A stretch of 64,000 bases of DNA from a virus, in IMG/VR virus record IMGVR_UViG_3300026512_000005, positions 51,991 through 115,990 of that record; one strand, written 5' to 3'. The notes under the pieces are model-generated. The model saw only the letters and a list, made by a program, of their open reading frames with translations. It did not search any database and was not told the DNA's origin. Positions within the stretch are counted from its first letter, which is position 1, and each line of letters starts with the position of its first letter. Made by a program: the position numbers and the translations under genes. This document shows, in pieces, positions 1 to 64,000 of the stretch.

Positions 1-2139
1 ACCTACAGACGAGTATAATGTGTTAAGTATTTCTAACCCTCTATCTGTACCAAATTTAACCGTCTTTCTGTCGATAAGTTTTGGTATATTAGTGGGTTGT
101 GCTGCTGATAGTATTTTACTATAAACCATTTTATGTGTTGTTAGTGAAGCGTTCATGTCCTTTAATTCTGCCATTAGTTCTTGACCACCGTAGGCTACAT
201 AAATCCTACCCTCAGTTTCACCATTTGTACGAACTGGATTATTTTTATACGGTAAAGCATTTTTATCTTTCTTATTAACTACTACTGGTAAACCATGATA
301 GTTAACAGAAGCTGATGAAGTTGTTAAAATGTCGTCTGCTATTTTATTTAACATAATAATATACATAGGTGCAATCATTATGTCATCTACAGTAGTAGCT
401 GTGACACCATCCAGTGTAAAGGTAACTGGACCACTATCTGCCGCATAAATAGATTGTTTAAGTTCCTCTACTATCATATACTTACGCTTTTCATTATCTA
501 ATCGTAGGTATATTTTAAATGCATCCTCTACTATATTAATTATAGTTAAACGCATTACTTCATAATTATTACTACTATATATATTCTCATATTTATCAGT
601 GAACATATTTTGTAATATTCTAGCGAAACCTAGAGGTATCTTAAATAATTCTTTAGCATCGTCATCAGTTATATTAGATGGATTACTATATCCTAATTCA
701 CTTAGTCGCTTAGCTACTAGTTTCTCTACTTTTAACATACTACCTTTTATGTAGTATTCATAAAGTCTACCGCCATTTAACCGACTCGGGGTAGATTTAA
801 TGTCACCTATTACATCCGCAACATTACCAAACGCATCCCTAGGCATATCCTTCTTAGGGAGTATTTTCGTGATGATTCCTTTATTAGCGGAGAAATCCGT
901 GAACTTAGGACCTTTTATTTTAGGTAGAAATGTATGTTCTATAACTATCTCTAAACGATATAGAGACAGAGGTGATAACTTATACATCTTCTTCAGTTTA
1001 CTATTAGGTCTAGCACTCTCCACCATACCATACGCCTCTACAATTAGTGTATTGAAACTTTCACCTACAATTAGATCGGTACCTGTTATAGCTCGAGTTT
1101 CTTTATTTAACGTTTCATAAACATCTATAATTTGTTTATAATAGTCAATGGTAGATGCGTGGTATTTTTCTAATAGTTCATCTGTTTTAGTTGGTATACG
1201 TTTTCTCCGTTTAGGATTTTTGAATACTTTAACATCTACTACTAGACCGCCACCTGTCCTATCGTACACTACTTCGTCGAATATAGGATTGTATTCACAT
1301 AAATCTTTCTTACTTAACAACCCAGCCGCGTATCTATAATCATATTTACGTTTGGCAAATACTACACCATCCTCGTTTATACGTTCGCCAAGTTCTTTAA
1401 AAGGAACGTATTTCTCTGGGTCACCACTCTGGTTTATAAGAAATTCATCTTCATCTATTTCTATGGTTCTAGTCTCATAAAGATTAAACTTAAACTTTTC
1501 ACAAAATTCATCGCTAACCATAAACCCATCCTCATCGTTCTGTTCTAACGGCATCAAACATACGTTGACATTACGACCATCACCGTAACTACCATCTTCC
1601 TTTATAGAACCAGAACTTGCTAAGATAGTTCCTGACTCCACTATATCCCCACGAACATAATTTTCTACCTCATCTGCTATTTTATTTTCATAACCAAAAT
1701 ACGTATGTAACTTGCTATATCTAGGTATTTCTATACAATTAATTATACCGGAATCTATCTCTCTATATATTATAAGACTTTCTGCAGATAAAGAGCTACC
1801 ATATGTGTGGTGTCGTTTTACTACAGATATAATCTCACTTGTTCTCTCTATCTTTTTCATAAGACTATACTTACCTAATTCATAATCAACACCAGTTTGT
1901 ATCGTGTTAATATCCGTTTCGCATAGTGTTAATGTATTGGAGCGTTGTGATGCACCCATTATACCACGTGGGGAACTATTATGCTCTATGGCAAAGTTGT
2001 TGCCTGATGTCGAAAAGAACTTATGGTTTAATTTAAGTCTTGGGTCTGTTTCTACAAACCAACTCATATTTTCTTTAAAGAACTCCAAGTTCCCACGATG
2101 CACTTGTTCTAATGCTTGTTTATTTACGAAACCTCTCAT
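1..2139 (-). CDS. Non-virion RNA polymerase beta subunit, C-terminal part (phiKZ gp71/73-like); 3' end runs off the window
   Basis: Absent from the ORF track (truncated) and translated by hand from ATG at 2139 behind an AAGGAAG RBS. In-frame RpoB-like motifs: NSSPRGIMGASQRS, GRNVNVCLMPLEQNDEDG, KFTDFSANKGIITKILPKKDMP...PSRLNGG, NPVRTNGETEGRIYVAYGG. Confidence 0.9.
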   Translation of the reverse strand, partial: MRGFVNKQALEQVHRGNLEFFKENMSWFVETDPRLKLNHKFFSTSGNNFAIEHNSSPRGIMGASQRSNTLTLCETDINTIQTGVDYELGKYSLMKKIERTSEIISVVKRHHTYGSSLSAESLIIYREIDSGIINCIEIPRYSKLHTYFGYENKIADEVENYVRGDIVESGTILASSGSIKEDGSYGDGRNVNVCLMPLEQNDEDGFMVSDEFCEKFKFNLYETRTIEIDEDEFLINQSGDPEKYVPFKELGERINEDGVVFAKRKYDYRYAAGLLSKKDLCEYNPIFDEVVYDRTGGGLVVDVKVFKNPKRRKRIPTKTDELLEKYHASTIDYYKQIIDVYETLNKETRAITGTDLIVGESFNTLIVEAYGMVESARPNSKLKKMYKLSPLSLYRLEIVIEHTFLPKIKGPKFTDFSANKGIITKILPKKDMPRDAFGNVADVIGDIKSTPSRLNGGRLYEYYIKGSMLKVEKLVAKRLSELGYSNPSNITDDDAKELFKIPLGFARILQNMFTDKYENIYSSNNYEVMRLTIINIVEDAFKIYLRLDNEKRKYMIVEELKQSIYAADSGPVTFTLDGVTATTVDDIMIAPMYIIMLNKIADDILTTSSASVNYHGLPVVVNKKDKNALPYKNNPVRTNGETEGRIYVAYGGQELMAELKDMNASLTTHKMVYSKILSAAQPTNIPKLIDRKTVKFGTDRGLEILNTLYSSVG

Positions 2140-2163
2140 TGTACTTCCTTTTTATTATTGTAT

Positions 2164-2181
2164 TTACATTTTAATAATATA
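2164..2181 (-). promoter_or_regulatory. Putative early (virion RNAP) promoter
   Basis: TATATTATTAAAATG upstream of nvRNAP beta; one of nine copies. Confidence 0.65.
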
Positions 2182-2214
2182 TACTAATAAAAGGATAGAG
2201 GTCAAACCTTTATA

Positions 2215-2240
2215 ATATATAGGACAAACGTCCTATATAT
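2215..2240. terminator. Palindromic hairpin
   Basis: ATATATAGGAC-aaac-GTCCTATATAT, overlapping a stop codon. Confidence 0.55.
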
Positions 2241-2553
2241 CTTTAATATTAGAAATTATGGTTTCCACTGTTTCAGGGTTAAGTATCATAAGATTTAACC
2301 TACCATCATAAGTTAATGATGATTTAAACCCATTGATACGTATTATTAAATAAATAGCAAAATTTGGTATATTAAATTCATTATGAAGTAACCCATACAA
2401 ATTACCTTTATATTTTTCACCTTTATACGGTTCAAGCGTTACCATCGTTATATTATCACGAATTAATTGTGTATCCAGTAATGATTCAAATTTGTGAATA
2501 GTTTCTGCATCCAGTTGCATTGTATCATCACCCATCATATTTACTATATCCAT
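2233..2553 (-). CDS. Small conserved jumbo-phage protein (possible LysM/tail-X-like fold)
   Basis: Start moved to MDIVNM (GGAG RBS). Motif KYKGNLYGLL..IP...IIRING; lies between the gp70-like and nvRNAP beta genes. Confidence 0.5.
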   Translation of the reverse strand: MDIVNMMGDDTMQLDAETIHKFESLLDTQLIRDNITMVTLEPYKGEKYKGNLYGLLHNEFNIPNFAIYLIIRINGFKSSLTYDGRLNLMILNPETVETIISNIKDI

Positions 2554-2591
2554 AGTTACAACTCCAAAAAAAAAATGTCTATAGGGGAGGG

Positions 2592-3998
2592 TTACCACCC
2601 AGCCCCTATAACTCTAGCATGTCCATGCTGTGTCTGTACATTACGTACGCTACCATGATTACTGACTGCACGTGTAGGTTCTCGACTATTAACTAGTCTT
2701 GGTGTAGCACGACTAGCGTAAGAACTACGTCCATTATCATAATCCCTAGACTGTGGTCTATTATAACTAGGCTGTCTATTATAAGACTGTCTATCGTACA
2801 TATCCTCATTAGCTGGTAGACGATCGTTACGTACTGGTGGGTTTTCCCAAGGTGGCAAATCAGCAGTACGTTGATCGTATCTAACAGCTGGTTCTCTAAT
2901 AGGTTCGCGAACTGGACGACTATACGATGCAGGTTGACGATCGTAACTTCTGACTGGTGGTAAGGCTGGTTCTCTAGACTTACTCTCCATTCTATCCCAG
3001 AAACTACCAGTATCGGCTTTTGCCCTTGCGGTTGTGACTGGAGTATTAGATACAGGTATACTACCAGTTAACTCCGAAGGTGTACGTTTTATCTCTTGTT
3101 CCATATCATTAATAATACCAGTTAGATCGACTATATTATATGGTAAAGGTTTAAGTCTTATGAGCTCCTTAATATCATCCTCTATATCGGAAGTTAAGAC
3201 TGAAGCTATTATATTTTCTAACTTACTGTATATTCTATCATACATTGTTAATAACACGTGCGTCGATGGTGCTATTCGATTTAAACTACCTATTTGAATA
3301 CCGTCAACTATATTTGTAATATCTCCCACTATAAATTCAAATAATGATTTAAATGTATGTACGTCTTTGTTACGTAATTTAACATCTAGTACCGTTGTTT
3401 CTTTACTAGGTAAAGTGAATAGTTCTTCACCTATGGGGAAAGTTATTACGCCTATACGGTTATATTTGACATCATTTAACTTGCCACCCTTTGATACTAC
3501 CAAAGTGATATGTTTTTTACTAATGTACTTGTTAACAATATTTTCATATATATGTGACCAGTTTTCCACAGTCTTTTGGTCTATAAGTGTCTTAGCTGTA
3601 GACTTATAACGACTCACTAATGAAGACAATTTCATCAGAGATAAATCATTGACTTCAGTATCGGTACTGGCTAATTTAACTAATAACGCTTCACATAGAT
3701 AATGTATGACACCTAATAATTTAACTTCCATACTAGTCCGTAATTTATTAAAACTGGCGTTACCACCTTTAACCGTACTCTCTAGTAGGGGGTTAAATAA
3801 TGACTTAACGGCATTACCATTCACATCCGTTAATGTGGCTATGTTATCATCTGTAGGTAGGAATGCTGGTAACTTGTTAATAAGCAGTGGTGTTTTACCA
3901 TCTGCTATTGGTACGAAAAGTTGACCATTATCATCAACCACTAAATCTATCATCTCACATAGTCCTCTATAGAACTTTGTTAATACTGTATCTTTCAT
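2592..3998 (-). CDS. phiKZ gp70-like nucleus-associated protein with R/S/Y/P-rich disordered C-terminal tail
   Basis: 468 aa. Synteny between the PicA-like and nvRNAP beta genes; low-complexity C-terminal ~150 aa. Confidence 0.55.
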   Translation of the reverse strand: MKDTVLTKFYRGLCEMIDLVVDDNGQLFVPIADGKTPLLINKLPAFLPTDDNIATLTDVNGNAVKSLFNPLLESTVKGGNASFNKLRTSMEVKLLGVIHYLCEALLVKLASTDTEVNDLSLMKLSSLVSRYKSTAKTLIDQKTVENWSHIYENIVNKYISKKHITLVVSKGGKLNDVKYNRIGVITFPIGEELFTLPSKETTVLDVKLRNKDVHTFKSLFEFIVGDITNIVDGIQIGSLNRIAPSTHVLLTMYDRIYSKLENIIASVLTSDIEDDIKELIRLKPLPYNIVDLTGIINDMEQEIKRTPSELTGSIPVSNTPVTTARAKADTGSFWDRMESKSREPALPPVRSYDRQPASYSRPVREPIREPAVRYDQRTADLPPWENPPVRNDRLPANEDMYDRQSYNRQPSYNRPQSRDYDNGRSSYASRATPRLVNSREPTRAVSNHGSVRNVQTQHGHARVIGAGW

Positions 3999-4015
3999 TT
4001 TTTTCCTTTTCCTTT

Positions 4016-5488
4016 TTATGTATAGTACTCATTGACCATTCCACGTGTAGCATCTCTAGAAACCTCTAATGCTGCATGTAACGCTGTCTCTGTTATTTCC
4101 CCATAATTTTCAGCCATTATATCTTGTCGCATATCATCCATTATAATTGGTGTATATTTAGCATCGGCAAATGTTGGATAGATATACACTACTTCTGGGC
4201 GACCATCCAATGCCATTTTAATTGTCATATCAGTACCATAACAAAATATTTCTAATTTAACTTGTGATTTATTATTGTTAGAAATAATACTCCAAGCCTT
4301 GTTTATGAATGTTGTTACAAATATCTCGCCTTGTATAGGTAAATTGATATTCTCTATAACTGATGTTAATCCATCTACTGTATACATCGGTTCGCCAGCT
4401 ACATTATTAATAGTAAAAACTACATCATCCAAGATTGACATTGACATAATGTGTGATACTGCGTCTTGTATGACCAAGGACATTCTTGTTTCATAACTGG
4501 AATCATCTGTGTACGCACCGTCATCAGTTAAGAACTGGTTACTATTAATTCTTTTAGCTGTATCTGTAGATGTCCTTACTATTATGTCTGGGTACTGACT
4601 ATCTATTAAGGATAAATCCTCTAGGGTGAAATCAGTGGCTTCACGTGATTGTATCTGGTATAATAGTTTATAGAAGTCTATGTCACTAGATGTTAGCGAT
4701 AACAGGTCACCTGTTGCTGTATCATAGATGTCGCTATCTGTTCCAGTAACACCATTTATCATAGCGTTGTCCATCAATGTAGATATAGTTTTAGATAGAT
4801 GACCCATAGGTGTTGTTTCATCTTTACTAGTAATCTGTACATTATCCAGTGAACCTATGTTGGACACGAACTTAGTATTTGCACGAACACCTTTTAAACT
4901 AGAAATTCTAGACATAATATCATCTGGTCTAGATACCTTTAGCTGACTCATGATATTATTCATAGATACAGCTGTTTCATCATATGCAACACTATATACA
5001 CCTAATGGTACTGTAACAATACTACCTGTATGGTAATCTACAGTTTTACGTAAAACACTAATACTATTTATGAATATACGCATTTTATCATCTATAGTAC
5101 CCTTATAGGAAATACCTAGAAACTCTGAATACCCAGAGATATAGTTAATGGTTGTGGTATTAGACCCTCTGTGTTTTATCTCTAATACTATAGTTACAAA
5201 GAAACGCTTCTCACTCCATCCATTAATAATTGGTGCTTGTGAAATAATTTGTGCAGATGGCATGAGTATATTGGGGTTAGCTTTGTTCATATATGTTTCT
5301 ATCATATCACGATTGGTACTACCTCTACCCATAGCGTTAATCACTACCGACTTAATTTTATTTAAATCATCATAATTAGCACTGACCTCATATGGTCGTA
5401 TATTCATAGGTTTATATGATTTTGTTTCGATTAGTTCGATATGCGTTATACGTATATCAGGACCTTGTTGCTGTTGCGGGTAATTCAT
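4016..5488 (-). CDS. picA: Putative phage-nucleus protein importer PicA/Imp1 (phiKZ gp69-like)
   Basis: 490 aa, directly downstream of the gp68-like gene in the conserved Chimalliviridae block. Motifs RPY, INGW..KRF, Y..PTFAD...TP. Assignment rests mainly on synteny. Confidence 0.6.
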   Translation of the reverse strand: MNYPQQQQGPDIRITHIELIETKSYKPMNIRPYEVSANYDDLNKIKSVVINAMGRGSTNRDMIETYMNKANPNILMPSAQIISQAPIINGWSEKRFFVTIVLEIKHRGSNTTTINYISGYSEFLGISYKGTIDDKMRIFINSISVLRKTVDYHTGSIVTVPLGVYSVAYDETAVSMNNIMSQLKVSRPDDIMSRISSLKGVRANTKFVSNIGSLDNVQITSKDETTPMGHLSKTISTLMDNAMINGVTGTDSDIYDTATGDLLSLTSSDIDFYKLLYQIQSREATDFTLEDLSLIDSQYPDIIVRTSTDTAKRINSNQFLTDDGAYTDDSSYETRMSLVIQDAVSHIMSMSILDDVVFTINNVAGEPMYTVDGLTSVIENINLPIQGEIFVTTFINKAWSIISNNNKSQVKLEIFCYGTDMTIKMALDGRPEVVYIYPTFADAKYTPIIMDDMRQDIMAENYGEITETALHAALEVSRDATRGMVNEYYT

Positions 5489-5514
5489 GTTACCTCCTTA
5501 TATCTTTTTTATAT

Positions 5515-5532
5515 TTACATTTTAATAATATA
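5515..5532 (-). promoter_or_regulatory. Putative early promoter
   Basis: TATATTATTAAAATG upstream of the picA-like gene. Confidence 0.65.
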
Positions 5533-5538
5533 TGTATG

Positions 5539-7086
5539 TTAATGTTTAGAGTCTACTGTTAGTATCATATGGGCTAACTCATTTTTTATATCTTCTCGTA
5601 TCGCAACTTCACGATTTCGTGTATCGAAGTAACGCTCTAATAAATCTTCGCTAAATATACTAAATAAATTATAACCCATAAGTTTTTTACTTAAAATAGT
5701 TATACTGTCATCTATATAGTTCACTTCTTTTTCTTGTCCATTAATTACGCTATCCTTCTGATACGGAAACGCTTCAATAAGACCATCGCGAATTTCGCTA
5801 TCCAATTTATTCCGTAGTGAGAAATTTAACTTAAATACATCTGTACTTATAGAGGTTGTAGTTAACATAAGTGCTAGGTTTTCGTAACCATTTTCGTATA
5901 GCCATATAAAGGACAAAGCCAAATGTATAAATGTTTCGCCCTCTAAGTACACAAAAGCACGAGGGTCCATTATATGTTTATGTATGATGCTAGCTATATA
6001 AATGTTCTCTTCTACTGGCAATAAATCCAAGGTTGTTTCTAATGATTTAAAAACTTTGATAATCTCATTAACTTCTTGTAGTTTTGTTGTAATACCTAAA
6101 TCATGCACCAACTTAGGTACGTTTCTAGATACATTTTTAAACTCTTCTATAAAACCACTATTAACATCAGAATTAGACCGACCACTTTCAAATACTGATT
6201 CTGCATCACCTGTATCGGTATCTTCGTTCTTGAAATACTTTATCTTTGTCTTAGACCCATTCTCTTTTAGATTAAGTTGGTCAGAAGCAAATGTATATAT
6301 CTTAGTTACTGTATTTCGTAACTCACTATCCTCCGTTTCATTGTTTAATAATAATTTCTGTATAACAACTTTACCTGTTACATAAAATGGAAAGATATCA
6401 GTTGTCAGATTACGTTCGATTATCTTTATAGCTGTACCCTCACTATTCTTCAATAATCGTTCCACCAATTTTATTAGTGATTGAAATATTTTAACAAATG
6501 GGTCAGATTTAAACAATGGGTGTGTTCTATAGAAATTAAAAAGTATCATCTCCTTATAATCAGTGCCGCCTATTACTTCCTCTTTAATAGTTGCAAAATT
6601 ACCAAGTGGACCTGTTGTTGCTTTAAGTATAGTTATTAAAGCGATAAGTTCGATATAATCGTTACGAGTATATGTTTGCTCCCTTGAACCTTTTTCGTCT
6701 AGGTCACGTGTTGTATCGTACTCTTCCGGAAACTTAGGTGGTATTTTAACATACTTAGATGTTTTAATATATTCTATCACATCTTGTAAGTCCATATAGT
6801 CTAGAACGTTATGGATTACCTTATTGGGTAGAACATCTACGTCATCACGAGATATGTTGAGAATAATCAGGTTTTTACATTCTACTAACCGATCGTATAA
6901 TCCGTCTATATACTCCTTACCTTTATATTCTAAATATCCATTTAGAATAACAAATACCGATTTTGGTAGTATTGCATCTCGTAATCTTCTATTAACAATA
7001 GTCTCTATTACAAACTCTACTGTTTTACCAGTTGTATTTGTAAAGACCACTGACACCTCCGTATTAACATTCTTTAATGAATACAT
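5539..7086 (-). CDS. Non-virion RNAP promoter-specificity subunit (phiKZ gp68-like)
   Basis: 515 aa; motif GSREQTYTRNDYIELIAL; size and synteny match the fifth nvRNAP subunit. Confidence 0.65.
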   Translation of the reverse strand: MYSLKNVNTEVSVVFTNTTGKTVEFVIETIVNRRLRDAILPKSVFVILNGYLEYKGKEYIDGLYDRLVECKNLIILNISRDDVDVLPNKVIHNVLDYMDLQDVIEYIKTSKYVKIPPKFPEEYDTTRDLDEKGSREQTYTRNDYIELIALITILKATTGPLGNFATIKEEVIGGTDYKEMILFNFYRTHPLFKSDPFVKIFQSLIKLVERLLKNSEGTAIKIIERNLTTDIFPFYVTGKVVIQKLLLNNETEDSELRNTVTKIYTFASDQLNLKENGSKTKIKYFKNEDTDTGDAESVFESGRSNSDVNSGFIEEFKNVSRNVPKLVHDLGITTKLQEVNEIIKVFKSLETTLDLLPVEENIYIASIIHKHIMDPRAFVYLEGETFIHLALSFIWLYENGYENLALMLTTTSISTDVFKLNFSLRNKLDSEIRDGLIEAFPYQKDSVINGQEKEVNYIDDSITILSKKLMGYNLFSIFSEDLLERYFDTRNREVAIREDIKNELAHMILTVDSKH

Positions 7087-7112
7087 ATTTACTTCCTTTT
7101 ATATTATTATGT

Positions 7113-7130
7113 TTACATCTTAATAATATA
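7113..7130 (-). promoter_or_regulatory. Putative early promoter
   Basis: TATATTATTAAGATG upstream of the gp68-like gene. Confidence 0.65.
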
Positions 7131-7161
7131 TGCCAATAAAAGGATAGAGGTTAAAGTACAC

Positions 7162-7189
7162 CTATCATATGGTGTTTTCCATATGATAG
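7162..7189. terminator. Palindromic hairpin downstream of the chmC-like gene
   Basis: CTATCATATGG-6nt-CCATATGATAG. Confidence 0.55.
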
Positions 7190-7196
7190 TTTCTTG

Positions 7197-7757
7197 TTAA
7201 TAGGCTTTATCTTTTTTAACTTCTAAACCCTCTGGAAACATATCTAACATGGCTTTGACGGTATCGGAGTACGCCTCCGTCCATAGTGTAGACAATTTGG
7301 TTTTATCTTTAATTAACTCACCATTTTCAACAATTGTTATATATGGGGTTGGCAATAAACCGAATGAAAACTTCTGTTCCTTGTCAGTAGTTATCTGTAT
7401 AACGTTAACTAACCCACCGTCTGTTTTAACTCGTAATATCGTAAGTTTACCATTTAACACCTTTTCGTTGTGTACACGCTTGTCATCTTCAAATTTAGCA
7501 CCATATAGATTAAACGTAACACTATAACCTTCTTTCTCATCATTGATACGAGCTAAAGCTCTACTGAATAGTCTAGAGTTAATATGTGTTAATGCCAAGT
7601 TACCTACAGAATCGAAAGACTTATAATCATCGCGTTTAACTGTATTAATATAAAGTCTAATAGTACCATTATATACACCATATGATAACGTTAAAAGTTT
7701 ATTATCTTTTATTTCTTTATAGAGTTTCAATTTACTCATTATTACATTTACATTCAT
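7197..7757 (-). CDS. chmC: Putative ChmC-like (Whirly-fold) phage-nucleus RNA-binding protein
   Basis: 186 aa with a repeated beta-rich/helix pattern (LTLSYGVYNGTIRLYINT...); immediately upstream of the gp68-like gene as in Chimalliviridae. Confidence 0.55.
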   Translation of the reverse strand: MNVNVIMSKLKLYKEIKDNKLLTLSYGVYNGTIRLYINTVKRDDYKSFDSVGNLALTHINSRLFSRALARINDEKEGYSVTFNLYGAKFEDDKRVHNEKVLNGKLTILRVKTDGGLVNVIQITTDKEQKFSFGLLPTPYITIVENGELIKDKTKLSTLWTEAYSDTVKAMLDMFPEGLEVKKDKAY

Positions 7758-7824
7758 TTGTTACTTCCTTATTTATATTTATCATATAAGATATCGTAGT
7801 TAATAAAAAGAAAAAAACAATGAT

Positions 7825-8297
7825 AACATTCTATCTGTAGACACACAAAGTGTGTCTACAGATATATAAATGTTTAGTGGTGCGTGCTATACTCATGTAT
7901 AGGAAGTAACTATGAGGTTTAAACATACTTACCGAACTGAATGTTGTGACTATTCTAATTAACAGTATAATGTAAGTATAATTAAAACATAGACTGAACT
8001 ATGTTTGGTTGTACGTTAGTACATATTTGTAAATATAATAAAGGACACCACTTGATGATTATTTCATCTGTTGGTTCATAGCAATGAACTTACATCTGGT
8101 ATTAATTACCCGATATGACCATTATAGCACTTGTCATATTTAGATGTTAAAAAAGGAAATCCAAGACACCTTAACCCAATCATTTAGTTAAGCAGGACAA
8201 AATTGTATTTAAAATTTCAAGTATCCATCACAATCATAGAACACTCTATCTACTAATAACGGCTCGTAACATTATTAGCAGATTAAAGTGTTCTCTC
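7825..8297 (-). ncRNA. Candidate large structured non-coding RNA (~470 nt), unknown family
   Basis: ORF-poor 557-bp intergenic region filled with nested helices. Mismatches are A.C on + and therefore G.U on -. TATG motif at the 5' end, hairpin plus U-tract at the 3' end. Confidence 0.6.
7832..7864 (-). terminator. 15-bp stem hairpin followed by a U-rich tract on the minus strand
   Basis: TATCTGTAGACACAC-aaa-GTGTGTCTACAGATA, with A-tract 7805-7817 on the + strand. Confidence 0.7.
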
Positions 8298-8314
8298 ATA
8301 TAATAGAAAACCAT

Positions 8315-9256
8315 TTAATAAAGTTTGCGGTATAACTTTTCTATCTCACCACCCAATACTGGATCGCGTCGTTTAATACTAGCTAACACTTCATTATTGG
8401 ACATTCGTGTAGACCAGCGTTGGTCCATAGCTATTGTATAAATATGCTTCCGTAGCTTAACGTTCTGTGGTTTAATATATACTTTATCGCCCAGTATAGG
8501 ATACAAAACTTCGGTAAAAGGAAATACGGTCATACTATTCTTACCCAGTCTGTGATATTTACTCCACCACGTATCATTATGTTTTATAGCACCGGTGTGT
8601 GATTCTAATAACTTAACATCCGCCTTAGACCTAAAGTTCAATAAATCGAAAGCTATGTGTGTTGTTATAAGTAGGTCTTTTACATACTTTAACTTATGTG
8701 TTGTTTTTACTACTAAAGCTTTGAATGGTATTAATAAATCTTTGATAGCGTCATCCTCCGTTATCTGTATATGATAGTTAATAGATGTGAAGTCATCCTT
8801 ATCTTTAAAATTAAACCAATTCTTTTTAAGTATATTATAGTCTGGTATATAAATCTGTACATCCATACCTAAACCTAAAGCTGCTTCTATAAAAATTTTT
8901 GTATCTTCTACAAAGCCTTTACGTATCTGTAAAAACGTAATAGATGATTTAAGGTATTTAATTTTACTGTTGGTGTTACCATCTAGGCAATTTACATAAT
9001 TCCTATATAAAGTTCTGGCGTTTATATAATATACTTTATTTTCTACATCTTTACGAATAAGATTTTCGAGTATAATACCTGACGCAATATTACAGCCTAT
9101 GTCAGAAATGGCTTCGGTATTTAGAACAACACCTGCTGTAACTTCCCTTGCCAATAACTTATCTAAATCAATTTTACTAATACTATCGGAAATAGTGTCC
9201 GTAGTATTAGTAACAGTTTTCATGGCTCTATCACGCATATGTGTCAACCCTGTCAT
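8315..9256 (-). CDS. Conserved phiKZ-like protein (gp66-like; possibly degenerate PIN/FEN-like nuclease fold)
   Basis: Motifs YINARTLYRN, ITTH..DLL, LLESHTG, ILGD; synteny with SbcD and ChmC. Confidence 0.5.
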   Translation of the reverse strand: MTGLTHMRDRAMKTVTNTTDTISDSISKIDLDKLLAREVTAGVVLNTEAISDIGCNIASGIILENLIRKDVENKVYYINARTLYRNYVNCLDGNTNSKIKYLKSSITFLQIRKGFVEDTKIFIEAALGLGMDVQIYIPDYNILKKNWFNFKDKDDFTSINYHIQITEDDAIKDLLIPFKALVVKTTHKLKYVKDLLITTHIAFDLLNFRSKADVKLLESHTGAIKHNDTWWSKYHRLGKNSMTVFPFTEVLYPILGDKVYIKPQNVKLRKHIYTIAMDQRWSTRMSNNEVLASIKRRDPVLGGEIEKLYRKLY

Positions 9257-9258
9257 AC

Positions 9259-9888
9259 TTACTCCTTACAATGTTCTTTAATAATATCTCTAACTTTATA
9301 CTTATCAATTCTATCAACATCTTTTTGCAAATTCCTAACATCATTACCATAGGCTCTCATGTAAAGCTTCGGATACTCAATATACCCGTTACTACCAAAT
9401 TTTTCATGAAGATGTTCAACTATACTTTGGTAAATTTCATTTACTTTTTTACCTTCTCTATAATGATATTTATAACTCCTACAAATCATCTCTGTTAATA
9501 TCAAACGACCTTTATCGGCTGTTGCAATTAACTCAGCCAGTTCACCACTAAAGTTCACTATTTGTAGAGACGAACGATGTTCATAAACCGCGATGGCTAT
9601 ACGATTACGAGTAATTTGATCCAATTCTTTTAGGAAAATATCATCAGTATTTAGTAACACATAATCGTGAGCCAGCTTATTATGTAACTTTCTATCTTCA
9701 CCAGTAAAGATATCATGAATATATGCAGCTAGTATAATTTCCTTTTTATCTATCTTAAGATTTAGCCGTTCGTTTATATCCAATGCATTATTACAAACAT
9801 CATCTGCATGGTCTATTTTATGTGCTTCATCATTTTTATCATAATAATGTTTATAATAACTTCTAACTTCTTCTCTAAATTCTACCAT
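9259..9888 (-). CDS. HD-domain phosphohydrolase
   Basis: H...H (AHKIDH), AAYIHD, EH and ATAD motifs. Confidence 0.85.
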   Translation of the reverse strand: MVEFREEVRSYYKHYYDKNDEAHKIDHADDVCNNALDINERLNLKIDKKEIILAAYIHDIFTGEDRKLHNKLAHDYVLLNTDDIFLKELDQITRNRIAIAVYEHRSSLQIVNFSGELAELIATADKGRLILTEMICRSYKYHYREGKKVNEIYQSIVEHLHEKFGSNGYIEYPKLYMRAYGNDVRNLQKDVDRIDKYKVRDIIKEHCKE

Positions 9889-9918
9889 TTGTATTCCTTA
9901 TTATTTTATGTTTACACA

Positions 9919-11031
9919 TTAATGATGTACATCTGTAAGTTTTTGTAATTCATTTACTATAACTTTTATATCTATACCATCCTTTCTGGCTTCCTCTAGT
10001 ATATGATTAGTTATAATAGACTTGTCTAACTTAATAATATCACGGGATATACGTTTAGGATTTAAGATTTTATCAACTTTCTTATCAGAACGTTTCTCTA
10101 TCTTAAGATTTAGATGTGGGAACAACTTATGCAACTCTTTTATGTTACTCTTTAGTGTATTAAAATTGTCGGTTATTAACCTAAGATATTGTCGTCTTTG
10201 TTTTATTTTGTTAAGTAATGAACGGATATCCTGTATATTACTATTACCAACGTCTATTGTTCTAAATTTTAATCTGTTCTTATTCTCCAGAAATCTGTAC
10301 TTAAATGTACTATTTTTTAAATTCATGTGTATCATTAATGCACCCTTTTTAACATCATCATCTTCATGAGTTAATGAATCAATGCTACCTGGAATTAGGA
10401 TATTCTTATATACAGAATGTTTATGAACGTGTCCGCAAATTATGGGTCCTTTACAAATGTCTATATAATTATCTGGGTTATGTAAATTCTCTATGAAATC
10501 TGGTAATTGAAAAGTAAAAGCTCCATGCATGATAATAACATCAACTGTTTTTAAATTATGTTCTCGTAACTTAAGCTGTACATCCTTGTATATATCTTTA
10601 GCAGTAACATTCCATTCATCCGGCAAATATAGAATATTTATATCCTCTTCATCTAGATGCTCTATACTTAACGATTCTACATATCTAAAGTCTACATCCA
10701 TGTCTAACGCCTCTATAATACTATAGATTATTTTAACCTGTTTCCAATCATGACTAGGTGTTCCCTCCAGAATACGTAGTTTAATATTAAACCCTTTACA
10801 GAATAGTACTAACTCTGATAACCATTGTTTAATCATAATCATCTCTGCGCTATTAGCACTGAGTAGTCTATCGAACGTATCACCAGATATAGCTATCATA
10901 TCTGCTTTAGTAATTTGCGTGTGATATGTCTTAAATAATTTACGTACATTAAATATAATATCCTCAGTTTTATTAGTATTATGTCCCAGATGTATATCTG
11001 ATAAAACAAATATTGAAAATTGTTCTAGCAT
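9919..11031 (-). CDS. sbcD: SbcD/Mre11-like metallophosphoesterase nuclease
   Basis: LSDIHLG, GDTFD, GTPSHD, MHG and GHVH motifs. Confidence 0.9.
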   Translation of the reverse strand: MLEQFSIFVLSDIHLGHNTNKTEDIIFNVRKLFKTYHTQITKADMIAISGDTFDRLLSANSAEMIMIKQWLSELVLFCKGFNIKLRILEGTPSHDWKQVKIIYSIIEALDMDVDFRYVESLSIEHLDEEDINILYLPDEWNVTAKDIYKDVQLKLREHNLKTVDVIIMHGAFTFQLPDFIENLHNPDNYIDICKGPIICGHVHKHSVYKNILIPGSIDSLTHEDDDVKKGALMIHMNLKNSTFKYRFLENKNRLKFRTIDVGNSNIQDIRSLLNKIKQRRQYLRLITDNFNTLKSNIKELHKLFPHLNLKIEKRSDKKVDKILNPKRISRDIIKLDKSIITNHILEEARKDGIDIKVIVNELQKLTDVHH

Positions 11032-11073
11032 ATGTATCCTTTTTTTGTTTGATTATAAAAAACAGGAGAATAA

Positions 11074-11493
11074 ATGTATAAGACAGTACCTACGTTAACA
11101 ACCGATGGCTTCGTTACGCATCCACCACATATGTTAATTAAAATCTTTGAATATTTCCTATCGTCAGATTATTCACAAACTGTAACATTTTATGGGAGTA
11201 TTGCTAGCTTTAGATACATTGTAAGAAAACATTCCGATAACTTAGATAACCTAAGATATGAGTTAAACACTAAACTACAAACTACACTTAGTAGATTTTG
11301 GAATAATGTAACTGTTGAAACTGAATTAACAGAGATACCCAATAGTGTTTTCATGAGCGTCATATTTAATATAGAGGTTATTGTTGACGGTCAGAAGTAT
11401 ATTTTAGAACGAGAGATACGTTTAAATAATACGACTTTCCTTAATAAGGATGTCTTGATTGAATATTTAGAGACAGGAGTATATAATGGATGA
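11074..11493 (+). CDS. Conserved jumbo-phage protein (possible gp25-like baseplate wedge fold)
   Basis: 139 aa, AGGAG RBS, motif YFLSSDYSQT..YGSIASF. Confidence 0.45.
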   Translation: MYKTVPTLTTDGFVTHPPHMLIKIFEYFLSSDYSQTVTFYGSIASFRYIVRKHSDNLDNLRYELNTKLQTTLSRFWNNVTVETELTEIPNSVFMSVIFNIEVIVDGQKYILEREIRLNNTTFLNKDVLIEYLETGVYNG

Positions 11494-12058
11494 TTTAAAG
11501 AAGGTCAATGCGGTATTAATAAATAGTCACCTTGAGGAGCTAACTGAACTTAGTGAGCGTTTGGCACCTATAAGCGAGGTTAGTGAGGATATAACGATAG
11601 AAGAGTTTGAGTTATACTTCTTACCGTTTATAATAGGTGAGCTGGAGTTTAATGATGAAAATAAAACAATCTTCTTTTATAATTACAAAAAGATTGCTAA
11701 AGGTGTAACGACACCACTATACGTTATAGAGGATGATGAGGTTAAGTACAAGCTACCGCCTATGTTAGTTACGAATGATTTAGATGGATTAGATGAATTT
11801 AATTTTCATAGAATATTAAATGTGTTCTCTAATACAAAAGACACTAATCCAATGGTTGCGGACAAGTTTTTAGCTAGCAGTTTAAATACTATCTCTGATG
11901 AAATAAACACTAGTAAAAAATACGACTTATATATAAATGAGTTACGTAGAATATATGCAGATTATAGTTACAGACTAAAAGTTGATGTGAAAGATGAAAA
12001 GTCTACGCAAACAGTTAAGGACGAAGAAATAGAAGAAGACTTTATAGAATACTACTAG
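11486..12058 (+). CDS. Conserved hypothetical protein with acidic C-terminus
   Basis: 190 aa, AGGAG RBS, overlaps the previous gene; FLPF and LPP motifs. Confidence 0.6.
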   Translation: MDDLKKVNAVLINSHLEELTELSERLAPISEVSEDITIEEFELYFLPFIIGELEFNDENKTIFFYNYKKIAKGVTTPLYVIEDDEVKYKLPPMLVTNDLDGLDEFNFHRILNVFSNTKDTNPMVADKFLASSLNTISDEINTSKKYDLYINELRRIYADYSYRLKVDVKDEKSTQTVKDEEIEEDFIEYY

Positions 12059-12080
12059 TATAGCAAATGCTATACTAGTA
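12053..12080. terminator. Bidirectional hairpin between convergent genes
   Basis: TACTAGTATAGC-aaat-GCTATACTAGTA, containing both TAG stops. Confidence 0.65.
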
Positions 12081-12399
12081 AGGTTTTACTTATATTTAGA
12101 CCAGAGCCAAGCTCTTCACTCTCCAATTTAACAAGATTGTAATGTTGTACAGTCTCATAAATGTTTATCTTTATAAGATAAGGTTTATTAACTTCCAATA
12201 CAGTGTCTATCGTTTTTATTCTTTTTAAAATTTCATTACGTAGTGCAATGTCAAAATATTCTCTGTAAAAGAATTGTGATACTATCTCTTTATTAACACT
12301 CTTCGATAATATATCATCTATATATTCTATAAACTCTTGTGTATTATTTATATGTAAAAGGATAACACCATCCTTAACCGATACCTCTAAATATTCCAT
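12070..12399 (-). CDS. Hypothetical protein
   Basis: 109 aa ORF with AGGA RBS, at the end of the structural operon. Confidence 0.55.
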   Translation of the reverse strand: MEYLEVSVKDGVILLHINNTQEFIEYIDDILSKSVNKEIVSQFFYREYFDIALRNEILKRIKTIDTVLEVNKPYLIKINIYETVQHYNLVKLESEELGSGLNISKTLLV

Positions 12400-12407
12400 T
12401 TTAATTC

Positions 12408-13724
12408 CTATAGTTTACGTAATCTCACAATAATTACACCATGTATAAATTTTTTACTTATATCATAATTATAATCAATAGCCTGTACTGTACCAGTTGT
12501 GAACATTGCCTTTTTATCTTTTAGAAACATATATTTAACTGCCATACCGGGTTCTATTATGTTAAAGTCTATGTTTGTTACTCTCATAATAGCCAATAGA
12601 CTTGTATTCTTATTTACATTACTTCTATATTTAAAAGTATTATCATCAAATTTTGTGTTAATAAACTTAGAATAGTCCAACAGTTTTCCATCTATATTCT
12701 CTATCCCATAAAGAGTTTCAGGTGTTACTATTATTTGTTCATCGGTTATCTCAGAAATATTTTGTGTTATTATATCTGATTTAGTTTCTATTATACCTGT
12801 ACCATTCTTGAAACGAACCTCCTCAGTATCATTTTTGAACTCGACGTCACCTACTATTACTTTGTAAGTATCTACGTCATAATACGCGTTAAAATCGTTC
12901 TTATGGTTATAACCTACCGATGGGTTAACAATAAGTAGTTTTGGTAAGTCCTTCTCTTTTTCATATCTATCATAATCAAACATTGGAAATACATTTATAT
13001 TATATGTAACGGTTTTTTGGTTACTTTCTATATTAGAGAAATAGATACCTACATCATGATTATACAAACCATAATCACCCTTTTGTAGAGTATAAGGTAA
13101 CTTGACTACATTCGTAAAAGCTGGTATAAGAATATTTTTATACTCGACTTCATTATCCAAGGGAAAAATATTTAACTTATAATCTAACGGTTTACCTAAA
13201 ACAGTAACATCTTTTAAGTTATAACTAAAGGTACTAGACAGTAGTTTAGTTATAGTTAGATTATGATAACAGCCGGAGGTTACAGTGTTTTTAAGTGCAA
13301 GTGTCAATGGGTCTATTAGTTGTAATACTACCTTCTGTACATCCTGCGTATCTAACGCTTCTGCTGATACATTTCTAATTTTACTATTATAATCTACTGG
13401 TGCTTTGGTGACGACTACTACCTTATATCGTTTAGTAATGGATTTAAGTTTATGTTTAAAAACTAAACTAGCCTCCATATTATCCTTATTACTATAAATC
13501 TTTTTCATAAATTCACCCATACCAATTGTGAACTCTACATTAATATTATCTGTTATATTTGTTGTATAATTGGAATTAACATTTATATTAGTTAATATGT
13601 CTATTGTTAAATCATCATAGTCGATAGTATGTATAACCATTTTAATCTTTGGAAATACAAAAGATGTACTTTTAAGTGTAATATCGATTATCTCTTTGTC
13701 TAATGCCGTTGGTTTAGCTTCCAT
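12408..13724 (-). CDS. Virion structural protein (gp101-like, putative baseplate hub)
   Basis: 438 aa; motifs LQ..YGLY...G.Y and IEPGM; position in the phiKZ-like virion cluster. Confidence 0.55.
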   Translation of the reverse strand: MEAKPTALDKEIIDITLKSTSFVFPKIKMVIHTIDYDDLTIDILTNINVNSNYTTNITDNINVEFTIGMGEFMKKIYSNKDNMEASLVFKHKLKSITKRYKVVVVTKAPVDYNSKIRNVSAEALDTQDVQKVVLQLIDPLTLALKNTVTSGCYHNLTITKLLSSTFSYNLKDVTVLGKPLDYKLNIFPLDNEVEYKNILIPAFTNVVKLPYTLQKGDYGLYNHDVGIYFSNIESNQKTVTYNINVFPMFDYDRYEKEKDLPKLLIVNPSVGYNHKNDFNAYYDVDTYKVIVGDVEFKNDTEEVRFKNGTGIIETKSDIITQNISEITDEQIIVTPETLYGIENIDGKLLDYSKFINTKFDDNTFKYRSNVNKNTSLLAIMRVTNIDFNIIEPGMAVKYMFLKDKKAMFTTGTVQAIDYNYDISKKFIHGVIIVRLRKL

Positions 13725-13735
13725 ATAAACTCCTA

Positions 13736-14380
13736 TTAGTTAACTAGTATATCACTTAAGTCTATATGTCCCATACGCTTATCTTCCATATCAGTAGACA
13801 ACAGACCGCCGCCATAACCTATTACTTCTTGCTCTAACGTACCGGTTATGTTGTTAGCCTGTCCAGTAACGGTTTTCTTTTTGTTTTTGATAAACTCTGT
13901 ATAGAATTCTTCTATATATTTTGTAACTGGTATAGACTTATCTTTATCTACAGCTAAATCCAATTCATCGAGTACCTCATTTAGTTTAGTAGCCATTCTA
14001 TTTATATCATCTTTATTTGTTAACGCTATAGCAAATCCATTATGGTATATGTCAATTATTGCGTTTAACGATATATATACTTCTTGTGGTAAATACTCCG
14101 TACCACGTATGTGTTTATTGTCTCTATAACCACCTGGCATACTTGATAAAGTAGGATTACCTTTTAACCTACGGTCATCGGTACTAGTGTATTCATTAGT
14201 TTGTTTATTCTTACGTAACAGATTATACCTAACCCCATTCTTGTAAATGGTCTCAGTAGGTAGTGGTTCCAGTTCCACATCAGAGACCAGAGCTATAGCT
14301 GGTACCTTTACAAAGAACTTTACAGAACTTAAATCTTGTATGACGTGGTATGTTAAATTACAATTAAAACCTTTTTGCAT
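13736..14380 (-). CDS. Hypothetical protein in virion cluster (gp100-like)
   Basis: 214 aa, GGAGG RBS, synteny. Confidence 0.45.
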   Translation of the reverse strand: MQKGFNCNLTYHVIQDLSSVKFFVKVPAIALVSDVELEPLPTETIYKNGVRYNLLRKNKQTNEYTSTDDRRLKGNPTLSSMPGGYRDNKHIRGTEYLPQEVYISLNAIIDIYHNGFAIALTNKDDINRMATKLNEVLDELDLAVDKDKSIPVTKYIEEFYTEFIKNKKKTVTGQANNITGTLEQEVIGYGGGLLSTDMEDKRMGHIDLSDILVN

Positions 14381-14394
14381 TTTTCTAACTCCTC

Positions 14395-15645
14395 CTATAT
14401 AAATTTAACTGTAAATGTTGTTAAATAGTATTTCATAATGTAAATTAATATTGGTATAAAATAGAATTGTTCTTTAGTAGGTATTTCATAGATATTATCT
14501 ACCAGTTTGGTAATGTCATCCTTATTAGGAATATTGCCAGTTATGGTGCTCAAGAATAGTTTTTCATACATTGTTAAATGTTCTAGTATTAAATCAATAC
14601 TTTCACCTTCTAATACCCTATATATATTTCTACTAAATATATAATAACTATTACTAACCTTAGGGAAAAATTCATTTATTATCTCATATGTATCTTGATC
14701 TAACTCCGCCATATCTGTTACTTCAGTTATCCTACCAATACCATTGTACGATAGTGCATAAAGGTATGGATTATTAGTATATTCAGATGGTCTTTTATGT
14801 TTACTATATTTCTTTATAGTTGTTTTTGATAATGTTTCATTAACTAGATATTCTAATATAGAAGTATATTTAGATTCTAAATCGATAATCTCCACTCTAT
14901 TATTAAGGTTACCAATACCAATGGTATTACGTATGAAATGTTCCATATGTATGTCATAGTGTAATATTTGTTTATCAGTATACGCTATGTAATAGTTGGT
15001 ATCAGGTGTTATGAATTCATTTACCCAATAACCTAATAGATTAGTTATATGTTCAGTAAACTTACTACGTATTACAATATCATCATTACTATACATAGGA
15101 CTTGTTCGTGTTAATCTATAATCTTTGTTATATGTAAACTCTTCATATACAGATTTCATTAATTTGGTGAATATACCATCTTGTGTGTTATCGAATGCTG
15201 TATATATACTGTAACCTATTTTAAATAAGTTATTGTTATTATAATTAATACGCTCAACTTTCTGAACTGTAAAGATAGCAGTCCTACCATCTGGTAGTTT
15301 TGTTAAGAATACATCGTTAGGGTTCGGTACTATATTAAAATCAATTATACCGCTACCAGATAAATTGTCTGGTACACCTGTTGGTAATGGTGTATCGACT
15401 TTTATGATAAGCTTATTAACACGTATATACTCCTGTAAGGTTATATCTAATTCAGTATCGAATTGTGTTATTGAGGTATTTTCATCAATCTTTCGATGTA
15501 GGTATGTAACCTCCCAATTGTAACCACTCATAGTTACTAGTAGCGACGTGTCCACACGTTCACTATCGTATATAGGTACTAGTGATGTATTCTCTTTATC
15601 CGTTATATTTTGTTTTATCTCTTCTTCTATTCCAAAAATAGCCAT
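14395..15645 (-). CDS. Virion structural protein (gp99-like)
   Basis: Motifs SG..W.V.Y, PN..DVF and EQFYFIP; synteny. Confidence 0.55.
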   Translation of the reverse strand: MAIFGIEEEIKQNITDKENTSLVPIYDSERVDTSLLVTMSGYNWEVTYLHRKIDENTSITQFDTELDITLQEYIRVNKLIIKVDTPLPTGVPDNLSGSGIIDFNIVPNPNDVFLTKLPDGRTAIFTVQKVERINYNNNNLFKIGYSIYTAFDNTQDGIFTKLMKSVYEEFTYNKDYRLTRTSPMYSNDDIVIRSKFTEHITNLLGYWVNEFITPDTNYYIAYTDKQILHYDIHMEHFIRNTIGIGNLNNRVEIIDLESKYTSILEYLVNETLSKTTIKKYSKHKRPSEYTNNPYLYALSYNGIGRITEVTDMAELDQDTYEIINEFFPKVSNSYYIFSRNIYRVLEGESIDLILEHLTMYEKLFLSTITGNIPNKDDITKLVDNIYEIPTKEQFYFIPILIYIMKYYLTTFTVKFI

Positions 15646-15708
15646 CTTATATCCTTTAGTTTATTCACTTCAAGAAAATCAATATCTTACATAAACGGCT
15701 TTAACCGT

Positions 15709-17094
15709 TTATGTATTTTTGAATTCTGCTGATGTTTTACGTATTGAAATATGTTTATTCTCGTTATTAAAAACATATCCAATATTAAGTTCATCACATA
15801 CTCTCTTATCTCTAGCAAGTTGGTCACTCATCATGTTGTATGTTAAGAAATCTAAATTACTAACTATACTTATTAACAAATGATACACTGATTCACCGTT
15901 TAACTCTTTAGTGGTTACAATGTTATTTTCATCATCTTTAAACATTTTATAATCTTTGATAACTTTACCCTCAAATAGTTCTACTAAAAATAGACTATTC
16001 CCAAAGTTGAATAAGTCATATTTCTCTGTATCTTTGAAGTAGTCTATGATACATTTTGGTAATCCTATACGCTTTAAATCGTCAATATTACATATAAAGT
16101 TTCTATTGTTGAAATCTACAGTTAAAAGTAGAGATACTAAACGTACTTTATATAAATCGTGTTCACCATCCCATGGTATAAAATTATCATATGTAGGTAT
16201 TCTATAAATAACATCATTGTTATTTGCACTGGTGGATAAAACACTACCCACTATACTAGATATATTAAGTTTTGTTGTTGCTGTTTCTATAGACTTAGCA
16301 TATGTCTGTTGCGGTAACCATTTATCTGGTATTTTGGTATTATTAACCATTATAGGATATTCCAAAACAATAGTAGTTGGTTTTTGAATAGTTAACTTAT
16401 ATGTAAACTCTAATATATACTCAGCATCGCTCTTTGTTATCTTTATATCGTCGGGAGCTGTCATTATATTACCTATAATGTTATTTTGTTTACCTCTAAA
16501 AACTGGTACCTTATTTTTACTATTACGCGTTACCGCCTTATCCAGTTTATATATGCTATATGTATCTATATACTCGTCTAATGTCAATCCCCTTAGTTCA
16601 GCTATACTACTAGTTAGTTCTAATACATTATTAGGTAGTAAATATGAAAACTCCAAGTCATGTAGCATTCTATATGAACTATTATCGTAATACATCCTAA
16701 AGTTATTTTTGATAGAAGTCATTCTTTGTTTGGACTGACATCTATATGTATATGTTATCTCCATATTGGTAGACGTATATAGAGGTCGCATAGAGTACCC
16801 AGTTACCTTATCCAGAAAAATTAACTTATTTGTAGGGTTGAAAGTGGAATTAGTATTACCTAAGATAATATCATCAGTTATTTCAACATTAATATCTACA
16901 GTAGATCCGCCTATTGCGTTATCATAGATGTTATCAGGCATCGTTGCATTCTCGTTGTTATACAGATACTCCATATTGTTAAATGCATCATCATCATGTA
17001 TAAAATTTTTATTTAAGGTAGCACAGACTTGTTTTATAATAGGTGTTATTACAGTTTCATCAACACCACGTATATCGGCTATTCTACGAATCAT
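15709..17094 (-). CDS. Virion structural protein (gp98-like)
   Basis: 461 aa; motifs YPIMVNN..IP and RIP.YD; synteny. Confidence 0.55.
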   Translation of the reverse strand: MIRRIADIRGVDETVITPIIKQVCATLNKNFIHDDDAFNNMEYLYNNENATMPDNIYDNAIGGSTVDINVEITDDIILGNTNSTFNPTNKLIFLDKVTGYSMRPLYTSTNMEITYTYRCQSKQRMTSIKNNFRMYYDNSSYRMLHDLEFSYLLPNNVLELTSSIAELRGLTLDEYIDTYSIYKLDKAVTRNSKNKVPVFRGKQNNIIGNIMTAPDDIKITKSDAEYILEFTYKLTIQKPTTIVLEYPIMVNNTKIPDKWLPQQTYAKSIETATTKLNISSIVGSVLSTSANNNDVIYRIPTYDNFIPWDGEHDLYKVRLVSLLLTVDFNNRNFICNIDDLKRIGLPKCIIDYFKDTEKYDLFNFGNSLFLVELFEGKVIKDYKMFKDDENNIVTTKELNGESVYHLLISIVSNLDFLTYNMMSDQLARDKRVCDELNIGYVFNNENKHISIRKTSAEFKNT

Positions 17095-17097
17095 AAC

Positions 17098-17577
17098 TTA
17101 GGTTAACCATTCAAGTGCACGTAAAGATTTGGACGTAGCGTCGCGTCCGACCACAGTTAACAAAATGGATGTTACTTCACATATTGTTAAGTTACTGGTC
17201 TCTGGCGAGACTACAAGTTCTTTTTTAACAGGACGATGCTTACCTGATTCAAAATATGTTTTCTCGGTTATGTCATTATCTGTAAAATCCATAATAATCA
17301 AGTCGGAATAACGTTTAAGCTCCATACGCTCACCATCAACATGTTTGTTAATAATATTAACTATGTGTTCAAATGTAATCAGACTGTTTAGTATATAATC
17401 ATTACGTCTTCTCTGTTTATACTTATCTATAAAATACGCCATTGTTTTATTATATAAGTCAGTTCTATCCAGATAATCGCCGACTATTTCCAATACCTCT
17501 GTATGTGTTAAATTTTCATCAGCGATTTCACCAATACACCTCACTTCTCTTGCTTCACTACTCGTTAATAAACTCAT
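17098..17577 (-). CDS. Hypothetical protein
   Basis: 159 aa ORF with AAGGA RBS. Confidence 0.55.
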   Translation of the reverse strand: MSLLTSSEAREVRCIGEIADENLTHTEVLEIVGDYLDRTDLYNKTMAYFIDKYKQRRRNDYILNSLITFEHIVNIINKHVDGERMELKRYSDLIIMDFTDNDITEKTYFESGKHRPVKKELVVSPETSNLTICEVTSILLTVVGRDATSKSLRALEWLT

Positions 17578-17653
17578 TCTTATTTCCTTAGTTATTTTTT
17601 ATACGCTCAAAAAAATAAACACTTTTTTACTTTATAGAGCATACAAACAAAAC

Positions 17654-17681
17654 ACTTACTACTGTCTAAGCAGTAGTAAGT
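17654..17681. terminator. Hairpin after the internal head protein gene
   Basis: ACTTACTACTG-6nt-CAGTAGTAAGT, followed by a U-rich tract on the minus strand. Confidence 0.6.
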
Positions 17682-17696
17682 AAAATAGTTAGAAAC

Positions 17697-19271
17697 TTAT
17701 TTTTTTGTATAAAGTCTTACGGACTCTTTAATAATATGTGAAACTGACGAACGAACTAACTCCATACCAAGTTCAGTATTAGCTGTTGCAATCGCCTTGT
17801 ATTCTTTTAAAACTATCTCTTGATTTTTGTTAAAAGTAACCTGTACCGCTGAACCTATTTTCTCTGAAATAGGACTGGCTTTACCAAGTTTAGTAAGTGC
17901 CTTCTCAATATTATCAGAAGCTTTATCCACCGTTTTTGAAGCTTTAGCAACAGTACTTGAATATTTATTTATTTTAGACTGTGCTTTCTTACCATACTCT
18001 TTAAGTCTTTTAGCAACCTGCATTGCATCTATAGGTTCCATAGGTTTAATTAACTCTTCATCTATAGTGATATCTTCAACGTCTGGTTTTACAGTTACCG
18101 TATGAAATTGTATACCATTATAAACTTTCTTAGTGTCATTAAGAAGTTTTGTTAATCCCTCTTTACCTTGGTTTTCATATTTGTTACCATCTGCGTCCTT
18201 ACCATCTAAGAAATTCGTAACTAGTTCACCAGCATTATCTGTAAGTAATACAATCGAGATAACAGCCTTAGATGCCGTAATTGAAGCTACTCTAATAATA
18301 CTAGAATATGCTTCAGAAATTTTATCTTCTACATCTGTACCTTTCACGCTCAGATCAACCCCATTTAATAACTCTGTATCACCAGCACTTGATAATTGTT
18401 TAAGTAGATGGTTTTCATCATTAGGGATTACCGTTGCACATATATCTACTATAACTGCTTTATACGCGGCCTTTATTTCATCTTCATTATCGGCGTTATC
18501 CGATGTTTCTGAAACAGGTTTAATAGTTTCAGAAAGCGTTGTAAGCTTCGCGTCTAAACCGTTTATAAAAGTAAGTGCACTATCAACATTTGTACCTATT
18601 GTAGGTTTATCTAATAGTGAATCGATCACACGATATTGATCCATAAAGTAATCAGCATCAAGTTTATTATCATTTTGTAATGCGAAACCATAATGAGTAG
18701 CTAAACGCTTACGCACATCCTCAGAAAAGTTGTCTTTTTTAAGTTCAGTACGTTTCTCTTTTTTAGCTTTTTCTAAAAGTTTAACAAGGTCAGAACCCGT
18801 ATCTTCAGATTTACCGAATAACCCTTTAATGAAATCCTCAACTTTGGCTAGAAGATTACGGATATATTCCCATACTTTTTTGGCAGTGGTTTTAACAGCA
18901 TCCCACATACTTTTGAATACATCACCAGCAGACTCAACACCAGCAGTAACAGATTCTGTACCTGCCTTAATAGAAGTAGCAGTAACGTTTTTACCAATAA
19001 TGGCTAAACTTGTAGAAAGACTTTCCGCACCAGCTACTATAGCTGCATCAGCATCACCAGTTTTATCATAAATGGCAACAGATAACGCTTGACCACGTTC
19101 AATTGTGTCCATAGCTGTACCAAGTAAATCTATTTTTAAAGATTCTCTTTCAAGACTCTCTGTACCAGCCTGTACTCCAGCAAATGCATCCAGTGCATTA
19201 AAATCGTCTGATCTAAAATTACCACGTGTGCTTGACTCTGTACCAAGTTTAATATCTAATCCATTTATCAT
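17697..19271 (-). CDS. Internal head / inner-body ejection protein with multiple protease-cleavage motifs
   Basis: Propeptide with LGTES, AGTES, AGAES, AGTES and AGVES, followed by the amphipathic helix (MWDAVK..AKKVWEYI) typical of phiKZ gp93-97-like proteins. Confidence 0.75.
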   Translation of the reverse strand: MINGLDIKLGTESSTRGNFRSDDFNALDAFAGVQAGTESLERESLKIDLLGTAMDTIERGQALSVAIYDKTGDADAAIVAGAESLSTSLAIIGKNVTATSIKAGTESVTAGVESAGDVFKSMWDAVKTTAKKVWEYIRNLLAKVEDFIKGLFGKSEDTGSDLVKLLEKAKKEKRTELKKDNFSEDVRKRLATHYGFALQNDNKLDADYFMDQYRVIDSLLDKPTIGTNVDSALTFINGLDAKLTTLSETIKPVSETSDNADNEDEIKAAYKAVIVDICATVIPNDENHLLKQLSSAGDTELLNGVDLSVKGTDVEDKISEAYSSIIRVASITASKAVISIVLLTDNAGELVTNFLDGKDADGNKYENQGKEGLTKLLNDTKKVYNGIQFHTVTVKPDVEDITIDEELIKPMEPIDAMQVAKRLKEYGKKAQSKINKYSSTVAKASKTVDKASDNIEKALTKLGKASPISEKIGSAVQVTFNKNQEIVLKEYKAIATANTELGMELVRSSVSHIIKESVRLYTKK

Positions 19272-19396
19272 TTGTTCTCCCTAAAGAATAATATTTTTTT
19301 TATTGTGAACTTCTATGTTCATGTGTCATACATAGTAACACATTACTGTTTAACATTTTCTCAAGTAATGAGGTTAATGTATATTTTTTTACTATG

Positions 19397-21277
19397 TTAT
19401 TCTGCGATACCGGTTTCCGATAAAGCACTAACATTTATCATTTTATCTAATAAACGTTTTAGATCATCTTTTATAATTATAGTATTATTAGCCACAAAGA
19501 AACTAATGACATTTTTATTGTTAGCAGTGAGGTTATTAATATAATTACTAAGACTATTAGCAAACTCTGTTAATTCCTTTCTGTTCTTAACATACTTACC
19601 ATCTTTGGTTTTATTATCTTTACTAGTACGCTCTATAATCACATCTAATGTAAGTTTAAACTTGTCAATTATTTTCTTACTGGCTTCTAGACGTTCAACT
19701 CGTTTCTTAGAATCTTCTTTAAAAACTTTTACTTTCTTCTCTATACTATTATAGATATCATCGATACACCCCTCTACTTTATTAAGTTCTAATTTAACTT
19801 CTACCTCACTAAGTCTCATGATAGGATTTATATCTGTTTCACGTGCAATCTCTTGTATTTCATCGCCATAAACAGAAACTATATTAAATTTAGTTGTTCT
19901 AATATTAAAGTTTTTAAATACTTCTTTTATAAGAATTGAAATTATGTATAATACTTGGTGTATAGGTGCATCTGTTTTATTAACAGATAAAGGTATTTTC
20001 GATTCTGTCGAAATGCGTTCTATGTTTGTACCAAATTTTTCATACAGTTGATTGATTTCTTCTTCAGTACGTTCACCACTACTTACAGGAGCTGCATCTT
20101 CTATTATATGTTCTAGTTCATTTACCAGTTTACCATACTCTTTAAAACGTTCCTTGGCTTTAGGTAGGGTTGTCACAAAAATTTCATCAGTACTATGTCC
20201 AACGATGGTGTAGTCTAAATCTTCGAGGGAAGATACCTTACTCAAAACTTTTATGAAATCATGTTCATACAAGTCAAATTCATCTCGTGTTTCGTTATAA
20301 TATTTATCAGCTTCAGAATTACTAAAGACAGTTATAATGTGTCGTATGACATCAAGTATACCGCCATTCTCAGTAATACCCATTTCATATAGTGTGGTTA
20401 TTCTTGCTTCTTTAGACGTGATGTCATTTTTTGTAGCTTTATCTAGGATAGTGAGGAATTTACCATATAGACTAAGGAAGTCTTTACCACTCTCTATATC
20501 CTTCGTAATAATAGTCTCAGTGCTATCAAGAATTTTAAATGCCTCGAATGATTGGTCAAAACTAAATATCCTATCTATGTTGTTATTAAAGTCTGTAAGA
20601 AACTTTATTATATCAGAATAATTTAGCTCACCGTTAGTAATCCCATCATTTACTATAAAAAGAGCTGGTATATTGGCCAAGAACTTTTTGGTTTCTTTTA
20701 GATTAACCTCTAAGTCATTTTTAATATTGGCTTTGAAGTTAGTACCCATTTTATTGGCATTGGTTCTATCTACGATTATTTGTTCTTTAACTTCAGTGTA
20801 CTTATCTTTTAATGACTTCGTCTTATTATTCTTTTCATCTTCTTTTTTCTCTTTAAAGAAACTTGTAAAGAAGTCGACTATACCCTCTATTAGCTTTGTT
20901 AGTAAATCGACAATTTTACTAATAATACTGGCTATTGCATCGAAAATAGCTTGTATAAAATTACTAATACTATCCATTATAGATTCCGTGCCGGCGGTTA
21001 TGTTAGTATTAGGATTAAAGTATTGACTATAATCCATACCAGTTAATGTGGCAACGGTTTCCATAGTATCTGTTACCTGATTTATTATATATGGTTTACC
21101 GTTACTGATACAAGTATTAGTATAGTTTAGAGCTTGTTCACTTACTTCGATACCTTTTACCAGTATACTGGCCTCTGTCTCTGCCTGATGTATAACCGTT
21201 GATAGTCGAGTAATATGTTCATATTTTTCTAAAAGGGTTTTTTCATAACCCTCATCCTGTTTAGTAACTACTATCAT
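19397..21277 (-). CDS. Internal head protein paralog
   Basis: AGTES followed by the amphipathic helix IMDSISNFIQAIFDAI; adjacent to its paralog. Confidence 0.65.
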   Translation of the reverse strand: MIVVTKQDEGYEKTLLEKYEHITRLSTVIHQAETEASILVKGIEVSEQALNYTNTCISNGKPYIINQVTDTMETVATLTGMDYSQYFNPNTNITAGTESIMDSISNFIQAIFDAIASIISKIVDLLTKLIEGIVDFFTSFFKEKKEDEKNNKTKSLKDKYTEVKEQIIVDRTNANKMGTNFKANIKNDLEVNLKETKKFLANIPALFIVNDGITNGELNYSDIIKFLTDFNNNIDRIFSFDQSFEAFKILDSTETIITKDIESGKDFLSLYGKFLTILDKATKNDITSKEARITTLYEMGITENGGILDVIRHIITVFSNSEADKYYNETRDEFDLYEHDFIKVLSKVSSLEDLDYTIVGHSTDEIFVTTLPKAKERFKEYGKLVNELEHIIEDAAPVSSGERTEEEINQLYEKFGTNIERISTESKIPLSVNKTDAPIHQVLYIISILIKEVFKNFNIRTTKFNIVSVYGDEIQEIARETDINPIMRLSEVEVKLELNKVEGCIDDIYNSIEKKVKVFKEDSKKRVERLEASKKIIDKFKLTLDVIIERTSKDNKTKDGKYVKNRKELTEFANSLSNYINNLTANNKNVISFFVANNTIIIKDDLKRLLDKMINVSALSETGIAE

Positions 21278-21286
21278 ATACCACTC

Positions 21287-22222
21287 CTAATTTTGTTCTC
21301 TGATTTTCTCTATCTTAAGTTTTAGCTTGTTCACTTTAGTTTCATAATACGCTATAGCTTTAGATACCTCAGCATTAGGTGTATTGCTATTTTGGTTACG
21401 TAATTCCAATAAACGTAATTCCAATAGCTGTACGTCTTCTTTATATCCTTCCAAACGCAGTACTTGCATATCTATTAGAAATATTCTTAGATGATAAATG
21501 GGATTACCTATAAAGTTACGCGAGATATCAGCGTGTGCCTTTCTTTCTTCTTTAAATTTAAAATAACCCATAAAACGTTTAGTTAAAGTTTGTGTATAGA
21601 AGTCTTTTATACCAAAACTGTCTGAGAAAAAGTCCATAACTAAGTCAACAGGTATAGTAGATTCATCTTCTTGTTTAAGTGTTTTAATAGTAGGTATGTT
21701 ACCTATCGTTTTAACGACTTTATCTAAATCAGATTTCTCCAACTCAGGAATCATTTTGATTAACGTCATTAACTTATTAGCATTTTTAAGTTTGACACCT
21801 TTTTCTAAATCTGAGTCTGACTTAGTATAAAAGGTTGCTATTATATATGCAAATACTTCTAATATCTCTATAGAAAGGAAAATACCCTCACTAACTAAAG
21901 CTAACGCAATTTTACTATTAAGATTATGCGTGTTAGATGTAATAGTATCTGGTAGTTCCTCAGCTACTCTCTGTTTTAAGTCTGAAAGTATGTGTTTATA
22001 CTTAGATACAATATTATCAACTCTCTTAAAGAAATCTGAATCAGATTTTAATTTCAATTGTGAAAATAGAATATTATCAGATAACTCGTCATGTGTAGTA
22101 GCTTCTTTTTGTAACCCATCGAGAGCTGGTAATACCTCTTTAACAATACTACGTTCTATATTATCTATCATATCCAAAAGGTCATCTCTTTTAAATATTG
22201 TTGTATGTAATTTGTATTTCAA
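21287..22222 (-). CDS. Virion head structural protein (gp90-like)
   Basis: Motif NFIGNPIYH.R with a C-terminal coiled coil; synteny. Confidence 0.6.
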   Translation of the reverse strand: MKYKLHTTIFKRDDLLDMIDNIERSIVKEVLPALDGLQKEATTHDELSDNILFSQLKLKSDSDFFKRVDNIVSKYKHILSDLKQRVAEELPDTITSNTHNLNSKIALALVSEGIFLSIEILEVFAYIIATFYTKSDSDLEKGVKLKNANKLMTLIKMIPELEKSDLDKVVKTIGNIPTIKTLKQEDESTIPVDLVMDFFSDSFGIKDFYTQTLTKRFMGYFKFKEERKAHADISRNFIGNPIYHLRIFLIDMQVLRLEGYKEDVQLLELRLLELRNQNSNTPNAEVSKAIAYYETKVNKLKLKIEKIREQN

Positions 22223-22231
22223 TTCTTATCC

Positions 22232-23326
22232 TTAAAATGGTGATTTATTCTGCATAAGTTCTTTAACAACTTTTGATATGTCCGAGTCTTTCTCTTTCTT
22301 AAGCATCGCGAAAGATAAAACACTGAAACCTGGAATACTATCTATGAAGTATGTTAGTTCTTCCCTTTCAACATCTACAAATGTGATACTGAATGCCATA
22401 AGGTCATCTGCTAATTTGTCCTTGTACAAGTCTTTGTGGACATTACCCTTTAATAACTTATTAACTGTAGTTTCATATTCGCTACTAAATAAATAGATAT
22501 TAAAATTTTTACTAAATGAGTTTTGATTATGTAGTAAATCTTTAAATGTAGACACCTTGTCGGTCTTGTTTAGATACTTAGCAAAGTCATTACTGTTGGT
22601 AAGTTTATGGTTCTTGTATTCTTTAACCAAACTAGTTGCGGTTATAATGTCCATGAATGATTTTAAACCCGCTTTATAATCGTTTATAACATCAGATAAA
22701 TATTTACCATTGTTACTTGCTATACGATTGTGTATTAGCGTATGTACATTTGTAAACGTAATATTCGGATATATGATAACTGGTATAACTAATACTCTAG
22801 CGTCACCACTACCATTACTAAAACTAACCTGTACTTCATAAGTGTTAATAAAACTCGCTACATCTTTCTGTATAGCCAAGTTATTATCAACTGTTTTATT
22901 GGATGCTTCTGTAGCTGGTAACAATGTGTTACTATTTAATAAATCACTTACATAGTCAAATGACTCTATACCTGCCTTATAAAGTTCATATGCTTTATTA
23001 GCACTATCATATGGGTTTATCTTATTAATAGCAATCATTGGCTCAACATTATGCATTTCTACCATAACACGAATAGCCTGTGTTACTATTCCTGTAAAAG
23101 TCATCATCTGTGTTTTAACTAAATCCTTAAATACGGTATTATCCATATACTTAAGTTTATCATCAACAACCACATTCGGAGTTATAATAAATTTAGACAT
23201 CATCTTAGTAATTTTACCACTACTAACTATATCTGGTGCTAAATCTAACACATTCTCTTTCTCTTCATAAATGTTTTTAACGAGATTACCTATAACAAAC
23301 ATACCATTTTTAATTCCACTGGCCAT
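22232..23326 (-). CDS. Virion head structural protein (gp89-like)
   Basis: Start at MASGIK (AAGGAG RBS); contains AGIES; synteny. Confidence 0.55.
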   Translation of the reverse strand: MASGIKNGMFVIGNLVKNIYEEKENVLDLAPDIVSSGKITKMMSKFIITPNVVVDDKLKYMDNTVFKDLVKTQMMTFTGIVTQAIRVMVEMHNVEPMIAINKINPYDSANKAYELYKAGIESFDYVSDLLNSNTLLPATEASNKTVDNNLAIQKDVASFINTYEVQVSFSNGSGDARVLVIPVIIYPNITFTNVHTLIHNRIASNNGKYLSDVINDYKAGLKSFMDIITATSLVKEYKNHKLTNSNDFAKYLNKTDKVSTFKDLLHNQNSFSKNFNIYLFSSEYETTVNKLLKGNVHKDLYKDKLADDLMAFSITFVDVEREELTYFIDSIPGFSVLSFAMLKKEKDSDISKVVKELMQNKSPF

Positions 23327-23421
23327 TACGACTCCTTGTTTTAAACTAATAAATTTCATTTTAATAGGTGGGTTATAATGATTTTATCTTGATTATATTA
23401 ATACTTAGGAGTATATACAAG

Positions 23422-24504
23422 ATGAAAATTAATTTAAACATAGATGATTACATGGAAGCATCTGGTGTTACCGACATGTCTAGAGTTGTTTCCAATACTC
23501 TCTATGGATTTAAACACAACAATCACTTACCAATGATACCATCTAATAAAGATTATAATGGACACGTATTTTTCACAAGACCACAATTAAATCTTACAGA
23601 TAGGAATTTAAAGAAGATACGACACATGTATAAATTTCTTAATAAGGAGAAGTTATCTATACAACGTACTGTTAGGTGTTTATTAGACCCAAGGTTACAG
23701 TACGGCGTTAGTCACCCTATGTATAAACAGGATAAGTTAAGTGCACCATTAGTAGACCAATTTAGTCCGTTCATACCTGTCATGTCTAATACAATAAAAA
23801 CACTATCAGGATGGCCTGATATAACTACTCCTACATATACAAGTAGTGCTGGTCTACGTAAGGAACAGTGGGCAATGGTTGATGGTACATACGAAGTAAA
23901 TGATGTATTTGAATTAAATGCTGTATTTATGAACTTTGTTAATGAACCTATAAGTACGATAATGGAATTATGGAACAGGTACCCATCATTGGTTTTTGAA
24001 GGTTCATTATATCCTTATATAGATTTCATACTAGAGAATGAATTTGATTACAATACAAGAATTTACAGATTTATAACTGATGAAAATGGTATAATAAAAA
24101 AGTCTGCCGCTACTGGTGCATCTTTTCCATTGGGTGAACCTACTGGGAAAGCTTTCGACCTTACATATGGTAAAAGTTATAGTGAGCAAAATAAAGATAT
24201 AACAGTTAAGTTTGTATGCATGGGTGCTAACTATAATGATGATATTACTCTATTAGAGTTTAATAAAACCGCTGCTATTTTTAATACAGATGTAAGACAA
24301 TATTTACAAGGCGACACTTCTCATATGGAGGTAATTCCAAGAGATCTTTTACAGGCTTTTGAGAATAGAGGGTACCCTATTGTAGATTTGGATACATATG
24401 AACTAAAATGGATAATTAATAAGAATGATAAAACTTATAAACGTGTAATGAGTATATTAAAAGATAATGACGAATTATCTAAAATAGATAGACCTATATA
24501 TTAA
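23422..24504 (+). CDS. Virion structural protein (gp88-like, tube/baseplate-related)
   Basis: Motifs G.VFFTRPQLNL and LSGWPD; divergent from the gp89-like gene as in phiKZ. Confidence 0.65.
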   Translation: MKINLNIDDYMEASGVTDMSRVVSNTLYGFKHNNHLPMIPSNKDYNGHVFFTRPQLNLTDRNLKKIRHMYKFLNKEKLSIQRTVRCLLDPRLQYGVSHPMYKQDKLSAPLVDQFSPFIPVMSNTIKTLSGWPDITTPTYTSSAGLRKEQWAMVDGTYEVNDVFELNAVFMNFVNEPISTIMELWNRYPSLVFEGSLYPYIDFILENEFDYNTRIYRFITDENGIIKKSAATGASFPLGEPTGKAFDLTYGKSYSEQNKDITVKFVCMGANYNDDITLLEFNKTAAIFNTDVRQYLQGDTSHMEVIPRDLLQAFENRGYPIVDLDTYELKWIINKNDKTYKRVMSILKDNDELSKIDRPIY

Positions 24505-24516
24505 AAAAGGATAGTT

Positions 24517-27354
24517 ATGAATAAACATGAACAACTTATGAAGGAATTACAGGTAGCTGTGTATGACCCAAATATAATACAGATAAAAAGTTTAAAATTA
24601 TTACAAGCACAGTTGAATGGCGAATGTAATATACCTGATGCCACTAATCCGTTTATATTCCTTATGGAGAATAACGCAATGGTAACAAGTGCCGCAGTAC
24701 ATGAAACTGCAGTTAATTTTAGACGAACCTATCCAGAATTGGCAACCAGTAAAACCGATCTATATGGACATATAAATACTAACGAGGTTAATAATATATT
24801 TGCCGGACCCAGTAAGGCTATGTTTAATATATATCTAGGTGCAGATGAAATAATGAAGTTCGGTAAAATCACTGGTACATTTAGTAGCATTATAGTCCCT
24901 AAGTTCAGTAATATAACTGTTGATGAAATAACATTTACTTTATTAAATGATTTACAGATTTACCTATATAGTAATGGTAAAACTTTTGCCAAATACACTT
25001 ATAACAACATAGAAATAGGTGTTAATACAGATAACATTTTAAAGTCTACATTGGTAAGTGATAAAAACGGTAAAAAATGGTTAATGGTTGAGTTGGAAAT
25101 ACAGCAACTTAAGCGTTACACTTTCAGAGAAACACTTATGAACAGTGTACCATTTAATACAACATTTAACCTAGGTGATGATGAAAGATTCACATATATA
25201 GAAACTAGGAGCCTTAACAAACAAACCAGTGAAGTTATTAGATTACATACGACATTTAGTCAGTTTGTTTATAATCCCGACGTACCTACTATGATCATAA
25301 AACCAGATAACAATAAAATTAATTTGGAACTACCGGTTACTTATACTCTTAATAAATTAATCTCTAGCTTTATAGATGTAGAACTTTTTACCACACTAGG
25401 TAAAAGGATAATACCTCTTAATAAATATGACACACTTGATTATGTTTTTAAAGTGGTGTTACCTAATACAACAGATGAGTCAATTATAGGTATAAACAAC
25501 ATACCTATAAAAGTTAATTCTAACAGCTATACATATGGTGGGCAAGATGAGATAACCTTTAAATCACTTAAAAATAAAGTAATGAACTATGCTACTGGTG
25601 ATAATAACTTACCTATAACTACACATGAGATTAAAAGTAGAGTTGAAGAGTATGGTTATAAATTTAAACGCATAAATACATCCATACTTAAAAGTGAAGT
25701 TTTAATTACTAAAGATATAGGTGCGTTAGATTATGACCTAAAAACTAACTTAACCCTGATATCTGGAGATATTACAATTAAACCTGCCGATGTTACAAGT
25801 AGTAAAATACATATTATTAGTTCTACTAAGTTATCTATAGAGCCATTTCAGTTATTTAAGAATGTGAATGGTACAACTATACCGTTAAATGATGTAGAAA
25901 GAATTAAAGTTACTGAAGATGCTAAATCTAATATATCCGAGTATAATAAACAGAAGATATATTTTAACTTATATAAATATGTACTAGACTATAGTAGCCT
26001 TGTTAACGTACGTGTGTACGATGTTAACCAGCCAACTTTGAATAATGCCACTACGTTATATAACAGTAGTGAACTATATACCCCATTTGTCATTACAAAA
26101 CGTAACCTAGTGAACGTCGGTGGTAACTATAAAATTATCTATAACATAGTACCTAACAGTGAGATAGATAAGTTAGATCTAGATAAATTATTTGTTCAAC
26201 TTTATATACCGTTAGGTACTAATGAAAAAATATATTTTAAAGGTACATTCCACCGTACTGAAACAGACCTAGTGATGACCATAAACTTAAAACTTAGTTA
26301 TTATATAGATAAAGATAATAAGACAATGATAAGTACTGATGTCGGCGTTATTCGTAATGCCTATATAGATATTATCGCCCAAGGTAATATAACAATTTAT
26401 AGTGTCGACCAAGCTATGGTTACAAGTAGTAATATTAACCCTCCTGAAGTGGTTATTGATGAAAGTACTTTTGTAGTTTATAGTGAACATTTTAACTTAA
26501 CATTTGCCAAGAGTTTAGAACACCTATTTGTCAGCTATGCATTGGAGTATACCGATAGAAAATTTAAAACTTATGATAAAGATGTTTATAAGACATATGA
26601 TGCTGATGTCTATGAAACTGATGAAACTGGTACCATAAAAATAACTAAAACAAATGATAATGATGTAATCTTTAACATCCTACATAAAAAAGGCGATGTA
26701 ATGATGTATAGTGATAAACCTATTATTGTACACAAAAAAGGCGATATAATGCTAGATAGTGATATGATGCCTATTGTGGATCACATTTTAGGTATTAGTC
26801 ACAAACTTAACATATTACTAATGGAAGATCATTTCCTACGCACTACTAATGACATATATAAACGCTATCGTATAGATTACTTTATTAGGTTAACAGATAT
26901 CATAACTAAAGAATTAGAACCGATTGATAAAGAACTGTTGGACAATACTGCTATTAAGTTCTCACCTAATGTAAGTCTTAGTGATGTCTATATAGAGACT
27001 AATGGTGAAATTAAAAGTTACACTAACCAGATAAGTCCTACTATCAATATCTACTTAGGCAATGAAACCAGTTTAGAGGTAACCGATGAATTAGGAAAAC
27101 GTTTATATAACTATCTACAATCTAGATTGTACGAAAATGTAACTATACGCTCTATTGAAGATGGTCTAACTAAATTAATCGATACAGATATACTGACGAT
27201 AAAGTTAACAGATGTAACCCCAGATAATAACCTTAACATTCTGAATTATACCATGGAGAGTAGTAAGTTTATTATAAATAAAACTTTGACATTCTTAGAA
27301 GATAGTACACTTATAGTAAAACCAGAACTAAAGATAAACTTAATAACTATATAG
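24517..27354 (+). CDS. Large virion structural protein (gp87-like, putative baseplate wedge)
   Basis: 945 aa; motifs DATNPF.FLME, YPELA...DLY.H and HKKGD repeats. Confidence 0.65.
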   Translation: MNKHEQLMKELQVAVYDPNIIQIKSLKLLQAQLNGECNIPDATNPFIFLMENNAMVTSAAVHETAVNFRRTYPELATSKTDLYGHINTNEVNNIFAGPSKAMFNIYLGADEIMKFGKITGTFSSIIVPKFSNITVDEITFTLLNDLQIYLYSNGKTFAKYTYNNIEIGVNTDNILKSTLVSDKNGKKWLMVELEIQQLKRYTFRETLMNSVPFNTTFNLGDDERFTYIETRSLNKQTSEVIRLHTTFSQFVYNPDVPTMIIKPDNNKINLELPVTYTLNKLISSFIDVELFTTLGKRIIPLNKYDTLDYVFKVVLPNTTDESIIGINNIPIKVNSNSYTYGGQDEITFKSLKNKVMNYATGDNNLPITTHEIKSRVEEYGYKFKRINTSILKSEVLITKDIGALDYDLKTNLTLISGDITIKPADVTSSKIHIISSTKLSIEPFQLFKNVNGTTIPLNDVERIKVTEDAKSNISEYNKQKIYFNLYKYVLDYSSLVNVRVYDVNQPTLNNATTLYNSSELYTPFVITKRNLVNVGGNYKIIYNIVPNSEIDKLDLDKLFVQLYIPLGTNEKIYFKGTFHRTETDLVMTINLKLSYYIDKDNKTMISTDVGVIRNAYIDIIAQGNITIYSVDQAMVTSSNINPPEVVIDESTFVVYSEHFNLTFAKSLEHLFVSYALEYTDRKFKTYDKDVYKTYDADVYETDETGTIKITKTNDNDVIFNILHKKGDVMMYSDKPIIVHKKGDIMLDSDMMPIVDHILGISHKLNILLMEDHFLRTTNDIYKRYRIDYFIRLTDIITKELEPIDKELLDNTAIKFSPNVSLSDVYIETNGEIKSYTNQISPTINIYLGNETSLEVTDELGKRLYNYLQSRLYENVTIRSIEDGLTKLIDTDILTIKLTDVTPDNNLNILNYTMESSKFIINKTLTFLEDSTLIVKPELKINLITI

Positions 27355-27381
27355 ATAGGACATATGTCCTATCTATATAGT
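27346..27381. terminator. 36-bp perfect palindrome between convergent genes
   Basis: ACTATATAGATAGGACATATGTCCTATCTATATAGT. Confidence 0.65.
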
Positions 27382-27824
27382 GTTATTTTTGTACCGGATG
27401 TTACGTAATCAATCTCTTCCTTGGTTAATCCACGTATACCAGTAGACAATAGTTGTAAAGCACTAAGTTTACCAGCTTCTAGTTCATGACGTTGTAACAA
27501 CATATTTTCTAACTTCTTGACAGAAGTTTCTATGTTAACAACGATCACTTCATTAATATAGTTAACTAAACGGCGTGCTGTATTTTGTATAACCTGATGT
27601 ATCTCAGTATCAGCATCATCGTTCTGAAATTTAAACTTAATGAAATCTGTATCGAATGCCATAAAGGCTAGTAATGCAGTTATCACATGAGCACGATGTT
27701 CAGGATTGTTCAATTCACCATATGAATTAACATTTAATCGTTTTACACTAGCTATAAACTCGTCCTCTATGCTATTTAGATTAGCCGTTACGTTAAGTTG
27801 GTTTTCTGTTATTTGTAAAGTCAT
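27369..27824 (-). CDS. Hypothetical protein
   Basis: 151 aa ORF with AAGGA RBS. Confidence 0.55.
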   Translation of the reverse strand: MTLQITENQLNVTANLNSIEDEFIASVKRLNVNSYGELNNPEHRAHVITALLAFMAFDTDFIKFKFQNDDADTEIHQVIQNTARRLVNYINEVIVVNIETSVKKLENMLLQRHELEAGKLSALQLLSTGIRGLTKEEIDYVTSGTKITLYR

Positions 27825-27827
27825 TTA

Positions 27828-29276
27828 CTATAGTCCTTTAAATTTATTACTGTAATAATATAAATCATTATCTTCAAGTAATTCTACTAAATCATTTACA
27901 GTGTTATTCTTAGTGATATCTATGTAACCGTATTTATTAAGATTACGCATATTACGCTTTAATAAAGAAAGAGTATCTTTAATCTCGTCTATCTGTTTTA
28001 CCAACAATTGTTTATCTTCATCTGTACTCTCAATGGATCGTAAACTATGTATCAGTTCCAATTTGATTTTATCTAATCTTGTAAAGATATCATCATAGGT
28101 AAATTTTTTATAATTATTATTTTTAAACAACATTAGGAAGGTAGATAAAACCGTATTGAAAGCAACGCCTAATAGTATTTGAATCATAGTATATACGAAG
28201 ACACCTACAAATATCAGTACACCCACTAATAATAGTAGCATCATTGTGAAAACAAATACTGTTACAGCTATCATAGTTGATAAGGTTCTAATAAACTCAC
28301 TACCAACTGATTCGTATTCATTACTCTCATTTATAGACACTATACCACTAGAAGCACGTTTAGCCAGTACCGCTGTTAACTCCGTAGCTAGACCAAATCT
28401 TATCGCAAATACGTCAGCACTACGTTGATAATCTATTTGTATAGACCCTTTCGTGTTATTAATTCTATACGTATTTAATATATATGAGTTTAAGTCTTCC
28501 AATACAGCTACAGTTTCTGTAGCGTTTTTAGGCTGTATCGTTTTATCAACTTTACTCATACTTATAGATATCGATTCTATGGGCGACTTATTCTTAGTAA
28601 AACGTTCATTTATAAATGTATCTATTAATTTAAAAGAGGCGTTAGTAGTAGTTGTCATATATTCTAGATATGCAAATATCCTACCTACCTCGCTTATAAT
28701 CAATGATGTTACTTCTTCAGCAGATGCACGTAATATTAATGTACGTATGAAATCTATATTGATAATGAAATCACTATTAACCAAACCATTCACAGTAGCG
28801 TTTTTCAAATCTATGTTAAAATTATCTTTACGTATAGCTTCTTTAACAGAATTTAAAGTGTTGTATAAACTATGTTCCATAGTACTTGCTTTACTCTCCC
28901 ATAAAACCTGGTTATTTTGTTTGTTTGGAAACAGGTCATCTATGGAATTAAGTGCTATATTAGTTGTTTTATAATTTAATATTGGCATTATCAGTGAGCT
29001 TAATTTAAAATCCTTCATTGTTAGGTTACGTATAGTGATATTAAATCCAAATCTATCCGTTAATATACTAGAAATCTCAGATAAATCTTTCTCTAGCATA
29101 TTACGTGTAATGACCTTTTTATATTTATCTAATCTCTGGTATGTAAGATGTTTATCGGAAACATCATCCTTAATATTAACACGCATTGTATCTTGTACGT
29201 TATTTATTATTTTATTTATCTTATTAATAAATAATATGTTCGTTTGTTTATGTATACTCTCTATACCTATTTCCAT
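27828..29276 (-). CDS. Virion head/ejection protein with hydrophobic helices (gp84-86 family-like)
   Basis: N-terminal GIES; degenerate HE.GH (SEVGR) and AD.FA.RFG motifs; long hydrophobic segment; YD...R. Confidence 0.6.
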   Translation of the reverse strand: MEIGIESIHKQTNILFINKINKIINNVQDTMRVNIKDDVSDKHLTYQRLDKYKKVITRNMLEKDLSEISSILTDRFGFNITIRNLTMKDFKLSSLIMPILNYKTTNIALNSIDDLFPNKQNNQVLWESKASTMEHSLYNTLNSVKEAIRKDNFNIDLKNATVNGLVNSDFIINIDFIRTLILRASAEEVTSLIISEVGRIFAYLEYMTTTTNASFKLIDTFINERFTKNKSPIESISISMSKVDKTIQPKNATETVAVLEDLNSYILNTYRINNTKGSIQIDYQRSADVFAIRFGLATELTAVLAKRASSGIVSINESNEYESVGSEFIRTLSTMIAVTVFVFTMMLLLLVGVLIFVGVFVYTMIQILLGVAFNTVLSTFLMLFKNNNYKKFTYDDIFTRLDKIKLELIHSLRSIESTDEDKQLLVKQIDEIKDTLSLLKRNMRNLNKYGYIDITKNNTVNDLVELLEDNDLYYYSNKFKGL

Positions 29277-29352
29277 TATAACTCCTTATATTCAAAGTAT
29301 CAATCTTTTTTGTAAAATGAATCTTATGACGTTAAATAAAAAAGGATTGTTA

Positions 29353-29724
29353 ATGGCGATGTTTTACATAGATGACTATATAAGTTACAATAGTTTCAGG
29401 AAGATAACCGGTGTTAGTTGGGAGATATCCGCTGATAAAGAGTTTACTAAACTAATCTCTTCTACATACAATAATAAGAATGCTATTAATGGATGGTATA
29501 CTCCATTAAAACGCTTGGATACTGACGGTTATTATGGTGAATTTGATACCTTATTTAGTCGTTGTAAAATACATACAGAAATATATGGTAAAGACAATAC
29601 AAGCGAATGGTTTGTTAAAGAATTGAACACGGGTATAGTTAAGAGTGTATTAATAAAGCGAAAAGATAAAGTTATAGGTGAGATAGCTGAATATAAAGAT
29701 GGGACATATAAAATACTATGGTAG
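29353..29724 (+). CDS. Small protein with Ig/FN3-like virion domain
   Basis: Start at MAMFYI (AAAGGA RBS) rather than 29035. Motif VSWEIS.D.EF...S.W, similar to the N-terminus of 60219-62033. Confidence 0.5.
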   Translation: MAMFYIDDYISYNSFRKITGVSWEISADKEFTKLISSTYNNKNAINGWYTPLKRLDTDGYYGEFDTLFSRCKIHTEIYGKDNTSEWFVKELNTGIVKSVLIKRKDKVIGEIAEYKDGTYKILW

Positions 29725-29743
29725 TATAGCACGCGCTATACTA
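29722..29743. terminator. Bidirectional hairpin between convergent genes
   Basis: TAGTATAGC-acgc-GCTATACTA, bounded by both TAG stops. Confidence 0.6.
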
Positions 29744-31882
29744 TCCTAGGCCATCTCCAATTTCATCTATTAGTATACTATCTTTCTTTAGGTAATAACC
29801 TAACGACTCTAAGGTCATATGTAACGAACCAACATTATCCTTTATTACACGTTTATAATCTATATAATCAATCAGTTCCTCAGGTATACCTTTATTATAA
29901 ACAAGTATCAAAGGTAAACGAAAAACAGTTATTTTATCTTTATTTATTTTAGATAGAAATGCACGAAACTTGCGTTGTATAGTATCGTCCTTAATATTAT
30001 CTAGAAACTTCACCATGTCACCTTTACTATTAATAGTAGTGGGTACTTTAACGGCCATATACTGTGGGTCTGGTGCACGCCCGTACTTATCACTAAATAC
30101 CTCTTCCCATAACATATAATACATATACGGTGATTCTTTAGCTATTTTCTTATAAGCTTTGGCATCCTTTATTTTCTCCATCTTTAGAACATCTGGACTA
30201 CCATTTCTTATCTTTTCATTTATAAGTTTCTCAGCGTCGTGCACCTTCTCGATGTACTTATCCATAGATAATTGTTTGTTGCCAGTTACATCATTTATAA
30301 TACCTATCATTATCTGTTCACCCATTCCGCGGACAGGGGCATATGCATTTGGTGCTATTAGATTAACACCCTTCTTCTCTAATGACTTAAGTGGGTCCTT
30401 ATGATTAAATACATTACCCTCTTGTATGCGTATATTAGCGAAATAATGTTTAGACACATTTGTGTTAACGAATACATCCCAAAAGAACTCATTTTTCATG
30501 GCTAAAGCTTGAGCTGCTTCATTCGTTATATTCATGTTACCTGCAAATGTTTTAATATAATGGTCAGTTACTTGCGTTACTATAGTCATTACGGATGCTG
30601 CTACTGAAACAGCTTCATCATCTATATTACAACTACCTATAAACCATGTAGACCAGTTTTCATACGTAGCACATGTACTGTCTGTATCACTAAGAACTAT
30701 TGCTTCCCTAACCATATCTTTTACATACGCTATTGAAACTGGAAATATATCCGTTATTAGAAATGCCTTAATTAGCATATCATATTTCAAAAGTACCTCA
30801 GTTAGATTAAGAATAAACGATGACATATGTTGTAAAGCATCTAAACTATAATCTTCAGCTTTCTTACCTTTTATCTTAGAAGAATGAATATGGATAGCCA
30901 GATTTAAAACCCAGCCGGGAGCACCATCTAACACCTGTCTACATTCCGACTTACTATGGTTATTTAATGGATGATTAACCATACTGTTAATCATATCTCT
31001 AACCAGTTTGTCATTAAACTTACGTATATGAAACAAATCGTTATGGTATAAGATAGCCACACGCTCGTAACCTTGTAACGATTCCAAGTATTGAAGTATG
31101 ACTTGTTCTTTTTCTAGGTTTCTCCAGTATTTAACTGTGGATTTCATTAATGAAAACATTACTTCTTCTGCAGTTGGTACATGTAGATTATAAACAGTAA
31201 TAGCTTCTTTTACTTTATCCATATCTAGCATGGCCGCAATCGTAGCTATATGATTAAATGTAATATCAGGAGTTCTATAATGGCGATTACCTGATATGAT
31301 GGATTCAGCTATTGTGTTACCTATAGATGTAACACTACGTGTAATGGAGGTTAATGTATAGTGTGCTGATGGATTATTCAGAACAGTACCCATACTTGCG
31401 TATGCTCCAGATAGACTATTATTAAAAATCTTTTTTACTTTTTGAATTACATTATGGTAAGACGCTTTAACGTAATTTTCTTCCATTTTATATTTAAGGG
31501 CTAATTCTTTATGCATAGCACGTTCTTTAACATTTACATCAATAAATTCTGCATGTAAACTCGCCTTCTTCTTTTTACTAAAGTATACTGTAAATGATGG
31601 TACGATAATGTCGCCAGAAGTTTTTGTATAGTTTACGTAGTTATTGAGGTTATCTATTCTGATTTTACGTACACCATTTAAGTCACGTTCATGAAACTTT
31701 ACTTTTGGATTCTTAAATTGTTTTGTTTCTTTAATATATTTCTTTAATTTCATTATTGGGTTTTCTATATTGTTAACCGTCTGTAGGACCCTACTAGCAA
31801 TTGTTATATAATCCGATATTGGATTCTTTTTATCTGTATATTGCTCTTTTGGTATTTTAAAAATTTGTTCTACACTACTCAT
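29741..31882 (-). CDS. Divergent family-B DNA polymerase, polymerase part (phiKZ gp50-like)
   Basis: KIFNNSLSGAY (motif B), LSDTDST (motif C), KHY and KG motifs. Confidence 0.85.
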   Translation of the reverse strand: MSSVEQIFKIPKEQYTDKKNPISDYITIASRVLQTVNNIENPIMKLKKYIKETKQFKNPKVKFHERDLNGVRKIRIDNLNNYVNYTKTSGDIIVPSFTVYFSKKKKASLHAEFIDVNVKERAMHKELALKYKMEENYVKASYHNVIQKVKKIFNNSLSGAYASMGTVLNNPSAHYTLTSITRSVTSIGNTIAESIISGNRHYRTPDITFNHIATIAAMLDMDKVKEAITVYNLHVPTAEEVMFSLMKSTVKYWRNLEKEQVILQYLESLQGYERVAILYHNDLFHIRKFNDKLVRDMINSMVNHPLNNHSKSECRQVLDGAPGWVLNLAIHIHSSKIKGKKAEDYSLDALQHMSSFILNLTEVLLKYDMLIKAFLITDIFPVSIAYVKDMVREAIVLSDTDSTCATYENWSTWFIGSCNIDDEAVSVAASVMTIVTQVTDHYIKTFAGNMNITNEAAQALAMKNEFFWDVFVNTNVSKHYFANIRIQEGNVFNHKDPLKSLEKKGVNLIAPNAYAPVRGMGEQIMIGIINDVTGNKQLSMDKYIEKVHDAEKLINEKIRNGSPDVLKMEKIKDAKAYKKIAKESPYMYYMLWEEVFSDKYGRAPDPQYMAVKVPTTINSKGDMVKFLDNIKDDTIQRKFRAFLSKINKDKITVFRLPLILVYNKGIPEELIDYIDYKRVIKDNVGSLHMTLESLGYYLKKDSILIDEIGDGLG

Positions 31883-31960
31883 TATTAGTCCTTCATTAAC
31901 TTATATTCAATACTAAGGTTAGTTCTTAAAAAAGAATATGGATATAAGACTTTTAAAGTC

Positions 31961-32926
31961 TTATATCTCGATTATTTCATCTTTGTATGTTCGCATTAGA
32001 ATCTCTCCCATTTCTTTTGTTTTCAGAATACGTTTATTACTATCCAGTATTTTTCTAAACATTGACTTACTATTTATACCCTCTGTTTCCACCATTACTA
32101 TAACTGAAATAAGTGTTGGTAAATCTTCTATCATAGCTACTGATAAATATTTACTATCGGAACTGTAGAAACCTCGTGATAAAGCTTGTAACAAGATATC
32201 TACGGTTAGACCGTCAGCACGACCATTTGTTATGACCGCTTTTATATTATTCACTAGACTACCTATAGTTGCACTAGGAAAGATTAAATCACCAGACTCT
32301 ACCTTATATCTAAGTACACTATATAGTTCTTTTAAGTCACCTCTGGTAAGAGATTGTATATCATCTCTACTTAACATGTGTAATAGAGCATCAAATGTAA
32401 ACTCATCGTTATCCATATACATAGAATAGTAATGTAATTTAGTCATCATCTCTATAACTGGTATTATATTTTTATCGTATAGTATCATTGATACTGTAGA
32501 ACTGATTATTTTGGATATCGCCCTAATTAGACTACTACGTGTGTGCGTTAACCAACTATCCTCTTCATCAAGAAGTAACTTAGTAAAGATAACTCTATAT
32601 AATTGTAATGTACCATTATATTTATCCTGCATCCGTTCACGTAAAGTAATCATATCGTCTAATTTATTTACCATAAATGGACGCATGTCCATAGCAATAA
32701 CATTTTCTTTACGTGTATTAGTAAATATTATAGGATGTGACCACATTGGTAAGTTTTTCTCTTCGTCATTTCTACCCGTTATTAACACTACTCGTGTGTC
32801 GTTTTCAACAATCTCGTAGTTTAGTGGTTCGTCGTTACGTAAGATATATTCATTTATAAGATAAGTTAACTTATCTCTATCAAACATCGTACCTAATGTA
32901 CCACTGTAAACATCATCTATCATCAT
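31961..32926 (-). CDS. Conserved phiKZ-like protein upstream of DNA polymerase (gp49-like)
   Basis: Motifs P.W.HP, DMRPF and AMIE..PT; synteny with the polymerase. Confidence 0.5.
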   Translation of the reverse strand: MMIDDVYSGTLGTMFDRDKLTYLINEYILRNDEPLNYEIVENDTRVVLITGRNDEEKNLPMWSHPIIFTNTRKENVIAMDMRPFMVNKLDDMITLRERMQDKYNGTLQLYRVIFTKLLLDEEDSWLTHTRSSLIRAISKIISSTVSMILYDKNIIPVIEMMTKLHYYSMYMDNDEFTFDALLHMLSRDDIQSLTRGDLKELYSVLRYKVESGDLIFPSATIGSLVNNIKAVITNGRADGLTVDILLQALSRGFYSSDSKYLSVAMIEDLPTLISVIVMVETEGINSKSMFRKILDSNKRILKTKEMGEILMRTYKDEIIEI

Positions 32927-32992
32927 TTATATGTCCTTTGTATCTTTTATTAAAATCAAATTAATTCTATGATTTTATATAAGGATACATAA

Positions 32993-33319
32993 ATGAGTAA
33001 AAAGAAAAAGACAAGTGGTTTTACTAATAACTTCTACGCCATAAACAAATGGGTAGTTGACTGTGATGATTTGAGTGAACAATTGGGGTTAAATGGTTTT
33101 CTATTTAACGTGTTAAAGTCATTATTTGGTATGTCACAGTCTAGACACAGTGGCACTAGCGTTATAAGAGACAGTGAAAAAATAGTACATTACAGTATAA
33201 GGAATTTAATGTTAATAAAACGTAGAGATAATATTAAGTTTACTATTGGTGATTTATTAGTAGAATTAATACAAAGGTTACCTGAGAAAGAGCAACAAAA
33301 AATAAAAGACAAGCTATAA
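32993..33319 (+). CDS. DUF3310-like small phage protein
   Basis: Pattern Y...DCDDL.E.LGLN..FN.LK...RH.G....RD..K..HY. Confidence 0.55.
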   Translation: MSKKKKTSGFTNNFYAINKWVVDCDDLSEQLGLNGFLFNVLKSLFGMSQSRHSGTSVIRDSEKIVHYSIRNLMLIKRRDNIKFTIGDLLVELIQRLPEKEQQKIKDKL

Positions 33320-33349
33320 TATATACTAGGATTGTAATCCTAGTATATA
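33320..33349. terminator. Bidirectional hairpin between convergent genes
   Basis: TATATACTAGGATT-gt-AATCCTAGTATATA. Confidence 0.6.
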
Positions 33350-33777
33350 AAAGAGTTCTTGAGTTTATTAGTCTTGGCATAATCGGTAATTATTTTACTA
33401 CTTGTTTCGCTATCGTAGAAACCACTGGGTAGAACATTCATATGTACCGTATCAAAATTTACACGTTTATTATACTTGTCATAAGCATCAATCAACACTA
33501 TAAGTAACAACATAATTTTACCAGGGTTATTTAGTTCATACATGTAAGCTAAAACAACTGCTAAGTTAATGGACACTTTATCTTCTAGTTTAAAGGCTTT
33601 AATACGCTTGACCATAAAACTACCTATTGCATCATTCTTGAGTTCATTAACTAATTCCACTAACTCGTCTGGAAGATGCTCCAAATCTTTATCATGAAAC
33701 ATCAGCATCAGTAACATTCCGTTCTTACTTAGAACGTTGTATTTAATCGGTATATCTTTAATATCGCTAATATGCAT
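33340..33777 (-). CDS. Hypothetical protein
   Basis: 145 aa ORF coupled to the upstream gene. Confidence 0.55.
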   Translation of the reverse strand: MHISDIKDIPIKYNVLSKNGMLLMLMFHDKDLEHLPDELVELVNELKNDAIGSFMVKRIKAFKLEDKVSINLAVVLAYMYELNNPGKIMLLLIVLIDAYDKYNKRVNFDTVHMNVLPSGFYDSETSSKIITDYAKTNKLKNSFIY

Positions 33778-33778
33778 C

Positions 33779-34264
33779 CTATAATCCTAATATTTTATTT
33801 TGTAGAAATTTAACTTTAACACGTATGGAATTAGCATAAACTTTACTACCATTATAAGCTGTCCATACTTTATTGTAATCCCCATTATAGGCTTTTACTA
33901 ATGTTTGTAATTTATTAATGACATATGTTTCTGCCACATCAGGTTGTGTCATTAAAATTGTGGCATATCTAGAACGATTCCACATGGTATCCTTGACTTT
34001 TATCTCTTTTAAATACCAATAGATATTTATGTGGTATAGTCCGTAATCAGACGACATTTCGCCAACGGTAAGTTGCCATCTACCACCTAGTGATTCGTGC
34101 CAGCATATTGCCGCTAAACTGAAACCAAGGTTATATTGTAAGCCTTTGTAATATGAACTCATGATTACTTCTCGTTCTTTATGAGAAAGTGATAACCAAT
34201 CTTTCTCAATACTCTGTGCATGTAACGTTATAACTATTAATATAGTCATGATTAATGTTTTCAT
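33779..34264 (-). CDS. Secreted lytic transglycosylase (SLT/GH23-like), candidate endolysin
   Basis: Signal peptide MKTLIMTILIVITLHA; catalytic AI.WHES, DYGLYHIN and AYNG motifs. Confidence 0.8.
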   Translation of the reverse strand: MKTLIMTILIVITLHAQSIEKDWLSLSHKEREVIMSSYYKGLQYNLGFSLAAICWHESLGGRWQLTVGEMSSDYGLYHINIYWYLKEIKVKDTMWNRSRYATILMTQPDVAETYVINKLQTLVKAYNGDYNKVWTAYNGSKVYANSIRVKVKFLQNKILGL

Positions 34265-34336
34265 TTGTTTCCTGTTATTTATTTTAAAAAAGAATACGAA
34301 TATATCATAGATGCAAAAACACCTATGATATAAGTT

Positions 34337-36172
34337 CTAATATCTAAAAGATCTATATTGTGGCATATTTCTAGCACTACCTGTTGTATGTGTTGTACCA
34401 AAGTTATGAGCTGTAACTCTACCAGCACTATATGCATTTGAGATTGCCTGTAGATTAGTATGGTTATTATTAGACATGTTTGGTGCCTCAATACGTGGTG
34501 TATAGTTAGATCTAGATGCACCTCTTATAAGCGTATCCATAAACGCACCGTTAAGCACTATACGTCGTGCTTTACCAGTAACTACTGGTTTTACTTTAAG
34601 TATACGAGCTAGTTTATCAATTACTTCCAGTCTTAGAGTATAAGGTAAGATACCACGAGTATCTAGACATTGACTATCTGATAAATTAGAGCGTGCCCAA
34701 TCGTAGATCAACTGTTGGTCATTTGTTTTATCCGCTATAAAGGTTGTAGTGATTTCACGGAAATCGTGACGTTCACCATCAGCGTATTCAAAATATCCAA
34801 TTGGTATTGTAAGACCTTCATCAGCTGCTACTTCCATCTCATCAATAGCAAAACCTAATAAATCTTCGGTAGCGGTTAGAATCTCATCATTAGCCATTGC
34901 ACCATAATTAGGATGTCCCAACGTTGTGAATGCAGATGTATATGCAAAGTCTGGACCATAGAATTCAATCTCTACTGCAAATAGAGGCATGTCAGTAAAA
35001 TGTTCCTGAATGATATCCGCAACCATATCTGGTTTAGCTTTAGGATCTTTAAAATCTATGCGTTCACCCAGTTGTTTAGGGTCACCACCATAATTAAATA
35101 AGAAATTTAGCACTCCACCATTTTTCTCTATAATAAGATTTCTAAGGTTGGCGTATGATGTAAATACCGCACTATTGATGATACTCGTTAATACGTGGTT
35201 AAGTGTAGGTACTTTACCAACAAACTCATTTAGAATGATCATAGGCTCTGCTATTTTCGTAGAGACACCACTATACGCATGCGTTTTACTTCTAATAAGA
35301 TAATCCATATAACCTGTTGCTAGTGCAATACGCTTGCGTCCTTCAACATCATTAATACCACGCATAACGGTATTTTTAACTATAGATGACTCGATAAAGA
35401 AATCAGTATGTACCGGTCTACCCAGTTTATTAACTGTAATACCATCGTTAAATGATAGGTCTACATTTAGGTAAGAGTTTCTACTATCTTTAGTTAAAAT
35501 ATTTAAAGTAATATCTCTACCTTTACCTGTATCTTTCATGTAAGCAACATAAAATAAATCGTGTGCTTGTTTAGTCACGATATCAGCCGCTACTAAAACT
35601 GGAGTATTATTAGGTACAACCATACCCTCTAAACTTGCTGTCGGTACATCACCAAAAGCTTTTGATAAAAGGTATTTAACTTTCTCGATTACGGTTCTAT
35701 CAAATCCGTCTGCTGTAACATACAATGCAGTACCGTCTTTCTGGTCCATATCTTCTAGGACTTGCTCTACGGTAAGTGGTTCACGTCCAGTTATCTCCAG
35801 TAAAGCGGCGAAGTAATAGATTTTACCGTTGTCAGCTTGTAGTGCATAAACTATATACGAGTGTCCAATCATGAACTTGTCTTTATCCATTTTAAAAACT
35901 TTGATATTAAGTTTAGAAGATTTCACAACTTCCACAGCACGTGTATAAAATTCTTCTAGGTATTCGTTATCACCGGTTGTACCTGATAGTAAAACATCAG
36001 TGTCGGTTAAACCAAATATTTCTAATTCAGCTGGTGCATCATCAGGTGTAGGTGATACCCCACTAACCTCTTCGTTTGATAATGGTGTACTCGTTTGTGT
36101 TTGTCTTCTCGACGCTCTTGGTGTATTTAGAGTTTCACTTTCATGAATCTCGAATCCTGTGTCTACTGCCAT
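34337..36172 (-). CDS. chmA: Chimallin, phage nuclear shell protein
   Basis: 611 aa with a disordered N-terminus. Segment S.IV....YYFAALLEITGREPLT...YVTAD..D...EGMVVP matches the remembered phiKZ gp54 pattern (FYFIVLLEATGRSP); also P.GY....G...D.R and TGKA.R. Early promoter upstream. Confidence 0.85.
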   Translation of the reverse strand: MAVDTGFEIHESETLNTPRASRRQTQTSTPLSNEEVSGVSPTPDDAPAELEIFGLTDTDVLLSGTTGDNEYLEEFYTRAVEVVKSSKLNIKVFKMDKDKFMIGHSYIVYALQADNGKIYYFAALLEITGREPLTVEQVLEDMDQKDGTALYVTADGFDRTVIEKVKYLLSKAFGDVPTASLEGMVVPNNTPVLVAADIVTKQAHDLFYVAYMKDTGKGRDITLNILTKDSRNSYLNVDLSFNDGITVNKLGRPVHTDFFIESSIVKNTVMRGINDVEGRKRIALATGYMDYLIRSKTHAYSGVSTKIAEPMIILNEFVGKVPTLNHVLTSIINSAVFTSYANLRNLIIEKNGGVLNFLFNYGGDPKQLGERIDFKDPKAKPDMVADIIQEHFTDMPLFAVEIEFYGPDFAYTSAFTTLGHPNYGAMANDEILTATEDLLGFAIDEMEVAADEGLTIPIGYFEYADGERHDFREITTTFIADKTNDQQLIYDWARSNLSDSQCLDTRGILPYTLRLEVIDKLARILKVKPVVTGKARRIVLNGAFMDTLIRGASRSNYTPRIEAPNMSNNNHTNLQAISNAYSAGRVTAHNFGTTHTTGSARNMPQYRSFRY

Positions 36173-36214
36173 GTTCTTTCCTTTTTTAGTTAAATTGCAA
36201 TTTGAACTCTAAGG

Positions 36215-36231
36215 CTCATATAAGTAATATA
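36215..36231 (-). promoter_or_regulatory. Putative early promoter of chmA
   Basis: TATATTACTTATATG contains the phiKZ early TATTAC core. Confidence 0.7.
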
Positions 36232-36398
36232 CCTATATAAAACTTTAGAATTAAAAAGATTCGTACTTTCTTACTGTATCAGTAATCCAATTAAAGATTA
36301 CTTTTATACTTATTCATATTATAGTTAAACATATAAAAAAAAATATAGAAAACTAATTAGGTTAGTTTTCTTTGAAAAAAATAGAATAGGGATATAAA

Positions 36399-37466
36399 AT
36401 GTTAAATAAACTATGGGATAGAAATGATGTTAATTATAAACATCTTACATATGGTAAAGTCAATAGTCTTAAACATTACTTTAATAGTTATATAGACGGT
36501 AGTAATACATACTATGGTAGTCTTAATAACGCGGTAATGCGACCTAATCCAATTATTAAATTATTAGATTTATTAGAAGTGAATATACACGAAACGATAA
36601 CTGAACTTTACTACAGACTGGACGCAACTGCTATCTATATAGCCAATGACGTAAACCTTGTTACTACGGTTAACAAAAATACGGAACCGTTGACAGGAAC
36701 CATTATAAAAGATATGGATGAGTACTTCCTGTATACGACCGACAAATTTGATATTAATAATAAGAGTTTAACTACTACGCCTATTAAGTGTTTATATACC
36801 ACACTGGATAGAATTTTTATAACACACCCTACCATGTTTACTGAAGCGATTGAAGATATCGACTTTACTATATACGAAATAGATGTTGTTAAATTGGGTA
36901 TAGGATATTATCACTGGATGAAGGAACAACATTTTTTGAATAATAATACAGATGCAGGTAGGTTCTTATTTGAGGTTGTATTTAACAATCTAACGAGTAG
37001 TCTAGTAGATATGAACCTTGCTAATAGATTTATACGTATGTTTAACGGCGAAACACCCAGTAAGTTTAAGAACTTTAATGTTTTTATACTAAAGGATTTT
37101 ACAAGAGACCTGGAAAAATGTTACGATTTTTACATTAAGAATTTGAAAATAGATAGGTTAGATTATTCCGAATATTTATCCAACATACCCCTTATGGTTA
37201 AGGATAACCTTTTAGACATACTAGATATACCGAGTACGACATTAAATCGACGTAATAAATGGTTAGTATGGTTGAGTAGATTTGATTTTATTATCTTTAT
37301 AATAAAGGAATTAGACAGTACCACTAATAGACATAGATTAAATGATTTAAGAATAAACTTAGAATTTGATAAACGTAATGGTATCTTTAAAGTTAAGAAC
37401 TCAGGATTACAATTTCTAATAGATGACAAAGTACAAGAAATAGAGAACATATTAAAGGATTTATAA
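36399..37466 (+). CDS. Conserved phiKZ-like protein divergent from chimallin (gp52-like)
   Basis: 355 aa; synteny with chmA. Confidence 0.5.
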   Translation: MLNKLWDRNDVNYKHLTYGKVNSLKHYFNSYIDGSNTYYGSLNNAVMRPNPIIKLLDLLEVNIHETITELYYRLDATAIYIANDVNLVTTVNKNTEPLTGTIIKDMDEYFLYTTDKFDINNKSLTTTPIKCLYTTLDRIFITHPTMFTEAIEDIDFTIYEIDVVKLGIGYYHWMKEQHFLNNNTDAGRFLFEVVFNNLTSSLVDMNLANRFIRMFNGETPSKFKNFNVFILKDFTRDLEKCYDFYIKNLKIDRLDYSEYLSNIPLMVKDNLLDILDIPSTTLNRRNKWLVWLSRFDFIIFIIKELDSTTNRHRLNDLRINLEFDKRNGIFKVKNSGLQFLIDDKVQEIENILKDL

Positions 37467-38279
37467 ATGAATGCACTAATCTATAGTATAAATAGAATTT
37501 TAAGAGTGATACCGAAGGACATTTTACATTTAGCATTTATGCGAAAAGTTGAATCGTATAATATACCCAAGATGCGAACTACTACGTTGCAACAACAAAT
37601 ACAAGAACTAGTATTGGATAATATTGTTCTTGTAGATATAAACCTGATAAGTGGTATGAGTCTATCTATACCTATTGATAAATGTCATATGTATGAATAT
37701 GAGCATGACAGTGGTTCACGTAATATTGTTATACGAGTACCATTTAATTTAACTAATGATAAACGTATCTCGGCAGTATATAATCTTACTACAAATGGTA
37801 GTAATGTTGATAGTAAAATATCCAAAGGTGATTACATTACTGGACAGATAGGTGAGCAACTTGCTAAAACAACACGTAGTAGCCCTGGTATGGTGTACAC
37901 TGGTCTGGAAATAATCTCTAGTAATACGATATTGGTACATGATGATATTTCTATTATATCAAATGGTTTTCTTAACGTAACTGTTGAGAATAATCGTAAT
38001 CTTAGTAATTTTAAACCCAGAAGTCAAATACAATTTGCTAAGATGGTTGTTCTAGCTGCTAAAATGTTCATTTATAATACACTAATATTAGAGTTAGATA
38101 AAGGTGCATTATATCATGGTCATGAACTAAACAGAATATCCGAAATAATTGATAAGTATGAAAGTGCTGAAGAAGAGTATAATACCTTCCTAGAAACTAA
38201 GTGGCCTAAGATTTCGTTTGTGAATGATGATATCGCAATGTCTAGTTATATAAAACTAATAGCAGGACCGTTACAATAG
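37467..38279 (+). CDS. Conserved Chimalliviridae core protein
   Basis: Motifs MNA..Y.I..I...IP..IL..AF, A.K..IYN, G.EL..I...I..Y..AEE.Y. Confidence 0.55.
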   Translation: MNALIYSINRILRVIPKDILHLAFMRKVESYNIPKMRTTTLQQQIQELVLDNIVLVDINLISGMSLSIPIDKCHMYEYEHDSGSRNIVIRVPFNLTNDKRISAVYNLTTNGSNVDSKISKGDYITGQIGEQLAKTTRSSPGMVYTGLEIISSNTILVHDDISIISNGFLNVTVENNRNLSNFKPRSQIQFAKMVVLAAKMFIYNTLILELDKGALYHGHELNRISEIIDKYESAEEEYNTFLETKWPKISFVNDDIAMSSYIKLIAGPLQ

Positions 38280-38282
38280 TAG

Positions 38283-38310
38283 CTATATAGGAGAGTATTC
38301 TCCTATATAG
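38283..38310. terminator. Bidirectional hairpin between convergent genes
   Basis: CTATATAGGAGA-gtat-TCTCCTATATAG. Confidence 0.65.
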
Positions 38311-38311
38311 T

Positions 38312-39670
38312 TTATTTTATTTTTGAGTTACCATATCTGAGTATTACATTAGATAAATGCTTAGCTTCATCCATGTTTAAAGCTTTCTCGTGTATTAATA
38401 AATGTTTTAGCACACCACGTGTTACTTGATCTTTGTCTTTATTAACACCGATATCATCCTGCTCTTGTCCCAACATAATTGCGTTATGTACAGTATTAGG
38501 TAATTCATTAAAATCATAATTACTATCTGTAAATACTTCATCACCATTAACATACATTGTCAAGCCCTTACCCTTCTTAAATGATAGACTATAACTAATA
38601 GTTGTATTAAGTGGAATTTGTACGCCTGTACCGGGACTAATATTGCGGTCATTAACAGTATGTGATAATTTAAGTATACCTTTATAGTTCACTAATAAAA
38701 TATAGTTACCGTATGAACATCTACCGTCTACAGCCCATGACAGAATAGGTCTGAAACCTTCATTATCGTATGACTTGTACGTACCTGAAATAGTAAAATC
38801 TTCGGCATGTGATAGATTTTCTAATAGTACATATCGTTTAATACTTTCATTACTTTTAGGGAACTCTAAACCATCGTTGGTATACCTTAGTAACTCACCA
38901 TCTATACCATCTACTTTGCCAATAACATTTAACGAGTCCTGAGTAAGAGGCCAGTAATCACGTAAAGTATCATTGAAATCAATACCACTAAAATTAACCA
39001 TACGTTTAAAATTCACATTTCTACATTTAGTTACCATACTTGCGTAATAAAGGTTACGTCCTTCACTTACTGTAAGCGTCCCCTTAAATAATCGGGTACT
39101 ACCTAACGTACCTGTGAACGTATACCGCTCGTCACCATTCTTGATAGACCAGAATGAACCTACATATAGTTTACCATTAGCATAATTTATAATTGCTGAT
39201 TTAGTAGAAAATTTACCTGTTATCTGTTTAAGTTTTTGTTTAACACCATCTATAGTTATTTCGTTATTACTGACGTCGTAATTACTGAATTTGACAATTA
39301 GGTGATGTTCCTTACCATCTCTAAAGATATCAGCACTGCAACCATAGATGTCTTTAAACGTAGTATTAAAACCTATTACACCGTCTTTAAAAACAAGACT
39401 ATATGCACCATTACCAAATAGTATCTTAAATCCACCATCTGGATTAACGCTAACCTTTGTCTCTATAGTTAAATTAAAATCGCTATCGTTATCTAAATCG
39501 AATTCACCTATTAATACCTTACCATTTATAAATTTACCTACCTTGCCAGAAGATGTTTTTTCAATCTCAACTGCACCTGTTAGTACTTCTGGTATCTTAC
39601 CCTTAAATTCTAATTCTTTTATTAACTCAGCATTTACTGGTGAGAATTCCAATTTATGTTTTCTATCCAT
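38312..39670 (-). CDS. Tandem LamG/concanavalin-like lectin protein, C-terminal domain pentraxin-like
   Basis: Motifs DG..HH, YWPL, YVNG, MLGQEQD and G.L....I...AL. Confidence 0.75.
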   Translation of the reverse strand: MDRKHKLEFSPVNAELIKELEFKGKIPEVLTGAVEIEKTSSGKVGKFINGKVLIGEFDLDNDSDFNLTIETKVSVNPDGGFKILFGNGAYSLVFKDGVIGFNTTFKDIYGCSADIFRDGKEHHLIVKFSNYDVSNNEITIDGVKQKLKQITGKFSTKSAIINYANGKLYVGSFWSIKNGDERYTFTGTLGSTRLFKGTLTVSEGRNLYYASMVTKCRNVNFKRMVNFSGIDFNDTLRDYWPLTQDSLNVIGKVDGIDGELLRYTNDGLEFPKSNESIKRYVLLENLSHAEDFTISGTYKSYDNEGFRPILSWAVDGRCSYGNYILLVNYKGILKLSHTVNDRNISPGTGVQIPLNTTISYSLSFKKGKGLTMYVNGDEVFTDSNYDFNELPNTVHNAIMLGQEQDDIGVNKDKDQVTRGVLKHLLIHEKALNMDEAKHLSNVILRYGNSKIK

Positions 39671-39703
39671 AATATCTTTCCTTTTTTTTAATGTTCAAAA
39701 TAT

Positions 39704-39733
39704 GTTAACTATGGTAGTACTACCATAGTTAAC
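39704..39733. terminator. 30-bp perfect palindrome ending the holin/cytochrome unit
   Basis: GTTAACTATGGTAGTACTACCATAGTTAAC. Confidence 0.6.
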
Positions 39734-40049
39734 TCGTTATATAATATTGTTTAAGCTTTTCTATATCCATAAAGATATTTTGTTTTATATCAAGTACACC
39801 ATCTATGAACAATATAAAATCTTTTTCTTTAAGGTTTACTATAAAACTTATATCAGTAGCGGTTGGAGAAACATTAATATAAAACTCACTCATAACCAAT
39901 GTACAATTACTGTATTTGTGATTGACAATTATATTATTACATTGTTCGATAGAGTCGGTCCGTTCATCCTCAATATCATTCATACCTAGTACTAAAGAGG
40001 TAGTTGTCCTACCTCTATTTTGTTCATCATCGGTTATAATTACAGCCAT
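39729..40049 (-). CDS. Hypothetical protein
   Basis: 106 aa ORF with AAGGA RBS, downstream of the cytochrome gene. Confidence 0.5.
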   Translation of the reverse strand: MAVIITDDEQNRGRTTTSLVLGMNDIEDERTDSIEQCNNIIVNHKYSNCTLVMSEFYINVSPTATDISFIVNLKEKDFILFIDGVLDIKQNIFMDIEKLKQYYITS

Positions 40050-40062
40050 GTTATTAAATTCC

Positions 40063-40560
40063 TTACTTCAATGTTTTCCAGATCTTACCTAGCGTATAGT
40101 TATCAATAGTTTCTTCTGGGATAGGAGGCATCATAATACCATTCTTAGTACGACCACCCTTTCTTACATATGCCTTAAATTTTTCTACATCAGTGAATAT
40201 TGAACCTAGGTCACTTATCATCATATCTGGGGTATTATGACACGTCATACATACTGTACCATTTAACACACCAACACTCTTTTTATACTCATCAAAACTT
40301 TCTAGTACGAAATCTAATTTACTTTCTACTACATTATTCCGTTCAGCTATTTTTTGTACTGGAATATATGTAAGTATAGATATTATAAATATCAGTAGGA
40401 TTATGTATATATTAAATTTTTGTAGCGGTTGGTCTGATAATACTCGTTGTTCCATAACATAATCATATATATCATCTATCTTTTGTACATATATAGGAAT
40501 GAGTTCCTGATGTACTTCACCCATATCCTCTTCTATAGTTGATGTTTCACCTTTCTTCAT
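40063..40560 (-). CDS. Membrane-anchored class I c-type cytochrome-like protein
   Basis: TM helix at aa ~50-67; CMTCH at aa 104-108; F..YVRKG followed by MMPP (distal Met) and a C-terminal helix. Confidence 0.7.
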   Translation of the reverse strand: MKKGETSTIEEDMGEVHQELIPIYVQKIDDIYDYVMEQRVLSDQPLQKFNIYIILLIFIISILTYIPVQKIAERNNVVESKLDFVLESFDEYKKSVGVLNGTVCMTCHNTPDMMISDLGSIFTDVEKFKAYVRKGGRTKNGIMMPPIPEETIDNYTLGKIWKTLK

Positions 40561-40566
40561 AATAGG

Positions 40567-40941
40567 TTATCCTTTCTTGTTTTTATTTATCCCTAGATCT
40601 TCTTTACTCATTTCTTCTACAGTTTTAACAACCTTAGCCTGTAACATACTGAATACTTCACCACTTGCAGTTGCTACTAAACAGCTTATAAAAATAACTA
40701 AATTAATATCATTAATATATTTTAAATAATCAAGTAGTAAGTAAGTACCTATACCCACAAAGCCACCTATTAGCATATTCACAAAGAAATAAACTCGTTC
40801 ATAACTCCAGTTTATTTCACCATTATTATTGCGTGCGATTATCTTCTTGTTATTTAACAACTTCCACGATCTACTCATGATCGCAACTGCCCCAGCCAAT
40901 AAGTAAATTAATACATATAATAGGTAATCAAATTTGTCCAT
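40567..40941 (-). CDS. Putative holin (three TM helices, basic C-terminus)
   Basis: 124 aa with three hydrophobic helices, GGFVG glycine pattern and a KNKKG tail. Confidence 0.6.
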   Translation of the reverse strand: MDKFDYLLYVLIYLLAGAVAIMSRSWKLLNNKKIIARNNNGEINWSYERVYFFVNMLIGGFVGIGTYLLLDYLKYINDINLVIFISCLVATASGEVFSMLQAKVVKTVEEMSKEDLGINKNKKG

Positions 40942-41095
40942 ACTTTTTATTTAAAGATTATAGTTTATACAAACATATGTCTTCATCTCCCTGTCTTTTA
41001 TTTTTCCTATATATTTTATAAAAGGTAATCTATTATTTATATAGTTCAATAAAAAAGAAAAAAAGTACTTCGGTATAGGTGAACAGACTTATTGT

Positions 41096-41512
41096 CTATT
41101 CACTTATATGTTCTTTTGTACGTATCTTGATGTAAACATCCTTTCCGGACAGCCACGGTAAGTCGTACCTCATAGTATATATAATATTTTGTACTACAAT
41201 ACCTTCTACACCTATACACCTTCCCTTTTCAGCTAGTGGTACCATTAACTTAATGCGAACACTTTGATACTTCTTAAGCTTATTCTGTGGTATAATAACA
41301 TACCCGATAGGTAAAGTTATAATATAGTATCGATATTTATATTTAGATGTACCATTATTAATATCTTCTAATAATTCTATAAAATCATCTTCTTCCTCTT
41401 TAGAATAATCCTTTCCTAGAACATCTTCTACAGTGAAACTATAAAACATCCTAGGTACGAACCCTTTAATTATTAATAGATTACTTCTATACTTAATTTG
41501 TCTTTCCATCAA
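41096..41512 (-). CDS. Hypothetical protein
   Basis: 138 aa ORF overlapping the upstream gene. Confidence 0.5.
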   Translation of the reverse strand: MMERQIKYRSNLLIIKGFVPRMFYSFTVEDVLGKDYSKEEEDDFIELLEDINNGTSKYKYRYYIITLPIGYVIIPQNKLKKYQSVRIKLMVPLAEKGRCIGVEGIVVQNIIYTMRYDLPWLSGKDVYIKIRTKEHISE

Positions 41513-41973
41513 TTATCCTTCAATTGCTGCTCACCCATGAATTTTGCGAACATCTCTATAGTGTATTCATAACTACGTTTATGTGCCATGAGTACTACGT
41601 TAGTTGTATCCTCAGGGATTTCTGTTAACCCTGCATAACCACACTGGCTGTATTTTTTACTGCCATAATCTTTACATATAATCGGACGATCTGCATATAC
41701 ACTACATTTGTTGTCTTTGTAAAAGACACACTTCTTACTAATGTCTATCGCCTGACCCTTGGGGGATAGTCTAAATGTATCACCTTTTCCAGGGTTATGC
41801 TGTTTAGTTATATGTTTAAACGAATACTTCGCTGACAGTCTTTTAATGTCATCCTTCGTAAAAATAACATCCTGACTACAGCACTCACCACCACATTCAT
41901 CGCATGGTAACCTACCTGTAATCTCCTCTTGACGCAAAAAATTCATGAACTCACTATTGAGCATCTCATCCAT
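41509..41973 (-). CDS. YkgJ-family CxxCxxCC zinc/iron-sulfur cluster protein
   Basis: CDECGGECC ... CVFY...CSVY..RP..C..Y. Confidence 0.85.
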   Translation of the reverse strand: MDEMLNSEFMNFLRQEEITGRLPCDECGGECCSQDVIFTKDDIKRLSAKYSFKHITKQHNPGKGDTFRLSPKGQAIDISKKCVFYKDNKCSVYADRPIICKDYGSKKYSQCGYAGLTEIPEDTTNVVLMAHKRSYEYTIEMFAKFMGEQQLKDN

Positions 41974-41989
41974 ACTATCTCCTTTATGG

Positions 41990-42355
41990 TTATCTTCTGT
42001 TTATACTCCATCGTAACTCCGTTCTAATACGTGTTGCGACATCTGTAAGTAATTCAAAATCATTAATATCTGTTATATACTCATCGTGTTCTTTCATTAA
42101 TATCAGGATAATCTGCGGTAGGTTATCGCCTATAATTTCACTCATCTGTAGTAATTTCTTATCCGAGACATAATGAGCTTGCTCTAAATAATAAGCCATG
42201 TTATATTTCAGTTTTATTATGTTTATCTTACGATTAAGATCGTTATACTCTTTACTACCATACGCGTATAGGTATAACCGTTTCTGCTTTCGTTGCATAT
42301 GATTTTTAAACCGTCTACTAGTTATTTCGATTATTACTTTATTTATTAAGAACAT
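41990..42355 (-). CDS. Hypothetical protein
   Basis: 121 aa ORF overlapping the upstream gene. Confidence 0.5.
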   Translation of the reverse strand: MFLINKVIIEITSRRFKNHMQRKQKRLYLYAYGSKEYNDLNRKINIIKLKYNMAYYLEQAHYVSDKKLLQMSEIIGDNLPQIILILMKEHDEYITDINDFELLTDVATRIRTELRWSINRR

Positions 42356-42833
42356 TGGATACTAGCCTTTTAAAAGCTTTACTAGATGAATAACAAATAG
42401 TTTTTGCTTTGTGGTATATTGAACGTTTTTGCAAACGATCTAGTAATTGTTCATTTCGGATTATAATCGTCGTGAGTAACATTAAATGTTTTATATCAGT
42501 AAACCCACGTTCTGATTTACTGTTCATAAAACGTACATAATCTTCTAAGGCTACCTTATGAACGACTATCTTATTCTTAACGCGTGCAACGCGTATTCGT
42601 TGTTTTAATTTATAATCAGAACTAGGTACTATATTATCCAGTAAGTTATAAAAACTCTCATAATTATGTACATGTAAACTAGTTATTGATAACCTGTCAT
42701 CTTTTGTATCAATTCTGACACGCTCCAAATTCTGCATTGTATGGAACATAAAAACTGCTTGTACCATTAATGTTTTATGCTTTATTGGTATACCTTCTAT
42801 TACGGTATAAACACCCATTTCATTATACGTCAT
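42339..42833 (-). CDS. Hypothetical early protein
   Basis: Start moved to MTYNEM (AAGGA RBS, downstream of the early promoter at 42869-42886). Confidence 0.55.
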   Translation of the reverse strand: MTYNEMGVYTVIEGIPIKHKTLMVQAVFMFHTMQNLERVRIDTKDDRLSITSLHVHNYESFYNLLDNIVPSSDYKLKQRIRVARVKNKIVVHKVALEDYVRFMNSKSERGFTDIKHLMLLTTIIIRNEQLLDRLQKRSIYHKAKTICYSSSKAFKRLVSNVLNK

Positions 42834-42868
42834 GTATATATTTCCTTTTTGGTTAAATTTGTACATTG

Positions 42869-42886
42869 TACTATATAAGTAATATA
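42869..42886 (-). promoter_or_regulatory. Putative early promoter
   Basis: TATATTACTTATATAG. Confidence 0.6.
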
Positions 42887-42905
42887 AAAGTAAAAAAAGA
42901 TGGAT

Positions 42906-42933
42906 ACTAGTATGTACATATGTACATACTAGT
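42906..42933. terminator. 28-bp perfect palindrome with minus-strand U-tract
   Basis: ACTAGTATGTACATATGTACATACTAGT. Confidence 0.6.
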
Positions 42934-43078
42934 TTATTTATCATCTGTAAGTTACTTTTAACTGTAGTAAGAAACTAATTAGAGTTATTTAGAACAACCT
43001 GAACAGATGCTTCGATCCGAGTAACATTAATACTGTGAACTCGCCATCTGTCCTCAACTCGTTTCAACATTCTTTAAC

Positions 43079-43600
43079 TCACATTAAACTTATCTTCCCA
43101 TTCTGTGAACTTCGACAATACCTGTCATCACCAAATAAAGTTGACTCTAAATGTAATCGTAAACTATTCATAATCAACAAACGACCATACTTGTAGAGTA
43201 TATGTTTATTACACTTTAAATCCAACTTACCTATGGGATCATTCAACAGGTAGAGTATTTCTTCTATCACATTATCTAGTGTACCGGTATCTAAACCAAT
43301 TATTGATAAGTAAAAGTTTATACACTCACCTTCATTACTACGTCTAACTACATTCTTGCTATAAATACGGTATTTATTCATTAGAATTAAATTAAATATT
43401 AGAGCAACTTTCTCCTTAACCGCAGTACCATTTATACCCGTGCTACTATATATTACTAACTTATCAGCGTTAGACTGTAAACGTAGTCCATAACTCGGAT
43501 ACATCAACTTTAAAACACGTACGAAAAGCATGAGATCATCTAGAAATGTATGAAAATGTTCATTACCTTTTTCTATTTCAAATATACGATATGTTCGCAT
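43079..43600 (-). CDS. Hypothetical protein
   Basis: 173 aa ORF coupled to the upstream gene. Confidence 0.55.
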   Translation of the reverse strand: MRTYRIFEIEKGNEHFHTFLDDLMLFVRVLKLMYPSYGLRLQSNADKLVIYSSTGINGTAVKEKVALIFNLILMNKYRIYSKNVVRRSNEGECINFYLSIIGLDTGTLDNVIEEILYLLNDPIGKLDLKCNKHILYKYGRLLIMNSLRLHLESTLFGDDRYCRSSQNGKISLM

Positions 43601-43604
43601 TTGG

Positions 43605-44606
43605 TTAATCCTGCTCGATTTCTATATCATATCCTAGTTGTTTAACATACTTCATAAGCATAGTCGCAGTTATATCATTAATAAGTTTCGATGACACAAC
43701 TAATGGTTCTAACGTTTGTATGTACTCATCAAGTACGTTAGTAATAAATTCCATATCTAGGATATGTGTTCGGATATACTTCAACGATTTTACTTCTAGA
43801 TATAACCCTTTAATACGTTTATCAACCATTTTCATTACCGCTGTATAAATTTGTACTTCCGCAGTAATACCGTTAAACTCAAATGCATATAGGAAACTAA
43901 TAATATCTCCAATACTAATGTTATCCCCTTTAGTAGTTTTACGGCTCAATTGTTCGATAAATCTAGCACTATCCGCAAAGTACACTCCATCGGTAAATAA
44001 TGTTTGCTCTAATGTTTTTACTAGATCACATTTATTCAGAAAGGTATTATCCAGTGTATCTACATAATCATTAGTAGCATCTTCCACATAACGAATAGTT
44101 TCCAATAGACCGGTTCTGTTGTAGAACAAAATATGTGTATTTGTAAACTTTATACTACATATGTCATCATTAAACTCGTCGAACACCATATTTAGACCGG
44201 AAGCAATGCTCTCTAATAATATAGGCGTCAGTTGATTTTCTAACACTTTCTCACCACTGAATACGTCACTCAATGATAGAAGGATCTTATCATTATCGCA
44301 AACACCTATAGTTGTTTCATCAAAGTGTGTATTCAGTACAAGTTGTACTTTTCGATGTTGTCGTATCAACACTGCTAAATCTATCCCTGCATAAACCTTA
44401 GTTGGTTCAGCTTCATCTAGTAACTCTAATAATCGTGCAGCAAAGCTTTCATCGCTAGTATGACCCTGCCACAATTCATCATATAACTTTTCATATGCTT
44501 CACTTTGCGTGCAAATATCATGTCTATTACACTTAATATTACCATATGTAAATGAACCAAATTGTATTGATTGTTTTAGTTTGTTAATCATCTGTACCGT
44601 TTCCAT
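43605..44606 (-). CDS. Hypothetical early protein
   Basis: 333 aa, AAGGA RBS, early promoter motif at 44721. Confidence 0.6.
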   Translation of the reverse strand: METVQMINKLKQSIQFGSFTYGNIKCNRHDICTQSEAYEKLYDELWQGHTSDESFAARLLELLDEAEPTKVYAGIDLAVLIRQHRKVQLVLNTHFDETTIGVCDNDKILLSLSDVFSGEKVLENQLTPILLESIASGLNMVFDEFNDDICSIKFTNTHILFYNRTGLLETIRYVEDATNDYVDTLDNTFLNKCDLVKTLEQTLFTDGVYFADSARFIEQLSRKTTKGDNISIGDIISFLYAFEFNGITAEVQIYTAVMKMVDKRIKGLYLEVKSLKYIRTHILDMEFITNVLDEYIQTLEPLVVSSKLINDITATMLMKYVKQLGYDIEIEQD

Positions 44607-44720
44607 TGTTTCTTCCTTTTTCTTATTATATATATATATATATACATCTGTATAACTATTAATATTAATAGTAACCTAATTAAACCCTACACCTAGTTAT
44701 TCTCCTATATGTTGTTATAT

Positions 44721-44738
44721 TTACATTTTAATAATATA
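44721..44738 (-). promoter_or_regulatory. Putative early promoter
   Basis: TATATTATTAAAATG. Confidence 0.65.
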
Positions 44739-44761
44739 TAGATAAAAAAATTTGGATGTAC

Positions 44762-45049
44762 CTATTTTCTTTCTATATTAGTTATTATACTAAGTCTACT
44801 AGCAACCATAGGGTAACATGCTACTATAAAAGAATTACCTATATTCATTATCTTAACTACATCTTCATGGTCTAAGGCTAACACATTTATATCCCTTACA
44901 TCAATTTCATACGTGTAACCCATTGAGTCGATACACACTTTATCTTCTCTAACAACACATTTATATTCACCACTCTTTTTATTAGTTAATAATTCGTTAA
45001 TGAATACTCTACTAACTAATGAAATTACATTATTACTCTCATTACACAT
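44762..45049 (-). CDS. Hypothetical early protein
   Basis: 95 aa, AAGGA RBS, early promoter motif at 45089. Confidence 0.55.
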   Translation of the reverse strand: MCNESNNVISLVSRVFINELLTNKKSGEYKCVVREDKVCIDSMGYTYEIDVRDINVLALDHEDVVKIMNIGNSFIVACYPMVASRLSIITNIERK

Positions 45050-45088
45050 CTTTCTATCCTTTTCTAATTTAGTACCAGTATATTTTTA

Positions 45089-45106
45089 TACCATTTTAAT
45101 AATATA
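45089..45106 (-). promoter_or_regulatory. Putative early promoter
   Basis: TATATTATTAAAATGG. Confidence 0.65.
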
Positions 45107-45254
45107 TAAGTATATATATTTAGATATATTGTTATATATATCTATTAAGATTATAGCTCTATACATAGTCTTTAATAATCCTATATAATTATAATACTCT
45201 TAAGGTAGATGTTACCTAAGATATAATAAAGGATATATATATATAACTAATAAT

Positions 45255-45490
45255 CTTCATCCTCCCACGCCCACCCAAACGTGTAAGTCCTTCCTAAGGT
45301 CAGGTCTTACATCCTCCCCTCCTTTCCCCACTGTTCACAGTAGTTGCTGTGTACGATTATGTCCGATAACTTCACACGCAGGGACTGGCGTTCCAACCAG
45401 TCCCTGTATGCTACTCGTCCATAAAATAAGAGTGGTCGCTACGGTTCTCGTAACTAGATAGCAGTGATCGCAACTAGACTTGGTTATTAT
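45255..45490. other. GC-rich structured non-coding island (ncRNA or replication/packaging element)
   Basis: C-tracts, CATCCTCCC twice, hairpins 45282-45311 and 45379-45406; flanked by a TA-rich tract. Confidence 0.45.
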
Positions 45491-45621
45491 GTAATAAGAG
45501 TTAAGCTAGTATTTAGATATGATTATCCTTCTTAGTTTTTAAATCATTTTATAACTATGCATATAAAAAAAAGTTTATATTTACTATATAAGAATGGGTT
45601 GATATATAAAAAAGGATAATT

Positions 45622-47778
45622 ATGTTACAACATAGAAGTTTGGAATATGAATTTAATAGTAGAACTCATAGATATAAGATAAAAATAGACAAAGCTCTAA
45701 TGGTAGAGAAAGCTATTAAAAAGTTAATAGGTAAGACGGCAGTCAAACACATGTTTATTAAAGTTAATAATATCGGTTTTGAAGTATATGATTTCTTTCT
45801 TCTAGAGTTAGAGTTCTGTCTAAACTTCATGAAAGAGGAAAACCATATTTTAGCTTTAGATATTGGTGGTATTGTACTCAATGATTTACTAGATTTTCTA
45901 CGTACTAAAACATGGTTACATAGTAGACACATTGTTAATACTAAGAAATTATTTGATTTCAACAATTTAAAAAAGAATATGTTATATATGCCATTGGAAC
46001 ATCAAGTCAGTGCCTTTGATAAATATGAAGAAATTAAACAATATGCTAATTTAAAAGGCGGTATGTTGGATATTGCTGCTGGTGGCGGTAAAACCTTTTC
46101 TTCTTTAGCCATGGTCGAATTATTAGACTACGATTTAGTTATAATAATAGCACCTAAAAACACGTTAGGTGAAGTATGGGAGAAATCAGTTAGTGAAGAA
46201 CTATACAGACAGAAACAAAGCAATGTTATACTTGGTACCAATAGTAAGGTTTATAACAACGAAAAGTTTATAATAACACATTATCAATATGTAGAGAAAA
46301 TACTTAAAGATAAGAAATTAGCACGACGTGTTAAAAGATTAAAACCTGCATTAATTATTGATGAGTTCCATAACCTTAACGAAATTAAGTCAGAACGTAC
46401 GAATAACATCCTTAATTTTATTAACTACATCAAGTTCAGGGATGTTATTTTATTAACAGGTACCCCCATTAAAATGGTCGTGAACGAACTAGTTCCTATG
46501 TTGTATATACTAGATGATAAATTCCCAAAGGTTGTAGACAGATTTAAAGAATTCTATAGAAGTCTAACTGGTATAAAAGTCGACCTAATTAGACATAGAT
46601 TTAATCTATATAGAAAACGTATAGAAAATACAAATCCAAGTATGGGTAATATTGAATTAATAGAATATAAACTTAAGGTTCCTGATGGCGAACAATATAC
46701 TATGGGGAATATCAATGCACGTATGACTGAATATAAACATACTAGATTAGAAGAGTTATTTAATCATATGGATGAATATGAATTACAGTTCTATACCTAC
46801 ATAGATAGTATGTCTGATTTATATAAGAAGGATGATGCTTTCATAGAGTCTAAAGAAAAAATAAAACGGTATAGACGATTGGTAAAGATAATACGTAAGG
46901 CTTCTGACGATAACAAATTATTTAATTTCTATACAGAGGTTAGTGAAGCTTCATTAATAGAAAAAGAATGGATATTACCAAAGTTAAAAGGTTATGATAA
47001 ACACAACTTTAAACAATTACGTTCTATTATTAAATACCCCAAACTGAAGGTACTTGGCGAAGCGTTGGGTAAAATATTGTTAGGTAGTAGAATACGTTGT
47101 TATACATCTCTAGCGGAACAGATTGACTACAAGAAACACCTTTTATTAACCAATAAGAAAGGTCTAGTATTTAGTAACTATATATCGGTATGTAATGTGG
47201 CGGTAGAACGTTGTCGTAAACAAGGTTATAACCCAGTAGGTGTATATGGTGATTTAATAGATAACTTAGATAATAATGTTAAACAGTTTAATGACTTAGA
47301 GACGGACATTAACCCTATCATAGCTACCTATAAATCACTAAGTACTGGCGTACCTTTACCATCTGCTAATATCGTTATACTCATAGATGTGCCGATGCGT
47401 GTTTATAATTTAGAACAGGCTATAAGTAGGTCTTATAGACTTGGTAACTATGAAGATGTTCTAGTTCTGTTTACAAAACTTGATACTGGTACAGAATTTA
47501 ATATAACTGAACGTGATTTATTTATAGTAAATACTAGTGAACATAATGTTGAGTTAATAACTGGTACTAGTCCAGTTTTCGATACACCTAAACAGGACTT
47601 ACCACTATCAGAATTAGAAGACGATGAAGACGATGATGGTGAAGTCATAAACGAGATAAAAGAAGAAATAGAGGAGATAGTATTAGCCGAGTTTAACAAG
47701 ATGGATGTTAAAATAAAACTTGGTACTAATCCATTAGATTATGTTAAATCAGTTTTAAAAAAGATAACTTTCATATAG
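45622..47778 (+). CDS. Superfamily 2 (DEAD/SNF2-like) helicase
   Basis: Q motif HQ, AAGGGKT, IIDEFH, LTGTP, STGV and QAISR..RLG motifs. Confidence 0.9.
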   Translation: MLQHRSLEYEFNSRTHRYKIKIDKALMVEKAIKKLIGKTAVKHMFIKVNNIGFEVYDFFLLELEFCLNFMKEENHILALDIGGIVLNDLLDFLRTKTWLHSRHIVNTKKLFDFNNLKKNMLYMPLEHQVSAFDKYEEIKQYANLKGGMLDIAAGGGKTFSSLAMVELLDYDLVIIIAPKNTLGEVWEKSVSEELYRQKQSNVILGTNSKVYNNEKFIITHYQYVEKILKDKKLARRVKRLKPALIIDEFHNLNEIKSERTNNILNFINYIKFRDVILLTGTPIKMVVNELVPMLYILDDKFPKVVDRFKEFYRSLTGIKVDLIRHRFNLYRKRIENTNPSMGNIELIEYKLKVPDGEQYTMGNINARMTEYKHTRLEELFNHMDEYELQFYTYIDSMSDLYKKDDAFIESKEKIKRYRRLVKIIRKASDDNKLFNFYTEVSEASLIEKEWILPKLKGYDKHNFKQLRSIIKYPKLKVLGEALGKILLGSRIRCYTSLAEQIDYKKHLLLTNKKGLVFSNYISVCNVAVERCRKQGYNPVGVYGDLIDNLDNNVKQFNDLETDINPIIATYKSLSTGVPLPSANIVILIDVPMRVYNLEQAISRSYRLGNYEDVLVLFTKLDTGTEFNITERDLFIVNTSEHNVELITGTSPVFDTPKQDLPLSELEDDEDDDGEVINEIKEEIEEIVLAEFNKMDVKIKLGTNPLDYVKSVLKKITFI

Positions 47779-47803
47779 TACTAGGGTTATCCCTAGTACT
47801 ATA
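47774..47803. terminator. Bidirectional hairpin between convergent genes
   Basis: TATAGTACTAGGG-ttat-CCCTAGTACTATA. Confidence 0.65.
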
Positions 47804-48005
47804 CTTTATTAATATTGTATTTGAAGTGTGCTCTAACTAAAATGGCTAATACACCAAATACTGATGCATGCACTATACTTAAAACATATGATACATTTGT
47901 AAAGTTGTTAACATAATGTAGAGATACAACCATGTAAGAAATATAACAAATAAATGCTAATAATACAAATCTAAAAAACAACTTAATCTTGTAATCATCT
48001 ATCAT
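47799..48005 (-). CDS. Small two-TM membrane protein
   Basis: 68 aa, AGGAGG RBS, two hydrophobic helices. Confidence 0.6.
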   Translation of the reverse strand: MIDDYKIKLFFRFVLLAFICYISYMVVSLHYVNNFTNVSYVLSIVHASVFGVLAILVRAHFKYNINKV

Positions 48006-48067
48006 CTCTTCCTCCTTTCTATAAAAAGATACCTATCAGTAGAAAAAGAAAGAAACGGTTATTAAAA

Positions 48068-48093
48068 CTATTGCATGCGTTAGCATGCAATAG
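48068..48093. terminator. Hairpin after MYG1
   Basis: CTATTGCATGC-gtta-GCATGCAATAG. Confidence 0.6.
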
Positions 48094-48095
48094 AT

Positions 48096-49037
48096 CTATT
48101 CACAATATAGGTCTAGGTACTTATGTAGATCTTCTCGTGTCTGGGCTACCATAAAGAACCCCCCTTTGAGAACAAATACTATACCGTTTGATTTATCATT
48201 GATATATTCCTCATCAACTATGATACGTCTGTTACGTCTATTGCTATGATTATTTGTTCCATCTTTATTCACCGTTTGTGCTTGCCAATTTTTGTTTACA
48301 TTATTATATGTAATTATCAAATCTACATTTTTATATTGTGGCTCGTAAATTATCTCTTGCCATCCTCTCGGAAAAGTGGTAAATTCTAAAGCATAGAAAT
48401 CGCTATTTAAATCCGGTAGTGTGATTCCTGCTTCACAGAAGAGGCGTTTGGTATTTTCTAACTCGTCATTTGTTCTATTTAACGAACGTATAATACGCTC
48501 AACCATATCCATAGCACTCATGTAAGCCGTATGGTCATCCTCATCTGAGGCATTGAAATCTTCATTCATATGGTTTATTATCCAGGACATTTCACCAGCG
48601 AGAGCAGGACTAACCCCTGTAGTAACATTATCTACACTACGGATTATACGCTCCATGGACTTTCTTAACCCTTCGTTGATTGTCCCTTCAGATATTAGCC
48701 AATCGAAAACCATACCTGCTGATGCACGGTTATCCTCCACAGTTGTAAACTGGTGATGGTCAAATAGACCCTCACTAGGGATATAATCACGACCCACATC
48801 ATATACTATAACATAGGCGTTATTGTATTTCTTTTTAAATATAATCTGCAACTCTTTACCTGTACTGGCAACACGGTCGGTTCTTTCAACAACCACAGAT
48901 TTGAATAACTTTAATTTTTCGACTAGAAAGTATTTTAATAACGCACCGGCTGTAACATCGTCAGCATGGAAGTTCTCCCAATGCGTCACTAATACTAATG
49001 TATCTAATTTTTCTTTTTTCATTGTTTTTATGTTCAC
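48096..49037 (-). CDS. MYG1 (UPF0160) family DHH-like 3'-5' exonuclease
   Basis: TH...FHADD, YDVG, FDHHQ, ASAG.V, .DN and FV..GGF motifs. Confidence 0.85.
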   Translation of the reverse strand: MNIKTMKKEKLDTLVLVTHWENFHADDVTAGALLKYFLVEKLKLFKSVVVERTDRVASTGKELQIIFKKKYNNAYVIVYDVGRDYIPSEGLFDHHQFTTVEDNRASAGMVFDWLISEGTINEGLRKSMERIIRSVDNVTTGVSPALAGEMSWIINHMNEDFNASDEDDHTAYMSAMDMVERIIRSLNRTNDELENTKRLFCEAGITLPDLNSDFYALEFTTFPRGWQEIIYEPQYKNVDLIITYNNVNKNWQAQTVNKDGTNNHSNRRNRRIIVDEEYINDKSNGIVFVLKGGFFMVAQTREDLHKYLDLYCE

Positions 49038-49106
49038 TTTTTTATCCTTTTGGGAAGTTGGGTGTATCTACCTTGTCATTTCTGACTACCTTTTATAACT
49101 ACAGCT

Positions 49107-49124
49107 CTACATATAAGTAATAAA
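49107..49124 (-). promoter_or_regulatory. Putative early promoter
   Basis: TTTATTACTTATATG upstream of MYG1. Confidence 0.55.
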
Positions 49125-49175
49125 CGAGTATGACTGAACAAGAACACTATAGTAGGAATTACCCCACTATAGATT

Positions 49176-49979
49176 CTAGTTATAAGATGCACTATATGGA
49201 TATGTGACAGTTGTAAAGATTTCATCCATGTTTACTTTACGAAGACTTATATTACCGTATAAAGTCTTATCGGTAATGTACATATAGTTATTACGTATAT
49301 CAATATGTAACGTTTCAATACTGCTAGTATGTTTTAAGTGCAACGGATTCTCATTATCTATCAGTACAGTTTCATTGTTATCCAGCTCTTTACTACAGGA
49401 TTTAGGTATATTGAGACTAGGTTTTACCATATATTTTTCTAAATATAATAAGGCGACAATATCATCATGTTTCTCCACTTTATTCTCAATAGCTTCTATG
49501 TATTCTTCATTATTTAATAGATAATCCAAATCAAACGACTCCATTACATAACTTAAGGATTTCACTACGATACTAAGTTTAACAATCTCAGCCATGTCCT
49601 CGACAAAACTTTTCATAGCAAAAGTTGTCTGTATAGGCGTACTATTTTTAATAGTAACTCCTGAAACATTATTTCGCATCTTACGATTGTATGCATTAGT
49701 TAACATACTATTATAGAAGTTACGAACATCCATTCTAAGTGAGTCGCTCAGGATAGGAGTTGTAGATGGATGTCTGACACAATCTTTTTCATTATCAAGA
49801 ACCATCTCCTTTGTATAGTAATAAATATCTTCAGGTATCTCCCTTCTTTTTATATACTTACTTTTACATACTAATATCTCAAACTCTTCTGTTATACCAT
49901 TGGCTACCTTAACTTCGATAACATTCCTAAGTTCTTGAAAACTGCTAACCACTATCTTTTGTTCAATTTTTTCTGACAT
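49176..49979 (-). CDS. Hypothetical protein
   Basis: 267 aa with AAGGAG RBS. Confidence 0.6.
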   Translation of the reverse strand: MSEKIEQKIVVSSFQELRNVIEVKVANGITEEFEILVCKSKYIKRREIPEDIYYYTKEMVLDNEKDCVRHPSTTPILSDSLRMDVRNFYNSMLTNAYNRKMRNNVSGVTIKNSTPIQTTFAMKSFVEDMAEIVKLSIVVKSLSYVMESFDLDYLLNNEEYIEAIENKVEKHDDIVALLYLEKYMVKPSLNIPKSCSKELDNNETVLIDNENPLHLKHTSSIETLHIDIRNNYMYITDKTLYGNISLRKVNMDEIFTTVTYPYSASYN

Positions 49980-49988
49980 ACTTGCTCC

Positions 49989-50660
49989 TTATAACTTAGT
50001 AATCGAATATTTAAATGTCATATCACGCTCATTGGAGAAAATCTCTAATGTATGTGTATCACTACAATAATATGGTTGTAACTCTGAGTTACGCTCAGGG
50101 TTGTAACCAACTAATCGGTCTATTGTATTAGTAGGTTCAGTTTTTGCCTTTTGTGATGTAGGCGTGGCCTCTCCATCAGACCGTCTATAATTTGGTGTTG
50201 TAGTTGCTGTTTTATCTCTATATCTAGAGGGTACGGTTGCCTCTGTTTCTATATTACGTCCACTAGCCATATTCACTCTACCACCGTTATAATCATCCAC
50301 ATGTGGTAATCCTCTATCCGGTCTACCACGACCAGTGGTACGATTGCCGGTTGGTGCTTGACGCATAGTATTAGTAGGTACACCAGACACTGGTACACGA
50401 ACAATATTGCCATACGTATCCAACTCGTATATGTTGCGGTTATCGTCTTCCCATAAAACTTCTCTACCATTTCTATCAAATTCAATTGCGTATAACGGTG
50501 GTAATTGATTCCGACCTTGCATCGACTGTGTTATTAAATTACCCTGTTCATCACACTCCACCCATTCGCCACGGACGATTCTCAGAAGTATTCCTAGGTT
50601 ATCCACATATATGAAAGGTTGACCATCCCGGTCGTAACTAAAAACTTTTGGTGTGTTCAT
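49989..50660 (-). CDS. Hypothetical protein with duplicated N-terminal beta-hairpin module and R/T/G-rich disordered linker
   Basis: YDRDGQPFIYVDNLG...D.QGNL and FDRNGREVLWEDDNR...D.YGNI repeats; early promoter at 50726. Confidence 0.6.
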   Translation of the reverse strand: MNTPKVFSYDRDGQPFIYVDNLGILLRIVRGEWVECDEQGNLITQSMQGRNQLPPLYAIEFDRNGREVLWEDDNRNIYELDTYGNIVRVPVSGVPTNTMRQAPTGNRTTGRGRPDRGLPHVDDYNGGRVNMASGRNIETEATVPSRYRDKTATTTPNYRRSDGEATPTSQKAKTEPTNTIDRLVGYNPERNSELQPYYCSDTHTLEIFSNERDMTFKYSITKL

Positions 50661-50725
50661 TTGTATCTCCTATACAATGTTATTTTATATTATATTTAAC
50701 TACTACGTATCTAGCTAGTATAATA

Positions 50726-50743
50726 TTACATCTTAATAATATA
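50726..50743 (-). promoter_or_regulatory. Putative early promoter
   Basis: TATATTATTAAGATG. Confidence 0.65.
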
Positions 50744-50766
50744 GCGTTAAAAAATACTTGGTTTAA

Positions 50767-50790
50767 CTATATAGACTTACGTCTATATAG
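50767..50790. terminator. Hairpin after the portal gene
   Basis: CTATATAGAC-ttac-GTCTATATAG. Confidence 0.6.
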
Positions 50791-50808
50791 CTGTTATGTC
50801 TATTCAGA

Positions 50809-53283
50809 TTAATCTAACCCAGGATATACAAATCCATCCTCGCTATTCTCATTATCCTTAGAGTTATCCTTTTCCTTCTCTTCAGGTTCTGTTACTTCAT
50901 CATCATCTACTTCATCAGACTCTTTAACAATATCTTTTCCAGAATCGTTATTACCAGTATTATTATTATTGTTATCAACATCATTATCATCTACTATATT
51001 AGACTCCTCTTCTTCTTCTGGGTCATCTAATTTTGATAATTCCTCATCAGTTTTGTTTTTAAGTTTATTACTCTCCTTAATAAAGGGTAGTGCTATCATT
51101 TTTAATGTTTCTACAAAGTTTAAATGCTCATCTAACATATCCGCATTTGGTACACCATCTTCATTAAGTGCAAACATTTTATTAAAGTCTGGTAGTATTT
51201 TATTATCTGCCATATAGCGTTTTATAAGAACTGTCTTTACTGCAGCTTTTATGTTATCCAGATTATCGGATAACTCACCTACAAGGTCATCAGGTAAGGC
51301 GTCGCCACTAAAAATCTTATCCATAGTTGTATCCAAAATATCGGTAAAGTTTTCAAACTCGTCACTACGTATTTCTTTAACTGTGGATTCAGGTTTTACT
51401 AATTCAACTTTTAGTTTCCTAATTATAAATAAAATGGTTCGATTCACAAGTACTTCATCAGTCACATTCTTAGAATCTGTATCTGGCAATATTGTGTTAC
51501 TATTCTTAACAGATTTTCGTAATGATTTTATATTACTAGTTAATATAGTTCGTAGCTTACCTATGAATAACCCGTCCAACATAAGTTTCTTACTAATATC
51601 CTTTGTGATAAGTTTATCATATTTACGTTGTAATTTCTTAACACGTTTATTTAATAGAATATCTTTCTGACGTGCTACTGTTGCAAACTCAGTATCATAG
51701 CTTTCATTTATCAGCTCCGGATTCGCATATAATGAAATATAAATCTGTTTATCTAGAGCCTCGAACAATGTTGTATCTATAGGATTTATATTGTTTTTAA
51801 CTTCTTTAACCTCTACATTAATCTCAGGAAAGTCTGGATGACGTGCATCGACAACATATCCTAATTTATCTATCCAATCTATGTAGTTGTCAACTTTCAA
51901 CATTCTAACAGGTAATTTAAATTGTCTATTCTTAATAACACCGGCTAGTACTTTATCCAACGTTGAACGATAGTTGATGTCATCCTCGTCCAAATCTATT
52001 TTAACTTCAGTAGTAGATACGGAAGACTTAATAAATGCTAATAGGTTAACAAAGGTTAACATACCCTTAATACTAGCCAAAACAGAGACACGCTCTATAA
52101 GACTTTTACCAGTACCATTCTTTCTAAAATTAACGGCGTAGTAAGAAACGAACTCTTTAGGTAAGAATATAATCTTTAAATCTAGTTGCTGTAACATATG
52201 CTCTGCAATGTCTAATAACAGGGTCTCTTCTACATCTACCGTTAGATCTACGCCATCGTCTAGTTTAAGTTTAGTTATATACTTATCTAAACGCTCTACT
52301 ATTAAGACTTGTCTCAGTGAATCTATGTTTTTAATTTCAGGTACATTCTTATCTGTACTCATTAGTGTATCTTTAATTTCAGTAAATACTTCTTCTATGT
52401 ACCTATCATCACGAGTCTTAGTCTCTTTAAACTTATTATCAAACGTAAAATAAAAATATCCATAATGTTCACTTGGATCATCTTTTCTACATATAGGTAT
52501 AATGTTAGAAACATCAACTTTTTTAGTTATAGATTTATTATCGTTAAGGGTAAAATCGGATAACGCCGCAAAACCATCCGAGAATGAACTACCCTCTATT
52601 CCGGGTTTTAGTGTTTTAATATTAGTATCACCTATAATGCCACTATAGTATTTATCCTCGATACCAGCCGTAACTCTATCCTTAATAATGTTATCTTTAC
52701 AAACCGTAGCCAATGAATTAGTTATTGTAATATGTTTACTACTGTCTACTATATTTATCTTTTCATGAGCTTTCTCATAATCTTTTATAGCTGATTCAAT
52801 ACCAACTGACATCCGTTTAGTTTTTGTTTGTTTAACTAAATCATTTATGAATGATACTGGTAGATTAAGTTCTACATAAGCACCCTTTGTATATAACGAC
52901 TCACTAACTATAGTTTCCAATTTCTCTATGAAGTTATACTCAGTTTCTAGATGATCTTCTAATACATCAATAACATTCGTCGTTATTTCGGATGGTAAAC
53001 CAAGAGAACTTAAATCATAATTGAGATTAACACTTTCCATGTCGTTAGGAGCTAGTATTAATGATGTTACAATTTCTATAATAACATCTATCTCTGGTAT
53101 AAGTTCAACTATATCTTCTACTACTGAATTAACCCCAATAATATTTTGTTGTATTTTTTCTAGTTCAGAAGCATTTATATTTAATGATTCTGTTGCTACC
53201 TTGTTCATTATTGTTTTACTAGATTTAATTATCTCTGTAGTGGTGTCTCTTTTTGTGTCTGGTGCTAACTTTGTTTTTGGCAT
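50809..53283 (-). CDS. Portal protein (phiKZ gp129-like)
   Basis: Start moved to MPKTKL (GGAT RBS). Motifs L.PEI...I..SLILAPNDM, P.EHYGY, Y.A......G.GKSL; GIE cleavage motifs; acidic tail. Confidence 0.75.
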   Translation of the reverse strand: MPKTKLAPDTKRDTTTEIIKSSKTIMNKVATESLNINASELEKIQQNIIGVNSVVEDIVELIPEIDVIIEIVTSLILAPNDMESVNLNYDLSSLGLPSEITTNVIDVLEDHLETEYNFIEKLETIVSESLYTKGAYVELNLPVSFINDLVKQTKTKRMSVGIESAIKDYEKAHEKINIVDSSKHITITNSLATVCKDNIIKDRVTAGIEDKYYSGIIGDTNIKTLKPGIEGSSFSDGFAALSDFTLNDNKSITKKVDVSNIIPICRKDDPSEHYGYFYFTFDNKFKETKTRDDRYIEEVFTEIKDTLMSTDKNVPEIKNIDSLRQVLIVERLDKYITKLKLDDGVDLTVDVEETLLLDIAEHMLQQLDLKIIFLPKEFVSYYAVNFRKNGTGKSLIERVSVLASIKGMLTFVNLLAFIKSSVSTTEVKIDLDEDDINYRSTLDKVLAGVIKNRQFKLPVRMLKVDNYIDWIDKLGYVVDARHPDFPEINVEVKEVKNNINPIDTTLFEALDKQIYISLYANPELINESYDTEFATVARQKDILLNKRVKKLQRKYDKLITKDISKKLMLDGLFIGKLRTILTSNIKSLRKSVKNSNTILPDTDSKNVTDEVLVNRTILFIIRKLKVELVKPESTVKEIRSDEFENFTDILDTTMDKIFSGDALPDDLVGELSDNLDNIKAAVKTVLIKRYMADNKILPDFNKMFALNEDGVPNADMLDEHLNFVETLKMIALPFIKESNKLKNKTDEELSKLDDPEEEEESNIVDDNDVDNNNNNTGNNDSGKDIVKESDEVDDDEVTEPEEKEKDNSKDNENSEDGFVYPGLD

Positions 53284-53334
53284 AAGTATCCTTTTTTTGT
53301 TTGAATTAAATATATAAAAATAATGGAGATATAC

Positions 53335-56300
53335 ATGATTACTATACAGGAATATTTGAAGGCTACAATTACATTTGTAAATAGTCTTATAATTAAAATA
53401 GATGAAATACACATACATCAAAACTATCATACATATGTTAAATATGGGTTAACCCCACCATCTAGATCTGATAGTAAGTATTATCAGAATATTACAGGTA
53501 GTTTAAATAATAATGATTATCTATTCAAAATACCCACAACAAATCTGGATTTTAATAGAAAAAATCTTAGGAGTGTACCCAGTATACATAATAAGTATTT
53601 AAAGTTTGATAACGATTTTAATAAACTATGTAGTGAAAAGGTGGGTATGTCGGATTACATACGTGGTTGTCTTATTGATATAACCATGGACGAAATTATA
53701 GAATTAGATAATTATAAAGTTATACACCACAACAAAAGTTTCTTGACTGATAATGAATTGGCTATTATACCAAAAATAGAATCATATGTAAAGAACTATA
53801 TGACAACCTATAATAATAACAAGATGATGATTGATGAGTTATTCCTACCAGGACAATTAAGTGTTTTATTCAATGGTATGGTTTTATATATATTATCGGT
53901 GAAATTTGGTAATATCCAAAGTAATCAAGTTGATATTTTTCACTTATCTCATAAGTTACAATCGTATAAGAATACGTATTCTAGTAGTAAGATTTTTAAT
54001 CTTCCAACAAATATATGGTTATATGGTAATGTAAATAGATTACGACATAACGTCGGTAAGAATTTTGTACTTGATGAGATATTAACTAATGTATACGATA
54101 AGAATCTATTTGGTATAGGTAACGTAGTTTATACAAATACTATACCAGAGATTATAGAAGATAATATTAATGATGCTAGTAAAGAATTTTATAAACATAT
54201 GTATAGTATGGAGTTAGACAGAAGTAATAAATCGTGTTATAATATAAATGACAAGTCATATACTGCTGATGTGTTAGAGGGGATTTTGCGTAATAATGAT
54301 TTAAAGATAAATCACACTGATGTAGTGGCGACAGATAAAACGTTAAGGAGCGCTGCAGATAAACATAGGACTGGAATGTTTCTATTAGATCAGCCAGAGA
54401 AAATAAGGACACATTTCTATAATACATTTATATTCCTACTAAGTAATATAATCCATTTATTTAAGGTTAATGACTATACGTTTACGTTAGATGTATTTAA
54501 TAGAAAGGATAATAAATTATATACTCTTACTACAAAAGATATTTTATATATCTTAATATACAGGGTATATAAGTTATATAATCTTGAAACGAATCATTTC
54601 ACTATACGGTGTAATGGTGTGTTTAAGACTGATTTTGATACTAAAGAGATTCTAAACAAAACTTTATATAAAGATAGATTAACTTCTTTACTGGACTATT
54701 TAACTAATAATGATTCTCTAACTGTAAATATTTTCAATTTAGAAACGTTGAACCTGTATCTAGAAACAATTCGTGAATTGGATACAAAGATACTTCTAAC
54801 AAAAAGTAATATAGTAGACAGTTTTGCAAGGACTGACGTACAAGTAATAGGTAGTAACCTATTCAACACTATAAAATATGACTTTGAACTTGAACATATT
54901 GAAACATACTTATCGGATATGAATCTTATCACGTTTACAGATGTCCACAGTATAAAACTTGAAACACTTCTTTTTAGATTAACGAATATAGAAATATCCG
55001 ATATAGCTAAGATACAAGATAAGTTTAAAAAAGCTATAAAGTTCTTTGATAATTTCACATCATATACTGTAGATTTAGTTACGGATAACGAGTTTTTAGA
55101 TAGTGATAATTTAATATCGTATGGACCAGATTTGAATATAGGTTATAAACCTATACTTAAAATAAATGATACACGTTATAAGTTATTAGAAGACTTTGAC
55201 TTTTATGTTGGGTTTAGTAATTACGTAGATGAGAATCTGGATGTTAATAATAAAGTGGATTACGTTTTAGCATACGATACAACACATTATGGCTTACCGT
55301 GTTTAGTATCCTCAACGTTGATTGAGGATTATGTTACCACAGATGTTTTCACTAAGAAACTTATGCCTAAAGATTATACTGTAAATATCGAGAATAAAAC
55401 TTTGGATACTGATAACGATATATTACATAGAGTCTCAGGTTTGGAAATGGGTTTAGATGTCATAGATACAGGTATTAAAATATCAGATATTGCTAGTGGT
55501 ACAGTTAATGAATATCAGACCACTGTTGAGTATAAAAGTTACAGGGGTATACCATATATCATTACCGACTTACAACTAGAAGATGATCATGATAATTTGT
55601 TACCTATACAGAATAGTAGTACTGATGTAAATTTAATTAAGGAAGTTTCAACAGCACGATTATTAAGTATTAAGCATACTGACGAATTAGATACAACACA
55701 TGCCACATATAGTAAAACCTTGACCTTACCTACTGAAAACTTTATAATAGGATTATCTGATAGAGTACTAGATAATGATAATGATATAAGGTTACGTAGG
55801 GATATGATACCAATTGTGGTATCCAGAATTGGGTCAGTAATGGACATAGTCGCTACGGACCTTTCGTTAATTGGTACAGGATGTAGTACTATGGTACATA
55901 AAGATAAAACTAAGACTAAACCGTATATAATACGAACAGCAGCTATAGAGGATATTAATACAAACCAGGAAGTTTTATATATGAATCCTGATGCTGAGAA
56001 TGTTGTTAGCGTAACTAATACTATAGGTAAATTAGATATTATGGGTAGTAAGACCATATTTAATACGCCCGAAACAATGGTTACCACTAATAGTATATTA
56101 CCTAAACAAATGACCGTAGATATTAAACAACATAAATTTATGGACGATAAGATGGGCATTAATAAGGAACATGATATAATTGAAATCTTAGATTTTAATA
56201 AGAAACTCAATATTGATGGTAAAAGCGATGACATAGTTTTAAGCAATAATATCACAGAAGTTTTTATGGGACTACCGTCGGCATTAAGCATTATAACTAA

Positions 56301-56856
56301 ACCAAGTAGTAATGTTTATTCCGACTCAGAAATGAATGTTATAGGATATAACGATGGGGTATTTAATACAATTAATACCAATAAACCAGTACCCATCCAT
56401 GGTAGTAAAGATGATGTATTATTATTAAGTACCCCCATAACTGAAACCTCTAATAACATACCATCTAACCAGATAAGTGTCAACACTACGATAACCAATG
56501 TAGTCGATAACGATATACGTGATATGAACTTTATAATACCTATGTATAAGGTAACGACTATTACAAAAGACTTTAGAGTATTTGGTAACATGAGTGTTAT
56601 ACTATCGTCGTTCTTAACAACAGTTAATAAAGCCGATTATCATATACACCCAGTTGTCAAGAATATGGTAGTCGGTAATATGCCAAGTGATGAAGAACAC
56701 ATTGACCATAAAGATAACTTACTATTGGATACCTCAATCATGAAAAAACCCGTCGTAAAAGATATTGATTTAATATCTGCGGATATGGATTTAGTAGATG
56801 TAGAAATTATAAACGATGAGATAGAAATGGATATAAATGTAGAAATAATTACTTAA
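53335..56856 (+). CDS. Large virion structural protein (gp128-like) with C-terminal extension
   Basis: Motifs KYY.N..G, I.GCL, WLY.N...L..N.GK; divergent from the portal gene as in phiKZ. Confidence 0.6.
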   Translation: MITIQEYLKATITFVNSLIIKIDEIHIHQNYHTYVKYGLTPPSRSDSKYYQNITGSLNNNDYLFKIPTTNLDFNRKNLRSVPSIHNKYLKFDNDFNKLCSEKVGMSDYIRGCLIDITMDEIIELDNYKVIHHNKSFLTDNELAIIPKIESYVKNYMTTYNNNKMMIDELFLPGQLSVLFNGMVLYILSVKFGNIQSNQVDIFHLSHKLQSYKNTYSSSKIFNLPTNIWLYGNVNRLRHNVGKNFVLDEILTNVYDKNLFGIGNVVYTNTIPEIIEDNINDASKEFYKHMYSMELDRSNKSCYNINDKSYTADVLEGILRNNDLKINHTDVVATDKTLRSAADKHRTGMFLLDQPEKIRTHFYNTFIFLLSNIIHLFKVNDYTFTLDVFNRKDNKLYTLTTKDILYILIYRVYKLYNLETNHFTIRCNGVFKTDFDTKEILNKTLYKDRLTSLLDYLTNNDSLTVNIFNLETLNLYLETIRELDTKILLTKSNIVDSFARTDVQVIGSNLFNTIKYDFELEHIETYLSDMNLITFTDVHSIKLETLLFRLTNIEISDIAKIQDKFKKAIKFFDNFTSYTVDLVTDNEFLDSDNLISYGPDLNIGYKPILKINDTRYKLLEDFDFYVGFSNYVDENLDVNNKVDYVLAYDTTHYGLPCLVSSTLIEDYVTTDVFTKKLMPKDYTVNIENKTLDTDNDILHRVSGLEMGLDVIDTGIKISDIASGTVNEYQTTVEYKSYRGIPYIITDLQLEDDHDNLLPIQNSSTDVNLIKEVSTARLLSIKHTDELDTTHATYSKTLTLPTENFIIGLSDRVLDNDNDIRLRRDMIPIVVSRIGSVMDIVATDLSLIGTGCSTMVHKDKTKTKPYIIRTAAIEDINTNQEVLYMNPDAENVVSVTNTIGKLDIMGSKTIFNTPETMVTTNSILPKQMTVDIKQHKFMDDKMGINKEHDIIEILDFNKKLNIDGKSDDIVLSNNITEVFMGLPSALSIITKPSSNVYSDSEMNVIGYNDGVFNTINTNKPVPIHGSKDDVLLLSTPITETSNNIPSNQISVNTTITNVVDNDIRDMNFIIPMYKVTTITKDFRVFGNMSVILSSFLTTVNKADYHIHPVVKNMVVGNMPSDEEHIDHKDNLLLDTSIMKKPVVKDIDLISADMDLVDVEIINDEIEMDINVEIIT

Positions 56857-56889
56857 CTATAACTACAAGGATAGTCCTTGTAGTTATAG
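56857..56889. terminator. Bidirectional hairpin between convergent genes
   Basis: CTATAACTACAAGGA-tag-TCCTTGTAGTTATAG. Confidence 0.65.
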
Positions 56890-57549
56890 GCTAAGTTTCA
56901 TGTGCATTCCAGCTAGATAAGCTTGTAAAGTTTTACTAGTTCGAGTCTGTTCACCATATTGTTTTAGAACATCTGGAGATACAGTACCATACTTTTTTAT
57001 ACTACCAATCATAATACTTGATCGTTGTAAGTCTGATCGATCTATCATGAGCTCTTCTACGGTATTTATTAAATTCTTATTCGTTAATAACTGTGCTTCT
57101 ACACCTGATATTTTACTGGACCTACTAACACCAGTGGGTTGTCCTGTAATAATATCATGATGCTTATTGTCCTCACTAACACTAACCCCTTTCTCAACAG
57201 TTTGCTTAGTACGACGGAACGGTAGTAGTAAAATAAGTTGTTTCTCTTTAGTTTCTACTTTGGGTAAACTCTTATCTACTTTACTATATGTGTGTTGAAA
57301 TAATGGATAATTATACTTCTTAGCTAGTCTTAGATTATTTTCAACAGTTATTTTATTTTTACTCATATCTGTTTCTACAAGTATCTGTAATATATCACCA
57401 TCGCGTAATCGTTCCATAAAGCTTGTAAAATCTTTATCGGACATTTTACTGAACATATCCTTATATAATTTAATAACCTTTTCATTACCAACGGTGATTT
57501 CAGTTATACGTTCTATAATAAAGTTTTCTTCTTTTTTGAATTTAGACAT
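56884..57549 (-). CDS. Virion RNA polymerase beta subunit, C-terminal fragment (gp149-like)
   Basis: LP.RR..Q...K.VS.....DIITGQPTG.SR.SKIS..E resembles the RpoB C-terminal TQQP...GEME region. Confidence 0.8.
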   Translation of the reverse strand: MSKFKKEENFIIERITEITVGNEKVIKLYKDMFSKMSDKDFTSFMERLRDGDILQILVETDMSKNKITVENNLRLAKKYNYPLFQHTYSKVDKSLPKVETKEKQLILLLPFRRTKQTVEKGVSVSEDNKHHDIITGQPTGVSRSSKISGVEAQLLTNKNLINTVEELMIDRSDLQRSSIMIGSIKKYGTVSPDVLKQYGEQTRTSKTLQAYLAGMHMKLSL

Positions 57550-57559
57550 AGTTACATTC

Positions 57560-58294
57560 CTATACTAAAGGAATGTAAATATAATCTGTTTTATGTTCAC
57601 CAAATAAAGTTAACTGTTTACCAAATGCACTATAAGAAAAGATAGTAAACAATGTAGGAGAATCTTTATCCCAGCCTATATCTTTAGTGCTTATTTTTAA
57701 TACATCCAATGCGTTAGCACCAACACGTGTACTCATAGCACCATTAGTATGTTGTATATTCTTAAGTCTAGTATTCGTATTAAGTCCAGGAAAATCTAGT
57801 GATAATCTTGTTATCTTCTTACCCACTAAAGACTTCGGTTCAGTAGTTAACTTTTTAGCATATTGTTTAGGGATACTTATAGCATCACTATCTGCATTGT
57901 AACCAGTTACGTTAGAGTAGGTGGTAACCTTATTAGGTAACATTTCATTCTTCCACTTATCTGCTTCCAGTTCTTCTATACAACTTATGTTAAATATAAC
58001 TTTGTGCTCTTTATCATAATAGAAAGCATTGAGTATCCCATTTAAACTATAGGCACTACATATAAAAATAAGTTGTTCTTCATTAGTTGTTCTATTATTA
58101 ATAGTAACTTGTTTAGTTCTACTAAGTGTATTAGTTAATTTCTCAACAGTATGCTCTGTACTGGTTATAGTACTTTGTTTAACCACTTCATTAGTTAAAC
58201 TAAGAAATGGTAACATCCGTGTATTCTCTACTTCTATTTGTAGGTTATCACTCGTAGACTTTGTGCCATACAGTTCATATATTTCACTTTCCAT
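57560..58294 (-). CDS. Hypothetical protein
   Basis: 244 aa with AGGAG RBS. Confidence 0.55.
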   Translation of the reverse strand: MESEIYELYGTKSTSDNLQIEVENTRMLPFLSLTNEVVKQSTITSTEHTVEKLTNTLSRTKQVTINNRTTNEEQLIFICSAYSLNGILNAFYYDKEHKVIFNISCIEELEADKWKNEMLPNKVTTYSNVTGYNADSDAISIPKQYAKKLTTEPKSLVGKKITRLSLDFPGLNTNTRLKNIQHTNGAMSTRVGANALDVLKISTKDIGWDKDSPTLFTIFSYSAFGKQLTLFGEHKTDYIYIPLV

Positions 58295-58302
58295 TATAAC
58301 TC

Positions 58303-58674
58303 CTATATACTGTTATGTTCTTTAAGGAATGGTATAATACTACCAATCATAATATCTAACCAAACATCATCTTTTATCATAGAATTACATAAACTAATTG
58401 CATTAACTATTTTAATATCTGGTTGTGCGGCTTTTAATTCTAATAACGTACTTATTATATATCTCGTTATAATAAACTTTTGTATAGTAGATGATTTGGT
58501 CATCATACTTTTATCTATATTAACAATATTCGTACCAAACTTAATTACATCAATATCCTTATAAGTGTTGAGTACTAAATTAATAAAGGTAAAGAAAATC
58601 GTACCTTTATCACTATTTGCTTCATAACTCTCTTGATATAACTTTAACGTTTTATCGTTTATCTCTTTACTCAT
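58303..58674 (-). CDS. Hypothetical protein
   Basis: 123 aa, overlaps the uvsX stop codon. Confidence 0.55.
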   Translation of the reverse strand: MSKEINDKTLKLYQESYEANSDKGTIFFTFINLVLNTYKDIDVIKFGTNIVNIDKSMMTKSSTIQKFIITRYIISTLLELKAAQPDIKIVNAISLCNSMIKDDVWLDIMIGSIIPFLKEHNSI

Positions 58675-60095
58675 TTTTTATCCTCCATTTGTTTTTTCAT
58701 TTCTTTAACCCAGTACATTTGTTTACCAGTAGTCGCTATTTGCAAAATATCTAATATACTACATGGTTTTAAATCTACATCATATTGTTTAGGAGTATAC
58801 CAAGAACGTGTATGTTCTAAAATATAATCCCAACTATAACCTGCTTCTATAACCTTATTATAGAGTTCTTCTGGTTCTATATAAAATCTAGAATACTGTC
58901 GCATAAATGTTTTCATTTGTAATAACTCAGATATTATATTAATCGCTCTTCGTAGTTTAGCATCAGTATCTATTTTACTACGAACAGTGGTTCTGGATAG
59001 TTTAATATCTGGATAAATAGCGATACTATAACTTCTATCGTTACCAACTAAACCGAACTTATTCGTTTTAATATGGTGGAACTCAGTTAGTGTCGGTAAT
59101 ACACCCTCCACCTGACTTATAACCAGTTCCAGTATATATCCACTAGGTCCTGTTTTATTACGCAATTGTTTAAGTTTAACTAGATTTAAATCTGTAGCAT
59201 TATCTTCTTTATCTAGTGGATACTCAGGCATCTTAGTAGTAGGATTTTTAAGTATAGTAGAACTAAAAGCGTGATACATATGTGTAGACAGGAAATATAT
59301 TTTACCAGCTATACCCTTTATTTTCTGACCAGTTCTCATATGTTGTAACGATTTAGTAGGTTGTGGTGCAAAGGGACCACTAGCCATATTTATTTCATCA
59401 CCAACATGTGCTGTTAATAAAAAACTAGTATTAGTACTGTTTGCTAATCTAGGTAAATCTTTTATGATTTTAGTTTTGAATAATCCTTCATGCATAAAGA
59501 TGGTATTAGAATCTTGTATCTTCCCATCACTAACTATTTCAGCACCTTTTCCAGATTCCAATTCACTAAAACTATCTATCTCTATAAAGCTTGGTTTCTT
59601 ATTAACTAAATCACCATTGGTTAATCTGTTTATGTAACCGTCATATTTTAGAACATTTTTCTTATCTTTGAGTTTATTAAGTACATTCTCATGTACTTTA
59701 GTTATCCATTTTTCGGCTGTCATTTCACTCTTTGAAATAACACTCCAAATGTTATCATCGTATAATGGTTCGTCCACCATATATTCTAGTTTAGATGTTA
59801 ACTTATTAAGTCGTTCTAGATTAAATATCATATTATCTTCAGTATCATATGTATGTAAGGGCACTTCACCTATACTGTTCTTTAATCTGTTAGCGGACTG
59901 TAACATAAAATAATGACTTATTGTAGACTTAAACATATTACCAGTACCAACCATTCCAGTAACACTAGCAAGTCCACCATTAAGTATCATTTCTCCCTTT
60001 TTACCAGTTATGAAAGTACCAGTTGGTATATCAAATAGTGCACCTATGTTTACTAGTGGTTTTATAGAAATTGGATTATCTGATTTTATATTCAT
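58671..60095 (-). CDS. uvsX: UvsX/RecA-like recombinase (gp152-like)
   Basis: Divergent Walker A GTGNMFKST, YDTE, IEIDS, TAH and RNK.GPSG motifs. Confidence 0.8.
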   Translation of the reverse strand: MNIKSDNPISIKPLVNIGALFDIPTGTFITGKKGEMILNGGLASVTGMVGTGNMFKSTISHYFMLQSANRLKNSIGEVPLHTYDTEDNMIFNLERLNKLTSKLEYMVDEPLYDDNIWSVISKSEMTAEKWITKVHENVLNKLKDKKNVLKYDGYINRLTNGDLVNKKPSFIEIDSFSELESGKGAEIVSDGKIQDSNTIFMHEGLFKTKIIKDLPRLANSTNTSFLLTAHVGDEINMASGPFAPQPTKSLQHMRTGQKIKGIAGKIYFLSTHMYHAFSSTILKNPTTKMPEYPLDKEDNATDLNLVKLKQLRNKTGPSGYILELVISQVEGVLPTLTEFHHIKTNKFGLVGNDRSYSIAIYPDIKLSRTTVRSKIDTDAKLRRAINIISELLQMKTFMRQYSRFYIEPEELYNKVIEAGYSWDYILEHTRSWYTPKQYDVDLKPCSILDILQIATTGKQMYWVKEMKKQMEDKK

Positions 60096-60218
60096 TGTTT
60101 TTCCTTGTTATTGTATGTTATCAGTTTAAGTATCACGTGTTAAAAAACACAATATAAACGGCAGATATAGTGGTAACTATAGATGTTAAATTGATAAAAA
60201 TAAAATATAAGGATAGTT

Positions 60219-62033
60219 ATGTTATTTACAATACCTGCATGGCAAAATAGTGGAGAATTGAAACATGAAAAAACTACGTGGTATCTGACACGTGATAAAG
60301 ATGGTAAAGATGTTGAGTTAAAGGAAGTTGAAAGTAAAGATAATCTTTTGGCTTGGGACCCAGATGTTGTAATTCCAACTGGTGAAATATGGTATATAAA
60401 GGCTTTAAGACATCTTATAGATGCTGAAGGTAAGGTTATTAATAATCACCACTGGATAGGTCCTAAACCTGTGTTTAATGAAGAATCAAATATTAATGAT
60501 TACTTAGCACCTAAGTTCCATGTTAAGGAAACTTATCTTACCAAACTAGAGTATGTACCTGGCAAGGGTTTAGATTTATCTTTTATACCTTTCAGTGGTA
60601 ATATTGGATATATAGATACACTAGTGAGTATATCAGATATGGACGGTAATATTTTAACAAATGATTATATAAATCTAGAAGATAGTCTCAACTATACAGT
60701 TAGCTCTAAAGTTATAGATTTTAGCAAATACGATATGTTAAAAGTGACTGTTGTTAATAGTGGTAAACATTCGACAATATCTCCTGCATATATCGAAACT
60801 ATTCACTTAAAACGTACCTATTATAGTGTATCAGGCAATAAGAATGATTTAGATGTAAACACTGAAAATGTTCTAACACTTAATAGTAAAAACACAGTAC
60901 CCATAGATATAAAAGCTGCTACTATTAAGACACCTGATGATAAAGTTATTTGTAACTGTGACGTCCGTAAGAATGATATAATCTTACCTACGACATTAAG
61001 TTATAACAATACTTATAAGGTGTATTTTAGGATAGAATATCACGATGAGAATAATGAAGTACAGGCTACTGAAGATGCTGTCTTTATAACTACTCGTGCT
61101 AATATAGAGCGAGATACCATAATAGTTAATTATGAGTATGAAAATACGTTAACGCTGTTAGAAAAATACAGTGCAGACGCACCATTAGCTAATACAGTCA
61201 GTACTAATATACACTATAATACAGAAGAGATGTTTAATAATCTAGTAGTAATGATGGGTAGTGATGACAAAAATCTAGATACGTACATAATGGATGATGA
61301 AAGTCATATTTTCAATGTTGTTAAAAATGATTTATTTAAATTAGAAGATGACTTTACCTTTAGACTAATCACCAAAACAAAAGCTATTGTACAATACTCT
61401 AATAATAAAGACGATACTTTAATGATTAGTATCATTGATTATAATCCATATACAAATAAAGCTAAAATATTGAAAACAATTAATCTAGACATACTATCTA
61501 AGTATAACGATTTAATTAAGTTTGCTGAGGTTAGTGAAGACGTTTATATTTCTGGTGTTAATAAAAAAGATAGTAAAAATATCTTGGTATATAAAATAGA
61601 CTTTGATAAGAACGATATTGTTAAAGTAAATGACTATACCGCAGAGTATACAATTACTGACATAACGTTAGCTACGTATAAGGATTCTGGATTTATTATA
61701 AATCTTATAGGTAAAGAATTATATAGAATGGTGATTTACAATGCTAACGATAATGACTTTATATTAAGTCTAGCGATACCAAGTACATTTATAAATAAGA
61801 AATATTACAGTACTAGAATGAAAAATGGTAATATACTAAATATTATTTCTGATGTAGAAACTGATAAAATTGAAACGTTTGTTCTTAATCTTAAAGAACA
61901 CAAAGTTGAAATGAGAACATTGGAGATAGAGAGAACAGCTAAAGTTAACAGTTTAATCAAACTTAAAAATGGTAACTATATTTTAAGATTAAAATGTAGT
62001 GATGATAAGATACATACTTACCTTTATAACTAA
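60219..62033 (+). CDS. Putative virion tail-associated protein (Ig-like N-terminus, beta-propeller-like C-terminus)
   Basis: H..T.W N-terminal motif; beta-rich repeats ending MKNGNI and LKNGNY; upstream of the tail sheath gene. Confidence 0.45.
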   Translation: MLFTIPAWQNSGELKHEKTTWYLTRDKDGKDVELKEVESKDNLLAWDPDVVIPTGEIWYIKALRHLIDAEGKVINNHHWIGPKPVFNEESNINDYLAPKFHVKETYLTKLEYVPGKGLDLSFIPFSGNIGYIDTLVSISDMDGNILTNDYINLEDSLNYTVSSKVIDFSKYDMLKVTVVNSGKHSTISPAYIETIHLKRTYYSVSGNKNDLDVNTENVLTLNSKNTVPIDIKAATIKTPDDKVICNCDVRKNDIILPTTLSYNNTYKVYFRIEYHDENNEVQATEDAVFITTRANIERDTIIVNYEYENTLTLLEKYSADAPLANTVSTNIHYNTEEMFNNLVVMMGSDDKNLDTYIMDDESHIFNVVKNDLFKLEDDFTFRLITKTKAIVQYSNNKDDTLMISIIDYNPYTNKAKILKTINLDILSKYNDLIKFAEVSEDVYISGVNKKDSKNILVYKIDFDKNDIVKVNDYTAEYTITDITLATYKDSGFIINLIGKELYRMVIYNANDNDFILSLAIPSTFINKKYYSTRMKNGNILNIISDVETDKIETFVLNLKEHKVEMRTLEIERTAKVNSLIKLKNGNYILRLKCSDDKIHTYLYN

Positions 62034-62129
62034 TTTTTTTTATATGGATACCCAATAGGGTGTCTGTATATTTTTTTTAAGTTATCCTATGATATAAAAA
62101 ATCAAAAATAGAATAGAGAAGGATAGTCA

Positions 62130-64000
62130 ATGAGTTTTGCTATTGTGAATGGAGCTCCACAAGATATTAATCTTGGTGCTCACGATATGAGTATAAAACC
62201 ACAACCACCTAAACCGATAACAGTTTCGACACACACGTCGTTATGTTTTGGTTTTGCTGTTTCTGGTCCTGTTGGAACAAAAGAATATGTAGACGGAGGT
62301 CGCCTTGTAGCTTTGTACGGAGGTGATACTTTCGATAGAACTTTACCATACTTTACACACGGTGCACGTATGGCTGAGATTGTATCATCTGCCGGTAACG
62401 CATTAATGTTTGTTAGAATTATTCCTGAGGATAATGATACTATTGCTAATGTTACTATCTACTTAGATATTATCAAAGATACTATTCCAGTATGGAAACG
62501 TAACAATGATGGTAGTTATGCTTTTGATAATGATGGAGAACGTATTAAAGACAAAGATATTACTGGTTATCGTATTAAAGTAATCTCTGAAGTAAACAAA
62601 GACGATATCCTAACACCAATAGGTGCTAAGACATCTAAAAATGGTTATATGAAAGATAAGGATGGTAACGTATCTACTATGATACCTGTATTAGAGCAAC
62701 GTGCTTCTTATAAGGGTGCTAAATCTAATAACTATGGGTTCACTATTACTGTACCGTCTGAGGAAGATTTACGTGAGTCTATTAAAGATTATAATCTATG
62801 TTTACCGTATGAGTATGGTATTGTAAAACGTGCCGATGAAGATTCAACTGGTTATTTTATTAAAAATACAAACGGTACAGTATTTGACCAATTTGTCTTT
62901 AACCCAAATGGTATTGACGGGTTGACTGGTGCCAAAGCATCTTTTCAAAATGTTGTTAAAAAGTGGTACAGTACTAATGATCCTCTGAAAGATTTAGTTT
63001 ATCCTGTATTAGATAAACCTTATGTTTATCAGAAAAACCTTGATGATATTCTTGGTAAACTATTAAGTACTGAAAAAGCTTATTATAACAAAACTATTAA
63101 AACGAAAGATGGTTCTAAATATAATACTATCAGTTGGTTAGATTTTGTAACTTCAGCACCTATCGGTAAGCAAGCTGGTCTATTAAATCCTTTTACTGGT
63201 CTATCTAGTAAACGTATTCCTTATTTCACTTTCGCTATTGACGATAGTGTTATAACTCTAAAGGATAATCACAAAGAAGTGTATTGTAGTAAATCAACTC
63301 CTATTTATTTAGGTGGTGGTAAAGACGGTACTCTTACTAAAGAAAACTTTGAGAAAGGTGTTTCTAGATATATGGAGAAATTCCTAGATAAAAATAGTGA
63401 AGTTATGGACCCAGCTATAAACATCGAAAACACCCTTTATGATAGTGGTTATAATCTTCCTGTTAAGAAGGACTTAGTTAACTTTATTTCTGTTAGAAAG
63501 AATACATTCTTAGGGTTAGCTACACATATTGATGATGGCGATAAATATAAAACACTTGATGAAGAACGTGCTATTGGTGTTGTATTAAAAACAAGATTAG
63601 CTTTAGCTCCTGAGTCTACTTTCTTTAGTACACCTGTTACTAGGGGTATTGTTGTAGCTGGTTCTGGTTTAGATAGTCTAGACCCTTCTAATAAACGCTA
63701 TACGCTACTTATGGATATTGTTTATAAAACAGCACGTATGATGGGTGGTAGTAAATGGAATAAAAACTTACTATTTGATAGTGGTGGTAAAAACCTTATT
63801 ACTAATTATAGTGATATACAACCTAACTTTGTGCCTGCTGGTATAAAAGCTACCCTGTGGAATGTTGGACTCATCTGGCCACAATGGTATGATAGAAGTA
63901 CACCATATTGGCCTGCAATGCAATCTGTGTATGATAATGATACTTCTGTATTAAATAACTTATTCGCTGCTATTGCTTTAACTGTTGACAATAATGTTGC
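62130..64000 (+). CDS. Tail sheath protein (phiKZ gp29-like); 3' end runs off the window
   Basis: Absent from the ORF track. Hand translation MSFAIVNGAPQDINLGAHDMS...GP...LYG..TFD, later LGGGKDG, YDSGY, PES..F.TP..RG and PAMQSVYDNDTSVLN. Confidence 0.85.
   Translation, partial: MSFAIVNGAPQDINLGAHDMSIKPQPPKPITVSTHTSLCFGFAVSGPVGTKEYVDGGRLVALYGGDTFDRTLPYFTHGARMAEIVSSAGNALMFVRIIPEDNDTIANVTIYLDIIKDTIPVWKRNNDGSYAFDNDGERIKDKDITGYRIKVISEVNKDDILTPIGAKTSKNGYMKDKDGNVSTMIPVLEQRASYKGAKSNNYGFTITVPSEEDLRESIKDYNLCLPYEYGIVKRADEDSTGYFIKNTNGTVFDQFVFNPNGIDGLTGAKASFQNVVKKWYSTNDPLKDLVYPVLDKPYVYQKNLDDILGKLLSTEKAYYNKTIKTKDGSKYNTISWLDFVTSAPIGKQAGLLNPFTGLSSKRIPYFTFAIDDSVITLKDNHKEVYCSKSTPIYLGGGKDGTLTKENFEKGVSRYMEKFLDKNSEVMDPAINIENTLYDSGYNLPVKKDLVNFISVRKNTFLGLATHIDDGDKYKTLDEERAIGVVLKTRLALAPESTFFSTPVTRGIVVAGSGLDSLDPSNKRYTLLMDIVYKTARMMGGSKWNKNLLFDSGGKNLITNYSDIQPNFVPAGIKATLWNVGLIWPQWYDRSTPYWPAMQSVYDNDTSVLNNLFAAIALTVDNNV

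Follow-up and report, generated by a model that had tools for sequence, protein, structure and literature searches.

To our knowledge, RNA-level gene regulation in nucleus-forming jumbo phages has barely been charted. Among the proteins of these phages, ChmC binds RNA, is abundant and is believed to assist the export of mRNA from the phage nucleus, and we know of no regulatory inputs that act on it. In the early mRNA of phage T7, RNase III processing hairpins are located between genes. In phage T4, the genes e, soc, 49 and I-TevI are preceded by leaders that sequester the RBS (PMC3014915). With regard to the chimalliviruses phiKZ and 201phi2-1, short transcription units that end just past their start site are known (PMC11512511; bioRxiv 10.1101/2023.10.13.562163). 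The late promoter of the phiKZ nvRNAP is TATG, with transcription starting at the G (PMC12809450), and gp67 of phiKZ is ChmC, for which a Whirly/PUR fold class has been reported (PMC11077065).

The DNA studied here ("the window", 64,000 nucleotides) makes up the final 64 kb of an IMG/VR contig of 115,990 bp (31% GC, about 40% complete), whose source is an uncultured nucleus-forming jumbo phage (chimallivirus). Between a gp66-like and a ChmC-like gene of this phage, the first-pass annotation had proposed a stand-alone, multi-domain structured RNA of about 470 nt. A multi-domain RNA gene of that size is not supported by the fold statistics, and only two hairpins, one at each end of the stretch, clearly exceed chance. 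The reading preferred here, to which we assign a probability of about one half, is that of a lineage-specific transcribed spacer or long 3'UTR with functional ends, possibly including a T4-like occlusion of the downstream RBS. Since the centre of the stretch barely beats chance and the relatives are devoid of the region, a spacer with regulatory ends is more likely than a large RNA gene. The following features stand clearly above chance: (i) the lineage-specific insertion itself; (ii) a strand-specific 5' hairpin; (iii) a hairpin at the 3' boundary; and (iv) a 10+3-nt complement to the RBS of the ChmC-like gene.

Every gene from 4016 to 11031 is carried on the minus strand. In order of transcription, the genes around the gap are: (i) an SbcD-like nuclease gene (9919-11031); (ii) a gene for an HD protein (9259-9888); (iii) the upstream flank, a gp66-like core gene of 313 aa (8315-9256; phrog_3229) that ends with the stop codon TAA at 8317-8315; (iv) beyond the gap, the ChmC-like gene of 186 aa (7197-7757), which starts with the AUG at 7757-7755; and (v) the genes for a 515-aa phrog_3209 protein and then a 490-aa phrog_3141 protein. 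The gp66-like protein has homologues in 218 phage records, all below 32% identity and, judged by organism names, mainly from phiKZ-like and other jumbo phages. The gap of 557 bp between the gp66-like and ChmC-like genes (7758-8314) is real, as had been claimed, with both of its flanking genes on the minus strand; the median intergenic gap of the genome, based on crude gene calls, is 43 bp.

The gap is also noncoding. It contains no ORF longer than 31 aa and, on the minus strand, on which the alternative of translated small ORFs was checked, no small ORF with an SD and no credible ORF of any kind. A recoded genetic code was ruled out as well, because stops of all three kinds fill the six frames, at the density expected for random sequence. 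Six-frame read-through of the gap (stops as X) matched no PHROG family, blastn against 50,697 phage records gave no match, and comparison with the phage's own genome and with that of a relative (G001) returned only short chance matches inside coding regions.

The name of the downstream neighbour is supported by position and fold, not by sequence. Its 186-aa product is encoded at the gp67 position, between the gp66-like and gp68-like genes of a conserved core block. Only two relatives were found among 5.8 billion proteins, i.e., P0066 (43% identity) and the orthologue from the contig L003 (32%); BLASTP against the gp67 homologue of SL2 (Phikzvirus) found nothing, and there is no PHROG match. 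The AlphaFold2 model, built from this three-sequence alignment (pLDDT 65.8, pTM 0.62), has a beta4-alpha beta4-alpha topology, and its top Foldseek matches in the PDB are PUR-alpha (E 5e-5), plant Whirly and T. brucei MRP1/2 (including 2GJE), with modest TM-scores of 0.35-0.48. A C-terminal disordered N/G-rich tail is absent from the protein, which ends about 14 residues past its last helix; the L003 orthologue is 34 aa longer. In any case, synteny at the gp67 position and the Whirly/PUR-like predicted fold bear out the description of this neighbour as ChmC-like.

The arrangement of an SbcD-like gene, a gp66-like gene, a gene for a protein of ~220-255 aa and another for a protein of ~515 aa is common to L003 and five phages, namely Phikzvirus SL2, Burkholderia SURPRISE13, Vibrio BONAISHI, Aeromonas D6 and Xanthomonas Xoo-sp14. 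L003 (IMG/VR 3300026521_000161) is the closest relative with available DNA (its gp66-like and ChmC-like proteins are 39% and 32% identical to those encoded here), and its gp66-like and ChmC-like genes are separated by 39 bp. The same junction measures 65-87 bp in SURPRISE13 and SL2, and 11-58 bp in BONAISHI, D6 and Xoo-sp14. In the Bacillus phage AgentSmith, a 186-aa gene on the opposite strand is inserted exactly at the gp66-chmC junction. A region comparable to the ~470 nt considered here is absent from this junction in the seven relatives examined (7/7). Given that the junctions of the relatives span 11-87 bp and that AgentSmith carries a gene instead, the extra ~470 nt are best described as a lineage-specific insertion. 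Scans of IMG/VR, JGI metagenomes and GTDB (single proteins, alignments and a 20-mer) yielded one relative contig and a 1.6-kb fragment that breaks off within the gp66-like gene; closer relatives are known as proteins (P0002, P0003 and P0066; 43-49% identity), of which P0003 and P0066 (43-48%) are encoded on a JGI contig of 26 kb.

As a whole, the region is unusually stable. The minus strand of 7810-8300 folds at -133.7 kcal/mol according to RNAfold (z -6.09) and the plus strand at -117.0 kcal/mol (z -5.08); with GC regressed out, the minus-strand value is lower than that of any other among the genome's 236 non-overlapping 490-nt windows. The strand asymmetry of this 490-nt fold is ordinary with respect to the genome (z -0.8) and is strong in the 5' hairpin only. 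Every helix listed in the first-pass annotation is complementary at its coordinates, and pair probabilities range from 0.86 to 1.0, with the exception of the helix 8092-8097/8142-8147 (0.33). Comparison with shuffled sequences, proposed as a check at that stage, favours structure for the region as a whole (z -6.1 on the minus strand) but not for its centre (z -1.72), the signal being located mainly in the two end hairpins (z -7.3 and -8.4).

The centre is an AT-rich spacer of 344 nt (7876-8219, minus strand) drawn by RNAfold with several hairpins of 5-9 bp and a 177-nt multiloop (8052-7876) closed by an 8-bp G/C-rich helix. On the minus strand, 3 of 100 shuffles fold as well as this central sequence, which gives the z of -1.72; this 100-shuffle value was adopted because home-made shuffle z-scores for 7876-8235 (minus) disagreed between runs (-1.1 vs -2.25). 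Its positional entropy, ensemble diversity and fraction of well-defined positions are the same as those of shuffles. Relative to the genome, windows of 177 nt across the centre have z-scores from -0.4 to -1.5 on the minus strand and from +0.6 to -2.1 on the plus strand, and the multiloop domain (7876-8052) ranks 92nd on the minus strand and 54th on the plus strand among 1963 genome windows of that size. The image of a gap almost fully covered by nested helices is, in consequence, not borne out in the middle, which does not rise above chance by shuffles or by genome windows; since the centre scores like shuffles, the multi-domain picture is an RNAfold drawing of a kind usual for such AT-rich composition. 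Structure above shuffled controls along the full length, as might be expected of a stand-alone ncRNA, was found at the ends only.

Known RNA families were not recognised either. Rfam covariance models gave zero matches at the gathering threshold in the whole window, and at E<=10 the best hits on 7000-9000 were chance miRNA/sRNA hairpins of 14-19.5 bits (vs gathering thresholds of 41-200). ARAGORN reported neither tRNA nor tmRNA. These results agree with the earlier remark that the sequence is not recognisable as a tRNA, tmRNA, RNase P RNA or intron, and they speak against the suggestion of a GOLLD/ROOL-like RNA, the models of GOLLD and ROOL being among those without a match.

The end nearest to the gp66-like gene is occupied by a long imperfect hairpin of 93 nt (8220-8312, minus strand, RNAfold), with 3+9+10+14 = 36 bp including 7 G.U pairs, that begins 3 nt past the gp66-like stop codon (8315-8317). 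On the minus strand, 8220-8314 folds at -37.7 kcal/mol (z -7.34); on the plus strand, on which the 7 G.U pairs become A.C mismatches, the hairpin reaches -18.1 kcal/mol. Because its G.U pairs halve its energy on the plus strand, the long hairpin is an RNA-level feature of the minus strand, which is the polarity that had been deduced from the G.U pairs. Of all 177-nt genome windows, the one that contains it belongs to the top six for stability on the minus strand (z -3.55); on the plus strand it does not stand out (z +0.46). No U-tract follows this hairpin.

The base of the long hairpin bears on where transcription might start. At 8297-8303 of the minus strand there is a TTATATG, a motif match to the TATG core of phiKZ-type late promoters, and the start at the G on which the first-pass annotation relied is consistent with the published account (PMC12809450). 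The 5' helix had been said to begin right after this motif; instead, an additional 9-bp helix (8307-8299/8232-8224; P 0.95, 3 G.U) and a further 3 bp at the hairpin base incorporate it, and 5 of its 7 bases (8303-8297) fall within the basal helix. Throughout the genome, TTATATG is seen 63 times (14 of them intergenic) vs about 61 expected from composition. Occurring at chance frequency and lying partly inside the basal helix, the motif lends no support to the promoter proposed ahead of the 5' helix; given that the phiKZ late promoter is merely TATG, the 8303-8297 site is compatible but uninformative. Read-through from the gp66-like gene fits better than a start at G8297, because the basal helix extends upstream of G8297 and the hairpin begins 3 nt past the stop codon. 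Even so, the inner 24 bp of the hairpin would form if the transcript started at G8297.

The opposite end carries a hairpin of 22 bp (7825-7874, minus strand), made of 15 perfect bp (7832-7864) and a 7-bp extension; the minus strand of 7810-7875 folds at -27.2 kcal/mol (z -8.35). The genome has 53 perfect inverted repeats (stems of 9-16 bp, loops of 3-14 nt), about 40 of which are intergenic; they mostly have 4-nt loops and few precede a T-run. The 3' hairpin is an ordinary member of this genome-wide gene-boundary class. It had been described as a terminator hairpin with a U-tract: the stem is indeed present, but the U-tract does not abut it, as the U7CU5 run (7818-7804) starts 14 nt past the perfect stem and 6 nt past the extended one. 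A terminator scan makes no call there, because the U-tract is displaced from the stem. The basal arm AACAYTCTATCT is common to both end hairpins, in which it is identical at 11 of 12 positions (AACATTCTATCT / AACACTCTATCT), and its partner arm has one compensatory change (U-A/C-G). As a candidate genome-wide repeat this arm was discarded, the exact motif being found at the two end hairpins only; it hints at a paired function of the end hairpins around the spacer.

Between the 3' hairpin and the ChmC-like gene lies a second promoter-like motif, TTATATG(ATAAATATAA) at 7784-7790 (minus strand), 26 nt upstream of the start of that gene. Its TTATATGATAAATATAA form precedes the ChmC-like gene and two other genes of the phage. 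A few genes are preceded by a longer promoter-like class (T-run, GTATATTAC, TTATATGA) that resembles TATATTAC, which we take to be the early-promoter motif of phiKZ; the 8303 site has only TTATATGA in common with this class. Gibbs sampling for a de novo promoter motif produced nothing crisp.

A segment of 14 nt inside the spacer (7901-7914) has a different meaning on each strand. In the minus RNA it reads CAU-A-GUUACUUCCU, an anti-RBS whose 7914-7901 stretch is complementary (10+3 nt) to the SD and AUG of the ChmC-like gene (7769-7755), with the SD region AGGAAGUAAC at 7760-7769 and the AUG at 7757-7755. In read-through RNAs beginning at 8314 or 8060, the SD and AUG are predicted to pair with 7901-7914 at a P of about 0.93, and in a shorter construct this pairing is predicted to be replaced by weak pairing with the U-tract. 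The predicted fold has the layout of T4 gene e, i.e., an upstream arm paired with the SD/AUG and a promoter between both, here the promoter-like TTATATG at 7790-7784, which sits between the anti-RBS and the RBS. As a null, the 380 nt upstream of 110 genes of the genome were examined, and in 3 cases they contained a perfect complement of 10 nt or more to the RBS window. The anti-RBS element is absent from L003, the RBS of which is predicted to be open. In view of this chance rate and this absence, the RBS occlusion may be accidental or a side effect of a fossil RBS on the plus strand.

On the spacer reading, this chimallivirus has an insertion of ~470 nt where the gp66-chmC junction is normally tight, and the insertion would be part of the minus-strand transcript of the gp66-like gene or of one that follows directly behind it. 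Transcribed in this way, the stretch would be a long 3'UTR or intercistronic spacer and not a dedicated RNA gene. The 36-bp G.U-rich hairpin could then act as a 3'-end stabiliser, a terminator or a processing site for a double-strand RNase, and the boundary hairpin together with the U-run may stop transcription arriving from upstream before it reaches the promoter that belongs to the ChmC-like gene itself. In read-through RNAs, the SD and AUG of that gene are possibly sequestered by the anti-RBS (7914-7901), and the gene would then be translated only from transcripts of the proximal promoter, as are the T4 genes e, soc, 49 and I-TevI. As for the central ~340 nt, they are probably a leftover of the inserted sequence, without demonstrable structure or function.

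Several observations sit uneasily with a spacer: (i) the U-run at the 3' hairpin is displaced and the 5' hairpin is without one; (ii) this reading gives no reason for a compact genome to keep 340 nt that are apparently inert; (iii) taken as a whole, the region remains unmatched in stability among the 490-nt minus-strand windows of the genome; and (iv) the end hairpins have 11 of 12 positions of their basal arm in common, with a compensatory pair.

A second account, possible though doubtful, concerns origin. The stretch would be a decayed small plus-strand gene, or another mobile insert, lodged between two core genes and with no present RNA function. Read on the plus strand, 7901-7914 is AGGAAGTAAC-T-ATG, a perfect copy of the strong RBS form of the phage with the correct spacing to the ATG, and would be a fossil RBS and start, followed by a 16-codon ORF (7912-7962); the 8220-8312 hairpin would have been the terminator between two formerly convergent genes. 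The core AGGAAGTA occurs at nine sites in the genome, 6 of which are true RBSs lying 9-14 nt before a start codon, and one of these six is the RBS of the ChmC-like gene itself (AGGAAGTAAC-AA-ATG). Divergent gene pairs elsewhere in the genome give similar inverted RBS repeats, and the opposite-strand insert of AgentSmith, at the same junction, creates the same divergent/convergent layout. The GC and AT skews of the spacer, neutral to slightly plus-like and ~2 sd off those of minus-strand genes, as well as the random density of stops in the six frames, point in the same direction. Against a relic stand the shortness of the ORF behind the ATG, the lack of PHROG similarity in six frames, the 7 G.U pairs that tune the long hairpin to the minus strand, and the fact that no plus-strand promoter is evident at the spacer. 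A pseudogene of the AgentSmith insert in particular was ruled out, as tblastn found no similarity to it. The spacer reading and an opposite-strand relic can both be true, one describing the present function and the other the origin.

A discrete ncRNA of about 350-490 nt, started at the TATG at 8297 or excised between protective end hairpins and acting in trans, is judged unlikely. It could, for example, pair through its exposed, CU-rich anti-RBS with AGGAAGUAA-type RBSs (those of the ChmC-like gene, the gp68-like gene and a few others), or else serve as a ligand of ChmC. The stability of the 490-nt minus window (z -6.1) would be explained by such an RNA, and so would the hairpins at both ends, a common trait of stable RNAs, and their shared basal arm AACAYTCTATCT with its compensatory U-A/C-G change. 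The anti-RBS, moreover, matches the strong RBS form of about 6 genes, and two other large minus-strand gaps carry TTATATG near their upstream end. The TTATATG at 8303-8297 obeys the TATG rule of phiKZ (PMC12809450), and jumbo phages do make sRNAs derived from intergenic regions and 5'UTRs, but the known chimallivirus sRNAs are shorter than 250 nt (PMC11512511). A discrete ncRNA is further opposed by the chance-level structure of the centre, the absence of an Rfam family, the seven relatives in which the region is missing, and a promoter motif that occurs at its expected frequency and is partly base-paired in the hairpin; the excess of UCCU motifs (4 vs about 1.6 expected) is not significant.

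The more specific version of that idea, namely a stable RNA of ~350-490 nt with paralogous end hairpins whose anti-RBS (CAUAGUUACUUCCU) silences or titrates AGGAAGUAA-type RBSs in trans, is regarded as improbable. If true, the targets of this trans-acting anti-RBS RNA would be the ChmC-like gene, the gp68-like nvRNAP subunit gene and a few other genes, and the phage would encode a trans regulator of its nucleus and transcription genes, possibly handled by ChmC.

Micro-proteins translated from a 16-aa plus-strand ORF (7912-7962, perfect RBS) or a 17-aa one (8203-8256, AGGA) are very improbable: two short plus-strand ORFs are preceded by AGGA SD-like motifs, and the RBS and ATG at 7901-7914 are perfect, but 16-17 codons are no longer than random at 31% GC, no homologues were found, and the block appears to be transcribed from the minus strand with no plus-strand promoter evident. 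An element acting at the DNA level (a replication origin, a packaging site or protein-binding palindromes) would suit an AT-rich, noncoding stretch with inverted repeats that fold on both strands, but it is hardly credible, as comparably perfect palindromes occur at about 40 gene boundaries and the long hairpin is much weaker on the plus strand, its 7 G.U pairs making it a weak DNA-symmetric structure; a replication origin was ruled out by the lack of iterons or other direct-repeat arrays in the region and of a replication skew inflection at the gap.

Taken together, the locus is best seen as a spacer confined to its lineage, described here from one uncultured phage; its value is that of a lead for transcriptomics of the clade and not of a new RNA class. 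Among the systems with which it can be compared, GOLLD and ROOL (Rfam) are likewise several hundred nt long and found in a phage context, but here there is no covariance match up to E 10, the centre is at chance level and there is no family of homologues. The chimalliviruses phiKZ and 201phi2-1 have many intergenic stem-loops of conserved style, similar to the class of 7832-7864; their sRNAs, however, were filtered to <250 nt and include one conserved across genera, whereas the stretch described here has 470-490 nt and is lineage-specific (PMC11512511; bioRxiv 10.1101/2023.10.13.562163). As in the RNase III sites of T7, an imperfect dsRNA hairpin of >20 bp (here, a predicted fold) lies between cistrons, and a T7-style cleavage would leave a protective 3'-terminal stem on the upstream message; unlike those of T7, chimallivirus mRNAs are made inside the phage nucleus.

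The T4 leaders (PMC3014915) provide the comparison most relevant to the ChmC-like gene. They are compact local stem-loops, while here the two arms are separated by 131 nt that include a terminator-like hairpin; in addition, the pairing is predicted, is not conserved in L003 and could have arisen by chance or from a fossil. What the T4 leaders and this locus have in common is an upstream complement to the SD/AUG, with a phage promoter (here a promoter-like motif) between that complement and the RBS, and the prediction that long read-through transcripts are silent and promoter-proximal ones open. Should this layout of an anti-RBS and an own promoter hold true, it would give the first indication that translation of chmC is gated by the origin of the transcript, as it is for T4 late genes.

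As an ncRNA candidate, the ORF-free gap between the gp66-like and ChmC-like genes (window 7758-8314) is outranked by composition by a second ORF-free gap of 433 nt, located at window 45189-45621, with its core at about 45240-45500. This gap encloses a GC-rich island (GC of 0.49 in a 177-nt window, compared with 0.31 for the genome) with runs rich in C and, at window 45379-45406, a G/C hairpin of 10 bp. On the minus strand the fold residual has a z of -3.1; the gap has no match in Rfam at the gathering threshold and it contains no tRNA.

Four more large gaps can be distinguished: (i) window 29277-29740; (ii) genome 36237-36677, in coordinates of the whole contig; (iii) window 51671-52207; and (iv) window 52454-53038. 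The first of them may simply be an uncalled gene, since it contains a 135-aa ORF on the plus strand together with a 66-aa minus-strand ORF preceded by an SD; a TTATATG motif, of the phiKZ late-promoter-like type, is found near its upstream end. The other three hold no ORF longer than about 55 aa and none preceded by an SD. On the plus strand, the most stable 490-nt window of the genome begins a short distance downstream of the second gap, at genome 36751.

Perfect intergenic hairpins are a genome-wide class of boundary or terminator type: about 40 of them, with stems of 10-16 bp and loops mostly of 4 nt, lie at gene boundaries throughout the phage genome (for instance, at window 2215-2240, 7162-7189, 12053-12080, 27346-27381, 38283-38310, 47774-47803, and 56857-56889). 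CTATA/TATAG is abundant in many of these hairpins, and a T-run follows few of them.

Regarding the genes that flank the 7758-8314 gap, the gp66-like protein (window 8315-9256) is longer than its closest homologues P0002-P0004 (313 aa versus 277-282 aa) and carries about 36 additional residues at the N-terminus which they lack. Either these residues are specific to the lineage, or the gene may have been annotated with a start codon that lies too far upstream. In Bacillus phage vB_BspM_AgentSmith, a gene of 186 aa is inserted on the opposite strand (2842-3402) between the gp66-like and ChmC-position genes and, therefore, this junction tolerates insertions. The inserted gene matches tail-fibre-like PHROG families weakly, with E-values of about 1e-3.

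A 31-nt palindromic element, with the layout TATATTATTA-11 nt-TAATAATATA, occurs in two copies (window 7100-7130 and genome 8675-8705), each with a gene carrying an AAGGA-type RBS downstream. Regions upstream of genes are enriched in a related motif containing ATGTAAA, which occurs in 10 of these regions where 1.8 would be expected; in a related IMG/VR contig, 3300026521_000161, this motif also lies upstream of the ChmC-like gene.

Finally, a promoter-like motif composed, in this order, of a T-run, GTATATTAC and TTATATGA is present on the minus strand at genome 19607, 31927, 88213 (window 36223), 94869 (window 42879), and 101106 (window 49116). This motif contains TATATTAC, the phiKZ early-promoter motif.
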